Assembly: GCA_035326305.1 (NCBI GenBank)
Contig: DAOLFO010000041.1
Span: 1-15,567, forward strand
Source: Chitinophagaceae bacterium
Lineage (GTDB): Bacteria > Bacteroidota > Bacteroidia > Chitinophagales > Chitinophagaceae
DNA length: 15,567 nt
Direction of reading: 5' to 3'
Shown: one piece after another, positions 1-15,567 of the stretch
How positions within the stretch are numbered: the first letter of the stretch is position 1
How the letters are laid out: each line of letters opens with the position of its first letter
Made by a program: the position numbers and the translations under genes
Notes under the pieces: model-generated
Databases searched by the model: none
The model's input: only the letters and a program-made list of their open reading frames with translations
What the model was told of the DNA's origin: nothing

Positions 1-127
1 CAATACCACGTCCCATATATTCGTCGGCAGCAGCACCAAAGCCGGTGGCGTTGGCTGTTTTTATCTCCTGCTGGGTATATTGTTTGGAGCCTTTGTAGGC
101 GGCGCTGAAAAAATCTTCTCCATCCAT
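1..127 (-). CDS. Partial ORF, N-terminal 42 codons of a hypothetical protein running off the window start (MDGEDFFSAAYKGSKQYTQQEIKTANATGFGAAADEYMGRGI...)
   Basis: Reverse complement of 1..127 reads ATG GAT GGA... with no stop up to the window edge. It is divergent from the + gene at 354. No recognisable family. Confidence 0.3.
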   Translation of the reverse strand, partial: MDGEDFFSAAYKGSKQYTQQEIKTANATGFGAAADEYMGRGI

Positions 128-164
128 ATCGTAGCGATTTAGGAAACTAAGGTCGTAAAAATAT

Positions 165-194
165 TTTGAAAAACTAAAATATTTAGTAAATTTA
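165..194 (+). promoter_or_regulatory. Weak candidate Bacteroidetes-type promoter (TTTG-N18-TAAATTTA) upstream of the 2H phosphoesterase gene
   Basis: TTTG at 165-168 and TAAATTTA at 187-194. The spacing is 18 rather than 19-21 and the last base is A rather than G. It lies in a divergent intergenic region. Confidence 0.2.
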
Positions 195-353
195 TGCTAA
201 AAATATGGGGAACGGGGCGGCGGTTGATGAGGCGTGTACAGGACGGTGAAGTGTGCGATCCGCCAAAAGGTGGACAGGCTGCAACGAACAATGCCATGAA
301 ATGCTGCTGCCGGCTAAAAAATAAAATTAATCATCATTTAAAACAGGAGCGAT

Positions 354-968
354 ATGGAAAAAGTAATTAACAGCATACCGGGCTACCGGGTATATGAATA
401 CCTGCTGGTGCTGAGCCCGCATGAGGAGCTGTGGAATAAAATCATGAAAGTGAAGGATGAGTTTGCCACTGCTTATGATCAGGAACAGGCGAGGTGGGGC
501 AAGCCGCATGTGACGCTGGTAAGCTTTATACAGTATGCCATGATGGAGGAGCGGCTGGTAAACCGGCTGCGCACGGTGGCGATGGGCACCACACCGTTTA
601 AAGTGGAGCTGAAAGATTTTGGCAGCTTCCCTGCGCATACCATTTATATCAATGTGCTGAGCAAAGTGCCGGTGCAGACACTGATTAAAAATATACGGCA
701 TGAAACGCAGCGGCTGATGAAGCTGAATGAGGACAATAAGCCGCACTTCATACTGGAGCCGCACCTGACGATAGCCCGGCGGCTGCAGCCCTGGCAATAT
801 GAGAAGGGCTGGCAGGAGTATAGTCACCGGTCGTTTACAGGAAGGTTTATTGCAGATAGCGTGACACTGCTGCGAAGGCCGGTGGGGGAACTGAAGTACC
901 AGGCCGTGCGGCGTTTTGCCTTTCAGAATATGCCGGTGCGCACAAAGCAGGGGGAATTGTTTGGGTGA
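354..968 (+). CDS. 2H phosphoesterase superfamily protein, LigT-like (RNA 2',3'-cyclic phosphodiesterase / 2'-5' RNA ligase family)
   Basis: 204 aa with two H-x-T-x motifs (PHVTLVSF near residue 52, PHLTIARR near residue 138) about 86 residues apart, the defining pair of the 2H/LigT fold. The size is typical (E. coli LigT is 176 aa). Confidence 0.65.
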   Translation: MEKVINSIPGYRVYEYLLVLSPHEELWNKIMKVKDEFATAYDQEQARWGKPHVTLVSFIQYAMMEERLVNRLRTVAMGTTPFKVELKDFGSFPAHTIYINVLSKVPVQTLIKNIRHETQRLMKLNEDNKPHFILEPHLTIARRLQPWQYEKGWQEYSHRSFTGRFIADSVTLLRRPVGELKYQAVRRFAFQNMPVRTKQGELFG

Positions 969-1060
969 GAGGGTTTGAAGTTTGAAGTTTAAAGTTTGAG
1001 GTGTAAGGTTTAGGTGTTTAATAGGTTTAAGAAGTTCAAGAGGTTAAAAAAGTTTAAAGG
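966..1060 (+). repeat. Copy A of a C-depleted heptamer-array repeat (gtttgaa gtttgaa gtttaaa gtttgag gtgtaag gtttagg ... ggtttaagaagttcaagaggtt...)
   Basis: A tandem of degenerate 7-mers GTTTRAR/GTTCAAR seen directly in the sequence. It starts at the TGA stop (966-968) of the upstream gene. The block ggtttaagaagttcaagagg is shared with copy B. Confidence 0.8.
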
Positions 1061-1088
1061 GGTCTGGGGGAAATTATCAGCGGGGGGT

Positions 1089-1505
1089 ATGCGTATGGAA
1101 ATGAAGAACGGGAAAGTGCATGAGCCGCTTTCCGGCAGGGAAAAATACCTGACCGGGCAGGTGGTGGGCATTGCCATAGCGATACACAGGGCACTGGGTC
1201 CGGGACTGCCGGTGCAGGTATACGAAAGATGCTTTTGCCACGAGCTTCACAAAAGAGAAATAGGTTATGTGCGGCAGCATAAAATTGATTTGGTATATGA
1301 TGATATACGGATAGAGGATGGCTTGCAAATAGATATTTTGATAGATGACCTTATCATCATTGAGCTGAAAGCGCAGGAAGCGCATCACCCTGCCTGGGAG
1401 GCCCGGTTGCTAAGCTGCTTAAGGCTGACAAAGAAACGACTGGGCTATATACTGAATTTCCATGCGCCGTTGATGAAAGAGGGTATTAAGCGAATGATAA
1501 TCTGA
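1089..1505 (+). CDS. GxxExxY family protein (PD-(D/E)XK nuclease superfamily)
   Basis: The core ...GKVHEPLSGREKYLTGQVVGIAIAIHRALGPGLPVQVYERCFCHELHKREIGYVRQHKIDLVYDDIRIEDGLQIDILIDDLIIIELKAQEA...LGYILNFHAPLMKEGIKRMII matches the conserved GxxExxY layout (HR.LGPGLLE.VYE ... ELK ... INF). The ORF-track start at 1014 runs through repeat A (FKKFKRLKKFKG) and is probably an artefact. Likely starts are Met 1089, 1095 or 1101. Confidence 0.75.
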   Translation: MRMEMKNGKVHEPLSGREKYLTGQVVGIAIAIHRALGPGLPVQVYERCFCHELHKREIGYVRQHKIDLVYDDIRIEDGLQIDILIDDLIIIELKAQEAHHPAWEARLLSCLRLTKKRLGYILNFHAPLMKEGIKRMII

Positions 1506-1570
1506 TATAACTATTTTTTTATTCACTGTGTTACTCTGTGTCTCCGTGTCGTTGTGCTTAAAAATGAGCT

Positions 1571-2695
1571 ATGAGTAATCAGTTAAAGCAGGACCACTAT
1601 AAAGTGGCCCCGAAAAAGCAGGAGGAAGCAGCGGGAGAAAAAGCGGGCAGCTATATTGCCGGAAGAGGGGCGCAATTCAATACGAAAAACCGGTTTCTGA
1701 AAGATGAACGGACCCGGGAGCATATCGAAGGCATTGATGACTGGGAAGAAGCCATACAACCCACACAATATATCGAGCAGCAGGCAAAGACGATTGTGAA
1801 TAAGGTGGAGAGCAAAGATGTGGGCATGGGCTACAGCATGAATCCGTATGCCGGCTGTGAGCATGGCTGTATCTACTGCTATGCACGCAATGTGCATGAA
1901 TACTGGGGCTATAGCGCCGGGCTGGACTTTGAGCAGAAAATCATTGTAAAAAAGAATGCACCGCAACTGCTGCGGAAATTCCTGATGCACAAAAGCTGGG
2001 ATGCCACACCCATCATGCTCAGTGGTAATACCGACTGCTATCAGCCCGCCGAACAAAAATACCGGCTGACGCGGGGGCTGCTGGAGGTTTGCAATGAGTT
2101 TAACCAGCCGGTGGGCATACTGACTAAAAATTCATGGATACTGAAGGATAAGGATGTACTGCAGGAAATGGGGCGGAAAAAAATAGTATCGGCCATGGTG
2201 TCTATTACTTCCTTTAATGAAGACCTGCGCCGGGTAATGGAGCCGAGAACAACTACTGCCAGGCAAAAACTAAAAGTGATTAATGAATTGAGCAGCGCCG
2301 GTGTGCGCATGGGCATCATGATGGGGCCGATGATACCCGGCCTGAATGAGCATGAGATGCAGCGCATCATGAAAGCGGCGGCAGACAATGGCGCCACGTT
2401 TACCGCCTATACTTTCATCCGGCTGAACGGGGCCATCAAGTTTTTGTTTCATGACTGGTTGTATAAAAACTTTCCTGACCGGGCAGATAAAATATGGCAC
2501 CTGATAGAAAAAAGCCACGATGGCAAAGTAAATGATACCCGGTGGGGAGTACGTATGAGGGGGGAAGGGCCGATAGCAGAGATAGTGGCGCAGCAGTATA
2601 AAAAGTATGGAAAGCTCTATGGGATGAATGCAGAGGAGTGGAGCCTTGAGAGGAACCTGTTCAGGAGGCCGGGCGAGCAGGGAAGGTTGTTTTGA
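1571..2695 (+). CDS. Radical SAM protein, PA0069/SplB-like family (COG1533 'DNA repair photolyase'-type)
   Basis: 374 aa with the CxxxCxxC cluster in YAGCEHGCIYCYARN. Length and layout match the PA0069-family rSAM proteins. Its TGA stop (2693-2695) is the first triplet of repeat copy B. Confidence 0.7.
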   Translation: MSNQLKQDHYKVAPKKQEEAAGEKAGSYIAGRGAQFNTKNRFLKDERTREHIEGIDDWEEAIQPTQYIEQQAKTIVNKVESKDVGMGYSMNPYAGCEHGCIYCYARNVHEYWGYSAGLDFEQKIIVKKNAPQLLRKFLMHKSWDATPIMLSGNTDCYQPAEQKYRLTRGLLEVCNEFNQPVGILTKNSWILKDKDVLQEMGRKKIVSAMVSITSFNEDLRRVMEPRTTTARQKLKVINELSSAGVRMGIMMGPMIPGLNEHEMQRIMKAAADNGATFTAYTFIRLNGAIKFLFHDWLYKNFPDRADKIWHLIEKSHDGKVNDTRWGVRMRGEGPIAEIVAQQYKKYGKLYGMNAEEWSLERNLFRRPGEQGRLF

Positions 2696-2750
2696 GATTT
2701 GGGAGGTTTAAGAAGTTCAAGAGGTTTAAAGTTTAATGTTTAAGGTTGGG
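2693..2750 (+). repeat. Copy B of the heptamer-array repeat (tgagatttgg gaggtttaa gaagttcaa gaggtttaa agtttaa tgtttaa ggttggg)
   Basis: Seen directly. It shares TGAGATTTG with copy C, ggtttaagaagttcaagaggtttaaa with copy A and gtttaaggttggg with copy D. Confidence 0.8.
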
Positions 2751-3110
2751 TGGTGTTAAAGTACCAGGGAAGGCTTGTTGTAACAGGTTGCCGGTAAAAA
2801 TAGCAGCAAGCATAACGATGAGGTTTTTGAAATCTGCTTAAGAATGTCTGCAATGGTTACAGGCAGGCATCACCTGATACGAGATGGCGGTGAAAGAGCT
2901 GCTATAAATTATTTTTTAAAAATTCTTCTTCAAAAATTTGGCAACAACAAAAAAATAGTTTCATCTTTGCACCGCAAAACAAAAAACATGCTACGCATAC
3001 AGTTACATATTGAAGCAGGAAATTGGTTTAGCCCCAAAGGAGGCTATACCAGTTGCGGGGCATGTAGTGCTGCGAATTAAGTTGCAATAACTCATTCAAT
3101 GAAATACAGG

Positions 3111-3140
3111 CCCCGCAAGAGATTGCGGGGTTTTTGTTTG
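3111..3140 (+). terminator. Rho-independent terminator (CCCCGCAA-gaga-TTGCGGGG + TTTTTGTTTG)
   Basis: A perfect 8-bp GC-rich stem, 4-nt loop and T-run. There is no convincing protein gene upstream, so it probably ends an ncRNA or leader. Confidence 0.7.
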
Positions 3141-3399
3141 TATATATTTCACCACCTGCCGGCATCCTGACAGATGCTGAAGCGGGAGTAAGAAAATAAA
3201 AATCAAAAGAGATAAATGACAGTGTTATCATGGTATCATCAGTTGGGGAGTAAAAAAAATACACCCTTAGGCATGTGCTGCTTTATAAAAGCAGTTGCGG
3301 GGAATGGTGTGCCCGTTATGCAAATTGATAACCGAAATAAAAATAAAAGACCGGATGGTATTCCGATACGGGTGTGTTAACACCTGTCAGCAGGATTAA

Positions 3400-3430
3400 G
3401 CCCGGTCAGCAGTTGACCGGGCTTTTTTAT
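3400..3430 (+). terminator. Rho-independent terminator (GCCCGGTCA-gcagt-TGACCGGGC + TTTTTTAT)
   Basis: A 9-bp stem, 5-nt loop and T6 run, immediately upstream of the SD of the 45-aa ORF. A T-run follows only on the + strand. Confidence 0.7.
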
Positions 3431-3450
3431 ACCCGGAAAAAGGAGGAGCT

Positions 3451-3588
3451 ATGAAATTTTTGCTGGCTGTACTGGTAATTCACCTGGTAATCGCTTTTAT
3501 CAGCAACAGGAAAGAAAATAAAAAAATGCAGCAGGGGCAGCCGAAAGCTGATGGTGCTTTGCATCCGGCGGAGTACCTGCTGCGCTAA
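3451..3588 (+). CDS. Small ORF, 45 aa, hydrophobic N-terminal helix plus charged tail (MKFLLAVLVIHLVIAFISNRKENKKMQQGQPKADGALHPAEYLLR)
   Basis: An ATG preceded by AGGAGG 4 nt upstream, which is unusual in this genome style. One predicted TM helix followed by a basic tail. It sits between a terminator and the tRNA-like genes. Confidence 0.3.
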   Translation: MKFLLAVLVIHLVIAFISNRKENKKMQQGQPKADGALHPAEYLLR

Positions 3589-3702
3589 CAGGATTATGTG
3601 CAGAAGGAGGGATAAAGCTCCCCGCAGGTGCAGCGGGGATGCTTTTCCAAAAAAACAACCGTTAAACCTACTATGAAAATGGCGGCAGCAATGCCGCTGC
3701 CT

Positions 3703-3775
3703 ATAGCAGCATTCCAATTGGTTGGATACTCCGCCTGGAACGGAGAGGATGCAGGTTCGAGCCCTGCCTGCTATA
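3703..3775 (+). tRNA. tRNA-like gene, 73 nt cloverleaf, anticodon UGG (Pro) at canonical positions, with C8 and C33
   Basis: Hand fold of 3703..3775. Acceptor ATAGCAG/CTGCTAT is 7/7 paired. D-arm TTCC-AATTGGTT-GGAT has G18G19. Anticodon stem CTCCG/CGGAG with loop CCTGGAA. Variable loop AGGAT. T-arm GCAGG-TTCGAGC-CCTGC has a canonical T-loop. Discriminator A. The deviations are A1-U72, C8 (normally U), C33 (normally U) and one D-stem mismatch. Confidence 0.5.
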
Positions 3776-3860
3776 CATTAATTGTTATGAATTTAGAGAG
3801 AGAGAGAAGCCGGAGGCTTAAGCCATCCGCTAAAACAGTATGAATAAACAAGAGCAGTAC

Positions 3861-3933
3861 GGTGCTTTGGCAGAATGGATAGATGCGCCGGAGTGAAATC
3901 CCGGAGATCGTGGTTCAATTCCACGGGGCACCA
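3861..3933 (+). tRNA. tRNA-like gene, 73 nt cloverleaf, anticodon GAA (Phe), followed by CC
   Basis: Hand fold. Acceptor GGTGCTT/GGGCACC with two G-U pairs, U8. D-arm GCAG-AATGGATAG-ATGC. Anticodon stem CCGGA/CCCGG with an A31-C39 mismatch and loop GUGAAAU (U33, G34A35A36, A37). Variable loop AGAT. T-arm CGTGG-TTCAATT-CCACG. Discriminator A73, then CC at 3934-3935. G32 is unusual. Confidence 0.5.
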
Positions 3934-3971
3934 CCGGAAGAGTAGAAAATAAAAAAAGAAAACAAAGGAAA

Positions 3972-4499
3972 ATGGAGGCCGATATGGAAGAGACACAGCT
4001 ACAATGGAGAAAGCTGAACGGTGAGCGGCTGCGGATACCTATTGCCGAAGAAGTAAGCCGCATATTAATGCAGGAACGTGCTATGGGATATGATGTGAAA
4101 GCCTGTATTGGCACCGATAGCCAGGTGAAAGGTAAAGTGACAACGTTTGCTACCGTTATAGTATTTGTCCGGAAAGGAAAAGGCGGCTTCATGTATATAA
4201 GGAAAGAAGTTACAACACAGCGGATGAGCATCAAACAAAGGATGCTGGAAGAGGTGGCCAGGAGCGTGGAAGTGGCTTATGGGCTGTGCCGGTTATTTTC
4301 CCGGCATGGAGTGGATATGGAAGTGCATGCGGATATAAACACCAATCCGGGCTTCAAAAGCAACGATGCGTTAAAGGACGCCATGGGCTATATCATGGGA
4401 ATGTTTGCCCGGCCGGGAGAAACGGGTGGAGGCTTTGCCTTCAGGGCTAAACCGGATGCTTTTGCCAGCTCCAGTTGTGCAAATAAAATAGTGCAATAA
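3972..4499 (+). CDS. Hypothetical protein, possibly DUF458/YkuK-like RNase H-fold family
   Basis: 175 aa. CIGTDSQ near residue 45, VTTFATVIVFVRKGKGG, EVHADINTNP and a C-terminal AFASSSCANKIVQ resemble what I recall of the YkuK (DUF458) family. The family call is from memory, not a search. The gene itself is solid (clean ORF, co-oriented, 36 nt after tRNA-like 2). Confidence 0.45.
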   Translation: MEADMEETQLQWRKLNGERLRIPIAEEVSRILMQERAMGYDVKACIGTDSQVKGKVTTFATVIVFVRKGKGGFMYIRKEVTTQRMSIKQRMLEEVARSVEVAYGLCRLFSRHGVDMEVHADINTNPGFKSNDALKDAMGYIMGMFARPGETGGGFAFRAKPDAFASSSCANKIVQ

Positions 4500-4529
4500 C
4501 ACATAGCGGAGAGCTATAAATTTTTTTTA

Positions 4530-5606
4530 ATGGAACATTTATTTAATCAGAAAATCATCAATGCCAATAACGTGTTTGATGATGTATTCCTGGATGCGAA
4601 GATGCTGTACCTGTACTGCTTCAATCATTTGCCCAGCAGGAATTTTATTGACCGGGTGGACGGCGAAAAAGCCTTTGCTGCGTTTAAAGAGCGCTATGCA
4701 GATATGATTGAGCACATTCATCAGTACCGGTGGTATCAGCAGGAGAAAAGGAAGTACCGGTTTGACCGGACTGTATTGATCCTGAAGAACAATTGCATTG
4801 CGGAGTTTGATGAAAACTATTGTGAGTTTTATCATGATGGCGGGGATGCAGGGTTTGCAGATGAATTGACGGCGCTGGTATGCCAGTTTAAAGAGCGGCA
4901 GCGCAGACAGCCCCTGGAGATTAACCTGATTGTGAAAAATAGCAGGGGGCTGTACCTGAAGGGTATGGAGATAAAACGTACAAAGCTGGATCTTGACCTG
5001 TATTATGAAGATGATTTTAAGGAAGTGGATCAGTTGATAAGGGAGCGGTTGTCGAAGAAAAATGATAAAGGCATCGTGTTGCTGCACGGGCTGCCGGGTA
5101 CGGGTAAAACAACTTACCTGCGCCACCTGGTGGGCAGGATACGGAAGCGGGTGCTTTTCCTGTCGCCATCGGTAGCGGATGATCTGATGAACCCGGATTT
5201 TATCGAGCTGCTTATTGATAACCCCAATACCGTACTGATCGTGGAAGATGCGGAAAATATTATCAGGGACAGGAAGTATAGCAATAACACATCGGTATCA
5301 AACCTGCTGAACATCTCTGACGGGCTGCTGGCGGATTTCCTTAATGTGCAACTGATCTGTACGTTCAACAGTTCGCTGACAATGATAGATCATGCGCTGA
5401 TGCGGAAAGGAAGGCTGATAGCCAGGTATGAGTTTGGTAAGCTGAGCGCCGGGAAAAGCCAGCGGCTGAGCGACCGGTTTGGCTTTAAAACAAGCATCAG
5501 CGGGCCGATGACGATAGCGGAGATTGCCAACCAGCATGAGAAAAGGCAGGAGCCGGAAAAAGTGGAGATAATCGGGTTCCGGCGCACTGCAGAATTGATG
5601 AATTGA
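4530..5606 (+). CDS. AAA+ family ATPase (classical AAA core in the C-terminal half, uncharacterised ~170-aa N-terminal domain)
   Basis: Walker A GLPGTGKTT, Walker B VLIVEDAE, and SRH/arginine-finger region HALMRKGRLIARYEFG. There is no protease or other fused domain, and the N-terminal region has no recognisable motifs. Confidence 0.85.
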   Translation: MEHLFNQKIINANNVFDDVFLDAKMLYLYCFNHLPSRNFIDRVDGEKAFAAFKERYADMIEHIHQYRWYQQEKRKYRFDRTVLILKNNCIAEFDENYCEFYHDGGDAGFADELTALVCQFKERQRRQPLEINLIVKNSRGLYLKGMEIKRTKLDLDLYYEDDFKEVDQLIRERLSKKNDKGIVLLHGLPGTGKTTYLRHLVGRIRKRVLFLSPSVADDLMNPDFIELLIDNPNTVLIVEDAENIIRDRKYSNNTSVSNLLNISDGLLADFLNVQLICTFNSSLTMIDHALMRKGRLIARYEFGKLSAGKSQRLSDRFGFKTSISGPMTIAEIANQHEKRQEPEKVEIIGFRRTAELMN

Positions 5607-5803
5607 TTTCAACCTGATAGCTGACCGGGTGTCAGCGCAAAAGCTTGCTTAACGGCAGGGCTGGTATTGCCTCTCCGGCAGTTAAACTATGCTTGTGTTT
5701 TTTAAAGGCACAGCAGTGCAGGCGCTATAGCTACCTGTATGCTGTTGCTGCAGCAGGGCATACCGGTAACACGCAGTTTCCTGAACGGGAAGTGCAACCA
5801 CTT

Positions 5804-5839
5804 GCAGGTTCGAGTCCTGCTTCTCCCCCAACGGGAGAA
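5804..5839 (+). other. Isolated tRNA T-arm plus acceptor-like hairpin (minihelix-like tRNA fragment)
   Basis: GCAGG-TTCGAGT-CCTGC is a canonical T-stem/T-loop, 16/17 identical to the T-arm of the 3703 tRNA-like gene. It is followed by TTCTCCC-ccaac-GGGAGAA. No 5' acceptor strand or anticodon arm could be folded upstream. Confidence 0.35.
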
Positions 5840-6206
5840 TGGCGGAATTGGTAAACGCAAAGCAATGGGGATGCTTCGTAAAAAGAAGTACACCACTTCT
5901 TAAAAAATGGTGAAGTGATAAAGCTGGTATTTCATGCCGGCCATACAATTCCCTGGTACTTCGCCGGTGTACGTTTTGGGTATGCTGGCACATGGCGGGA
6001 AGTATGGCAACCGGCTAACGGCCTGCAGGCAGGTAATGTACAGATGGCTTGTATAATAAAGGCGATGACTGGCAGTAGGCAAAAAGCTTGCAGGCACTTG
6101 TTGCATAAAATATACAATAGTTTAGGCTCAGCCTGCCTCCGCTGATAGCCGGTGGTATGAAATACTGGTTTTATTAAACAGGTAATAACAGTTAAAAGAT
6201 AAAAAA

Positions 6207-7307
6207 ATGAAAAAAGTAAAAGTAAATGAATACCAGGTGGCGCTGGTTTTCAAAGACGGGGAGTATAAGAGGATGCTGACCAAAGGCGTGTACTGGTTTT
6301 GGGGAAATGAAGTGATACAGTATTATGATAAAACCAGGCCATTTGCAGCACCGATTGACCTGAATATCCTTTTGCAGGATAAAGCGCTGGCCGATGCCCT
6401 GTATGTAACCGATGTAAAAGAGAACGAGATAGTACTGCAGTATGAGCAGGGATTGCTGAGCAACGTGCTGGTTGCCGGAAGGTATGCTTTCTGGAAAGGT
6501 ATTGTTGATTATAAATTTGTATGGGCGGATATTGGTAAGATAGCCATCACTGAAGATATCAGCAGGACTATACTGATGAGCAGGCAGGTAGCGCCATATG
6601 TGCGTACCGTAAATGTGGAGAATTATGAAAAAGCGATCCTGTTTGCAGACGGTAAATATGACCGGGTGCTTGACAGCGGTGTGTACTACTGGTGGAAGAA
6701 CAGCATCACAGTGCATATAGCGAGGGTGGACATGCGCCAGCAGCAACTGGAGATCAATGGCCAGGAAATACTGACCAGGAATAAAGCGGCATTGCGCATC
6801 AATGCGTGGGCACAGTATAGGGTAGCAGATATAGAGACAGCTATATTGGATAACAAGGAGTATGATAAGCAGCTCTATGTAGCTTTCCAACTGGCCCTGC
6901 GGGAATATGTGGCCGGCTTCAGTTTTGATGAGCTGCTGGAGAAGAAAGATACCGTTGCAAAGTTTGTGCTGGAGCAAATGAAGCAGAAAGCAAAAGAGCT
7001 GGGCGTGGACGTGAATGACTTCGGCATCAGGGATATCATATTGCCGGGTGATGTGAAAGAGATCATGAACCAGGTACTGATAGCAGAGAAGAAAGCACAG
7101 GCTAACACTATCATGCGCCGGGAAGAAACAGCCAGCACCCGGAGCCTGCTGAACACTGCCAAACTGATGGAGGATAATGTAATGCTATGGAAGCTGAAGG
7201 AAATGGAGTATGTAGAGAAAATTGCAGATAAGATCACTAACATCAGTGTAAATGGTAACGGTGACCTGGTAAGCCAGTTGAAGCAGATATTTGTGGCGCA
7301 GAAATAA
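6207..7307 (+). CDS. SPFH/band-7 (stomatin/slipin-like) domain protein with a duplicated N-terminal module
   Basis: 366 aa. The N-terminus has an internal repeat (NEYQVALVFKDGEYKRMLTKGVYWFWG vs ENYEKAILFADGKYDRVLDSGVYYWWK). An SPFH core follows (LEINGQEILTRNKAALRINAWAQYRV...ILPGDVKEIMNQVLIAEKKAQANTIMRREE) with a coiled-coil-like C-terminus. Confidence 0.8.
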   Translation: MKKVKVNEYQVALVFKDGEYKRMLTKGVYWFWGNEVIQYYDKTRPFAAPIDLNILLQDKALADALYVTDVKENEIVLQYEQGLLSNVLVAGRYAFWKGIVDYKFVWADIGKIAITEDISRTILMSRQVAPYVRTVNVENYEKAILFADGKYDRVLDSGVYYWWKNSITVHIARVDMRQQQLEINGQEILTRNKAALRINAWAQYRVADIETAILDNKEYDKQLYVAFQLALREYVAGFSFDELLEKKDTVAKFVLEQMKQKAKELGVDVNDFGIRDIILPGDVKEIMNQVLIAEKKAQANTIMRREETASTRSLLNTAKLMEDNVMLWKLKEMEYVEKIADKITNISVNGNGDLVSQLKQIFVAQK

Positions 7308-7312
7308 ACACA

Positions 7313-7346
7313 CATCCGGTGCCGGCCGGTGCCGGATGTTTTTTAT
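7313..7346 (+). terminator. Strong rho-independent terminator (CATCCGGTGCCGG/CCGGTGCCGGATG hairpin + TTTTTTAT)
   Basis: A GC-rich stem of about 11-13 bp centred on CCGGCCGG, followed by a T6 run, 6 nt after the SPFH stop. Confidence 0.75.
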
Positions 7347-7352
7347 TTGAAA

Positions 7353-7405
7353 TGAGATTTGAAGTTTGAGGTTTAATGTTTAAAAGGTTCAGGAGGTTTA
7401 AAAAT
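7353..7405 (+). repeat. Copy C of the heptamer-array repeat (tgagatttgaa gtttgag gtttaat gtttaaa aggttcag gaggtttaaaaa)
   Basis: Seen directly. It lies between the SPFH terminator and the rtcB start, and its left end TGAGATTTG is identical to copy B. Confidence 0.8.
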
Positions 7406-7411
7406 AGTTTT

Positions 7412-8857
7412 ATGAGCAAATTAAAAATAACAGGGAAAGACCTGAGAGCTATTGATTACCCGGAGGGCCCGGTGATCAGCATAGCCATGCGTGTGGTGCA
7501 TAAGCATTACAAGCATCATGAAAAGGAGGAGGTAATGGACATATTAAAAAGAATACTGGCGGAGCCGGTGGAGTATGAGAAGGATGCGGTGCTGGGATTG
7601 ATAGCAGCGCAACTAATGCCAAAGAAGAAGGAAGGGAATGCAGAAATATCATTGAACCAGCAGGGAATACAATTTAGTGTATTCGGGCAGGAGCATATTG
7701 AAGAAGGGGCGATGCACCAGATGTACCAGGCGGCAAAGTTGCCCATAGCAGTTGCAGGTGCTTTGATGCCGGATGCCCATAGCGGGTACGGACTGCCTAT
7801 TGGTGGCGTATTAGCTACGCAAAATGCAGTGATACCTTATGGTGTGGGAGTAGACATCGGGTGCCGGATGTGCCTGAGCCTGTATGATATTGATCCAAAA
7901 GAGCTGGTGAACCGGGAGGCATTTTTTATACGGGAGCTGGGTGTGGCTACACTGTTTGGAAGCGGTGCACAATTTCAGCAAGCTGCCGATCATGCCGTGA
8001 TGGAGAATGAGCTGTTCAGGCAATTGCCATTGCTTAAACCCTTGCACGGAAGGGCATGGAAACAATTGGGATCATCCGGCTCCGGTAATCACTTTGCCGA
8101 ATTTGGGATAGTGGAAATAGCAGAGAAGGATGCTGTGCCGGGTGTGGAAGCGGGAAGCTATGTAGGTTTTCTGACGCACTCCGGTTCACGGGCATTGGGG
8201 GCCAATATTGCCAACCATTATACAAAGCTGGCCATCAGCAAAAGACGGCTGCCGCAGGAAGCGAAAAACCTGGCCTGGCTGACACTTGATGAAGCAGAGG
8301 GACATGAGTACTGGCTGGCGATGAACCTGGCCGGGGATTATGCATCGGCCTGCCACCATGTGATGCACGATAAGATTGCTAAACAACTGGGAAGAAAACC
8401 ACTAAAGCGGGTGGAGAACCACCACAACTTTGCCTGGAAGGAAATGTATGAAGGGCAGGAGGTAATTGTACACAGAAAAGGCGCTACACCTGCAGGGAAA
8501 GATGTGCTGGGTATTATTCCCGGTTCGATGACGGCAGCCGGGTTTATTGTAAAAGGTAAAGGAGAGGTTGCCTCTGTCAACTCAGCATCCCATGGTGCAG
8601 GAAGAAAGATGAGCCGCAGCAAAGCACTGCAATCAGTAACGGACAGGCAAATGAGAGAGGAACTGGATAAGCATGGCGTGAAACTGCTGGGTGGCGGACT
8701 GGATGAATCGCCATTTGCTTACAAGGACATTCATGTAGTGATGCAATCGCAACAATTGCTGGTGGATATAGTAGGACAGTTTACGCCAAAAATTGTAAAG
8801 ATGGATGGCGCACCACATAAGCAGTGGGGGAAGAAGGGTTCGGGAGGCAGGGTTTAA
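7412..8857 (+). CDS. rtcB: RNA-splicing ligase RtcB (3'-phosphate/2',3'-cyclic phosphate to 5'-OH RNA ligase)
   Basis: MPDAHSGYGLPIGGVLAT...IPYGVGVDIGCRM, GSGNHFAEF, ENHHNFAW and SASHGAGRKMSR are hallmark RtcB metal/GTP-binding motifs. The ORF-track start at 7376 reads through repeat C (MFKRFRRFKNSF), so Met at 7412 (MSKLKITGKDL) is the more likely start. Confidence 0.9.
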   Translation: MSKLKITGKDLRAIDYPEGPVISIAMRVVHKHYKHHEKEEVMDILKRILAEPVEYEKDAVLGLIAAQLMPKKKEGNAEISLNQQGIQFSVFGQEHIEEGAMHQMYQAAKLPIAVAGALMPDAHSGYGLPIGGVLATQNAVIPYGVGVDIGCRMCLSLYDIDPKELVNREAFFIRELGVATLFGSGAQFQQAADHAVMENELFRQLPLLKPLHGRAWKQLGSSGSGNHFAEFGIVEIAEKDAVPGVEAGSYVGFLTHSGSRALGANIANHYTKLAISKRRLPQEAKNLAWLTLDEAEGHEYWLAMNLAGDYASACHHVMHDKIAKQLGRKPLKRVENHHNFAWKEMYEGQEVIVHRKGATPAGKDVLGIIPGSMTAAGFIVKGKGEVASVNSASHGAGRKMSRSKALQSVTDRQMREELDKHGVKLLGGGLDESPFAYKDIHVVMQSQQLLVDIVGQFTPKIVKMDGAPHKQWGKKGSGGRV

Positions 8858-8892
8858 AGTTCAAAGTTTAAAGTTCAAGGTTTAAGGTTGGG
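8851..8892 (+). repeat. Copy D of the heptamer-array repeat (ggtttaaa gttcaaa gtttaaa gttcaag gtttaag gttggg)
   Basis: Seen directly. The rtcB stop codon TAA (8855-8857) lies inside the first unit. Its right end gtttaaggttggg matches copy B. Confidence 0.8.
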
Positions 8893-8965
8893 ACAGAATG
8901 GTTTTTGTCGCATTTGCCCCGTATAATAGTCGGCTATAGCACGCCTGTGGTAAAGTGTGCGGATA

Positions 8966-8973
8966 TAATTTTG
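8966..8973 (+). promoter_or_regulatory. Candidate Bacteroidetes -7 element TAATTTTG about 22 nt upstream of the DoxX-like gene
   Basis: It matches TAnnTTTG exactly, but there is no clear -33 TTTG partner. Confidence 0.2.
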
Positions 8974-8994
8974 TTGTACTAAAACCAACGAATC

Positions 8995-9387
8995 ATGAAG
9001 ACGTACAAAATTATTTACTGGATATCCACTTCCCTGTTATTCATTTTTCAGGGAGTGATGCCTGCCCTGACCGGGCATACAGAAATGGCAAAAGAAGGGA
9101 TACGCCATCTTGGTTATCCCGAATATTTCGGAACAGCCTTAACAGTGGCCAAAGTGATCGGCGCCGTAGCGCTGATCCTTCCGCAGGTACCACGTACGGT
9201 CAGGGAGTGGGCTTATGCCGGCTTTGCCTTTGATTTTACTTTTGCTTTTATCAGCCTGGTGGCGGTGGATGGCTGGATGGCCAGCTCCTTTTTCCCATTA
9301 GTGACAATGGCGGTGCTGATTATCTCCTATTACTGTTATCACCGGCTGCGGGCAGCCCGCGCATTATCATCAGTGCGCAGCCTGTAA
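8995..9387 (+). CDS. DoxX-like family membrane protein
   Basis: 130 aa with four predicted TM segments. MKTYKIIYWISTSLL...HLGYPEYFGTALTVAKVIGAVALILPQVPRTVREWAYAGFAFDF follows the DoxX-like pattern (HLGFP.YF, KEWAYAGF). Confidence 0.65.
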   Translation: MKTYKIIYWISTSLLFIFQGVMPALTGHTEMAKEGIRHLGYPEYFGTALTVAKVIGAVALILPQVPRTVREWAYAGFAFDFTFAFISLVAVDGWMASSFFPLVTMAVLIISYYCYHRLRAARALSSVRSL

Positions 9388-9420
9388 TGCCGGTTGTTTT
9401 AATTGTATAACCATATAAAG

Positions 9421-9452
9421 AAAAGGCAGCGCTACACTGCCTTTTCTTTTTC
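9421..9452. terminator. Bidirectional rho-independent terminator between convergent genes (AAAAGGCAG-cgctaca-CTGCCTTTTCTTTTT)
   Basis: Hairpin GGCAG/CTGCC with an A-run on the 5' side and a T-run on the 3' side. It overlaps the stop codon of the minus-strand META gene and lies 38 nt after the DoxX stop. Confidence 0.65.
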
Positions 9453-9857
9453 TATGCTGAATACCAGCAGTAACGTATCGCCCTGGTACAAGCGCAGTAT
9501 ATCATTTTCTGCAGCATACTTATCTGCCTGTGCCAGCAGTTGAAAAAACTGGTCTTCTGTTCCCTGTACGGCTTCGCAATACATTTTGGTAGAAAACAGG
9601 TGCTGTATGCTGATGCTGTCATTGCTGATTTGCAGGCTGCCGCCAAAACTATTGCAACTACCGTTGCCGCTCACACGGTTTTGCTCCGTGTCGAACCGGA
9701 TGAATGCTTTTGTATTAACAGCAATGCTGCTGTCACCCAGCTTTATTTCTTTGAGCAGCCATTTTTTGCCACCGGGCAAACCTGTGTTTATATCCTGGTG
9801 AGCTGAAGCCGCAATGGCTATAAAAAGGAATGATGCGATGATGCTTATTTTGTTCAT
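9432..9857 (-). CDS. META domain (HslJ-like) protein with signal peptide
   Basis: 141 aa with an N-terminal signal peptide. AFIRFDTEQNRVSGNGSCNSFGGSLQI...STKMYCEAVQGTEDQFFQLL closely parallels the HslJ/META motifs (RVSGFSGCNRFFGSY...STRMACLSGMEQEQRFLQAL). Confidence 0.7.
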   Translation of the reverse strand: MNKISIIASFLFIAIAASAHQDINTGLPGGKKWLLKEIKLGDSSIAVNTKAFIRFDTEQNRVSGNGSCNSFGGSLQISNDSISIQHLFSTKMYCEAVQGTEDQFFQLLAQADKYAAENDILRLYQGDTLLLVFSIEKEKAV

Positions 9858-10054
9858 CTGTATTTATTTTATGACTTACAGATGAAAGCTGCTGTTTTAT
9901 TACACAACTATTTTTTGCCAGGAAAGATAAAATACTGTTAAGGAGCCGTGCTTTAACCGGGCAACCGGGCGGCGTGCATCGTGTACTGTACATTCCCTGT
10001 CACAGCCAATCACTAAATCGGGAATCTCTAAATCTTACACCATCAAATCAGCCG

Positions 10055-11254
10055 CTATACTTTAATGTAAATTTTCTTTTTATCCAGCCACCAGCAGATA
10101 AACCACATAAAGGTAATGACCGTGAGCGCATACAGCAGTGAACCCACTTCCGGCGTTTGTGGCAATACCTTAGACCATACATGCTTATACAGCCAGTTCC
10201 AGGGTGTGCTGCCGTCTGCAAAACGTATAAGGTTGAGCCCTTTGGGCAAAAAGGCGCTGAGGGCAAAAACGAAAAGCGCATTTTTGCCAAATACATCAAA
10301 GAAGCGGGTGAGCGCATTTTTAACCTCTTTTATTTCTATGATATAAATCATTGCTGCAATAATCGCCAGCGCCAGCCCGGTGGTATATACTACATAGGAG
10401 CTTGTCCATATTTTTTTGTTAATGGGAAACACCATATCCCAGGCATAGCCTGTAATGAGTAAAATACAGGCGGCCAGGAACAATCCTGTTATCATAGGAT
10501 AAAGTACACCGCCTTTGAGCAAGGTTGTTTTTGCCATTTCGGCCTGCAGCAGTGTTTGCTGCGGCTTGTTGCGGATATAAAAACCCACGAGGTAACCAAA
10601 TAATACCTGAACGATGGCCGGAAGGGTGCTCATCAGCCCTTCGGGATCGAAAGGCACGCCTTCTCCCTTGTACAGGTGGGCAGTGCCGAGTATTTCTTTG
10701 TCAATGTCTGTTCCAAACCAGCCGGCCAGGCTGTAAGGGTCACCGGGATTGCCCAGGTAGCAAAGCACCCAGTATAATAATAGGAGCAGGAGGCCAGCGA
10801 GGAAAGCTCCCCTGACTTTGCAGTAATAAATAATAATAGCAGCAAAGAAATAGCAAACAGCAATGCGCTGCAGTACGCCAAAAATGCGTACGCCGCTTTC
10901 GGGATTATCGGGGTTTACCCAGTGGCGGAATACCAGCTCCCCTTCCTTCCAGCTTACAAAAGGCCACCAGTTGAGAAACAGGCCTATAAGAAAAATAAGC
11001 AGGCTGCGCTTAATGACTTTTTTCCAGAAAAGGGCTGCGCCGCCCTGCTCCAGCCGGGGCATCACAAAGGCAAGGGCATTGCCCACGGCAAATAAAAAGA
11101 AGGGAAATACCAGGTCAGTCGGTGTCAATCCATGCCAGGGGGCATGCTTGAGCGGGGCAAACATATGGCTCCAGGAGCCGGGATTGTTGACCAGTATCAT
11201 GAGGCAGACAGTGGCGCCGCGAAAAACATCGAGGGAGTAAAAACGGGAGTTCAA
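10055..11254 (-). CDS. DUF5009/DUF1624 membrane acyltransferase, heparan-alpha-glucosaminide N-acetyltransferase (HGSNAT)-like
   Basis: 399 aa, multi-pass membrane protein. The N-terminus SLDVFRGATVCLMILVNNPGSWSHMFAPLKHAPWHGLTPTDLVFPFFLFAVG is the characteristic signature of this family. Confidence 0.75.
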   Translation of the reverse strand: MNSRFYSLDVFRGATVCLMILVNNPGSWSHMFAPLKHAPWHGLTPTDLVFPFFLFAVGNALAFVMPRLEQGGAALFWKKVIKRSLLIFLIGLFLNWWPFVSWKEGELVFRHWVNPDNPESGVRIFGVLQRIAVCYFFAAIIIYYCKVRGAFLAGLLLLLLYWVLCYLGNPGDPYSLAGWFGTDIDKEILGTAHLYKGEGVPFDPEGLMSTLPAIVQVLFGYLVGFYIRNKPQQTLLQAEMAKTTLLKGGVLYPMITGLFLAACILLITGYAWDMVFPINKKIWTSSYVVYTTGLALAIIAAMIYIIEIKEVKNALTRFFDVFGKNALFVFALSAFLPKGLNLIRFADGSTPWNWLYKHVWSKVLPQTPEVGSLLYALTVITFMWFICWWLDKKKIYIKV

Positions 11255-11590
11255 AGCTGGTTGGTTTGGATAAATGTAGCTTATTGTGGGGGGAAAAGCA
11301 AATGGTGAGGGACTTGTTGAGGGGTTGAGTTGTTGAGGATGAGATTAAGATAACGGTGGGGTGGATAAAATAAGTTGATAGTGCGGGAGACGGCAACGGC
11401 CAACGAACAACAGGCCGGATGCCGGGTCATGAGCTGCGGATGGGTGTTTAAACACCAGTATTGGTTTCCCTATGAAAATAGCTGTGTAAGGAAGTACGGA
11501 AATAATTTATGGCAATAATTTTGTGGCGCCGGCTGCCAAATCTTATTAACCGCTGGGGATAATTGATTCAAGCTAAGCCAATTTTATTCC

Positions 11591-11621
11591 TTTGCCAGTC
11601 CCATGCACCCACCTATATTTG
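11591..11621 (+). promoter_or_regulatory. Bacteroidetes sigma-A-type promoter TTTG-N19-TATATTTG driving the upxY-wza-wzc operon
   Basis: TTTG at 11591-11594, a 19-nt spacer, then TATATTTG at 11614-11621. This matches the TTTG/TAnnTTTG consensus described for Bacteroides. It lies about 115 nt upstream of the upxY-like start. Confidence 0.5.
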
Positions 11622-11734
11622 CAGGCAGATGGCAATGAAATGCTGTCTTTTCCGTTATAGTGTCCTGATTTTTAACAGTTACACAAAAAATGCCTGTGAC
11701 TGACGTGGCGAAGCCATGCACAAGCGCAAATGCT

Positions 11735-12232
11735 ATGAGCCGCAAGTGGTTAGCAATTTACAGCCGCCCCCGGTGGGAAAAAAAAGTGAACCAGCTCCTG
11801 ATAGAGAAAGGGTTGGAGAGCTATTGCCCTCTCAATAAAGTAAAGAGAAAGTGGAGCGACCGGATAAAGGTGGTGGAGGAGCCCCTGTTTAAATCCTACG
11901 TGTTTGTAAAGGTGAATGATGATGACCGGACTGCGGTGCGGATGACGCCCGGTGTCATCAACTTTGTATATACAGAAGGTAAGCCTGCTGTGATCAGGGA
12001 AAAAGAGATAGCGGCAATCAGGCTTTTTCTGGATGAATATGAGCATGTGCTGGTGGAGCCGCTGGAACTGAAAGTGAACCAGAAAGTGCGGGTGATGGCC
12101 GGCCCTTTTATGGATAAGGAAGGAAAAGTGCTGGCCGTGCGGCAGAAAATGGCCAAAGTGGCGATTGAAAGCCTGGGTTACCAACTGGTGGCGCATATTG
12201 ACAGAACTAAACTAACTTCGGCGGAATCCTGA
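11735..12232 (+). CDS. UpxY family transcription antiterminator (NusG-like, KOW domain)
   Basis: MSRKWLAIYSRPRWEKKVNQLLIEKGLESYCPL is an NGN-domain start. KVRVMAGPFMDKEGKV is a KOW motif. It is the first gene of a polysaccharide locus, as is typical for UpxY. The ORF-track start at 11690 is probably too far upstream. Confidence 0.75.
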   Translation: MSRKWLAIYSRPRWEKKVNQLLIEKGLESYCPLNKVKRKWSDRIKVVEEPLFKSYVFVKVNDDDRTAVRMTPGVINFVYTEGKPAVIREKEIAAIRLFLDEYEHVLVEPLELKVNQKVRVMAGPFMDKEGKVLAVRQKMAKVAIESLGYQLVAHIDRTKLTSAES

Positions 12233-12267
12233 ACCGGGATACAGCCAGTTGCCGTTAAAGACAATCC

Positions 12268-13044
12268 ATGAAACGCTTTTCATTTTTCCTGCTTCTCTTA
12301 TTTTCCGTCTTTTTATTTTCCTGTAAAACACAGCAGAAAATGCCTTTGTATTTGCAGGATGTAAAGGATACCACCGGTATCGGCATTAAGGTGCCGGAGT
12401 TGCGGATACAGAAGTATGACCGTCTGTCAATACAGGTATACAGCGCCAGTACAAAACGGGAAGTTTCGGATGCTCCTTATAACCTGCCGTCGTTGGGCGG
12501 CAACGGAGAATCGGGTGGTGCAGCAGGCCTGCTGGTGGATGCCAACGGTAATATTGAATACCCGAGAGCGGGCCTTATCCATGCAGAAGGGATGACCAAG
12601 CTGGAGTTGGCTGAGTATATCCGGAAAAAGATCAATGAAAATGACACGGTGCTCACTGATCCGGCGGTGATCATCAACTTTCAGAACCTGAAAGTATCTG
12701 TGCTGGGAGAGGTGAAAGCACCCGGCCCTATTACATTTCCCAATGAACGGGTGACGATACTGGAAGCCATCAGCATGGCTGGGGATCTGACTGATTTTGG
12801 CAAAAAAGAAGAAGTAAAAATCATCCGGGAAAACCAGGGGCAGCAGGAAATAGCAGTAGTGGATCTTTCGTCAAAGGAGATCTTTACCTCACCTTACTAT
12901 CATTTAAAGCAAAATGATGTGGTGATTGTCTATCCCCAAAGTAAAAAAGCCAGGCGGCAGGACCAGGAAACATTTTTCCGGCAGGCCGGCTTTATCATCA
13001 GCATTATTACCGCAACAGCCGTTGTTGTACGGTTGTTTCAATAA
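12268..13044 (+). CDS. Polysaccharide export protein (Wza/BexD-like, Poly_export + SLBB domains), signal peptide/lipoprotein-like N-terminus
   Basis: 258 aa with N-terminal MKRFSFFLLLLFSVFLFSCK. VSVLGEVKAPGPITFPNERVTILEAISMAGDLTDFG is the SLBB/polysaccharide-export signature. Confidence 0.8.
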   Translation: MKRFSFFLLLLFSVFLFSCKTQQKMPLYLQDVKDTTGIGIKVPELRIQKYDRLSIQVYSASTKREVSDAPYNLPSLGGNGESGGAAGLLVDANGNIEYPRAGLIHAEGMTKLELAEYIRKKINENDTVLTDPAVIINFQNLKVSVLGEVKAPGPITFPNERVTILEAISMAGDLTDFGKKEEVKIIRENQGQQEIAVVDLSSKEIFTSPYYHLKQNDVVIVYPQSKKARRQDQETFFRQAGFIISIITATAVVVRLFQ

Positions 13045-13074
13045 AACCTTCTTTTATTTTATTAATCCTGTTTA

Positions 13075-15477
13075 ATGGAAGAACAGCAAAGCAATAGTAA
13101 TACCAGGATTGAATTGCAGGGGCTGACCATCAAGGAACTTTTTTATAAATACATCCGGTTCCTGCCTTTTTTCCTGCTTTCACTGGCTATTGCCTTATTT
13201 GGCGCATGGCTGTACCTGCGCTATACTACAAAAATATACGGAGCTACCGGCACTATGCTGATCAATAATGAAAAGCAGCAGCCTGGCCGTACGGATAAAG
13301 TAGAGGACCTGATATCAGGAAGCGGGAGGACACAAAATATCCAGAATGAAATGGAAGTGCTCCGGTCAAAACCGCTGATGAAAAGGGTGGTGAAAAAGCT
13401 GGGTCTTGACCTGGAATACCGCTCTGTAGGTAAAGTGAAAGAGCTGAACATCTACACGGCAGCCCCATTTTACCTGGATGTACTGGAGCTCCAGGATAGT
13501 GTTCGTGGGTTTACCATGGAAATAGCATTTCAGGATAACCAGACATTTTCTGTCAACAAAGGCAACGAACAGTTTTCATATAACCAGTTATTTAAAAACG
13601 AGTTTGGTGTTTTCCGGCTGTTAAAAAGAAATGTGCAGACGGCAACGGGTGTTTATAAGGTAATCCGGCAGAACGAAGACGTGGTGGCAGCAGGCCTGGC
13701 TTCAGGTATCAGGGTGGCGCCAAAAATCAACGGAACAGGTATTCTGAATATCAACCTGCAGGCTACCAATGCCCAATTGGCGGCAGATGTGGTAAATAGC
13801 CTGATGGTGCAATATGACTCGCTCTCCATTGAGCAGAATAACTATTCCAACGATCAAACCATCAGCTTTATTGACGGACGCCTGGAAAAATTGAAAAGCG
13901 AGGCTGATAGCATTATGGCCCTGGAGCTGGTGCTGCGCCAGCAGGAAGAACTGTTTAATGCAGAAGCCCAGGGGGCCGGCTACCTGGATAAGCTCAGGGA
14001 AACGAATAAGCTTGTTTCTGAAATTGATCTTAAGGTAGAGGCCATAGATATTATTGCCGACTATATTAAAGACAAAAAAAACCGGTATTCAGAAGTAGTG
14101 CCATCCTCGCTTGGCCTGGATGACCTGACGCTGAATGAACTGGTGGCTGGTTATAACAGAGCACAACTGGAGCGCCAGGCACTTCTGAATGCCAGCATAC
14201 CGGCAGGCAACCCGGCGGTAAAAGAAGCTGACGGATTAATTGAAAAGCAACGGGAGAGCCTGAGAGAAAATCTGAAAAATATCCGGATGAGCTACCTGGA
14301 TCAGGTGAGCGCCATGCAAAAAGGAAGCCTGGCAGATAAGCAATACCTGAAGCAGCTCCCCTACAAGGTAAAAGACCTGCTCGACCTTCAAAGGCAAATT
14401 AATACCAAGCTGACAACATACAGTCTTTTAGAAAACAAACGGGAGGAAACAGCTATATCAAGGGCGGCAACTGTGTCAAACAGTAAAGTGGTGGAAAAAG
14501 CGACAGCATCCACGGTACCTGTATCTCCCAATAAGCGGACCGTGCAGTTAATAGCCGTGTTGCTGGGATTGGGCCTGCCAGCGCTGATTATCTTCCTGGC
14601 AGAACTGCTGAATGATAAAATTACTTCCAGGCATGAGATTGAAAGAAACACCAACATGCCTATACTGGGTGAAGTAGGTCATTCTTATTCTGAAAACACG
14701 CTGGTGGTGAATAGAACCAGCCGGGGTATGGTGGCTGAGCAGTTCCGTATCATACGGTCCAACCTGCAGTATGTGCTTACAAAAAAAGAAAATCCGGTTA
14801 TACTGGTTACCTCCTCCTTCAGCGGCGAGGGTAAATCTTTTGTCAGCACCAATGTGGCAGCAGTAATGGCGCTGACAGGAAAAAAAACCGTTATCCTGGA
14901 ATTTGATATCCGCAAGCCAAAAGTATTATCAGGGCTGAATATGAGCCGCAAAGCCGGGATCAGCAATTACCTGGTGGGTAAGGGAGACCTGGAAGAGCTG
15001 ATCGTACCAGTACCGGATATTGAAAACCTGTTTGTACTGCCCTGCGGCCCTATTCCTCCCAACCCATCAGAGCTGCTGCTGGATGAAAGAGTGACTGAAA
15101 TGTTTGATCGTTTGCGAAAAAGCTTTGATGTGGTGGTGATAGATACGGCGCCTGTGGGAATGGTGAGCGATGCCCTTACGCTAAGCCGGTATGCCGACTG
15201 CACCCTGTATTTAGTGCGGCAGGGCCATACTTTTAAAAAGCAGATAGTGCTGATAGATGAGCTGTATAATGAGAATAAGCTGCCCAAAGTATCTATCGTT
15301 GTAAATGATGTGAAGCTTAAATCCGGCTATGGATATTATGGTTATGGCCGGTACGGCTATGGCTATGGCTATGGTGAAAAAGGCGGTTACTATGATGAAG
15401 AGGTAAAGCCCCGGGGATTCTGGGACAGGCTGCTGGATAGCCTGAACCCCCTGCGCTGGTTTAAAAGAAAAAAGTAA
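13075..15477 (+). CDS. Polysaccharide co-polymerase / tyrosine autokinase (Wzc/GumC-like BY-kinase)
   Basis: 800 aa. N-terminal TM plus Wzz-like periplasmic region, a second TM (LIAVLLGLGLPALIIFL), Walker A SFSGEGKSF, Walker B VVVIDTAPV, and a C-terminal tyrosine cluster YGYYGYGRYGYGYGYGEKGGYY. Confidence 0.9.
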   Translation: MEEQQSNSNTRIELQGLTIKELFYKYIRFLPFFLLSLAIALFGAWLYLRYTTKIYGATGTMLINNEKQQPGRTDKVEDLISGSGRTQNIQNEMEVLRSKPLMKRVVKKLGLDLEYRSVGKVKELNIYTAAPFYLDVLELQDSVRGFTMEIAFQDNQTFSVNKGNEQFSYNQLFKNEFGVFRLLKRNVQTATGVYKVIRQNEDVVAAGLASGIRVAPKINGTGILNINLQATNAQLAADVVNSLMVQYDSLSIEQNNYSNDQTISFIDGRLEKLKSEADSIMALELVLRQQEELFNAEAQGAGYLDKLRETNKLVSEIDLKVEAIDIIADYIKDKKNRYSEVVPSSLGLDDLTLNELVAGYNRAQLERQALLNASIPAGNPAVKEADGLIEKQRESLRENLKNIRMSYLDQVSAMQKGSLADKQYLKQLPYKVKDLLDLQRQINTKLTTYSLLENKREETAISRAATVSNSKVVEKATASTVPVSPNKRTVQLIAVLLGLGLPALIIFLAELLNDKITSRHEIERNTNMPILGEVGHSYSENTLVVNRTSRGMVAEQFRIIRSNLQYVLTKKENPVILVTSSFSGEGKSFVSTNVAAVMALTGKKTVILEFDIRKPKVLSGLNMSRKAGISNYLVGKGDLEELIVPVPDIENLFVLPCGPIPPNPSELLLDERVTEMFDRLRKSFDVVVIDTAPVGMVSDALTLSRYADCTLYLVRQGHTFKKQIVLIDELYNENKLPKVSIVVNDVKLKSGYGYYGYGRYGYGYGYGEKGGYYDEEVKPRGFWDRLLDSLNPLRWFKRKK

Positions 15478-15567
15478 GCGAATGAATATTTAACGGGTTA
15501 CGCTATTAATTTTAATGCGTTACCTGTTTTATTTGCGACATCAGGGTGTGTAAGGGTTTCTTATATG

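What the first reader, a model, noticed from the sequence alone, without database searches (positions are those of the whole stretch)
966..8892. Four related copies of a nearly C-free heptamer-array element at gene boundaries
Four loci (966-1060, 2693-2750, 7353-7405, 8851-8892) carry tandem degenerate heptamers GTTTRAR/GTTCAAR. They share longer blocks: ggtttaagaagttcaagaggtttaaa in A and B, tgagatttg at the left end of B and C, and gtttaaggttggg in B and D. All are in the same orientation as the flanking + strand genes. The top strand has almost no C, so any transcript would be G/U/A-only. The unit number varies (about 14, 7, 6 and 5), like a minisatellite. Four copies in 15 kb implies a dispersed family, and I do not recognise it as REP, BOX, an attC site or a CRISPR array. 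If transcribed, the repeats could be 3'UTR/5'UTR protein-binding arrays. At the DNA level they could be recombination or insertion sites.
Basis: seen in the sequence. Interest (0 to 1): 0.8.

Follow-up and report, generated by a model that had tools for sequence, protein, structure and literature searches.

The report
Heptamer repeat arrays abutting stop codons
Four short runs of a repeated 7–9-base unit (GTTTAAA/GTTCAAG-like) sit exactly at gene ends in a Chitinophagaceae genome; they belong to the long-known but unexplained class of bacterial heptanucleotide tandem repeats, and following them showed that this repeat class nearly always brackets small "S23p/four-helix-bundle" genes of the kind found in ribosomal RNA intervening sequences.

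Summary
Four C-poor arrays of GTTY+3–5 purines lie at 966–1060, 2693–2751, 7353–7411 and 8852–8893, all on the + strand (13 two-unit matches vs 0.21 expected). Three begin at or in the stop codon of the upstream gene; the fourth fills the spacer between a terminator and the rtcB start. They are unstructured, match no Rfam family, and are absent from every orthologous locus in related Chitinophagaceae, so they are recent lineage-specific insertions and not part of the surrounding RNA-repair cluster. They belong to a known class: heptanucleotide long SSRs (STRR-like). The same unit occurs in >120 genomes of many phyla, other tandem repeats in those loci are overwhelmingly period 7, and this organism carries further heptamer arrays with unrelated units. 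Two regularities emerged that I did not find published. Sense-oriented arrays start within about −6 to +18 nt of the upstream stop codon (p≈1e-15). PF05635 (S23p/23S-rRNA-IVS protein) genes are bracketed by heptamer arrays, usually inverted, in 13 of 14 cases sampled independently of arrays, including a true 23S rRNA IVS and a Riemerella cassette with GTTYRAR arms. Whether the window's solo arrays derive from such cassettes is inferred, not shown.

The parts
966..1060 (+). Array A. It starts with the TGA stop of the LigT-like gene (966-968). Six heptamers follow (973-1014: GTTTGAA x2, GTTTAAA, GTTTGAG, GTGTAAG, GTTTAGG), then a 10-mer, then four 9-mers (1025-1060: GTTTAAGAA, GTTCAAGAG, GTTAAAAAA, GTTTAAAGG).
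   Evidence: It is absent from orthologous LigT|PDDEXK_3 junctions, where the spacer is 22 nt, and from LigT|rSAM junctions.
2693..2751 (+). Array B. It starts with the TGA stop of the radical SAM gene (2693-2695). Units: GTTTAAGAA, GTTCAAGAG, GTTTAAA, GTTTAAT, GTTTAAG, GTTGGGT.
   Evidence: The rSAM C-terminus (...LF*) is conserved in relatives, which have no array after the stop.
7353..7411 (+). Array C. It fills the spacer between the terminator T-run and the rtcB ATG (7412). Units: ATTTGAA, GTTTGAG, GTTTAAT, GTTTAAAAG, GTTCAGGAG, GTTTAAAAA, TAGTTTT.
   Evidence: Relatives have unrelated spacers at this position.
8852..8893 (+). Array D. Units: GTTTAAA, GTTCAAA, GTTTAAA, GTTCAAG, GTTTAAG, GTTGGGA (14-nt super-period). 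The first unit supplies GTT-TAA, the last sense codon and the stop of rtcB (8855-8857).
   Evidence: 114 of 119 RtcB homologues end ...GE*, whereas this one ends GKKGSGGRV*. Relatives have a hairpin terminator at this position, and no + strand terminator-like site follows array D until 9270.
7312..7346 (+). Terminator-like hairpin (12 pairs) plus T-run after the SPFH gene. This forms the left boundary of array C.
   Evidence: A similar hairpin is present in relative L125.
1095..1505 (+). PDDEXK_3 / GxxExxY gene, a small cassette gene between LigT and rSAM. Array A replaced its 5' arm. Public gene calls that start at GTG 1014 translate part of array A.
   Evidence: Pfam PF13366, 106 bits. The start was fixed by alignment to orthologues. 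Orthologous cassettes are shown.
1524..1556 (+). 3' arm of the PDDEXK_3 cassette (CACTGTGTTACTCTGTGTCTCCGTGTCGTTGTG; CTCTGTG-type short repeats). It is not part of the GTTYRAR family.
   Evidence: The same CTCTGTG-type arm lies downstream of GxxExxY genes in Bacteroides finegoldii, Bernardetia and L184 and in Chitinophagaceae orthologues.
11300..11345 (+). Possible fifth, degenerate array (GTTGAGG / GTTGAGGG units) in a C-poor stretch between divergent genes. Membership is uncertain.
   Evidence: TRF reports period 8 x 2.9 copies at 11316-11338. A C-free run covers 11314-11353. Not followed up.

Best explanation
The four loci are solo arrays of a 7-9-nt simple-sequence repeat (unit GTTY plus 3-5 purines). 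They are a Bacteroidota member of the heptanucleotide 'long SSR' / STRR class.

Shown:
- They are recent, lineage-specific DNA additions. Each is placed at a boundary: the stop codon of the LigT-like, radical SAM and rtcB genes, or the T-run of a terminator.
- Where comparison allows, they stand in place of the ancestral spacer. That includes the hairpin terminator after rtcB, the 5' arm of the PDDEXK_3 cassette, and the last six or so codons of rtcB.
- They have no secondary structure.
- They are not a conserved component of the RNA-repair cluster around them.

Inferred:
- They are co-transcribed with the + strand genes as C-free, unstructured 3'UTR or intercistronic RNA.
- They change length by slipped-strand mispairing. 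The 14-nt super-period of D and the runs of identical neighbouring units fit local duplication.
- They are largely neutral passengers. Their one visible effect is to supply stop codons and to displace terminators.
- Because SSR growth cannot by itself move an array up against a stop codon, the arrays are most likely deposited there directionally. The likely source is the same process that builds the heptamer-array arms of S23p/IVP (PF05635) cassettes, whose upstream arm likewise runs from the preceding stop codon. This last step is the weakest.
For: Reality and excess over chance.

Known class: heptanucleotide repeats are the most abundant long SSR in most genomes and are scattered across the phylogeny (Mrazek 2007, as summarised in PMC4679880; PMC4692102). 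Other heptamer direct repeats are noted in Bacteroidetes intergenic regions.

Generality: arrays of four or more units occur in >120 genome contigs from many phyla, where about 0.07 would be expected under uniform base composition (my estimate). Among other tandem repeats in those loci, 119 clusters have period 7, against 4 with period 6 and 25 with period 8.

Same organism: heptamer arrays with unrelated units are also present (TACGATT, TGGTCGT, CGATTTA, ACTCAAT).

Lineage specificity: all four arrays are absent in L125-L128 (RtcB 80-83% identical) and in L254-L264. Relatives have essentially no period-7 arrays in 76 kb, against about 9 in about 30 kb here.

Boundaries: the LigT and rSAM C-termini are conserved up to the stop, while the rtcB tail is replaced.

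No structure and no RNA family.

General abutment rule: for 33 sense-oriented arrays between co-oriented genes, the median relative position in the spacer is 0.025 (KS p=3e-17). For 35 antisense arrays, placement is indistinguishable from uniform. The rule holds in low-GC loci (11/11), for confident ORFs (p=1e-15), and for units without sense-frame stops.

Cassette link.
Against: - No unit-number polymorphism was seen among three 99.8-99.9% identical contigs, although a GA dinucleotide run did vary. Slippage is therefore slow or constrained.
- A and B share a 23-nt two-unit block more often than unit-order shuffles give (7/500). This hints at copying between loci, not independent growth.
- The orientation-dependent stop-codon abutment is not predicted by neutral slippage. 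It could instead reflect an RNA-level or translation-level function.
- None of the four arrays has an inverted partner or an adjacent PF05635 gene. The cassette origin is therefore inferred only.
- There are no transcript data. The genome-wide count in this organism is unknown, since only about 30 kb is held.
Confidence: 0.6

Rival explanations
1. The arrays are solo arms, scars or landing pads of IVS-type selfish cassettes. These are small genes (S23p/IVP PF05635, GxxExxY PF13366) carried between terminal arrays of short tandem repeats. The cassettes insert directly after stop codons, and loss of the ORF plus one arm, or recombination between arrays, leaves solo arrays.
For: - PF05635 genes are flanked by period 7-9 arrays on both sides in 13/14 cases sampled without regard to arrays. 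In array-selected loci the figures are 9/16 on both sides and 16/16 on at least one side, against 4.5% of 1360 control ORFs with arrays on both sides.
- In 50 kb of a Trichormus plasmid, the only two heptamer arrays are the pair around the four-helix-bundle gene.
- A true 23S rRNA IVS has heptamer arms. The Coxiella IVS has GACAGAT repeats upstream of S23p (PMC4990558).
- The Riemerella cassette arms are GGTTTAAGGTTCAAGGTTTAAG / TAAACCTTAAACC..., the same family as the window's arrays.
- Upstream arms run from the preceding stop codon, matching the abutment rule.
- Tight inverted pairs have the same G-arm-first polarity, 21:1.
- This organism's own IVP gene has GTTGATT/GTTTAG-type inverted arms.
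- The window's region is rich in such insertions: PDDEXK_3, IVP, and DUF559 in relatives.
Against: - None of arrays A-D has an inverted partner or adjoins a PF05635 gene.
- Array A is not an arm of the PDDEXK_3 cassette. It replaced that cassette's 5' arm.
- 100 of 132 arrays elsewhere are solo, so most arrays exist without cassettes.
- No mobility mechanism is known for these cassettes.
- Causality could run the other way: the small genes may settle in pre-existing repeats.
Confidence: 0.25
2. The arrays act at the RNA level, as multivalent binding sites for a single-strand RNA-binding protein (S1, a cold-shock-domain protein or an RRM protein). Alternatively they serve as C-free, Rho-resistant, unstructured spacers that set translation termination or re-initiation, or 3'UTR stability.
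For: - The positional rule depends on the sense strand. This is what an RNA-level or translation-level constraint predicts.
- The arrays are unstructured.
- Array C ends 0-6 nt before the rtcB ATG, and array A lies 29-35 nt before the PDDEXK_3 start. This resembles TAACTGA repeats that sit directly upstream of start codons, for which S1, Csp and CsrA were proposed as binders (PMC4679880).
- From my own knowledge: cold-shock domains bind about 7 nt, and Bacteroidota initiate translation without Shine-Dalgarno pairing, on unstructured A/U-rich leaders.
Against: - The arrays are not conserved at any orthologous locus.
- Flanking genes have no common function.
- Overall orientation relative to genes is unbiased (33 sense vs 35 antisense; within Bacteroidota 8 vs 13).
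- Other heptamer arrays in the same organism are G-poor on the mRNA strand.
- No binding protein has been identified.
Confidence: 0.15
3. The arrays are a functional component of the RNA-repair (RtcB) cluster. They might be decoy or substrate RNA, or a regulatory site shared by the LigT-like, rSAM and rtcB genes.
For: All four lie within one 8-kb cluster encoding LigT-like, radical SAM, DUF458, AAA, SPFH and RtcB proteins, together with tRNA-like RNAs.
Against: - The same synteny in nine other Chitinophagaceae loci lacks every array.
- GTTYRAR arrays elsewhere flank unrelated genes.
Confidence: 0.02
4. The arrays are chance low-complexity AT-rich sequence, or translated coding sequence.
For: Public gene calls extend the PDDEXK_3 ORF into array A (163 aa from GTG 1014).
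Against: - 13 matches against 0.21 expected.
- GTTTRAR units place TAA or TGA in all three frames.
- Orthologues of PDDEXK_3 start at the position of ATG 1095.
Confidence: 0.01

Closest known systems
Heptanucleotide long simple sequence repeats (LSSR) of prokaryotic genomes (Mrazek, Guo and Shah 2007, as summarised in PMC4679880 and PMC4692102)
   Same: Tandem head-to-tail units of 7 nt. They are longer than chance allows, intergenic, scattered across the phylogeny and lineage-specific. Period 7 dominates over periods 6 and 8. Their function is unknown.
   Different: The GTTY+purine unit, its 7-to-9-nt length variation, and the rule that sense-oriented arrays abut the stop codon were not described in the papers I could read.
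STRR (short tandemly repeated repetitive) heptamers of heterocystous cyanobacteria (Calothrix/Nostoc; cited in PMC4692102)
   Same: Dispersed intergenic heptamer arrays with a few favoured units per genome.
   Different: Different phylum and different unit sequences. In my sample the cyanobacterial arrays flank four-helix-bundle genes, whereas the window's arrays are solo.
TAACTGA direct repeats of Beggiatoaceae, Cyanobacteria and some Bacteroidetes (MacGregor 2015, PMC4679880)
   Same: A heptamer unit containing stop codons. The repeats are intergenic, mostly co-oriented with genes, and occur alongside other heptamer repeats in Bacteroidetes spacers. Array C lies directly upstream of a start codon, as most TAACTGA sets do.
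   Different: Most TAACTGA sets abut start codons. Three of the four arrays here, and 85% of sense-oriented GTTYRAR arrays elsewhere, abut the upstream stop codon.
23S rRNA intervening sequences carrying an S23p/IVP ORF (Coxiella burnetii IVS, PMC4990558; Leptospira)
   Same: Tandem heptamers (GACAGAT in Coxiella) lie just upstream of the S23p start, and their copy number varies between strains. In 13 of 14 PF05635 genes examined here the arms are heptamer-type arrays, in one case of the GTTYRAR family.
   Different: The window's arrays have no inverted partner and no S23p ORF, and they are not in rRNA. No dsRNA stem for RNase III can form.
GGGAATC / GGGGAYT G-rich heptamer repeats of Xanthomonas and Nostoc (Rehm 2015, PMC4692102)
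   Same: G-rich, C-poor heptamer arrays in intergenic regions, sometimes as inverted pairs between convergent genes. Their length varies between related species.
   Different: Those repeats have G-runs able to form quadruplexes. GTTYRAR has none.

Membership tests
Heptanucleotide long SSR / STRR-type tandem repeats | Head-to-tail tandem copies of a unit of about 7 nt (5-11 nt) | tested here: met
   TRF reports period 7/14/21 and period 9 at all four loci.
Heptanucleotide long SSR / STRR-type tandem repeats | Arrays longer or more frequent than expected from base composition | tested here: met
   13 matches against 0.21 in dinucleotide-preserving shuffles; 0 of 200 shuffles reach 13.
Heptanucleotide long SSR / STRR-type tandem repeats | Intergenic, dispersed, lineage-specific occurrence, with period 7 favoured over neighbouring periods | tested here: met
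   Absent from orthologous loci. Relatives have essentially no period-7 arrays. In 833 kb of array-bearing loci, 119 clusters have period 7 against 4 with period 6 and 25 with period 8.
Heptanucleotide long SSR / STRR-type tandem repeats | Copy-number polymorphism between strains (slippage) | tested here: inconclusive
   The arrays are identical in three contigs that are 99.8-99.9% identical to the window. No relative of intermediate divergence was available; the next RtcB homologue is 83% identical.
IVS-type S23p/IVP cassette (arm of) | Adjacent PF05635 ORF | tested here: not met
   No PF05635 gene adjoins A-D. The organism's only PF05635 gene in the sequence held lies outside the window, at L123 20677-21066.
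IVS-type S23p/IVP cassette (arm of) | Inverted partner array able to form a stem | tested here: not met
   All matches are on the + strand. There is no YTYRAAC run of two or more units in the window. Folds are no better than shuffles.
IVS-type S23p/IVP cassette (arm of) | Excision or processing by RNase III | not testable with these tools
   Requires RNA end-mapping in wild type and an rnc mutant.
CRISPR array | Repeats of about 24-48 nt separated by unique spacers of similar length | tested here: not met
   Units are 7-9 nt and directly abut one another.
REP/BIME, BOX and integron attC sites | Imperfect palindrome that forms a stable hairpin in single-stranded form | tested here: not met
   RNA folding z-scores are +0.29, -0.17, +0.82 and -1.75. 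The antisense strand is essentially unfoldable.
Any curated RNA family (Rfam 15) | Covariance-model match | tested here: not met
   No match at the arrays at gathering thresholds or at E<=1.

The most novel reading that the evidence does not exclude
Bacterial heptanucleotide tandem repeats (STRR / long SSRs) have been unexplained since 1990 and 2007. They may be the terminal repeats, and the residue, of a widespread family of IVS-type selfish cassettes. These cassettes carry S23p/four-helix-bundle (PF05635) genes and, with their own CACAGAG/CTCTGTG arms, GxxExxY (PF13366) genes. They would insert directionally just after stop codons, G-rich arm first. Solo arrays such as the four in this window would be arms left behind or landing pads for them.
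Probability: 0.3. Interest if true: 0.8.

Novelty: new member of a known kind. Interest (0 to 1): 0.45.

Why it matters
Taken alone, the four arrays are one more example of heptanucleotide SSRs. Their practical consequences are modest:
- They mislead gene callers. The PDDEXK_3 ORF is extended into array A in public calls.
- They rewrote the C-terminus of RtcB.
- They replaced terminators.

The wider value lies in two regularities that give this old puzzle a testable handle:
- There is a strand-specific rule that arrays begin at the upstream stop codon.
- PF05635 genes, whose function is also unknown, are almost always bracketed by such arrays. This includes a genuine 23S rRNA intervening sequence.

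If the two are causally linked, heptamer over-representation, STRR repeats, rRNA IVSs and the many "four helix bundle protein" and "GxxExxY protein" genes of Bacteroidota and Cyanobacteria would be aspects of one mobile-cassette system.

Tried and rejected
- **Discrete mobile element defined by the shared A/B block.** Rejected. Unit-order shuffles explain the 13-mers.
- **Functional part of the RtcB RNA-repair cluster.** Rejected. The arrays are absent from nine syntenic loci.
- **Array A as the 5' arm of the PDDEXK_3 cassette.** Rejected. Orthologous cassettes have a CCACAGAGACACA arm in a 22-nt spacer and no GTTYRAR array.
- **PDDEXK_3 as a recent insertion unique to this lineage.** Rejected. 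Homologues 65-67% identical occupy the same LigT|rSAM position.
- **Stop-codon abutment as an ORF-calling artefact in GC-rich genomes.** Rejected. The rule holds in low-GC loci, for dominant ORFs with coding-type periodicity, and for units without stop codons.
- **IVP-array association as a by-product of selecting array-rich loci or of repeat-rich cyanobacteria.** Rejected, using 14 plasmid cases chosen by protein similarity only and a 50-kb base-rate control.
- **Dead ends.** The first look-up of RtcB failed because I used the wrong start, 7403 instead of 7412. Literature searches found no paper that generalises the heptamer-S23p link.

Full report
**1. The observation**

The window carries four arrays of a short unit, GTTY followed by 3-5 purines. 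They lie at 966-1060 (A), 2693-2751 (B), 7353-7411 (C) and 8852-8893 (D).

- Excess over chance: a two-unit pattern with one mismatch allowed matches 13 times. All matches are on the + strand and inside these loci. Dinucleotide-preserving shuffles give 0.21.
- Composition: the arrays hold 1, 1, 1 and 2 cytosines. The 88-nt C-free run around A exceeds every shuffle.
The A/B block is 23 nt, not 26. The 13-mers shared by B/C and B/D are what arrays built from the same units share by chance. The A/B block is reached by 7 of 500 unit-order shuffles.

**2. Surroundings**

The + strand encodes the following genes:
- a LigT-like 2',5'-RNA-ligase-superfamily protein (354-968);
- a PDDEXK_3/GxxExxY protein (about 1095-1505);
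- a radical SAM protein (1571-2695);
- a DUF458 RNaseH-like protein (3972-4499);
- an AAA ATPase (4530-5606);
- an SPFH protein (6207-7307);
- RtcB (7412-8857);
- a DoxX protein (8995-9387).

A non-coding stretch lies between the radical SAM and DUF458 genes. It holds terminator-ended small RNAs, one tRNA-like element and a tRNA-Phe.

Positions of the arrays:
- A and B begin with the TGA stop codons of the LigT-like and radical SAM genes.
- The first unit of D supplies GTT-TAA, the end of rtcB.
- C fills the space between the T-run of a 12-bp terminator-like hairpin (7312-7339) and the rtcB ATG.

The arrays do not fold better than shuffles, and their antisense strand is essentially unfoldable. 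No Rfam family matches them, even at E<=1.

**3. Origin and conservation**

The organism is a Chitinophagaceae MAG. Contigs of the same strain (99.8-99.9% identical) carry identical arrays, although a GA run at 3798-3800 varies.

Nine syntenic loci from other Chitinophagaceae, with RtcB 80-83% identical and PDDEXK_3 65-67% identical, lack all four arrays. Comparison with them shows:
- The LigT (GELFG*) and radical SAM (...LF*) C-termini are conserved up to the stop, so A and B start exactly at the stop.
- 114 of 119 RtcB homologues end ...GE*, whereas the window's protein ends GKKGSGGRV*. D therefore replaced about six codons.
- D also replaced the hairpin terminator that relatives have after rtcB.
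- A replaced a 22-nt spacer that, in orthologues, carries the 5' arm of the PDDEXK_3 cassette.

The arrays are thus recent, lineage-specific additions. They are not a component of the RNA-repair cluster.

**4. What kind of thing they are**

These came from Bacteroidota, Acidobacteriota, Verrucomicrobiota, Desulfobacterota, Planctomycetota and others. The 9-nt version did the same in metagenomes.
- Period: in the 833 kb around the genome hits, the other tandem repeats are overwhelmingly period 7 with diverse units. There are 119 such clusters, against 4 of period 6 and 25 of period 8.
- Same organism: further heptamer arrays with unrelated units are present. TACGATT, TGGTCGT and CGATTTA lie between umuC and umuD, and ACTCAAT lies before an epimerase gene.
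- Relatives: 76 kb from relatives has essentially none.

This is the phenomenon described as heptanucleotide long SSRs, which are over-represented and phylogenetically scattered (Mrazek et al. 2007, as summarised in PMC4679880 and PMC4692102). It also matches STRR repeats in cyanobacteria and TAACTGA repeats, for which other heptamer repeats in Bacteroidetes spacers were noted. I therefore file the finding as a new member of a known kind. Its function remains unknown in the literature I could search.

**5. A positional rule**

Across the 120 genome loci, orientation relative to the flanking genes is unbiased (33 sense, 35 antisense).

- Sense orientation: when the G-rich strand is the sense strand between co-oriented genes, the array sits at the very start of the spacer. 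The median relative position is 0.025, 85% lie in the first fifth, and KS p=3e-17.
- Antisense orientation: placement is indistinguishable from uniform (p=0.33).
- Robustness: the rule holds in low-GC loci (11/11 within -6 to +18 nt), for dominant ORFs with coding-type periodicity (p=1e-15), and for GTTC-only arrays that contain no sense-frame stops.
- The -6 offset: it recurs and means the first unit supplies GTT-TAA/TGA, as in array D.

Expansion of an SSR adds units inside the array and cannot move it toward a stop codon. The rule therefore points either to directional deposition at gene 3' ends or to a sense-strand constraint at the RNA or translation level. This is inference.

**6. Association with small cassette genes**

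I looked for relatives of two small genes: the window's PDDEXK_3 gene, which relatives L126-L128 lack at this position (homologues 65-67% identical were later found at the same LigT|rSAM junction in other Chitinophagaceae), and a PF05635 (23S-rRNA-IVS protein / S23p / four-helix-bundle) gene just outside the window. The search found PF05635 genes sitting between arrays.

- Array-selected loci: an iterated HMM found 16 PF05635 genes in 1.58 Mb. All 16 have a period 7-9 array within 150 nt on at least one side, and 9 have one on both sides. Of 1360 control ORFs, 4.5% have arrays on both sides.
- Array-independent sample: because those loci were chosen for arrays, I sampled PF05635 genes by protein similarity alone in plasmids. 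Of 14, 13 have arrays on both sides, usually as inverted complements with the purine/G-rich arm upstream.

| Organism | Context | Upstream arm | Downstream arm |
|---|---|---|---|
| Nostoc | between RNR beta and alpha | (AGTAGGG)8 | (TCCCTAC)5 |
| Picosynechococcus | between cas10 and cmr3 | (AGGAGATA)4 | (ATCTCCTA)3 |
| Geminocystis | plasmid | (AAAAGGG)n | (CTTTTCC)n |
| Azospirillum | inside a 23S rRNA gene (LSU model, 1143 bits) | (GAGGACG)4 | (GTCTTCT)4 |
| Riemerella | plasmid | GGTTTAAGGTTCAAGGTTTAAG | TAAACCTTAAACCTTGAA... |

- The Riemerella arms belong to the window's own unit family.
- Base rate: in 50 kb of a Trichormus plasmid with 39 genes, the only two heptamer arrays are the pair around the four-helix-bundle gene.
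- Published precedent: the one I found is the Coxiella IVS. It has two or three GACAGAT repeats upstream of S23p, with copy number varying between strains, and RNase III cuts at the first repeat (PMC4990558).
- GxxExxY genes have their own conserved arms: CACAGAG-type upstream and CTCTGTG-type downstream. These appear in Bacteroides, Bernardetia, L184, the Chitinophagaceae orthologues and, on the downstream side only, in the window at 1524-1556.

**7. Relation to the four arrays**

The link to the window's arrays is indirect.
- None of A-D has an inverted partner or an adjacent PF05635 gene.
- Elsewhere, 100 of 132 arrays are likewise solo.
- The 22 tight inverted pairs are G-arm-first 21 times out of 22, the same polarity as the cassettes.
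- Cassette upstream arms start at the preceding stop codon, as solo sense-oriented arrays do.
- The organism's own PF05635 gene has short GTTGATT/GTTTAG-type inverted arms.

My best reading (confidence 0.6) is that A-D are solo heptanucleotide SSR arrays. They are recent, non-essential, co-transcribed as unstructured C-free spacer RNA, and change by slippage. The idea that they were deposited by, or left over from, the cassette system is plausible but unproven (0.25-0.3). An RNA-level protein-binding or anti-Rho/translation role is the main alternative (0.15).

**8. Limits**

- ORFs were called by a simple longest-ORF rule.
- Array detection depends on TRF thresholds.
- The array-independent PF05635 sample comes from plasmids only and is mostly cyanobacterial (11 of 14).
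- Only about 30 kb of this organism's genome is held.
- No transcript or population data exist for it.

Noticed in passing
L249-L251, L267-L277 (plasmids); L030, L038, L140, L179, L184 and others: PF05635 (S23p / 23S-rRNA-IVS / 'four helix bundle') genes are bracketed by period 7-9 tandem arrays, usually inverted with the G/purine-rich arm upstream. This holds in 13/14 array-independent cases and in 16/16 array-selected cases on at least one side (9/16 on both sides). The genes often sit inside conserved operons (cas10|cmr3, cas6|cas4, RNR beta|alpha). I found this generalisation in no paper.
   Followed up: yes
L275 (Azospirillum lipoferum plasmid AZO_p2, 13689-15445): A genuine 23S rRNA intervening sequence carrying a PF05635 ORF has heptamer-array arms, (GAGGACG)x3.9 and (GTCTTCT)x4.1.
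   Followed up: yes
window 1095-1556; L252, L253, L184, L254-L264: GxxExxY/PDDEXK_3 genes form cassettes with conserved short-repeat arms across distant Bacteroidota: CACAGAG-type upstream and CTCTGTG-type downstream. The window keeps the 3' arm (1524-1556) but lost the 5' arm to array A.
   Followed up: partly
window 1014-1094: Public gene calls start the PDDEXK_3 ORF at GTG 1014 (160-163 aa) and so translate array A as MFNRFKKFKRLKKFKG.... Alignment to orthologues puts the start at about 1089-1095.
   Followed up: yes
window 8828-8857: The conserved C-terminal tail of Chitinophagaceae RtcB (...GKKGREEVxGE*) is replaced here by ...GKKGSGGRV*. The stop codon comes from the first repeat unit.
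   Followed up: yes
window 2760-3960 and 5640-5860: The RtcB cluster contains non-coding RNAs. There are three terminator-ended units (terminators at 3108-3133, 3398-3424 and 3619-3639). A tRNA-like element lies at 3703-3775 (Rfam tRNA 48.5 bits, not called by ARAGORN). tRNA-Phe lies at 3861-3935. A weak YrlA (Y-RNA-like) match lies at 5802-5858 (21.9 bits, E 0.62). No Ro/Rsr gene is present; instead there are DUF458, AAA and SPFH genes.
   Followed up: partly
L001 7848-8055 (= just upstream of the window, between umuC and umuD): A ~295-nt spacer holds two direct copies of a block made of AATCGTA/AATCAAA-type heptamers, plus ACGACCA repeats. Relatives have either overlapping genes at this junction, or a DUF559 (Vsr-like endonuclease) gene, or an unknown 198-aa gene. 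This looks like another hotspot for small-gene insertion.
   Followed up: partly
L003-L122: Tight inverted pairs of GTTYRAR arrays (up to 100 nt apart, common in Pyrinomonadaceae and other Acidobacteriota) are almost always arranged G-arm then C-arm (21:1). This DNA-level polarity reads the same on both strands.
   Followed up: partly
window 11300-11345: A C-poor stretch with GTTGAGG/GTTGAGGG repeats lies between divergent genes. It may be a degenerate fifth array in the same orientation.
   Followed up: no
window 3793-3802: A (GA)n run differs by one GA unit between the window and contig L002. It is the only indel among near-identical contigs, while the heptamer arrays are invariant.
   Followed up: no
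L001/L123 upstream of the window; L126, L127, L254-L264: The LigT-like and radical SAM pair is always divergently adjacent to a Peptidase_S24 + IMS (umuD/umuC-like) pair in Chitinophagaceae. This suggests a damage-inducible unit separate from the RtcB module.
   Followed up: no

Follow-up and report, generated by a model that had tools for sequence, protein, structure and literature searches.

A probable Band-7 (SPFH)/tRNA-like RNA/RtcB repair system of Chitinophagaceae within a larger operon-like module

Introduction

The closest described relative of the locus considered here is the Band-7 (SPFH)/b7a-tRNA/RtcB RNA-repair system, a prediction from comparative genomics (Burroughs and Aravind 2016, NAR 44:8525) in which, as summarised in bioRxiv 10.1101/312249, an RtcB gene adjoins a cytoplasmic Band-7/slipin gene and a tRNA-like non-coding RNA. 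A second is the Y RNA YrlA with Rsr (Ro60), encoded beside RtcB in the Salmonella rsr-yrlBA-rtcBA arrangement. Cyanobacterial tRNA arrays, which are compact, same-strand sets of divergent isodecoders, are genomically linked to rtcB and co-induced with it under translational stress, and a role in coping with impaired translation has been proposed for them (2021, PMC8421152). Leader-peptide attenuators (trp, his; antibiotic-responsive erm, cat and vmlR-type) consist of a short translated ORF and an intrinsic terminator, with an alternative pairing that competes for the terminator 5' arm and whose availability is set by ribosome position.

The window, that is, the whole stretch of DNA analysed, comprises 15,567 nt of a Chitinophagaceae bacterium (GCA_035326305.1, contig DAOLFO010000041.1, positions 1-15,567, forward strand). 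The region studied, positions 354-8857 of this soil-bacterium locus, carries every gene on the + strand, and was compared with loci of 80 Chitinophagales species, 240 phage loci and 80 metagenome loci. An initial annotation had suggested that it could be an undescribed RNA-repair module, or a counter-defence island, whose RNAs mimic tRNAs. The conserved RNA-repair-type module with tRNA-mimic RNAs stands; its undescribed status and the membership of a PD-(D/E)XK gene do not. We consider that the window probably holds a Chitinophagaceae Band-7 (SPFH)/tRNA-like RNA/RtcB repair system built into a larger, operon-like module whose trigger would be damage to the translation apparatus.

The b7u RNA, the SPFH protein and RtcB

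The part of the locus that corresponds to the described system consists of the following features:

5639-5900, +, structured non-coding RNA, here called b7u, 5' of the SPFH gene (partial YrlA match, 21.9 bits; RNAalifold consensus)
5804-5820, +, T arm of the b7u module
5821-5839, +, acceptor hairpin
5841-5858, +, D arm
5860-5876, +, anticodon-like arm
5884-5900, +, terminal hairpin
6207-7307, +, cytoplasmic SPFH/Band-7 (slipin-type) protein (PF01145, 2.5e-32; stomatin matches in the PDB)
7312-7339, +, strong terminator 3' of the SPFH gene
7412-8857 (ORF from 7376), +, RtcB RNA ligase acting on 3'-P or 2',3'>P and 5'-OH ends (PF01139, 1.1e-77)

A tRNA minihelix-like fragment had been noted among these genes. 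There is indeed a third tRNA-like fragment (5802-5858, partial YrlA match), but it is not a minihelix on its own: the alignment predicts that it belongs to b7u, a structured RNA of about 300 nt that the initial annotation missed. This RNA has a 5' multi-helix domain and a circularly permuted tRNA-like module; relatives have two such modules, the first of which is degenerate in the window (about 5770-5795). In the consensus 92.7% of cells are paired and 60 of 84 pairs carry compensatory changes, a level reached by none of 500 shuffles. All 30 loci with an SPFH gene encode b7u, and loci without that gene have none. An N-terminal segment of the SPFH protein is duplicated. The protein shows no obvious membrane helix and shares 36-38% identity, along its whole length, with the slipins encoded in a Citrobacter rtcR locus and in a Burkholderia tRNA-like-SPFH-RtcB locus. 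RtcB bears an N-terminal extension of about 100 aa, and its metal-binding and guanylylation motifs (MPDAHSGYG, GSGNHF, HSGSR, HGAGR) are intact and align with solved RtcB structures.

The SPFH, tRNA-like RNA and RtcB part is thus already described, since it equals the predicted Band-7/b7a-tRNA/RtcB system as bioRxiv 10.1101/312249 summarises it. Compared with that summary, the region 354-8857 lacks RtcR and RtcA, and its RNA of about 300 nt combines a 5' domain with circularly permuted modules instead of normal tRNA topology; the RNA of the Burkholderia locus keeps the normal tRNA order, and a GAAA tetraloop replaces its anticodon loop. The probable leader-peptide attenuator, tRNA array, DUF458 gene and Bcs1-like AAA+ gene are additions relative to it.

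With YrlA, b7u shares its position beside RtcB and the topology of its tRNA-like domain (closing stem, T arm, acceptor hairpin, D arm). The b7u of locus L010 matches Rfam YrlA over model positions 22-89 with 37.2 bits (E 1e-6), which is below the gathering threshold of 69, and the Ro60-binding helix of the model is left unmatched. Moreover, the b7u modules stand in tandem, the 5' domain differs, and the partner gene is SPFH rather than Ro60/TROVE. Domains of TROVE, RtcA, RtcR and archease are absent from every ORF scanned within 354-8857, which bears out the earlier exclusion of an rsr-Y RNA-rtcBA arrangement.

The tRNA array, DUF458 and the AAA+ ATPase

Upstream of b7u lie two tRNA-like genes, reported earlier as anomalous and both matched by the Rfam tRNA model, followed by two protein genes:

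3703-3775, +, tRNA-like gene 1 (Rfam tRNA 48.5 bits; no ARAGORN call; cloverleaf fold)
3861-3933, +, tRNA-like gene 2 (Rfam 46.2 bits; ARAGORN Phe-GAA)
3972-4499, +, DUF458/YkuK-like RNase-H-fold protein, RNaseH_like (PF04308, 1.8e-31)
4530-5606, +, Bcs1/YjoB-like AAA+ ATPase (PF00004, 8.6e-10; PDB sequence matches to Bcs1)

Gene 1 has an A1-U72 pair, the anticodon loop CCUGGAA (C33, UGG) and an atypical D arm; these odd features are conserved in an alignment of 24 loci. The 3' flank, ending in CTATACA, is conserved as well. Gene 2 is a non-canonical tRNA-Phe(GAA) isodecoder with the loop GUGAAAU and an A31-C39 mismatch, a variant that at least 12 loci retain. The usual loop of tRNA-Phe is CUGAAAA; one canonical tRNA-Phe gene outside an array scores 68.7 bits, against 43-61 bits for the array Phe genes checked in the window and three relatives. 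Judged from the relatives, the two genes belong to an array that can run to 15 divergent non-canonical tRNAs, where gene 1 always stands first and gene 2 stands last, a membership that the initial annotation had not recognised. Arrays among relatives hold 0-15 genes in a recurrent, same-strand order; between species their members are only 62-84% identical, with altered anticodon loops.

These arrays share with the cyanobacterial ones (PMC8421152) the compact, same-strand layout, the divergent isodecoders, the linkage to rtcB and the proposed role. They are shorter, with 0-15 members (the window has 2), and chromosomal at a fixed site, and in place of a repressor acting on promoter direct repeats they appear to have a leader ORF with a terminator. 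A term search of PMC8421152 did not find DUF458, AAA+ or SPFH partners.

The DUF458 gene starts 38 nt past the last tRNA-like gene, and its protein conserves D49, E94, D121 and N123; the GxDSQ, EV and DxN motifs are invariant between it and phage homologues. In all 80 phage loci these homologues have tRNA genes beside them on the same strand. The AAA+ protein has Walker A (GLPGTGKT) and Walker B (VLIVEDAE) motifs and belongs to a family of 1713 clusters at E<=1e-30. Mitochondrial Bcs1 and Bacillus subtilis YjoB are its best matches in sequence and fold, including the domain N-terminal to the ATPase. They lead the Foldseek results (E about 1e-6) for an AF2 model of mediocre, low confidence (pLDDT 62), while identity is only 10-16% and the window protein has no membrane anchor. 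Phage tRNA arrays adjoin AAA+ relatives in about 27 of 80 loci; more distant relatives (about 40% identity) neighbour WYL regulators and exonucleases, not RtcB. An HNH endonuclease and a HAD_SAK_2 RNA-repair domain occur near the phage copies, the former a further likeness to the cyanobacterial array system (PMC8421152).

In view of this phage connection, the locus could be a phage-derived or mobile counter-defence island, in which a captured tRNA array with DUF458 and AAA+ would counter anticodon nucleases by supplying resistant tRNAs, RtcB and SPFH would have joined later, and the leader would be a promoter region only. The abundance of AAA+ and DUF458 homologues beside tRNA arrays in large phage contigs (at least nine contigs have both), the repair-related neighbours just mentioned, and anticodon-loop changes similar to those reported for phage tRNAs speak for such an origin. 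We nevertheless regard it as unlikely, and the earlier suggestion finds little support: the window contains no mobility genes such as an integrase, no phage structural genes and no composition shift, the chromosomal position is fixed across genera, PADLOC returns only weak P-loop hits, and the constant pair in bacteria is leader plus AAA+, frequently accompanied by RtcB and by no tRNA gene.

Linkage of the module in Chitinophagales

Across the 80 Chitinophagales species, linkage is found for DUF458, AAA+, SPFH, RtcB and the tRNA-like genes, and it is kept throughout 12 different gene orders. The AAA+ ATPase is the constant protein. RtcB follows downstream on the same strand in 43 of 58 loci, DUF458 is present on either side of the AAA+ gene in 31 of 49, and the smallest version is leader-AAA+-RtcB (e.g., locus L031). 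The genes at the 5' end of the region behave differently:

354-968, +, 2H/LigT-like phosphoesterase, 2_5_RNA_ligase2 (PF13563, 3.2e-20; PF02834, 2.6e-07)
1089-1505 (ORF from 1014), +, GxxExxY PD-(D/E)XK protein, PDDEXK_3 (PF13366, 3e-30; TIGR04256, 110 bits)
1571-2695, +, PA0069-family radical SAM protein (NF033668, 460 bits)

Pfam and NCBIfam agree with all seven earlier domain calls (2H/LigT, GxxExxY PD-(D/E)XK, PA0069-type radical SAM, DUF458 RNase-H-like, AAA+, SPFH and RtcB), with HMM searches bearing out DUF458, 2H and RtcB at the E-values listed. The 2H protein has two readable HxT motifs (HVTL, HLTI), and TIGR02258 scores it under its cutoff. The GxxExxY gene, flanked by GTTTAAAG-type repeats, has no tblastn match in any of the 80 related loci; by this comparison it is a window-specific insertion outside the module to which it had been assigned. 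ORF starts 1014 and 7376 are probably too far upstream; the ORFs drawn from them traverse such intergenic repeats, and 1089 and 7412 are the likely starts. The 2H and radical SAM genes, likewise counted earlier as members, form a separate upstream unit: the two occur together in 16 of 49 loci, while the radical SAM gene is present in 18 of 49. This gene often lies directly upstream of the leader element, ending 57-156 nt before it in 8 loci and 0.5-5 kb before it in 15 others. Their linkage amounts to synteny, and their membership is uncertain.

Because all 80 genome loci come from the single order Chitinophagales, the linkage may partly be inherited synteny. In its full form this explanation takes the array as a housekeeping tRNA operon, RtcB, SPFH, AAA+ and DUF458 as adjacent by descent, and the small ORF with its terminator as an unrelated sRNA or peptide gene. 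The flanking NagX, NusG-like, Wza and Wzc genes are also syntenic in several genera. Even so, we find it improbable, since the linkage outlasts the reordering and variable content described above, the arrays vary in size, sequence and anticodon loop, b7u and SPFH never occur apart, and the pairings recur in unrelated lineages, namely Burkholderia (tRNA-like-SPFH-RtcB) and phages (DUF458-tRNA arrays).

The leader element

Between the radical SAM gene and the array lie three small elements and a hairpin:

2961-3140, +, leader element sA, upstream of the AAA+ gene in 63 of 64 loci
2961-2969, +, Bacteroidetes-type -7 promoter box of sA, TCATCTTTG
2988-3080, +, 30-codon leader ORF of sA, MLRIQLHIEAGNWFSPKGGYTSCGACSAAN, preceded by an A-rich 5' UTR
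3053-3061, +, region 2 of sA, TTGCGGGGC
3108-3133, +, intrinsic terminator of sA, then a U run
3240-3432, +, element sB: 35-codon ORF, CAGTTGCGGGG motif common to sA, strong terminator at 3398-3424
3451-3588 (element 3451-3640), +, second conserved small ORF, 45 aa, with a hydrophobic N-terminus and C-terminal HPAEYxLR
3619-3639, +, G+C hairpin between the second small ORF and the tRNA-like genes

The leader frame is open in 65 of 65 sequences (the other two frames in 15 and 10 of 65), and conserved residues show synonymous codon changes, with a CGAC motif conserved in the peptide. In region 2, codon 23 is NGC regardless of amino acid and Gly24 is GGG in 26 of 28 cases, whereas Gly18 uses all four codons; these patterns point to constraint at the RNA level, stronger on nucleotide than on amino acid. 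In the leader alignment 90% of terminator cells are paired; the antiterminator reaches 83%, against 35-47% in slid controls, with compensatory changes present. The terminator 3' arm is duplicated inside the leader ORF, and the architecture with its three-way match is re-created with different sequence in loci L308 (CACCGGG / CCCGGT / ACCGGG), L271 and L314. Together, the ORF and the terminator/antiterminator are probably a ribosome-stalling attenuator, which the initial annotation had missed.

As in known leader-peptide attenuators, an alternative pairing is predicted to compete for the terminator 5' arm. In contrast to them, sA lacks a stretch of regulatory codons for a single amino acid (its peptide draws on about 17-18 different ones), no region 1:2 pairing was identified, and what lies downstream is a set of tRNA and RNA-repair genes instead of genes for biosynthesis or resistance. 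Sensing of specific tRNAs by the leader was considered and is unsupported, because the amino-acid content matches that of the array no better than background (0.530 vs 0.523).

That the ORF instead encodes a functional small peptide, such as a cysteine-containing precursor that the radical SAM enzyme would modify or a ribosome-arrest peptide sensing a specific small molecule, is highly improbable: the amino-acid-level conservation, CGAC included, and the nearby radical SAM gene would suit it, but the ORF is present in 63 of 64 loci and that gene in no more than 18 of 49, PA0069-family enzymes are not known to mature peptides, a terminator always follows the ORF and has its 3' arm duplicated where nucleotide constraint prevails, and the peptide has no Pfam match.

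Element sB folds stably (z-score -4.2) and is poorly conserved, with nhmmer matches in 2 loci only; it may be a decayed duplicate of sA. The second small ORF, also without a Pfam match, has identical termini in about 20 of the 33 loci that match the 3451-3640 region. As terminators lie inside the module at 3108-3133, 3398-3424 and 7312-7339, it may comprise several transcription units.

Proposed working of the module

The module that we favour would run from the promoter and 30-codon leader with its terminator/antiterminator through the second small ORF, the non-canonical tRNA array, DUF458, the Bcs1-like AAA+ protein, and the RNA of about 300 nt with permuted tRNA-like modules to the cytoplasmic SPFH protein and RtcB. 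How the switch works, that stress induces it, and what DUF458, AAA+ and SPFH do are inferred from this anatomy. In healthy translation, the ribosome would reach the leader stop and cover TTGCGGGGC or separate it from the terminator 5' arm, so that the terminator would form and the module would be off. When the ribosome stalls or fails to load, as cleaved or depleted tRNAs, ribotoxins or translation inhibitors could cause, TTGCGGGGC would pair with the terminator 5' arm and transcription would read through. Read-through would yield putative spare tRNA isodecoders whose anticodon loops are altered at positions 32, 37 and 38, and DUF458 may be what processes or cleaves the transcript of the array. 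The AAA+ protein probably acts in remodelling, and the SPFH protein, together with its tRNA-like RNA, probably serves as a scaffold or a decoy. RtcB would reseal RNA ends with 2',3'-cyclic phosphate and 5'-OH.

The locus links an RNA ligase and its putative helpers to tRNA look-alikes and appears to be switched on by a small upstream gene sensing stalled ribosomes, which opens a poorly understood RNA-damage response to direct tests.

Gene content of the window

The genes of interest form a plus-strand run that spans 354-8857, in a window whose GC content stays between 42 and 52% and shows no composition break. Pfam and NCBIfam confirmed all seven domain assignments of the initial annotation. 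Rfam finds both tRNA-like genes proposed there, and ARAGORN calls the second only. The features are listed below.

Features of the gene run (coordinates, strand, assignment and support)
354-968, +, 2H/LigT-like protein (PF13563, 3.2e-20)
1014-1505 as first read, gene taken as 1089-1505, +, GxxExxY PD-(D/E)XK protein (Pfam/NCBIfam)
1571-2695, +, PA0069-family radical SAM enzyme (NCBIfam, 460 bits)
3703-3775, +, tRNA-like gene 1 (Rfam tRNA, 48.5 bits)
3861-3933, +, tRNA-like gene 2 (Rfam tRNA, 46.2 bits)
3972-4499, +, DUF458/RNaseH_like protein (PF04308, 1.8e-31)
4530-5606, +, AAA protein (Pfam)
5802-5858, +, partial YrlA match (Rfam, 21.9 bits)
6207-7307, +, Band_7 (SPFH) protein (PF01145, 2.5e-32)
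7376-8857 as first read, +, RtcB (PF01139, 1.1e-77)

Both HxT motifs of the 2H protein (HVTL and HLTI) are readable in its translation, and the protein scores below the NCBIfam equivalog cutoffs for LigT proper. When RtcB is aligned with solved structures of RtcB proteins, MPDAHSGYG, GVDIGC, GSGNHF, HSGSR and HGAGR all match; motifs for metal binding and guanylylation are kept, and the active site is intact by sequence. TROVE, RtcA, RtcR and archease had been described as absent, and the module gene run indeed contains no such domain; for TROVE (Ro60/rsr), Pfam and NCBIfam returned none among the ten window ORFs scanned (354-11254). PADLOC does not place the locus in a known defence system, as its hits are just weak P-loop matches to the AAA+ protein.

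Tandem 7-9 nt repeats of the GTTTAAAG/GTTCAAG type occupy the intergenic gaps 973-1067, 2680-2750, 7357-7402 and 8852-8892, where they border the GxxExxY gene and RtcB. Because of these repeats, the ORFs read from 1014 and 7376 bear spurious N-terminal extensions (MFNRFKKFKRLKKFK and MFKRFRRFKNSF).

Conservation of the neighbourhood in Chitinophagales

A scan based on the AAA+ protein, with one genome per species, yielded 80 loci at 54-76% identity, all from Chitinophagales. Their contents were determined with tblastn, nhmmer and ARAGORN, and the denominators below are loci with enough flanking sequence.

Occurrence of module components in related loci
RtcB downstream on the same strand: 43/58
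SPFH: 30/58
DUF458: 31/49 (23 upstream of AAA+, 8 downstream)
At least 2 same-strand tRNAs just upstream: 32/64
At least 5 same-strand tRNAs just upstream: 19/64
Radical SAM: 18/49
LigT and radical SAM: 16/49
GxxExxY: 0/80

The DUF458, AAA+, SPFH and RtcB genes are arranged in 12 different orders among these loci, and AAA+-RtcB is the minimal form (e.g., L031). The linkage of the four genes, on which the initial annotation had called for a neighbourhood analysis, therefore outlasts rearrangement, which argues for function. A few loci (L012, 9055-11089, and L060, 8967-11077) lack RtcB, SPFH and DUF458 and have a DinB_2 superfamily gene between the leader element and AAA+; since both the leader and AAA+ are kept there, these two form the constant pair. 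We hold with high confidence, from its anatomy and linkage, that the locus is a real conserved module.

The PD-(D/E)XK gene, which had been counted as part of the module, does not belong to it, being absent from all 80 related loci. The LigT and radical SAM genes adjoin each other in related loci, with no GxxExxY gene between them. The GxxExxY gene (1089-1505) looks like a selfish insertion, and the 2H and radical SAM pair is best regarded as a separate upstream unit, linked to the module at the level of synteny.

A leader element with the anatomy of an attenuator

The most conserved non-coding piece of the locus is the leader element at 2961-3140 (sA). Of 64 loci, 63 carry it upstream of AAA+, invariably on the AAA+ strand, and some carry it twice. 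In an alignment of 65 copies, a -7 box of the Bacteroidetes type (TCATCTTTG) is followed by an A-rich leader, a near-invariant ATG at 2988, and a G+C hairpin with a U run at 3108-3133. The reading frame from this ATG is open in all 65 sequences for 25-33 codons, and the other two frames are open in just 15 and 10 of the 65. The consensus peptide is MLRIQLHIExxNWFSPKGDYTxCGACxAxE, with synonymous variation at the conserved residues Pro16, Lys17, Gly18 and Asp19.

Codons 22-25 of the leader ORF contain TTGCGGGGC (3053-3061, region 2), which duplicates the 3' arm of the terminator; the 5' arm, GCCCCGCAA (3110-3118), is complementary to region 2. The terminator helix, with its U run, has 90% of alignment cells paired and shows covariation. 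The alternative antiterminator helix, 3053-3061/3110-3118, is paired in 83% of cells; sliding the partner by 1-3 columns lowers this to 35-47%. Six pairs of the helix carry compensatory changes. Codon 23 is NGC regardless of the residue encoded, and the Gly24 codon is GGG in 26 of 28 cases, while Gly18 uses all four codons; in region 2, the nucleotides are under stronger constraint than the amino acids. More distant metagenomic loci reproduce this design with other sequences. L308 pairs CCCGGT with ACCGGG in its terminator and has CACCGGG at the end of its leader ORF; L271 and L314 follow the same pattern.

This anatomy is probably, in our estimate, that of a ribosome-dependent transcription attenuator. 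A ribosome at the end of the leader would cover, or sit between, the antiterminator strands, and the terminator would form; with the ribosome absent or stalled earlier, region 2 would be free to form the antiterminator, and transcription would continue. Control by ribosome position is what we infer. As in leader-peptide attenuators, a short conserved ORF stands directly before an intrinsic terminator, and an alternative pairing masks the terminator 5' arm. Unlike them, the leader here has no run of regulatory codons for a single amino acid; the aligned leader peptides contain on average 17.2 different residues, compared with 14.6 (SD 1.45) in random 30-mers. The idea that the leader samples the codons read by the array tRNAs was rejected, as the array amino acids make up 0.530 of leader residues against a background of 0.523. 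Nothing relevant on leader peptides upstream of rtcB or tRNA operons was found within the literature searched. Assignment of sA, of its candidate copy sB or of the RNA upstream of SPFH (b7u) to a known Rfam family was rejected, since the sub-threshold matches alone were obtained and are due to terminators or tRNA-like parts.

Further small elements lie nearby. Downstream, sB (3240-3432) holds a 35-codon ORF (MCCFIKAVAGNG...) and a strong terminator at 3398-3424; its CAGTTGCGGGG motif is identical to leader region 2, and it is kept in 2-3 loci only. Possibly it is a copy of the leader element in decay. The stretch 3451-3640 holds another conserved small ORF (3451-3588, 45 aa, hydrophobic N-terminus), recovered in about 20 loci. 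It ends in a C-terminal motif (R/I)HPAE(Y/F)xLR before the stop and is followed by a G+C hairpin directly before tRNA-like gene 1; the ORF may encode an arrest peptide or add a further point of ribosome-dependent control. Two leader copies are present in L290 (7739-7914 and 9113-9289) and also in L077, L078, L080 and L018, one before AAA+ and the other before DUF458 or another sub-unit, which suggests that each sub-operon could have its own attenuator.

The tRNA-like genes belong to an array

Between the leader and the DUF458 or AAA+ gene, relatives carry tightly packed tRNA genes on one strand, as many as 15 of them and only 3-10 nt apart, in the recurrent order Pro, Glu, Asp, Gln, His, Arg, Ile, Met, Ile, Val, Lys, Asn, Tyr, Ser, Cys, Phe, Trp. 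The window has two genes, which correspond to the first and last array members. Both exceed the Rfam tRNA threshold of 29 bits, and in the seven loci scanned array members score 36-73 bits, with the window pair in the lower part. The array Phe genes of the window and three relatives score 43-61 bits, compared with 68.7 for one canonical non-array Phe gene.

The window pair departs from the universal features of the anticodon arm and D loop (U33, a paired 31-39, a standard D loop). Gene 1, the one that ARAGORN leaves uncalled, combines C33 with an atypical D arm; gene 2 shows A31-C39 and the loop GUGAAAU in place of the canonical CUGAAAA. These oddities recur across loci. In 24 loci, the first array member is marked by A1-U72, an odd D arm and, in most cases, C33, and array Phe loops read GUGAAAU (with A31-C39), UUGAAGC, UUGAAGA or UUGAAAG. 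The anomalies pointed out in the initial annotation are conserved features and not decay. Same-anticodon array tRNAs are just 62-84% identical between species, a divergence that suggests extra copies, and by sequence the array tRNAs are not typical housekeeping genes.

Long tRNA arrays of cyanobacteria offer a precedent: they are linked to rtcB and are co-induced with rtcB by translation inhibitors (PMC8421152). Compared with these L-arrays, the window has just two genes, and its relatives reach 15 on one strand.

SPFH, its upstream RNA and RtcB

The window SPFH protein has full-length homologues at 34-42% identity in Firmicutes and Proteobacteria, and its identity to a Citrobacter slipin linked to rtcR and a Burkholderia slipin linked to RtcB is 36-38%, across 96-97% of the protein. 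In Citrobacter freundii, the homologue lies between the divergent rtcR and a nucleotidyltransferase gene. In Burkholderia cenocepacia (NZ_CP091013.1, L322), the order is a tRNA-like gene, the SPFH homologue and RtcB; at 4600-4730 of this locus, a T-arm/acceptor minihelix precedes the tRNA-like gene, which has a GAAA tetraloop for its anticodon loop and for which ARAGORN calls a 2-nt anticodon.

Wang et al. 2018 (bioRxiv 10.1101/312249) attribute to Burroughs and Aravind 2016 the observations that some bacteria encode RtcB beside a Band-7 protein and a predicted "band 7-associated tRNA", and that YrlA is occasionally found beside a Band-7 gene; the 2018 text describes the prediction as being without experimental validation. 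The window has three features of this system: RtcB, an adjacent slipin and an adjacent tRNA-like RNA. Because of the contexts of the Citrobacter and Burkholderia homologues, the SPFH-RNA-RtcB part is assigned to the predicted Band-7 system, and the idea of an undescribed module gives way in its core, for which the Band-7/tRNA-like RNA/RtcB combination had already been predicted, as reported in that preprint.

The RNA in question, b7u (5639-5900), is conserved in 30 of 30 SPFH loci and in none without SPFH. In the RNAalifold consensus of 34 aligned copies, a 5' multi-helix domain is followed by two modules in tandem, each ordered closing stem, T arm, acceptor hairpin, D arm, and then by an anticodon-like arm and a terminal hairpin. 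The fold is supported by pairing in 92.7% of cells, where slid controls reach 38-49%, by compensatory changes at 60 of 84 pairs, and by 421 observed double-changed cells against 126 (SD 9) in shuffles. The window copy has lost module 1.

In module order, b7u follows the tRNA-like domain of YrlA. Positions 29-81 of the Rfam YrlA model match the window copy (21.9 bits) and positions 22-89 match L010 (37.2 bits, E 1e-6), both below the Rfam gathering threshold of 69. The Ro60-binding helix of YrlA (model positions 1-21 and 90-114) is unmatched in b7u, and, unlike in the YrlA/Rsr system, there is no adjacent rsr gene among the ten ORFs scanned. The Burkholderia RNA shares the tandem tRNA-like modules, in normal order there and permuted in b7u. 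A reading of modules 1-2 as a normal tRNA (Rfam tRNA 40 bits in L010) was set aside, as the acceptor pairing it requires is unsupported in L006, judged by eye in this one sequence.

The first ~130 residues of the SPFH protein (6207-6600) repeat the start of its own SPFH domain (VNEYQVALVFKDGEYKRMLTKGVYWFW vs VENYEKAILFADGKYDRVLDSGVYYWW), and the protein is probably cytoplasmic, because no membrane helix is evident. RtcB is separated from the SPFH stop codon by a strong intrinsic terminator (7312-7339, 12-bp stem and U run), and may therefore be transcribed separately or conditionally.

AAA+, DUF458 and the connection to phages

The AAA+ family comprises 1713 clusters at E<=1e-30, each of about 360 aa. 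By sequence and fold, the closest proteins are Bcs1 and B. subtilis YjoB, including the N-terminal domain before the ATPase. The AF2 model is mediocre (pLDDT 62, pTM 0.36; residues 21-120 at 70-91), and the suggested resemblance to Bcs1/YjoB is the sole point taken from it. In a distant clade (~40% identity; L241-L259, L267, L288, L292), a WYL-WCX regulator is found in 10 of 13 loci and an RNase_T exonuclease in 5 of 13, and neither RtcB nor tRNAs are linked. On this comparison, the AAA+-RtcB link is specific to the subclade at >=47% identity, and the family as a whole would be a stress- or conflict-associated remodeller.

Residues D49, E94 and D121 are invariant in a DUF458 alignment with phage and bacterial members; the RNase H1-clade assignment of DUF458 is itself a prediction (PMC3985635). 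A single-query search with the window protein gave no viral relatives. With a phage DUF458 protein as query, 80 viral loci were obtained (L161-L240, IMG/VR contigs, DUF458 at ~6001-6453). All 80 have same-strand tRNAs and none has opposite-strand tRNAs; 69 have at least five same-strand tRNAs within 6 kb (up to 27), counts that are not independent events because the phage loci are mutually related. Upstream, the closest tRNA is usually 15-300 nt away, and tRNAs flank 26 of the copies on both sides. DUF458-like ORFs also occur inside some phage tRNA arrays, with the invariant GxDSQ, EV and DxN in common with the window protein.

Viral contigs, many of them 100-390 kb long, are likewise rich in AAA+ relatives; in about 27 of 80 cases, an array of 10-22 tRNAs lies on the same strand at a distance of 0.5-8 kb, and at least 9 phage contigs carry AAA+ and DUF458 together. 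The link of DUF458 and AAA+ to tRNA arrays is thus shared with phages, and these sequence data point to DUF458 as a dedicated enzyme for phage tRNA clusters. Within the literature searched, there was no functional study of DUF458 and no paper tying it to tRNA arrays.

Near one phage AAA+ gene (L098, 6970-11714) are genes for an RNase_T/ExoX-like exonuclease, UvdE and HAD_SAK_2 (PF18143), the HAD domain of 'Swiss Army Knife' RNA-repair proteins. An HNH endonuclease gene lies inside a phage tRNA array (L128, 14695-15294).

Significance of the module

Taken from sequence comparison, the module core is a member of a predicted RNA-repair system, to which the probable attenuator, the non-canonical tRNA array, the SPFH-tied permuted double tRNA mimic and the DUF458/AAA+ link to arrays are additions. 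A response to tRNA or translation damage, and the roles of the individual proteins, are proposed with lower confidence. As a tentative proposal, to which we give somewhat less than an even chance, a single ribosome-stalling sensor, the 30-codon leader, would run a 'translation emergency kit' in Chitinophagales, consisting of spare tRNAs, DUF458, AAA+, SPFH with its tRNA mimic, and RtcB. In this kit, the spare tRNAs would evade nucleases, the DUF458 nuclease would be dedicated to tRNA arrays and shared with large phages, AAA+ would act as a Bcs1-like remodeller, and SPFH would form a cage loaded with a permuted double tRNA mimic.

With its start codon, region 2 and terminator, the leader provides a compact candidate switch, defined at the sequence level and open to mutation and reporter assays, and b7u is a covariation-supported RNA with a clear candidate protein partner, suited to biochemistry. 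The array members are natural tRNA variants altered where anticodon nucleases and modification enzymes recognise them. The processing and purpose of phage tRNA clusters are debated, and the adjacency of phage DUF458 to tRNAs provides a lead on them. To our knowledge, the substrates and triggers of RtcB are largely unknown outside E. coli and Salmonella. If the proposal is true, the leader would be the first attenuator known for tRNA supply and RNA repair, and the module would give DUF458 and the window AAA+ family their first functional context.

Follow-up and report, generated by a model that had tools for sequence, protein, structure and literature searches.

Heterocystous cyanobacteria carry the STRR, heptanucleotide repeats that form lineage-specific tandem families scattered in non-coding DNA. 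Heptamers are given as the most abundant class of long simple-sequence repeats, with an origin by slippage proposed, in the work of Mrazek et al. (2007) as it is cited by two later papers (PMC4692102 and PMC4679880). Rehm et al. (2015, PMC4692102) described arrays of GGGAATC in Xanthomonas and of GGGGAYT in Nostoc, and the proximity of such arrays to stop codons is already published there; these G-rich heptamers are transcribed, and no regulatory role was found for them. MacGregor (2015, PMC4679880) described arrays of TAACTGA in Beggiatoaceae, cyanobacteria and some Bacteroidetes. The TAACTGA unit stops all reading frames, so that overlap with coding ends is at most 18 nt; the arrays are missing from the corresponding spacer in close relatives, and RNA-binding proteins were proposed as their partners.

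The window considered here (the whole stretch of DNA that was analysed, 15,567 nt) belongs to a Chitinophagaceae MAG, from a soil-type bacterium. It is part of a metagenomic contig of 43 kb (ENA ERZ794923 NODE_213), with near-identical copies in three other assemblies. About 35 kb of the contig was inspected, and what is said of the behavior of the arrays genome-wide is extrapolated from that. An RtcB RNA-repair-type gene cluster occupies the + strand of the window, and four heptanucleotide-repeat arrays, all on the same strand, lie within 8 kb, all of them in gene spacers. The features needed for what follows are:

354..968, + strand: 2H (LigT-like) phosphoesterase gene (Pfam PF13563, E = 3e-20), whose stop adjoins array A
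966..1058, + strand: array A, beginning with TGA 966-968 (the 2H phosphoesterase stop) and then GAGG
About 1092-1505, + strand: PDDEXK_3 (GxxExxY) gene, directly 3' of array A
1571..2695, + strand: radical SAM gene (Pfam PF04055), whose stop adjoins array B
2693..2750, + strand: array B, beginning with TGA 2693-2695 (the radical SAM stop)
Between tRNA-Phe and the RtcB gene, + strand: RNaseH-like DUF458 gene, AAA ATPase and SPFH protein, in that order
7312-7339: terminator hairpin of the SPFH gene, 5' of array C
7353..7402, + strand: array C, between the SPFH terminator hairpin and the RtcB start at ATG 7412, on no stop
7412..8857, + strand: RtcB RNA ligase gene, its 3' end remodelled by array D
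About 8834..8892, + strand: array D with its leader, containing the RtcB stop TAA 8855-8857

A first-pass annotation of the window had reported four copies of a repeat, three of them supplying the stop codon of the gene upstream and the fourth free-standing after a terminator. All four copies and all three stops are where it said, and array C is indeed unattached to any stop. The interval under which the observation was filed, 2693-2750, covers array B; arrays A, C and D lie outside it.

The repeat unit is TRARGTT (equivalently GTTYRAR), with some 9-nt variants interspersed. Array A is made up of about six 7-nt units at 973-1014 (GTTTGAA, GTTTAAA, GTTTGAG and similar), then about five 9-nt units at 1016-1058 (AGGTTTAAG, AAGTTCAAG and similar). 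After its TGA, array B continues as GATT TGGGAGGTT TAAGAAGTT CAAGAGGTT TAAAGTT TAATGTT TAAGGTT GGG, and array C reads TGAGATT TGAAGTT TGAGGTT TAATGTT TAAAAGGTT CAGGAGGTT TAAA. Array D consists of the leader GGTTCGGGAGGCAGG, then GTTTAAA GTTCAAA GTTTAAA GTTCAAG GTTTAAG GTTGGG, with the RtcB stop inside GGTTTAAAG. The best register is TRARGTT, in which every unit opens with TAA or TGA, the TGAGATT of arrays B and C being a degenerate first unit and TGAGAGGGTT of array A a poor one. Units start 7 nt apart, 9-nt variants aside, and stand head to tail in tandem. TRF finds arrays of period 7/14 at 973-1017, 2724-2747, 7353-7381 and 8852-8889, and a search for four successive GTTYRAD units (at most two mismatches) finds 8 matches in the window, overlapping ones counted, whereas none of 200 shuffled sequences has a match. 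No + frame is without a stop in any of the arrays, and the C content is 1-7%. Since the units open with a stop and seven is not a multiple of three, about 21 nt of array suffice to close every frame, and an array that touches the end of a gene will automatically overlap a stop codon to some extent.

Arrays A and C finish shortly 5' of start codons. Two starts in the list of open reading frames (GTG 1014 and ATG 7376) fall within these arrays; the true start of RtcB is ATG 7412. The deposited PDDEXK_3 call (L001 3605-4096; 163 aa, and 160 aa in the co-occurring strain L210) likewise begins inside array A, and this start is probably an artefact of annotation. The 9-nt units of array A, if translated, give a basic peptide of the FKKFKR type. 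I rejected N-terminal extensions of PDDEXK_3 and RtcB encoded by in-frame 9-nt units: orthologs and gene calls start RtcB at MSKLK, and an in-frame reading of these units is expected by chance in about 1/9 of cases. The practical consequence is that gene callers open reading frames inside such arrays (1014, 7376 and the 163-aa PDDEXK_3 call), and heptamer arrays can also clip true C-termini, for example that of RtcB.

The arrays belong to the known bacterial intergenic heptamer repeats, with another unit and in another phylum. They show the features of the STRR and long simple-sequence repeat class, namely tandem arrangement of at least three units, dispersal outside coding sequence beyond chance, instability and turnover of units, and position at stop codons. 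They differ from those repeats in phylum and unit, and the relation to stop codons was not the focus of those studies. Like GGGAATC of Xanthomonas and GGGGAYT of Nostoc, they are dispersed and intergenic, consist of few 7-nt units, and lie mostly between co-directional genes, nearer the one upstream. Unlike them, the unit here is A/T-rich and nearly free of C, cannot form a G-quadruplex, is interspersed with 9-nt variants, carries its own stop codon and is found in a Bacteroidota host. The likeness to TAACTGA lies in the stop-containing unit, the intergenic location and the sense orientation. TAACTGA arrays are often just 5' of start codons, and those of Bacteroidetes likewise adjoin other heptamer arrays. 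The unit sequence differs, however, and three of the four arrays of the window are at stops rather than at starts.

For comparison, 80 orthologous RtcB loci were fetched from metagenomes, and the other genes of the operon were then located in them. The first-pass annotation had proposed insertion into, or capture at, the 3' ends of genes, and that proposal holds for RtcB, whose tail is altered, and fails for the 2H phosphoesterase and radical SAM genes, whose orthologs end at the same residue as the genes of the window. The 2H orthologs that lack the repeat stop at the same place, the residue after ...KQGELF being G, V or M (in L172, as in the window, the end is ...KQGELFG), and the radical SAM orthologs that lack it (L144, L130, L125) end in ...GEQGRLF, exactly as in the window. 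In neither case is the sequence 3' of the stop in repeat-free orthologs related to the array. Both stops are therefore ancestral in position, with the array starting directly after.

The orthologs have a conserved promoter-like block directly after the radical SAM stop. In the window this block is displaced to about 2903-2960, so that array B and the adjoining sequence form a lineage-specific insertion right at the stop:

2696..2902, + strand: lineage-specific insertion of about 207 nt, comprising array B and about 150 nt of non-repeat sequence

By alignment the junction of this insertion may be placed either before or after the ancestral stop. The non-repeat part found no BLASTN or TBLASTX match in any fetched locus, nor did the sequences to the right of arrays A and D.

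The end of RtcB is different. The protein ends in ...GE in 111 of its 120 closest homologs, typically as ...WGKKGREEVAGE, and of 76 ortholog loci about 70 have the stop after GE, usually with a hairpin terminator next. The RtcB of the window ends in ...WGKKGSGGRV; the tail SGGRV is encoded by the repeat-like GGTTCGGGAGGCAGG, which resembles the leaders of arrays A and B. Array D supplies the stop, as the TAA of its first clean unit, and no terminator comes after it; array B lacks a terminator too. The last few RtcB codons and the usual terminator have thus been replaced by array D and its leader, which contains GGGAGG. Two parallels occur among the orthologs. In L194 RtcB ends in ...WRKKQ, and the TAA that stops it is the first unit of (TAAAATG)x4.7; in L205 it ends in ...SWDKI, and the TGA stands directly before GTTCAGAGTTCATAG. 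Both are shortened tails flush with other heptamer arrays, and both are independent of the window. Two more atypical RtcB tails (L206 and L207) have no array.

In the window itself, three of the four arrays are at or overlap the upstream gene's stop on the coding strand. One genome per species was scanned for GTTYRAD arrays, which were found in many phyla, often beside other heptamer arrays or as inverted pairs. Counted from the start of the array, a same-strand ORF ended between -10 and +6 nt in 34 of 110 cases (31%), as against 13% for arrays placed at random in ORF-free DNA (p = 1.3e-6). ORFs were here taken from stop to stop, with a minimum of 100 codons (mostly 200-1400), and are not curated genes. 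At the other end of the arrays, an opposite-strand stop was found in 21 of 110 (19%, as against 11% at random). Among the intergenic heptamer arrays of the related Chitinophagaceae loci, whatever their unit, 12 of 34 were at most 10 nt from the stop of a long ORF, defined in the same way, with 9% expected at random (p = 2.7e-5). Such arrays have a general tendency to lie flush with stop codons. The preference is not merely a by-product of units that contain stops, since many of the cross-phylum arrays (GTTCAAG, GTTCGAG), whose units contain none, still begin right after TGA, TAA or TAG. A tendency known for the G-rich heptamers of Xanthomonas and Nostoc hence extends to a unit rich in A and T, both in Bacteroidota and in other phyla, which argues against an explanation specific to G-quadruplexes.

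The arrays turn over rapidly in position. They are absent from the corresponding spacers in related Chitinophagaceae, including loci with an RtcB 83% identical to that of the window, and the SPFH-RtcB spacer that holds array C lacks it in the ortholog loci examined. The co-occurring strain L210 has array A minus one 9-nt unit, and 14 of the 16 differences between it and the window over 2459 nt are clustered in 45 nt (1022-1066), the 3' half of array A. Arrays B, C and D have a constant number of units in all strain-level sequences that cover each of them (three to five), and array B has a single-nucleotide difference in L004 (2697 A>G). The arrays also have parts in common: a 25-nt block of A and B (96% identical), a gapless stretch of 57 nt at the start of array A that is 79% identical in D, a right end GTTTAAGGTTGGG in B and D (93% identical) and a left end TGAGATTTG in B and C. 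Arrays of many different heptamers are found in the related Chitinophagaceae loci.

MITEs, integron attC cassettes and REP elements are likewise short, present in multiple copies, intergenic and sometimes near stop codons, and the resemblance to MITEs and integron-like cassettes had been suggested for this repeat. It does not hold. Terminal inverted repeats were looked for around each array and not found, the flanks of the arrays share no target-site duplication, and no end-to-end alignment of the copies is possible, as their lengths range from 50 to 93 nt and their 7-mer and 9-mer blocks come in different orders. The four arrays fold no better as RNA than shuffled sequences (z = 0.43, -0.15, 0.42 and -1.23); none forms a hairpin of the REP/BIME type or an attC-like structure, and no array has an inverted partner in the window. 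Neither an integron integrase nor a transposase is among the genes called in 35 kb, and Rfam gives no match over the arrays at gathering thresholds, nor at E <= 1 over 2650-4000. Having neither inverted-repeat ends nor target-site duplications, neither RNA structure, fixed length nor integrase, the repeat is neither a MITE nor an integron cassette.

I read the four copies as lineage-specific heptanucleotide simple-sequence repeat arrays in the non-coding spacers of an RtcB operon, and put the probability of this account as a whole at about 0.7. The arrays would grow and shrink by replication slippage, and recombination would copy them from spacer to spacer, as the higher-order blocks common to A and B, A and D, and B and D suggest. 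Selection on the flanking coding and promoter sequence may leave the position right at a stop as the main site that is tolerated, and, with its built-in stops, an array could take a few codons off a dispensable C-terminal tail without harm, as in RtcB. A striking pattern, one repeat giving three stop codons, would then have an ordinary explanation, a known class of heptamers with stop-containing units. Slippage alone does not explain the same family of units and shared blocks at four sites, so a copy-and-paste step is needed, nor does slippage by itself bring an array flush to a stop. Targeting or a function is another possible cause of the enrichment at stops, which is roughly 2- to 4-fold.

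The repeat might instead be a small non-autonomous mobile element, or the boundary of a cassette, that inserts site-specifically at or just after stops and brings its own stop at its left end. The ends that copies share and the blocks common to A and B and to A and D would fit such an element, as would the enrichment at stops across phyla and the placement of three of the arrays: B within its 207-nt insertion at the radical SAM stop, A on the site of the left inverted arm of a PDDEXK_3 cassette in L162, and D at the limit of conserved synteny, the ortholog loci having yielded no DoxX homolog. Array B came in with about 150 nt of sequence unrelated to it, which is more suggestive of insertion than of growth in place. 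I nevertheless consider such an element unlikely, given copies that vary from 50 to 93 nt and lack terminal inverted repeats and target-site duplications, the lack of a transposase or integrase in 35 kb, the ancestral position of two of the three stops, and the variation of array A by whole units, which is how simple-sequence repeats behave. Equally speculative is a mechanism shared across phyla that places or seeds heptamer arrays at stop codons, recurrently rewriting C-terminal tails or terminators and marking the junctions where cassettes enter. Seeding could proceed, for example, through microhomology with gene ends or through recombination that carries an "all-frame stop" leader. If this doubtful proposal were true, tails and terminators would be rewritten as in three independent RtcB lineages, and arrays would mark where small cassettes (PDDEXK_3 and 23S-rRNA-IVP genes) enter operons.

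Function, if the arrays have one, is probably exerted at the level of RNA. They might serve as multivalent sites for a protein that binds single-stranded RNA (S1, cold-shock or CsrA-like) or, being poor in C, as modulators of translation start, of termination or of Rho. All four have the sense orientation, contain hardly any C and lack structure, two finish shortly before start codons, and the cross-phylum excess is greater at same-strand stops (31% versus 13%) than at those on the opposite strand (19% versus 11%); moreover, a role for RNA-binding proteins has been proposed in the case of TAACTGA (MacGregor 2015, PMC4679880). Against this, the arrays are not conserved in position in related Chitinophagaceae operons, even at the loci with 83%-identical RtcB, and so are not an integral regulatory part of the operon; the heptamer units differ between lineages and even within this contig, and the heptamers of Xanthomonas and Nostoc showed no regulatory role (Rehm et al. 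2015, PMC4692102). A functional RNA element thus seems to me improbable, if worth keeping in mind. That the arrays are phase-variable contingency repeats, switching neighboring genes by the number of units, is very hard to credit: array A does differ between strains of one sample by one 9-nt unit and clustered substitutions, but the arrays lie after stops or in spacers, not within reading frames or between promoter hexamers, and the number of units in B, C and D is identical in the strain-level sequences that cover them.

Several observations were made on the neighborhoods of the arrays. The radical SAM-DUF458 gap (2903-3935) consists of the promoter-like block followed by three units, each closed by a strong terminator hairpin (3108-3133, 3398-3424 and 3619-3639). 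A tRNA-like sequence is found at 3703-3775 (Rfam tRNA score of 48.5 bits, with no ARAGORN call) and tRNA-Phe at 3861-3935. No Rfam family fits the candidate small-RNA units, which may be a set of small RNAs of the RtcB repair operon.

In L162 the PDDEXK_3 gene lies between the 2H and radical SAM genes, enclosed by inverted arms, CCACGGAGGCAGGG... and ...CCCTGTCTCCGTGG (730-775 and 1195-1235). The window retains only the right arm, CACTGTGTTACTCTGTGTCTCCGTG (1523-1548), and has array A in place of the left. The window's SPFH-RtcB spacer (7308-7411) contains nothing but the terminator and array C. In many orthologous loci (L127, L155, L188, L190, L176, L160, L172, L134 and L174) this spacer has grown to 200-2100 nt, and variable cargo ORFs stand there between a conserved inverted pair, CATCGTCTGTTGCGTCGCAC ... 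GTGCGACGCAACAGACGATG. The expanded spacer has the look of a hot spot for insertions, or of a structured element whose loop contains a gene.

GTTCAAR arrays of other phyla (L022, L031, L040, L064, L075 and L097) are often paired in inverted orientation, 10-30 nt apart and directly after stops; such a pair would fold into a long perfect hairpin similar to a REP element or a terminator, of a kind that the window does not have. L054 has, at 146-643, two inverted GTTTAAA arrays (146-180 on the + strand and 616-643 on the - strand) that enclose a 23S-rRNA-IVP-type gene (206-544), much as the loop of a long hairpin might enclose a gene. The Desulfobacterales locus L043 has five GTTCAAR arrays, each within a longer dispersed repeat, and two IVP-type genes. 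I rejected a general link between arrays and PDDEXK_3 or 23S-rRNA-IVP genes: in 1.6 Mb of fetched loci the two occur together, beyond the expected orthologs, only in L027, L043, L054 and L167, which are too few.

Other heptamer arrays are present on the same contig. About 400-600 nt 5' of the start of the window, the spacer between an umuD-like and an umuC-like gene (L208 9065-9272) contains (TACGATT)x5.7, (TGGTCGT)x3 and (CGATTTA)x4, as well as a block of about 29 nt (GTAAATCGTAAATCAAAAATCGTAAATCG, on the gene strand) that recurs in similar form about 125 nt away. Downstream of the window (L001 19495-21066, compared with L002 13678-15153), a 23S-rRNA-IVP-type gene without flanking heptamer arrays lies within a polysaccharide biosynthesis cluster, and the neighboring epimerase is 381 aa long in one strain and 349 aa in the other.

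Follow-up and report, generated by a model that had tools for sequence, protein, structure and literature searches.

A conserved tRNA-Pro(UGG)-type gene with C8, C33 and A37 leads the tRNA array of a Band-7/RtcB RNA repair locus in Chitinophagaceae

Long tRNA arrays (L-arrays) are spread by horizontal transfer (Santamaria-Gomez et al. 2021, PMC8421152). Translational stress induces the array of Anabaena, which is co-regulated with rtcB and improves survival; 23 of its 26 tRNAs are aminoacylated in vivo, with partial cleavage under stress (PMC8421152). Known functional data on such arrays come from this one cyanobacterium. In some bacteria, RtcB adjoins Band-7 and a predicted 'b7a-tRNA', described in a secondary account as strongly tRNA-like (Wang et al., bioRxiv 10.1101/312249); according to the same account, the b7a-tRNA is not validated and is a proposed cofactor (Burroughs and Aravind 2016, as cited in bioRxiv 10.1101/312249). 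Phage tRNAs carry changes in the anticodon loop by which they are predicted to escape host tRNases (van den Berg et al. 2023, PMC10264068). Little is understood of either RtcB/Band-7 repair operons or long tRNA arrays, and the locus family described here unites a tRNA array and Band-7/RtcB repair in one operon. Its leading tRNA gene is of a kind that is already known but barely studied, nearest to the cyanobacterial long arrays co-regulated with rtcB and to the predicted Band-7-associated tRNA.

The window, that is, the whole stretch of 15,567 nt of Chitinophagaceae DNA that was analysed, was compared with a genome set of 80 related loci gathered via the Band-7 protein. Along the locus, LigT and then radical SAM precede three micro-ORFs with terminators; the tRNA array, an RNaseH-like nuclease, an AAA ATPase, a Y-RNA-like mimic, Band-7/SPFH and RtcB ligase follow in this order (Table 1). 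A sequence-only reading of the tRNA-like gene had mentioned an RNA repair/defence context, and the conserved LigT, radical SAM, array, RNaseH-like, AAA, Band-7 and RtcB locus proved this to be right. Homologues of the Band-7 protein are 'slipin family proteins' of Chitinophagaceae and occurred in 80 of 80 loci, as the loci were chosen by Band-7. Genes for RtcB, a ligase of 5'-OH ends with 3'-phosphate or 2',3'-cyclic phosphate ends, were present in 57 of the 80, those for the AAA ATPase in 51 and those for the RNaseH-like protein, which adjoins the 3' side of the array, in 59. The radical SAM gene was syntenic in at least 19 of 80 genome loci and, ahead of the array, LigT in at least nine genome loci and in several metagenome loci. 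The DUF458/YkuK family, to which the RNaseH-like protein belongs, is uncharacterised and is a predicted RNase H1-clade endonuclease family (PMC3985635). No TROVE (Ro60/Rsr) domain was found among the window proteins. Known defence systems were also considered for the window and rejected, PADLOC giving P-loop noise only. Carriers of the repair locus are soil Bacteroidota.

Table 1. Features of the repair locus in the window (positions count from the first letter of the window)
Feature	Position	Strand	Basis
LigT / 2H phosphoesterase (2',3'-cyclic phosphodiesterase family)	354..968	+	Pfam PF13563, E = 3e-20
GxxExxY PD-(D/E)XK protein	1014-1505		
PA0069-family radical SAM protein	1571..2695	+	NCBIfam NF033668, 460 bits
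Conserved Bacteroidetes-type promoter (TTTG ... ATCTTTGCA), micro-ORF, terminator	2936..3140	+	alignment, terminator scan
30-codon micro-ORF, peptide MLRIQLHIEAGNWFSPKGGYTSCGACSAAN	2988-3080	+	conserved in 14 other loci
Strong terminator after the 30-codon micro-ORF	3108-3133	+	terminator scan
45-codon micro-ORF, hydrophobic N-terminus	3451..3588	+	protein conservation in 21 loci, nucleotide conservation
Hairpin and T-run, intrinsic terminator or attenuator	3619..3646	+	terminator scan; between 45-codon micro-ORF and t1
Small hairpin GGCAGC-AAUGCC-GCUGCC	3684..3701	+	folding; abuts t1 5' end
t1, non-canonical tRNA-Pro(UGG)-type gene	3703..3775	+	Rfam tRNA, family alignment, covariation, MFE fold
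t2, tRNA-Phe(GAA)-type gene	3861..3933	+	ARAGORN; Rfam 46.2 bits
RNaseH-like protein (DUF458/YkuK family)	3972..4499	+	Pfam PF04308, E = 2e-31
AAA-type ATPase	4530..5606	+	Pfam PF00004
Y-RNA-like structured RNA with circularly permuted tRNA mimic	5707..5915	+	partial Rfam YrlA match, nhmmer, RNAalifold
Permuted module, T-arm	5803-5820		
Permuted module, closed acceptor hairpin	5821-5839		
Permuted module, D-arm	5840-5858		
Permuted module, anticodon-like arm	5859-5877		
SPFH/Band-7 ('slipin') protein	6207..7307	+	Pfam PF01145, E = 2.5e-32
RtcB RNA ligase	7376..8857	+	Pfam PF01139, E = 1e-77

The first tRNA-type gene of the window, t1, comprises 73 nt and reads AUAGCAG-CA-UUCC-AAUUGGUU-GGAU-A-CUCCG-CCUGGAA-CGGAG-AGGAU-GCAGG-UUCGAGC-CCUGC-CUGCUAU-A. 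The Rfam tRNA model (RF00005) matched it over the full length of the model with 48.5 bits (gathering score 29, E = 6e-8), and its MFE fold is a cloverleaf. All 7 bp of the acceptor stem (AUAGCAG/CUGCUAU) are paired, with A1-U72 as the first pair; the anticodon arm has the stem CUCCG/CGGAG and the loop C32-C33-U34-G35-G36-A37-A38, followed by the variable loop AGGAU, the T-arm GCAGG-UUCGAGC-CCUGC and the discriminator A73, and G18G19 is present. The fold proposed in the sequence-only reading (7-bp acceptor, G18G19, T-loop and 5-nt variable loop) agreed with the sequence and the Rfam match in every element, and the C8, C33, anticodon UGG and A1-U72 that it reported fell in the same register in the Rfam alignment. 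An alternative register of the anticodon loop, named there as a possible refutation, was rejected since neither Rfam nor ARAGORN gave one. ARAGORN missed t1 at default thresholds; at 95% thresholds it called a tRNA-Pro(UGG) and added the flag 'Possible Pseudogene', the reading of which is contradicted by covariation. Directly 3' of t1, position 3776 supplies C74, and CCA is not encoded. Besides tRNA, an Rfam scan of positions 2650-4050 gave just sub-threshold terminator-like matches.

Set against a canonical tRNA-Pro(UGG), t1 has the cloverleaf with a 7-bp acceptor, the 5-bp anticodon and T stems, G18G19 and T54...A58, and it lacks U8 with unpaired A14/A21, U33 and G37. Position 37 is A, where G37 is expected in tRNA-Pro, A14-U21 is a Watson-Crick pair and the base of the D stem carries a U10·U25 mismatch. 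The sequence-only reading had made no mention of A37, U10·U25, the 14:21 pair, the second tRNA 85 nt downstream or the RNA-repair gene neighbours.

Homologues of t1 were detected in 33 of the 80 genome loci, each time on the Band-7 strand and upstream of that gene. When metagenomes were scanned with a t1-specific pattern, a search independent of Band-7, at least 120 contigs with a t1-like gene were identified, bringing the homologues to more than 150 genomic and metagenomic loci altogether. As a feature, t1 is far beyond chance. Covariation was assessed in 27 canonical-length homologues from diverse genomes, in which 99.8% of stem cells were paired and 43 cells were altered on both sides. Compensatory changes were present in 9 of 21 pairs, none of 500 shuffles equalled the observed values, and slid controls for the alignment gave pairing of 37-45%. 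Pair 5:68, for example, was CG in 17, GC in six, AU in three and UA in one of the homologues, and double-sided changes also affected three anticodon-stem pairs and four T-stem pairs. Positions 14 and 21 of tRNAs are usually unpaired A residues of the tertiary core; in the t1 family they covary as a Watson-Crick pair (AU 18, GC 8, GU 1).

The unusual residues of t1 recur throughout its family. The U10·U25 mismatch is invariant, A1-U72 was found in 27 of 27 homologues, and A73, U34 G35 G36 A37, G18 G19 and the T-loop are likewise invariant in the alignment. Among unique family sequences, position 33 is C in 54, U in 16 and A in one (C ~75%), position 8 is C in 55 and U in 15 (C ~77%), and A73 is present in 71 of 71. 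In the pooled unique ARAGORN set, 80 of 82 Pro members have A37, and the UGG anticodon is found in 31 of 34 members of the homology-defined set; UGG, A37 and A73 are essentially invariant in the family. All family members with U8 have G14:C21, save two that have G14·A21. Mean column identity of the family is 91%, with neighbouring Band-7 proteins 65-78% identical, and t1 differs by one base from the copy in locus L042, where the adjacent Band-7 proteins are 70% identical. The compensatory changes, together with this near-identity despite Band-7 divergence, are the signature of a functional RNA, and the apparent defects C8, C33 and A37 are conserved family characters. The suggestion in the sequence-only reading that t1 is a degenerating tRNA-Pro pseudogene is refuted by the paired stem cells, the pairs changed on both sides and the shuffles, and both C8 and C33 are the majority states in a family of more than 150 loci. 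Neither loss of pairing nor uncompensated drift, as in a pseudogene, was seen in t1.

About one-fifth of the t1 homologues carry hairpin insertions. A hairpin stands in place of the D-loop in five (L020, L021, L068, L074 and L003), the anticodon loop is swapped for a hairpin in two (L024 and L072), the T-loop is interrupted by an insertion in L023, and L019 has a T-loop deletion. The D-loop hairpin of these variants covaries (GAAAGCUUUC versus GAUUGCAAUC).

In Chitinophagaceae, the array led by t1 is positioned between the LigT/radical-SAM pair and the RNaseH-like/AAA/Band-7/RtcB cluster. Arrays contain 0-19 tRNA genes (median 9), with none in four loci, in a semi-conserved order according to ARAGORN: Pro, (Ala), Glu, Asp, (Gly), Gln, His, Arg, Met, Ile, (Val), Lys, Asn, Tyr, Ser, Cys, Phe, Trp. 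No array is a complete tRNA set, Thr being almost absent, and content differs widely between close relatives. t1 leads the array in 29 of 30 genome loci. No tRNA was located upstream of it in 102 of 110 metagenome loci, further array tRNAs lay at most 400 nt downstream of it in 107 of 111, and on long metagenome contigs the array is followed by RNaseH-like, AAA, Band-7 and RtcB genes. The t1 pattern found no t1-like gene in 2.9 million viral contigs, and no plasmid-borne relatives were found. This metagenome context, with no viral or plasmid t1, indicates that t1 exists only as the leader of a repair-locus array; it is present in about half of the related loci only. A phage origin was rejected, since the window had no megablast match among 50,697 phage records and the t1 pattern had no match in the viral contigs.

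The array in the window consists of two tRNA genes only, t1, the first member, and a Phe gene (t2), a near-last member, 85 nt apart. Since relatives have a median of nine array genes, the array in the window appears to be a reduced derivative. In t2, A31·C39 is a mismatch, position 32 is G and the acceptor stem contains two G·U pairs; ARAGORN placed the end of the gene at 3935 (ACC). Its homologues in 25 of 80 genome loci retain GAA with a varying anticodon stem, and lie upstream of Band-7 on the same strand. C74 follows the discriminator in 90% of array genes and CCA is rarely encoded.

Identity elements of the aminoacyl-tRNA synthetases were surveyed in 518 ARAGORN calls from the genome loci. 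These elements were retained family by family: G3·U70 in five of six Ala, U73 in 10 of 11 Cys, G73 in 16 of 16 Trp, G73 with a long arm in 37 of 39 Ser, G73 in 32 of 33 Asp, the extra G-1:C73 pair in 40 of 40 His and A73 in 24 of 24 Pro tRNAs. The ProRS identity elements G35, G36 and A73 are all present in t1 and invariant in the family alignment. C1-G72, an E. coli-type ProRS element that may not be that of the host, is replaced by A1-U72. Rfam scores of the array tRNAs (35-73 bits) overlap with those of housekeeping tRNAs of the same loci. The retained identity elements and the Rfam scores favour array tRNAs that can be charged, and chargeable is how they look. The proposal of the sequence-only reading that t1 is a mimic not meant to decode is unsupported as it was put, as array tRNAs keep synthetase identity elements.

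The anticodon loops were surveyed across 1294 unique array tRNAs. C33 turned out to be specific to Pro tRNAs (60 of 82); the other families have at least 95% U33, with the exception of Val (C in 4 of 26). A37 is present in 16 of 17 Leu-CAG and in 15 of 16 Leu-UAG array tRNAs. Pro, Leu-CAG and Leu-UAG are the families that normally carry m1G37 made by TrmD, and all three carry A37 in the arrays, a systematic pattern that, judged from the sequences, is one of modification bypass. Position 37 is also unusual or variable in Asp (G/U), Glu (A/U/G), His (A/C) and Phe (A/G), several families have a purine at position 32, and Ile(UAU), which bypasses lysidine by replacing the lysidine-dependent tRNA, occurs in 15 loci.

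The region between the radical SAM gene and t1 (2900-3655), an apparent 'gap', is conserved in more than 55 loci. It holds ORFs of 30, a possible 54 and 45 codons, each followed by a terminator-like hairpin. The upstream 'Block A' was considered as an sRNA and rejected, because its RNAalifold structure is the terminator alone and a conserved peptide is encoded instead; Block B, with the 54-codon ORF, had no matches when searched alone by nhmmer. The 45-codon micro-ORF, directly upstream of the array, has an invariant C-terminal HPAE[Y/F]xLR-stop, and it may encode either a leader peptide or a small membrane protein. The stem of the hairpin that follows covaries across loci (CCCCG/CGGGG, CCCUG/CAGGG and CCCGG/CCGGG), and in most loci the last upstream hairpin ends 15-50 nt before t1. 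At the place of the small hairpin that abuts t1, two loci with long spacers (L042 and L055) have non-homologous hairpins. The terminator scan detected none between t1, t2 and the RNaseH-like gene. With no terminator separating the three, read-through transcription of the array and repair genes from upstream is suggested.

A second tRNA-related element in the locus is a Y-RNA-like RNA directly upstream of Band-7, detected by nhmmer in 73 of 80 loci. Its match to YrlA (RF02553) is partial, with 21.9 bits against a gathering score of 69. In relatives the RNA is ~250 nt long, with 46 pairs of which 30 have compensatory changes (RNAalifold), and contains several permuted tRNA-like modules; the window keeps one, 5803-5877. 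The constant mimic of the Band-7 system is this RNA and not t1.

The gene, its conservation and covariation, its fixed position and its operon context are matters of observation. Their best explanation is that t1 is a selected, functional member of a diverged tRNA-Pro(UGG) family and the first of a putatively supernumerary ('spare') array. We lean, with modest conviction, towards t1 being a stress or backup tRNA that can be charged and whose unusual loop serves to escape nucleases or to do without modification, and favour this over a decoy or a cofactor. Transcription of such a tRNA would be shared with the array and the repair genes that follow it, possibly with polymerase reading through the terminator just upstream. 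Its transcript would be processed and given CCA by the CCA-adding enzyme, and ProRS would charge it via G35, G36 and A73. It would then supply proline decoding under damage to housekeeping tRNAs or under translational stress, working alongside the religation of cleaved RNAs by RtcB. C33, C32, A37 and C8 with the 14:21 pair could make it a poor substrate for anticodon-loop nucleases, and/or its departures from the rules could free it from the need for modification enzymes such as TrmD. Several points weigh on the other side. To our knowledge, almost all elongator tRNAs have U33 and all tRNA-Pro have G37 (as m1G37), which counts against decoding with C33 and with A37, respectively. Hairpin-bearing homologues are hard to square with decoding and point to decay of some copies or, alternatively, to a role for which the L-shape is not required, and the apparent dispensability and the incompleteness of the arrays also count against decoding. 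A bolder proposal, which we hold as tentative and rather doubtful, is that the arrays form an emergency tRNA set wired to RNA repair, able to do without key modifications of the anticodon loop and to escape anticodon-loop nucleases, in which t1 decodes and the micro-ORFs gate expression. In such a set, A37 would stand in for m1G37 in Pro and Leu(CUN) and Ile(UAU) for the lysidine-dependent tRNA, t1 would be an elongator using C33, C8, A37 and a re-wired 8-14-21 core, and the three micro-ORF/terminator units may sense translation failure.

The main rival, unlikely in our judgement but a serious candidate, is that t1, and perhaps the whole array, is a non-decoding mimic: a decoy or sponge for tRNA-cleaving toxins, or a substrate, cofactor or sensor for Band-7/RtcB. 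C33, A37, C8 and the 14:21 pair do violate rules linked to decoding and to the tRNA core, and variants with D-, anticodon- and T-loop hairpins persist, the D-loop hairpin with covariation. There are also precedents: in Anabaena, stress cleavage was seen in array tRNAs only and not in housekeeping tRNAs, and a sponge role was proposed (PMC8421152); Salmonella YrlA has been proposed as a competitive inhibitor of an anticodon nuclease (PMC7790460); and a tRNA-like cofactor for Band-7/RtcB was proposed by Burroughs and Aravind, according to a secondary account (bioRxiv 10.1101/312249). A pure mimic, however, would have no need of the synthetase identity elements that are kept family by family, and the operon already holds a dedicated mimic RNA that is more constant (73 of 80 loci) than t1 (about half of loci). 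A decoy for a tRNA-Pro nuclease should, moreover, match the housekeeping loop, yet t1 differs from it at positions 32, 33 and 37. That t1 is a decaying tRNA-Pro pseudogene or the relic of a collapsed array, intact by chance, is very improbable. The ARAGORN flag, the shrinkage of the array in the window to two genes and the clear disruption of some homologues (the T-loop deletion in L019 and insertion in L023) point that way, but every stem is held by compensatory changes, t1 stays within one base of its L042 counterpart at 70% Band-7 identity, and C8, C33 and A37 are family-wide rather than random. Nor is the family alignment that of one recently spread horizontal sequence, as independent substitutions are present. 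Scarcely credible, finally, is that t1 is the housekeeping tRNA-Pro(UGG) of its lineage, with peculiarities of that lineage. Its anticodon, A73 and overall fold would suit tRNA-Pro, but t1 is missing from about half of the related loci, the whole array is missing from some, and t1 occurs only as the leader of a repair-operon array. We also know of no sole tRNA-Pro in which A37 replaces m1G37, which counts against a housekeeping role.

The family offers a test case of more than 150 loci, including those of cultured Niastella, Pinibacter and Paraflavitalea, in which a tRNA-Pro without U33, U8 and G37 is conserved. Isolates with the locus include Niastella caeni HX-16-21, Niastella populi and Pinibacter aurantiacus MAH-26. 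Should t1 prove to be charged and used, it would be relevant to the question why U33 and m1G37 are universal elsewhere and to how bacteria go on translating under tRNA-targeting toxins; if the arrays are an emergency set, U33 and m1G37 would be dispensable in vivo. If t1 does not decode, it would be a clear-cut case of a decoy or cofactor derived from a tRNA. In the annotation of genomes, 'possible pseudogene' flags on tRNAs of the t1 type are misleading.

Some features of t1 have counterparts in known tRNAs and tRNA-like RNAs. The best-known natural class with C33 and A1-U72 is the eukaryotic cytoplasmic initiator tRNA-Met, in which C33 is compatible with ribosome binding. Its anticodon is CAU, its T-loop is different, and three G-C pairs form the bottom of its anticodon stem. 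C33 and A1-U72 are common to this class and t1, whereas the anticodons differ (CAU versus UGG); the likeness was set aside as most likely coincidental, since neither the anticodon nor its stem matches. Phage tRNAs are a functional parallel and resemble t1 in being extra copies with loops that differ from housekeeping tRNAs at anticodon-flanking positions. t1, in contrast, is chromosomal and bacterial, and its evasion of nucleases is a proposal.

Two further systems include RtcB. YrlA (RF02553, rsr-yrlBA-rtcBA operons) and the 5707-5915 element are both tRNA-like RNAs in an RtcB operon with a T-arm, a closed acceptor hairpin and a D-arm. Unlike YrlA, t1 is unpermuted: it is an open cloverleaf whose acceptor has free 5' and 3' ends, and it possesses a discriminator and an anticodon loop; the locus also differs in that the window proteins include no Ro60/Rsr (TROVE) gene. 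With the b7a-tRNA, compared here by its secondary description, t1 shares the defining trait of a tRNA-like gene beside Band-7/SPFH and RtcB. The b7a-tRNA of that description could equal the array tRNAs or the permuted mimic upstream of Band-7 (73 of 80 loci), and the secondary account contains no mention of whole arrays or of a Pro family with C33 and A37 (bioRxiv 10.1101/312249).

The arrays themselves resemble the L-array of PCC 7120, with, in relatives, tandem, same-strand, closely spaced and putatively supernumerary tRNAs of variable content and seemingly patchy distribution. Both are near or co-regulated with rtcB and RNA-processing genes, rtcB being a neighbour of the array in the window, and the two share G37 in Phe and Asp, families without U8 and short Leu tRNAs without a long arm. 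An HNH endonuclease beside the array, as in the L-array system, was not seen in the window. The tRNA-Pro(UGG) of the Nostoc array has C1-G72, U8, U33, G37 and an encoded CCA, whereas t1 has A1-U72, C8, C33, A37 and no CCA. Because the Nostoc tRNA-Pro is canonical, the features of t1 are not general to such arrays, the Anabaena precedent does not cover them, and a shared origin of these oddities with the Nostoc array was rejected. Unlike the L-array of PCC 7120, the array described here is set inside a Band-7/RtcB operon with a Y-RNA-like RNA, follows another gene order and, in the window, consists of two genes.

The anticodon arm of t2, the tRNA-Phe(GAA)-type gene that is the other surviving member of the window's tRNA array, departs from the standard form. 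The A31·C39 mismatch and G32 (loop GUGAAAU) are found in the Phe(GAA) tRNAs of about 17 loci, making this a second array family with a non-standard anticodon arm; in other loci the anticodon stem is fully paired and the loop reads UUGAAGC.

Family-specific oddities were tallied over the array tRNAs of L001-L200, the related loci compared with the window. Features that break the usual rules were family-specific and were also present outside the Pro family. Position 8 was occupied by C in Tyr and Ala, by G in Ser(UGA) and by A in Gly. Three families had a pyrimidine at position 37, namely U in Asp and Glu and C in His, and half of the Phe genes had G37. G32 was present in Phe and Val and U1-A72 in Lys, Arg, Met, Val and Ile(UAU). 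The Leu(CUN) tRNAs were short, without the long arm, and Thr tRNA was nearly absent from the arrays. Among L001-L080, C followed the discriminator in 469 of 518 array tRNA genes and positions 75-76 were mostly AA, indicating that CCA is not encoded. C74 is conserved in these loci without CCA.

Homologues of t1, the non-canonical tRNA-Pro(UGG)-type gene leading the array, have re-shaped loops in several loci. A stable hairpin replaces or interrupts the D-loop in L020, L021, L068, L074 and L003 and the anticodon loop in L024 and L072, with a T-loop hairpin in L023 and a T-arm hairpin in L003. These homologues may be copies in decay or may represent an RNA that has been re-shaped deliberately; their acceptor stem and remaining arms are retained, and the D-loop hairpin carries compensatory changes (GAAAGCUUUC versus GAUUGCAAUC).

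Features of the window and their positions
Feature	Window position	Strand	Remarks
GxxExxY PD-(D/E)XK gene	1014-1505	+	between LigT and radical SAM genes
Bacteroidetes-type promoter (TTTG ... ATCTTTGCA)	within 2936-3140	+	strongly conserved; drives 30-codon ORF
30-codon ORF	2988-3080	+	consensus MLRIQLHIExxNWFSPKGDYTxCGACxxxx
Strong terminator	within 2936-3140		closes 30-codon ORF
Possible 54-codon ORF	3216-3380		own terminator at 3398-3424
45-codon ORF (MKFLLAVLVIHLVIAFISNRKENKKMQQGQPKADGALHPAEYLLR)	3451-3588	+	conserved at protein level, 21 loci
Covarying terminator hairpin	3619-3646	+	between 45-codon ORF and tRNA array, just 5' of array
Phe(GAA) tRNA (t2)	3861-3933	+	A31·C39 mismatch and G32, conserved
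Structured RNA, ~250 nt	5707-5915 (L002-L079: about 6400-6750)	+	directly 5' of Band-7 gene

Upstream of the array, the 30-codon ORF adjoins the radical SAM gene and its peptide contains a CGAC motif. The product of the 45-codon ORF has a hydrophobic N-terminus and a charged, variable linker, and its C-terminal HPAE[Y/F]xLR-stop is invariant; it could serve as a leader or an arrest peptide, or else sit in the membrane as a small protein.

The GxxExxY PD-(D/E)XK gene looks like an insertion peculiar to the window's genome; none of the 80 related loci from genomes has a counterpart of it. Spacing between Band-7 and RtcB ranges from <100 nt to >5 kb, which marks this interval as an insertion hotspot, and a few loci carry extra tRNA genes there (L056, 8176-8933; L046, 8146-8218).

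The structured RNA preceding Band-7 is kept in 73 of 80 loci. It consists of circularly permuted tRNA-like modules (arranged as T-arm, closed acceptor hairpin, D-arm and then anticodon-like arm), two in most loci, with the first absent from the window, L043 and L033. Rfam YrlA, the bacterial Y RNA with a permuted tRNA-like domain, gave only a partial match (21.9 bits). This RNA may be the one named b7a-tRNA, the predicted Band-7-associated tRNA, or 'YrlA next to Band-7'.

Follow-up and report, generated by a model that had tools for sequence, protein, structure and literature searches.

The tRNA-Phe(GAA) gene at positions 3,861 to 3,934 of a Chitinophagaceae contig is an accessory tRNA of a known kind, not a broken housekeeping gene. 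It lies in a stretch of 15,567 nucleotides (hereafter the window; GenBank assembly GCA_035326305.1, contig DAOLFO010000041.1). We give roughly even credence to the fuller reading that this is a true accessory tRNA-Phe, conserved across genomes; that it closes the array fronting an RtcB/Band-7 operon, in which no other member is so widely retained; and that it serves as a spare acceptor for phenylalanine. Judged by sequence comparison, the array in the window appears to have shrunk to two members of what in relatives is a block of up to 15 spare tRNA genes: the Pro-like one at its start and the Phe one at its end. The source genome presumably encodes a separate housekeeping tRNA-Phe elsewhere, and the isodecoders of the array are probably redundant.

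Features of the window considered here:
3398-3424, + strand: strong intrinsic terminator (12-bp stem, then a T run)
3451-3588, + strand: 45-aa leader ORF, conserved 5′ of the operon (about 20-30 loci)
3617-3646, + strand: terminator/attenuator-like hairpin and U tract, after the leader ORF and before the first tRNA (terminator scan; covariation)
3703-3775, + strand: tRNA-Pro(UGG)-like gene, first array member (Rfam, 48.5 bits; homologues in about 34 loci)
3776-3860, + strand: non-conserved spacer (BLAST coverage of 0-2 loci over 3781-3860)
3861-3934, + strand: accessory tRNA-Phe(GAA) gene (ARAGORN; Rfam; 31 aligned orthologues; cloverleaf covariation)
3972-4499, + strand: YkuK-like RNase H-like protein (PF04308, Pfam E 1.8e-31), the first protein gene after the tRNA and conserved 3′ of arrays
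4530-5606, + strand: classical AAA ATPase (Pfam PF00004), conserved in related loci
5640-5915, + strand: structured ncRNA upstream of Band-7 (BLAST conservation; Rfam YrlA; RNAalifold)
6207-7307, + strand: SPFH/Band-7 (slipin-like) protein (Pfam E 2.5e-32)
7376-8857, + strand: RtcB RNA ligase (Pfam E 1.1e-77), conserved downstream of Band-7 in relatives

The tRNA-Phe gene and its orthologues

ARAGORN calls a tRNA-Phe (gaa) at 3861-3935. The gene also passes the Rfam test for tRNA (RF00005), with a match to the full length of the model (1-71) at 3861-3933 that scores 46.2 bits where the gathering score is 29 (E 2.7e-07), so that a cloverleaf with 7/4/5/5-bp stems is recovered above the curated threshold. 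The acceptor stem (GGUGCUU/GGGCACC) includes U6.G67 and U7.G66, and the T arm is CGUGG-UUCAAUU-CCACG. Universal tertiary positions (U8, A14, G18G19, G53-U54-U55-C56, A58, C61, U33 and a purine at 37) are all there and are invariant or nearly so in the orthologue alignment. The anticodon arm, CCGGA-GUGAAAU-CCCGG, carries U33, GAA, A37 and U38; it departs from the canonical rule of a pyrimidine at 32 and a paired 31-39 in having G32 and A31.C39. A G32.U38 or G32-C39 pair might constrict the loop.

A preliminary description of this DNA had listed U8, U33, A37, the T arm, a discriminator A followed by CC, two G-U pairs, the A-C mismatch at 31-39 and G32, all of which we find in the sequence. It had also fitted the gene to the standard 73-nt numbering; the total agrees, but only because a 9-nt D loop offsets a 4-nt variable loop, and counted linearly the anticodon starts at 35. 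At the 3′ end, A73 lies at 3933 and genomic CC at 3934-3935. Of these two nucleotides, C74 (3934) alone is meaningful: it is conserved, and C74 without CA is how tRNA genes usually end in Chitinophagaceae, be they array members or flanking housekeeping genes.

Phenylalanyl-tRNA synthetase of Escherichia coli and Thermus thermophilus recognizes an identity set of the GAA anticodon, A73, U59, U60 and G20, the last being a determinant for the E. coli enzyme. GAA and A73 are present in the window gene, and U59 and U60 are invariant in the orthologue family; position 20 is A, not G.

The minimum-energy fold of the lone gene sequence is not the cloverleaf (z = -1.7). Thermodynamics alone is thus no evidence, and the structural support is comparative. 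We aligned 31 orthologues and used the 30 distinct sequences for covariation: 93% of the cloverleaf is paired and nine pairs show double changes, a result reached in 0 of 500 shuffles. U6.G67 and U7.G66 are kept in 26 of the 30, and A31.C39 with the loop GUGAAAU in 19. Stems that had earlier been called weakened are therefore not in decay, as the odd pairs and loop persist from genome to genome and compensatory changes occur in the other stems. Among array Phe genes generally, GAA and U33 are invariant and positions 32, 37 and 38 take many states, with 32-38 pairable (G.U, G-C, C-G or U.G) in every A37 variant but one. The discriminator is G instead of A in 8 of the 31 aligned orthologues, and in 11 of 47 array tRNA-Phe genes overall.

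A tRNA array at one syntenic site

In the 80 related Chitinophagaceae loci that we compared, this syntenic site carries from 0 to 15 tRNA genes, arrayed in one orientation upstream of the YkuK-like gene, the AAA gene, the structured tRNA-like ncRNA, Band-7 and RtcB; synteny continues downstream to HGSNAT/NusG/Wza/Wzc. Arrays are present in 53 of the 59 loci evaluable for array content; complete relatives with an array include OZ252000.1, OZ257130.1, Niastella caeni (NZ_STFF01) and Pinibacter aurantiacus (NZ_JAHSPG01). Phe(GAA) occurs in 41 of these 53 (41/59 evaluable loci), either as the last tRNA or with only Trp after it. The comparison bears out the initial impression that this is not an ordinary housekeeping tRNA locus, and answers the question then raised of conservation beside YkuK-like/AAA+ orthologues. 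The array is absent from six evaluable loci (confirmed with Rfam), where the repair operon is still found. From this we conclude that the array is dispensable and accessory, that the operon works in lineages that lost it, and that those six genomes must encode tRNA-Phe elsewhere. This speaks against the gene being the only tRNA-Phe of its genome, which the first description had named as grounds for refutation.

Genomes with Band-7 proteins 67-78% identical to that of the window have arrays of anything from 0 to 15 genes. The window holds two tRNA genes, compared to 7-12 in its closest relatives, and these are solely the first and the last array members. The first has the loop CCUGGAA (anticodon UGG, C33), A37 where G37 is usual, and A1 paired with U72. 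It was not called by ARAGORN at 3703-3775; across its homologues in about 34 loci, UGG is invariant and most have C33. A lenient Rfam scan of 2600-4100 detected no tRNA remnants beyond these two genes.

The two genes are 85 nt apart and, as first described, an (AG)6 run (3796-3807) and a palindrome, GGCTTAAGCC (3815-3824), lie between them. They are better understood as the remnant of a much larger array than as a pair forming a unit. Nor do the run and palindrome look like designed features, given that the spacer is not conserved and that the AG run differs in four other assemblies of the same organism. Relatives have 5-13 more tRNA genes where the window has this spacer, which resembles a deletion scar. 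On the other side of the Phe gene, the next ATG (3972) follows after 36 nt, the median distance from last array tRNA to first ORF being 116 nt; our terminator scan of this interval found no terminator-like site, in agreement with the earlier account of a co-oriented protein gene without an intervening terminator.

Array tRNAs have a mean GC content of 48%, versus 56-64% for five flanking housekeeping tRNAs. Rfam bit scores were dropped as a marker of array membership, since they do not tell the few flanking housekeeping tRNAs and the array tRNAs apart. We also rejected a phage origin of the array: when a 15-gene array was compared by BLAST with 50,697 phage records, the matches listed showed only generic similarity to single tRNAs, at 76-83% identity. 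The invariant 14-mer GGTGCTTTGGCAGA matched 120 viral contigs, none of which ran on into a tRNA, and we regard these as chance matches.

Possible spare tRNAs or mimics, and known systems

Other array members indicate what kind of molecule the array encodes. C73 is found in all 37 His genes and G-1:C73 in nearly all of them; Cys genes have U73 (11/11), Trp genes G73 (12/12) and Phe genes A73 (34/47); G3.U70 is present in all four Ala genes, and long variable arms are retained. The persistence of such amino-acid-specific identity nucleotides argues for chargeable tRNAs, and leaves the earlier suggestion of a mimic rather than a decoder unsupported. Many Lys, Met, Ile, Ser, Cys, Tyr and Arg members have ordinary anticodon loops, so nuclease evasion cannot explain everything. 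Counter to our preferred reading, G32 and A31.C39 could hamper decoding and would be no less fitting in a decoy, and the absence of G20 and the G73 of some Phe orthologues would also seem to weigh against it.

A doubtful alternative, though one deserving serious weight, is that the tRNA acts off the ribosome, in the spirit of b7a-tRNA or YrlA, either against tRNA-targeting RNases, as their decoy, sponge or competitive inhibitor, or with the Band-7, AAA, YkuK and RtcB machinery, as an RNA cofactor or bait. Such a role could account for a Phe anticodon arm that is conserved yet non-canonical and for the near-consistent 32-38 pairability. Other members likewise break near-universal rules: beyond the C33, A37 and A1-U72 of the Pro-like gene, U37 occurs in 11 of 31 Asp and 7 of 19 Glu genes and C37 in 13 of 36 His genes. 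Sponge or inhibitor roles have been proposed for operonic tRNAs (PMC8421152) and for YrlA (PMC7790460), and b7a-tRNA, as summarized in 10.1101/312249, is a tRNA look-alike tied to Band-7 and RtcB. However, a pure anticodon-loop decoy needs none of the discriminators, His G-1, Ala G3.U70 or long variable arms that the array keeps, and many members have fully canonical loops. In addition, a separate, universal tRNA-like ncRNA adjoins Band-7 and is likelier to be the obligate RNA partner.

It is improbable that the gene matters chiefly as a processing signal in cis, whereby RNase P and RNase Z cuts at the last tRNA would define and stabilize the 5′ terminus of the YkuK-AAA-Band-7-RtcB mRNA, a like role being possible for the first tRNA beside the attenuator, and the released tRNA would be minor. 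The survival of only the first and last members in the window, the position of Phe next to the first ORF (or with only Trp between) and the short gap before that ORF would all fit. Yet this leaves the invariant GAA and U33, and a loop conserved in 19 loci, unexplained; moreover, 12 of the 53 arrays lack Phe, and the six loci without any tRNA keep the operon.

We consider it very improbable that the two genes no longer function and simply remain from an array that this lineage is losing. The drop from 7-12 genes to two, the scar-like spacer, and truncated or rearranged tRNA copies in five other loci (L024, L043, L021, L022 and L079) are what such decay would leave. Against this, the Phe gene is approximately 95% identical to its orthologues in L057, L015 and L022, although neighbouring Band-7 proteins across the related loci share just 67-78% identity with that of the window; its universal tertiary nucleotides are all intact, its stems covary, and neither tRNA differs in four other assemblies of this organism.

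That the gene is an ordinary housekeeping tRNA-Phe, the sole or main Phe decoder of the cell and upstream of the operon by chance, is hardly credible: GAA, A73, U59, U60, the canonical T arm and a C74-only 3′ end like that of Chitinophagaceae housekeeping genes would suit it, but Phe is missing from the locus in 18 of 59 evaluable relatives (six of them without any array), the slot is taken by either of two unrelated Phe families depending on the genome, one locus carries Phe twice, positions 32, 37 and 38 vary widely inside one bacterial family, and G32 and the A31.C39 mismatch are out of place.

The closest known systems are the supernumerary tRNA L-arrays and the Band-7-associated tRNA of Burroughs and Aravind. 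In Anabaena, translational stress induces L-arrays, which are co-regulated there with rtcB, and Bacteroidetes are among the phyla listed as having them (PMC8421152, 2021). The Chitinophagaceae array is similar in its co-oriented, tightly spaced, non-periodic tRNA genes that add isodecoders, presumably redundant ones (up to 15 genes in relatives, two in the window), in gene content that shifts via frequent insertion, duplication and deletion, and in its tie to rtcB and RNA-processing genes, which is functional and genomic in L-arrays and here a physical linkage. Conditional expression under translational stress is a proposed further likeness. In contrast to L-arrays, which are scattered by horizontal transfer, the Chitinophagaceae array occupies one syntenic site family-wide and looks vertically inherited. 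It is directly upstream of the repair genes and apparently co-transcribed with them; it stands behind a leader ORF and hairpin, whereas Anabaena has a direct-repeat operator; and several members have conserved rule-breaking anticodon loops, which we did not find described for L-arrays.

According to the secondary summary in 10.1101/312249, b7a-tRNA strongly resembles an authentic tRNA and is encoded next to a Band-7 gene and RtcB. The resemblance to a tRNA applies to the Phe gene too. It shares a cluster with Band-7 and RtcB, but two protein genes and 2.3 kb separate it from Band-7. To the extent that the summary describes it, the true counterpart of b7a-tRNA may be the ncRNA directly upstream of Band-7; we found no family of that name in Rfam. 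The Y RNA YrlA (rsr-yrlBA-rtcBA operons, RF02553) is likewise a tRNA-like RNA encoded with RtcB. The Phe gene differs in being a full cloverleaf with an anticodon arm, and the YrlA model gave no match to 3861-3933 even at E up to 10; the YrlA-like element of the window is the separate ncRNA at 5640-5915. Finally, phage tRNAs with changed loops are described as evading anticodon nucleases (van den Berg et al. 2023, PMC10264068), and T5 tRNA-Lys as acting against PARIS (PMC11464382). As these accounts present them, such genes are extra copies with altered loop nucleotides outside the anticodon, proposed to sustain translation once host tRNAs are cut, which the Chitinophagaceae genes resemble. 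The latter, however, are chromosomal and host-encoded, with no similar tRNA found in the phage collections searched.

The putative control region and repair operon

The leader ORF has a hydrophobic N-terminus, a middle rich in Asn, Lys, Glu and Asp (54% N+K+E+D) and a C-terminal HPAEYxLR followed by the stop; codons vary synonymously within this conserved C-terminus, and the ORF also occurs in an array-less locus (L005). For the hairpin at 3617-3646, 96% of cells are paired over 26 loci and seven of nine pairs have changed on both sides (0/500 shuffles), with a loop conserved in sequence. Together, leader ORF and hairpin suggest conditional expression of the array, as far as sequence features can indicate it.

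Among the downstream genes, the AAA protein has BCS1 and proteasomal ATPases as its nearest solved relatives; for it and the YkuK-like protein, searches of NCBIfam and of PDB sequences gave no functional lead past fold class. The ncRNA includes a permuted tRNA-like (YrlA-like) module composed of a T arm (5804-5820), a closed hairpin, and D-arm-like and anticodon-arm-like elements. It scores 21.9 bits with the Rfam YrlA model in the window and 37 bits in L052, and RNAalifold across 18 loci predicts 71 pairs, 38 with compensatory changes. This ncRNA is present even where the array is missing. The Band-7 protein has thousands of homologues, the nearest being in Chitinophagaceae (72-79% identical). 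Relatives insert RNA-repair or conflict genes between Band-7 and RtcB, namely an RlaP pair, HEPN and an exoribonuclease; L013, for one, encodes an LA2681-like HEPN. A PADLOC search for known defence systems returned nothing but weak P-loop matches to the AAA protein.

If the tRNA-Phe is a spare acceptor, as we favour, and if it is co-transcribed, inducible, charged, able to decode and resistant to nucleases, as we presume, the following course can be proposed. Transcription would begin upstream of the leader ORF and be gated by the terminator hairpin, with read-through plausibly occurring under translational or tRNA-damage stress. The resulting transcript would carry the tRNAs, then YkuK-like, AAA, the YrlA-like ncRNA, Band-7 and RtcB. 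RNase P and 3′ processing would release the tRNA, whose CCA would be completed as for other Chitinophagaceae tRNAs. The freed tRNA-Phe, with A31.C39, G32 and U38, would stand in as an extra Phe acceptor that anticodon-loop nucleases attack poorly, and damaged RNAs would meanwhile be resealed by RtcB and its partners.

A bolder and rather unlikely version is a family-wide, chromosomally fixed tRNA-damage response cassette. Here ribosomes would stall on the leader when Asn, Lys, Glu or Asp tRNAs are cut or depleted, and this would override the hairpin and switch on loop-edited reserve tRNAs (C33, pyrimidine-37, paired 32-38, G32/A31.C39) that escape or jam anticodon nucleases, together with the YrlA-like RNA, Band-7, AAA, YkuK and RtcB. 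If true, this would be a host-encoded counterpart of phage tRNA escape, coupled to a new kind of attenuator.

Two questions, the substrates of bacterial RtcB and the purpose of cryptic tRNA arrays, meet here in one apparent transcription unit with a recognizable control element. This unit also occurs in cultivable relatives (Niastella, Pinibacter and Paraflavitalea), which makes the link testable. The conserved rule-breaking loops offer natural variants for probing substrate recognition by tRNA-targeting toxins. For annotation, such genes should neither be discarded as pseudo-tRNAs nor counted in the core tRNA set.

Upstream, the terminators at 3398-3424 and 3108-3133 part the 2H/radical-SAM genes from the tRNA-repair transcription unit. 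No Bacteroidetes -7 promoter motif (TAnnTTTG) was found near the array, the motif is not enriched in the window, and a sigma-70 scan stayed at chance level. SOS control of the array was considered and rejected, as no array has the Bacteroidetes LexA motif CTAA-N5-TTAG in the 700 nt before it. A perfect copy of this motif occurs at 174-186 in the window, upstream of the 2H/radical-SAM genes.

The locus and its tRNA genes

The tRNA-Phe(GAA) gene at 3861-3933 is very probably a conserved accessory tRNA-Phe, the last gene of a supernumerary array that is reduced here and attached to a repair operon with RtcB and Band-7. It is the sole ARAGORN call in the window (3861-3935). Against the Rfam tRNA model it scores 46.2 bits and a Pro-like gene with UGG at 3703-3775 scores 48.5 bits; a lenient-threshold Rfam scan found no further tRNA remnants between 2600 and 4100. 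Both genes recur unaltered in four further assemblies of this organism; the window itself is part of a 43-kb contig from a Chitinophagaceae metagenome-assembled genome.

Gene order in the window
Plus strand, 2H/LigT-like phosphoesterase, upstream of the tRNA genes
1014-1505, plus strand, PD-(D/E)XK GxxExxY-family protein, between the 2H and radical SAM genes
Plus strand, PA0069-family radical SAM protein, upstream of the tRNA genes
3703-3775 and 3861-3933, plus strand, two tRNA-like genes, between radical SAM and YkuK-like
Plus strand, YkuK-like RNase H-like protein (PF04308), after the tRNA genes
Plus strand, classical AAA ATPase, after YkuK-like
Plus strand, SPFH/Band-7 protein, after AAA
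Plus strand, RtcB, after Band-7
Plus strand, DoxX, META, HGSNAT-like, UpxY-type NusG, Wza and Wzc, unrelated chromosomal genes after RtcB

Through an alignment of Band-7 homologues we obtained 80 loci, each from a different Chitinophagaceae species, their Band-7 proteins 67-78% identical to that of the window. Mapping the window proteins onto them gave the order 2H, radical SAM, a short ORF-like block that is conserved, tRNA array, YkuK-like and AAA (which swap places between loci), Band-7, a variable insert and RtcB. In most loci ARAGORN detected as many as 15 tRNA genes arrayed in one orientation, loosely in the order Pro, Glu, Asp, Gln, His, Arg, Met, Ile, Val, Lys, Asn, Tyr, Ser, Ser, Cys, Phe, Trp. 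Chromosomal genes downstream of RtcB are often common to the window and related loci, so the array site is syntenic and apparently vertically inherited. The PD-(D/E)XK GxxExxY gene between 2H and radical SAM was seen in this genome only (0 of 80 related loci).

Array counts cover the 59 loci whose upstream sequence is long enough. Array size in them runs from 0 to 15, and 53 carry one tRNA gene or more. Conservation beside YkuK-like/AAA+ orthologues, a question raised by a preliminary description made from the sequence, is borne out: Phe(GAA) is present in 41 of the 59 loci, in every case last or followed only by Trp. The window spacer (3776-3860) has no counterpart in other loci; since the nearest relatives have 5-10 tRNA genes in the stretch from Pro to Phe, the window keeps a two-gene remnant, the first and last array members. 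The two genes once described as an unusual tRNA-like pair are real, but they are what is left of a larger array and not a two-gene unit. The AG run and palindrome between them, thought part of the peculiarity, are incidental and lie in this unshared spacer: the (AG)6 run (3796-3807) is a microsatellite variable in length and sequence, which the four other same-organism assemblies read as AGAAAGAGAG. Extra co-oriented tRNA genes also occur downstream of Band-7, as a mini-array of Phe, Asp, Gln, Asn and Tyr in one related locus (L066, 9176-9933) and a single Lys gene in another (L053, 9146-9218).

Possible charging and decoding in the arrays

The 471 array tRNAs have a mean GC content of 48%, against 56-64% in five flanking housekeeping tRNAs, and only about half start with G1. 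Amino-acid-specific identity nucleotides are kept. In nearly all of 37 His genes G-1 pairs with C73 (C73 in 37/37), U73 is present in 11/11 Cys, G73 in 12/12 Trp, 35/37 Ser and 27/31 Asp, G3.U70 in 4/4 Ala, and A73 in all Ile and Met and in 34/47 Phe genes. This argues that array tRNAs are chargeable, now or recently. Almost all elongator tRNAs carry U33 and a purine at position 37. Loops are ordinary and conserved in array Lys, Met, Ile, Ser, Cys, Tyr and Arg genes, and those that break the rules, likewise conserved, sit in otherwise perfect 5-bp stems (for example at 2655-4192 in locus L071). Most of about 34 Pro-like copies have C33; position 37 is U in 11 and G in 20 of 31 Asp genes, C in 13 of 36 His and U in 7 of 19 Glu genes; six of ten Val genes have G32. 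Twelve arrays contain tRNA-Ile(UAU) genes.

The tRNA-Phe probably belongs to known kinds, the L-array tRNAs (PMC8421152) and, as far as the account in a Wolin laboratory preprint extends (10.1101/312249), Band-7-associated tRNAs. Santamaria-Gomez et al. (2021) defined supernumerary L-arrays in seven phyla including Bacteroidetes; that of Anabaena is silent until translation is impaired and is co-regulated with rtcB, and operonic tRNAs were suggested to top up the pool or to sponge toxin RNases (PMC8421152). For phage tRNAs with altered anticodon loops, evasion of anticodon nucleases has been proposed (PMC10264068). We give roughly even chances to a combined reading of the Phe gene, in which the tRNA would be made conditionally and serve as a spare acceptor, its odd anticodon arm making it a poor substrate for nucleases. 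The main rival, possible though distinctly less probable, is that the RNA does not decode and acts as a decoy, an inhibitor or a cofactor. The retained identity nucleotides favour charging, and the rule-breaking loops point to some use other than efficient decoding; the mimic suspected in the preliminary description is not established. A purely cis-acting processing signal is improbable. The gene ends 36 nt before the YkuK-like ATG, with no terminator-like site between them in a terminator scan.

Conservation of the Phe cloverleaf

The Phe acceptor, GGUGCUU/GGGCACC, contains the G.U pairs U6.G67 and U7.G66; U8 is present and the T arm is canonical. The anticodon arm, CCGGA-GUGAAAU-CCCGG, has G32, U33, GAA, A37, U38 and an A31.C39 mismatch, and A73 is followed by CC. 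All features listed for the gene in the preliminary description, its distance from YkuK-like included, are therefore present. The 73-nt layout depends on a 4-nt variable loop compensating for a 9-nt D loop. Of the genomic CC, C74 is the sole meaningful base, N73-C74 without CA being the rule for array and flanking housekeeping tRNAs of Chitinophagaceae. Because the minimum-energy fold of the isolated sequence gives no cloverleaf (z = -1.7), the case for structure is comparative.

Phe genes in this array slot form two unrelated sequence families, and that of the window falls in family 1, which opens with the invariant GGTGCTTTGGCAGA. Across 31 family-1 sequences (30 distinct), 93% of cloverleaf cells are paired, against 38-51% with slid partners. 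Both-sided changes occur in nine pairs (58 cells), mostly in the anticodon and T stems, and none of 500 shuffles matched the observed values. U6.G67 and U7.G66 are found in 26 of 30 sequences, with U-A in the other four, and A31.C39 in 19 of 30, each with the loop GUGAAAU; these odd pairs stay while adjoining stem pairs go from C-G to U-A and the T stem varies. U33 and GAA are invariant, and positions 32, 37 and 38 take many states; in all but one of the variants with A37, 32-38 is pairable (G.U, G-C, C-G, U.G). Such a pattern fits a functional RNA whose anticodon arm, though unusual, is under selection. The stems cannot be called weakened on this evidence, and a relic is very unlikely, since conserved odd pairs and covarying stems are not a pattern of decay. 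A housekeeping gene is less credible still, as six of the 59 loci lack the array altogether, their only Rfam tRNA-model hits being the Band-7-adjacent ncRNA; the earlier view that this is not an ordinary housekeeping locus holds.

The leader and the Band-7-adjacent RNA

Strong terminators at 3108-3133 and 3398-3424 lie between the upstream genes and the array. The LexA-type SOS box of Bacteroidetes, CTAA-N5-TTAG, is matched perfectly by CTAAAATATTTAG at 174-186 (+), ahead of the 2H/radical SAM genes, and no such box occurs within 700 nt upstream of any array; the tRNA-repair unit therefore apparently starts after 3424. The SOS regulon of Bacteroidetes is reported to include SplB-type radical SAM proteins. 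On the source contig (L201), a divergent S24-peptidase and ImuB/DinB-like pair lies further upstream of the box. The 'orf78' block (2844-3133, +), which separates the radical SAM gene from the array, is kept in about 45 loci and ends at the first, conserved, terminator; its first half has in-frame stops in relatives, where only a peptide of about 30 aa from 2989 (MLRIQLHIEAGNWFSPKGGYTSCGAC...) stays open. The block encodes either a small peptide or an sRNA.

When the stretch ahead of the first tRNA was aligned, a conserved 45-aa leader ORF emerged (3451-3588, +), with a hydrophobic N-terminus, a variable middle of 54% Asn+Lys+Glu+Asp and a C-terminal HPAEYxLR before the stop. Synonymous codon variation within its conserved part indicates translation. 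About 30 nt past the stop is a hairpin with a U tract (3617-3642, +); in 26 loci 96% of its cells are paired, 7 of 9 pairs have changed on both sides, and the loop keeps its sequence. The leader region (3451-3646) also holds a conserved AAGGAGG box. ORF and hairpin, present even in an array-less locus (L005), look like a putative leader-peptide attenuator that would act on the entire operon.

The interval from AAA to Band-7 holds a structured ncRNA of about 280 nt that is conserved (5640-5915, +); RNAalifold on 18 loci predicted 71 pairs, and compensatory changes affect 38 of them. Within it are permuted tRNA-like modules (T arm, closed acceptor-like hairpin, D arm), two in most relatives, the window lacking the first; their matches to YrlA (RF02553) are sub-threshold and to tRNA weak. 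This ncRNA is present in array-less loci as well and may be the real Band-7 RNA partner. Burroughs and Aravind (2016) described a Band-7-associated tRNA that, in the preprint's summary, is without experimental validation and is occasionally replaced beside Band-7 by YrlA (10.1101/312249). The locus is of the RNA-repair and conflict type they surveyed, to the extent that the summary covers it; a limited literature search, which is weak evidence, found no description of a Chitinophagaceae Band-7/RtcB operon with tRNA arrays fused to it. Variable Band-7/RtcB inserts (L046, 9148-10951; L071, 13129-13656; L013, 6916-8532) in other loci include RlaP nucleotidyltransferase pairs, an Rv2179c-like 3'-5' exoribonuclease and an LA2681-type HEPN protein; several further proteins that recur in the inserts (about 265, 330 and 500-700 aa) have no Pfam match. 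This family-wide context, with its attenuator-like leader, edited anticodon loops and YrlA-like ncRNA, is of more interest than the single Phe gene. The Phe D arm, UGGCAGAAUGGAUAGAUGC (3869-3886), is similar to a D-arm-like element of the ncRNA, UGGCGGAAUUGGUAAACGC (5841-5859), and both are also similar to the class II tRNA-Leu D arm. The likeness may be due to common descent or to a binding partner that they share.
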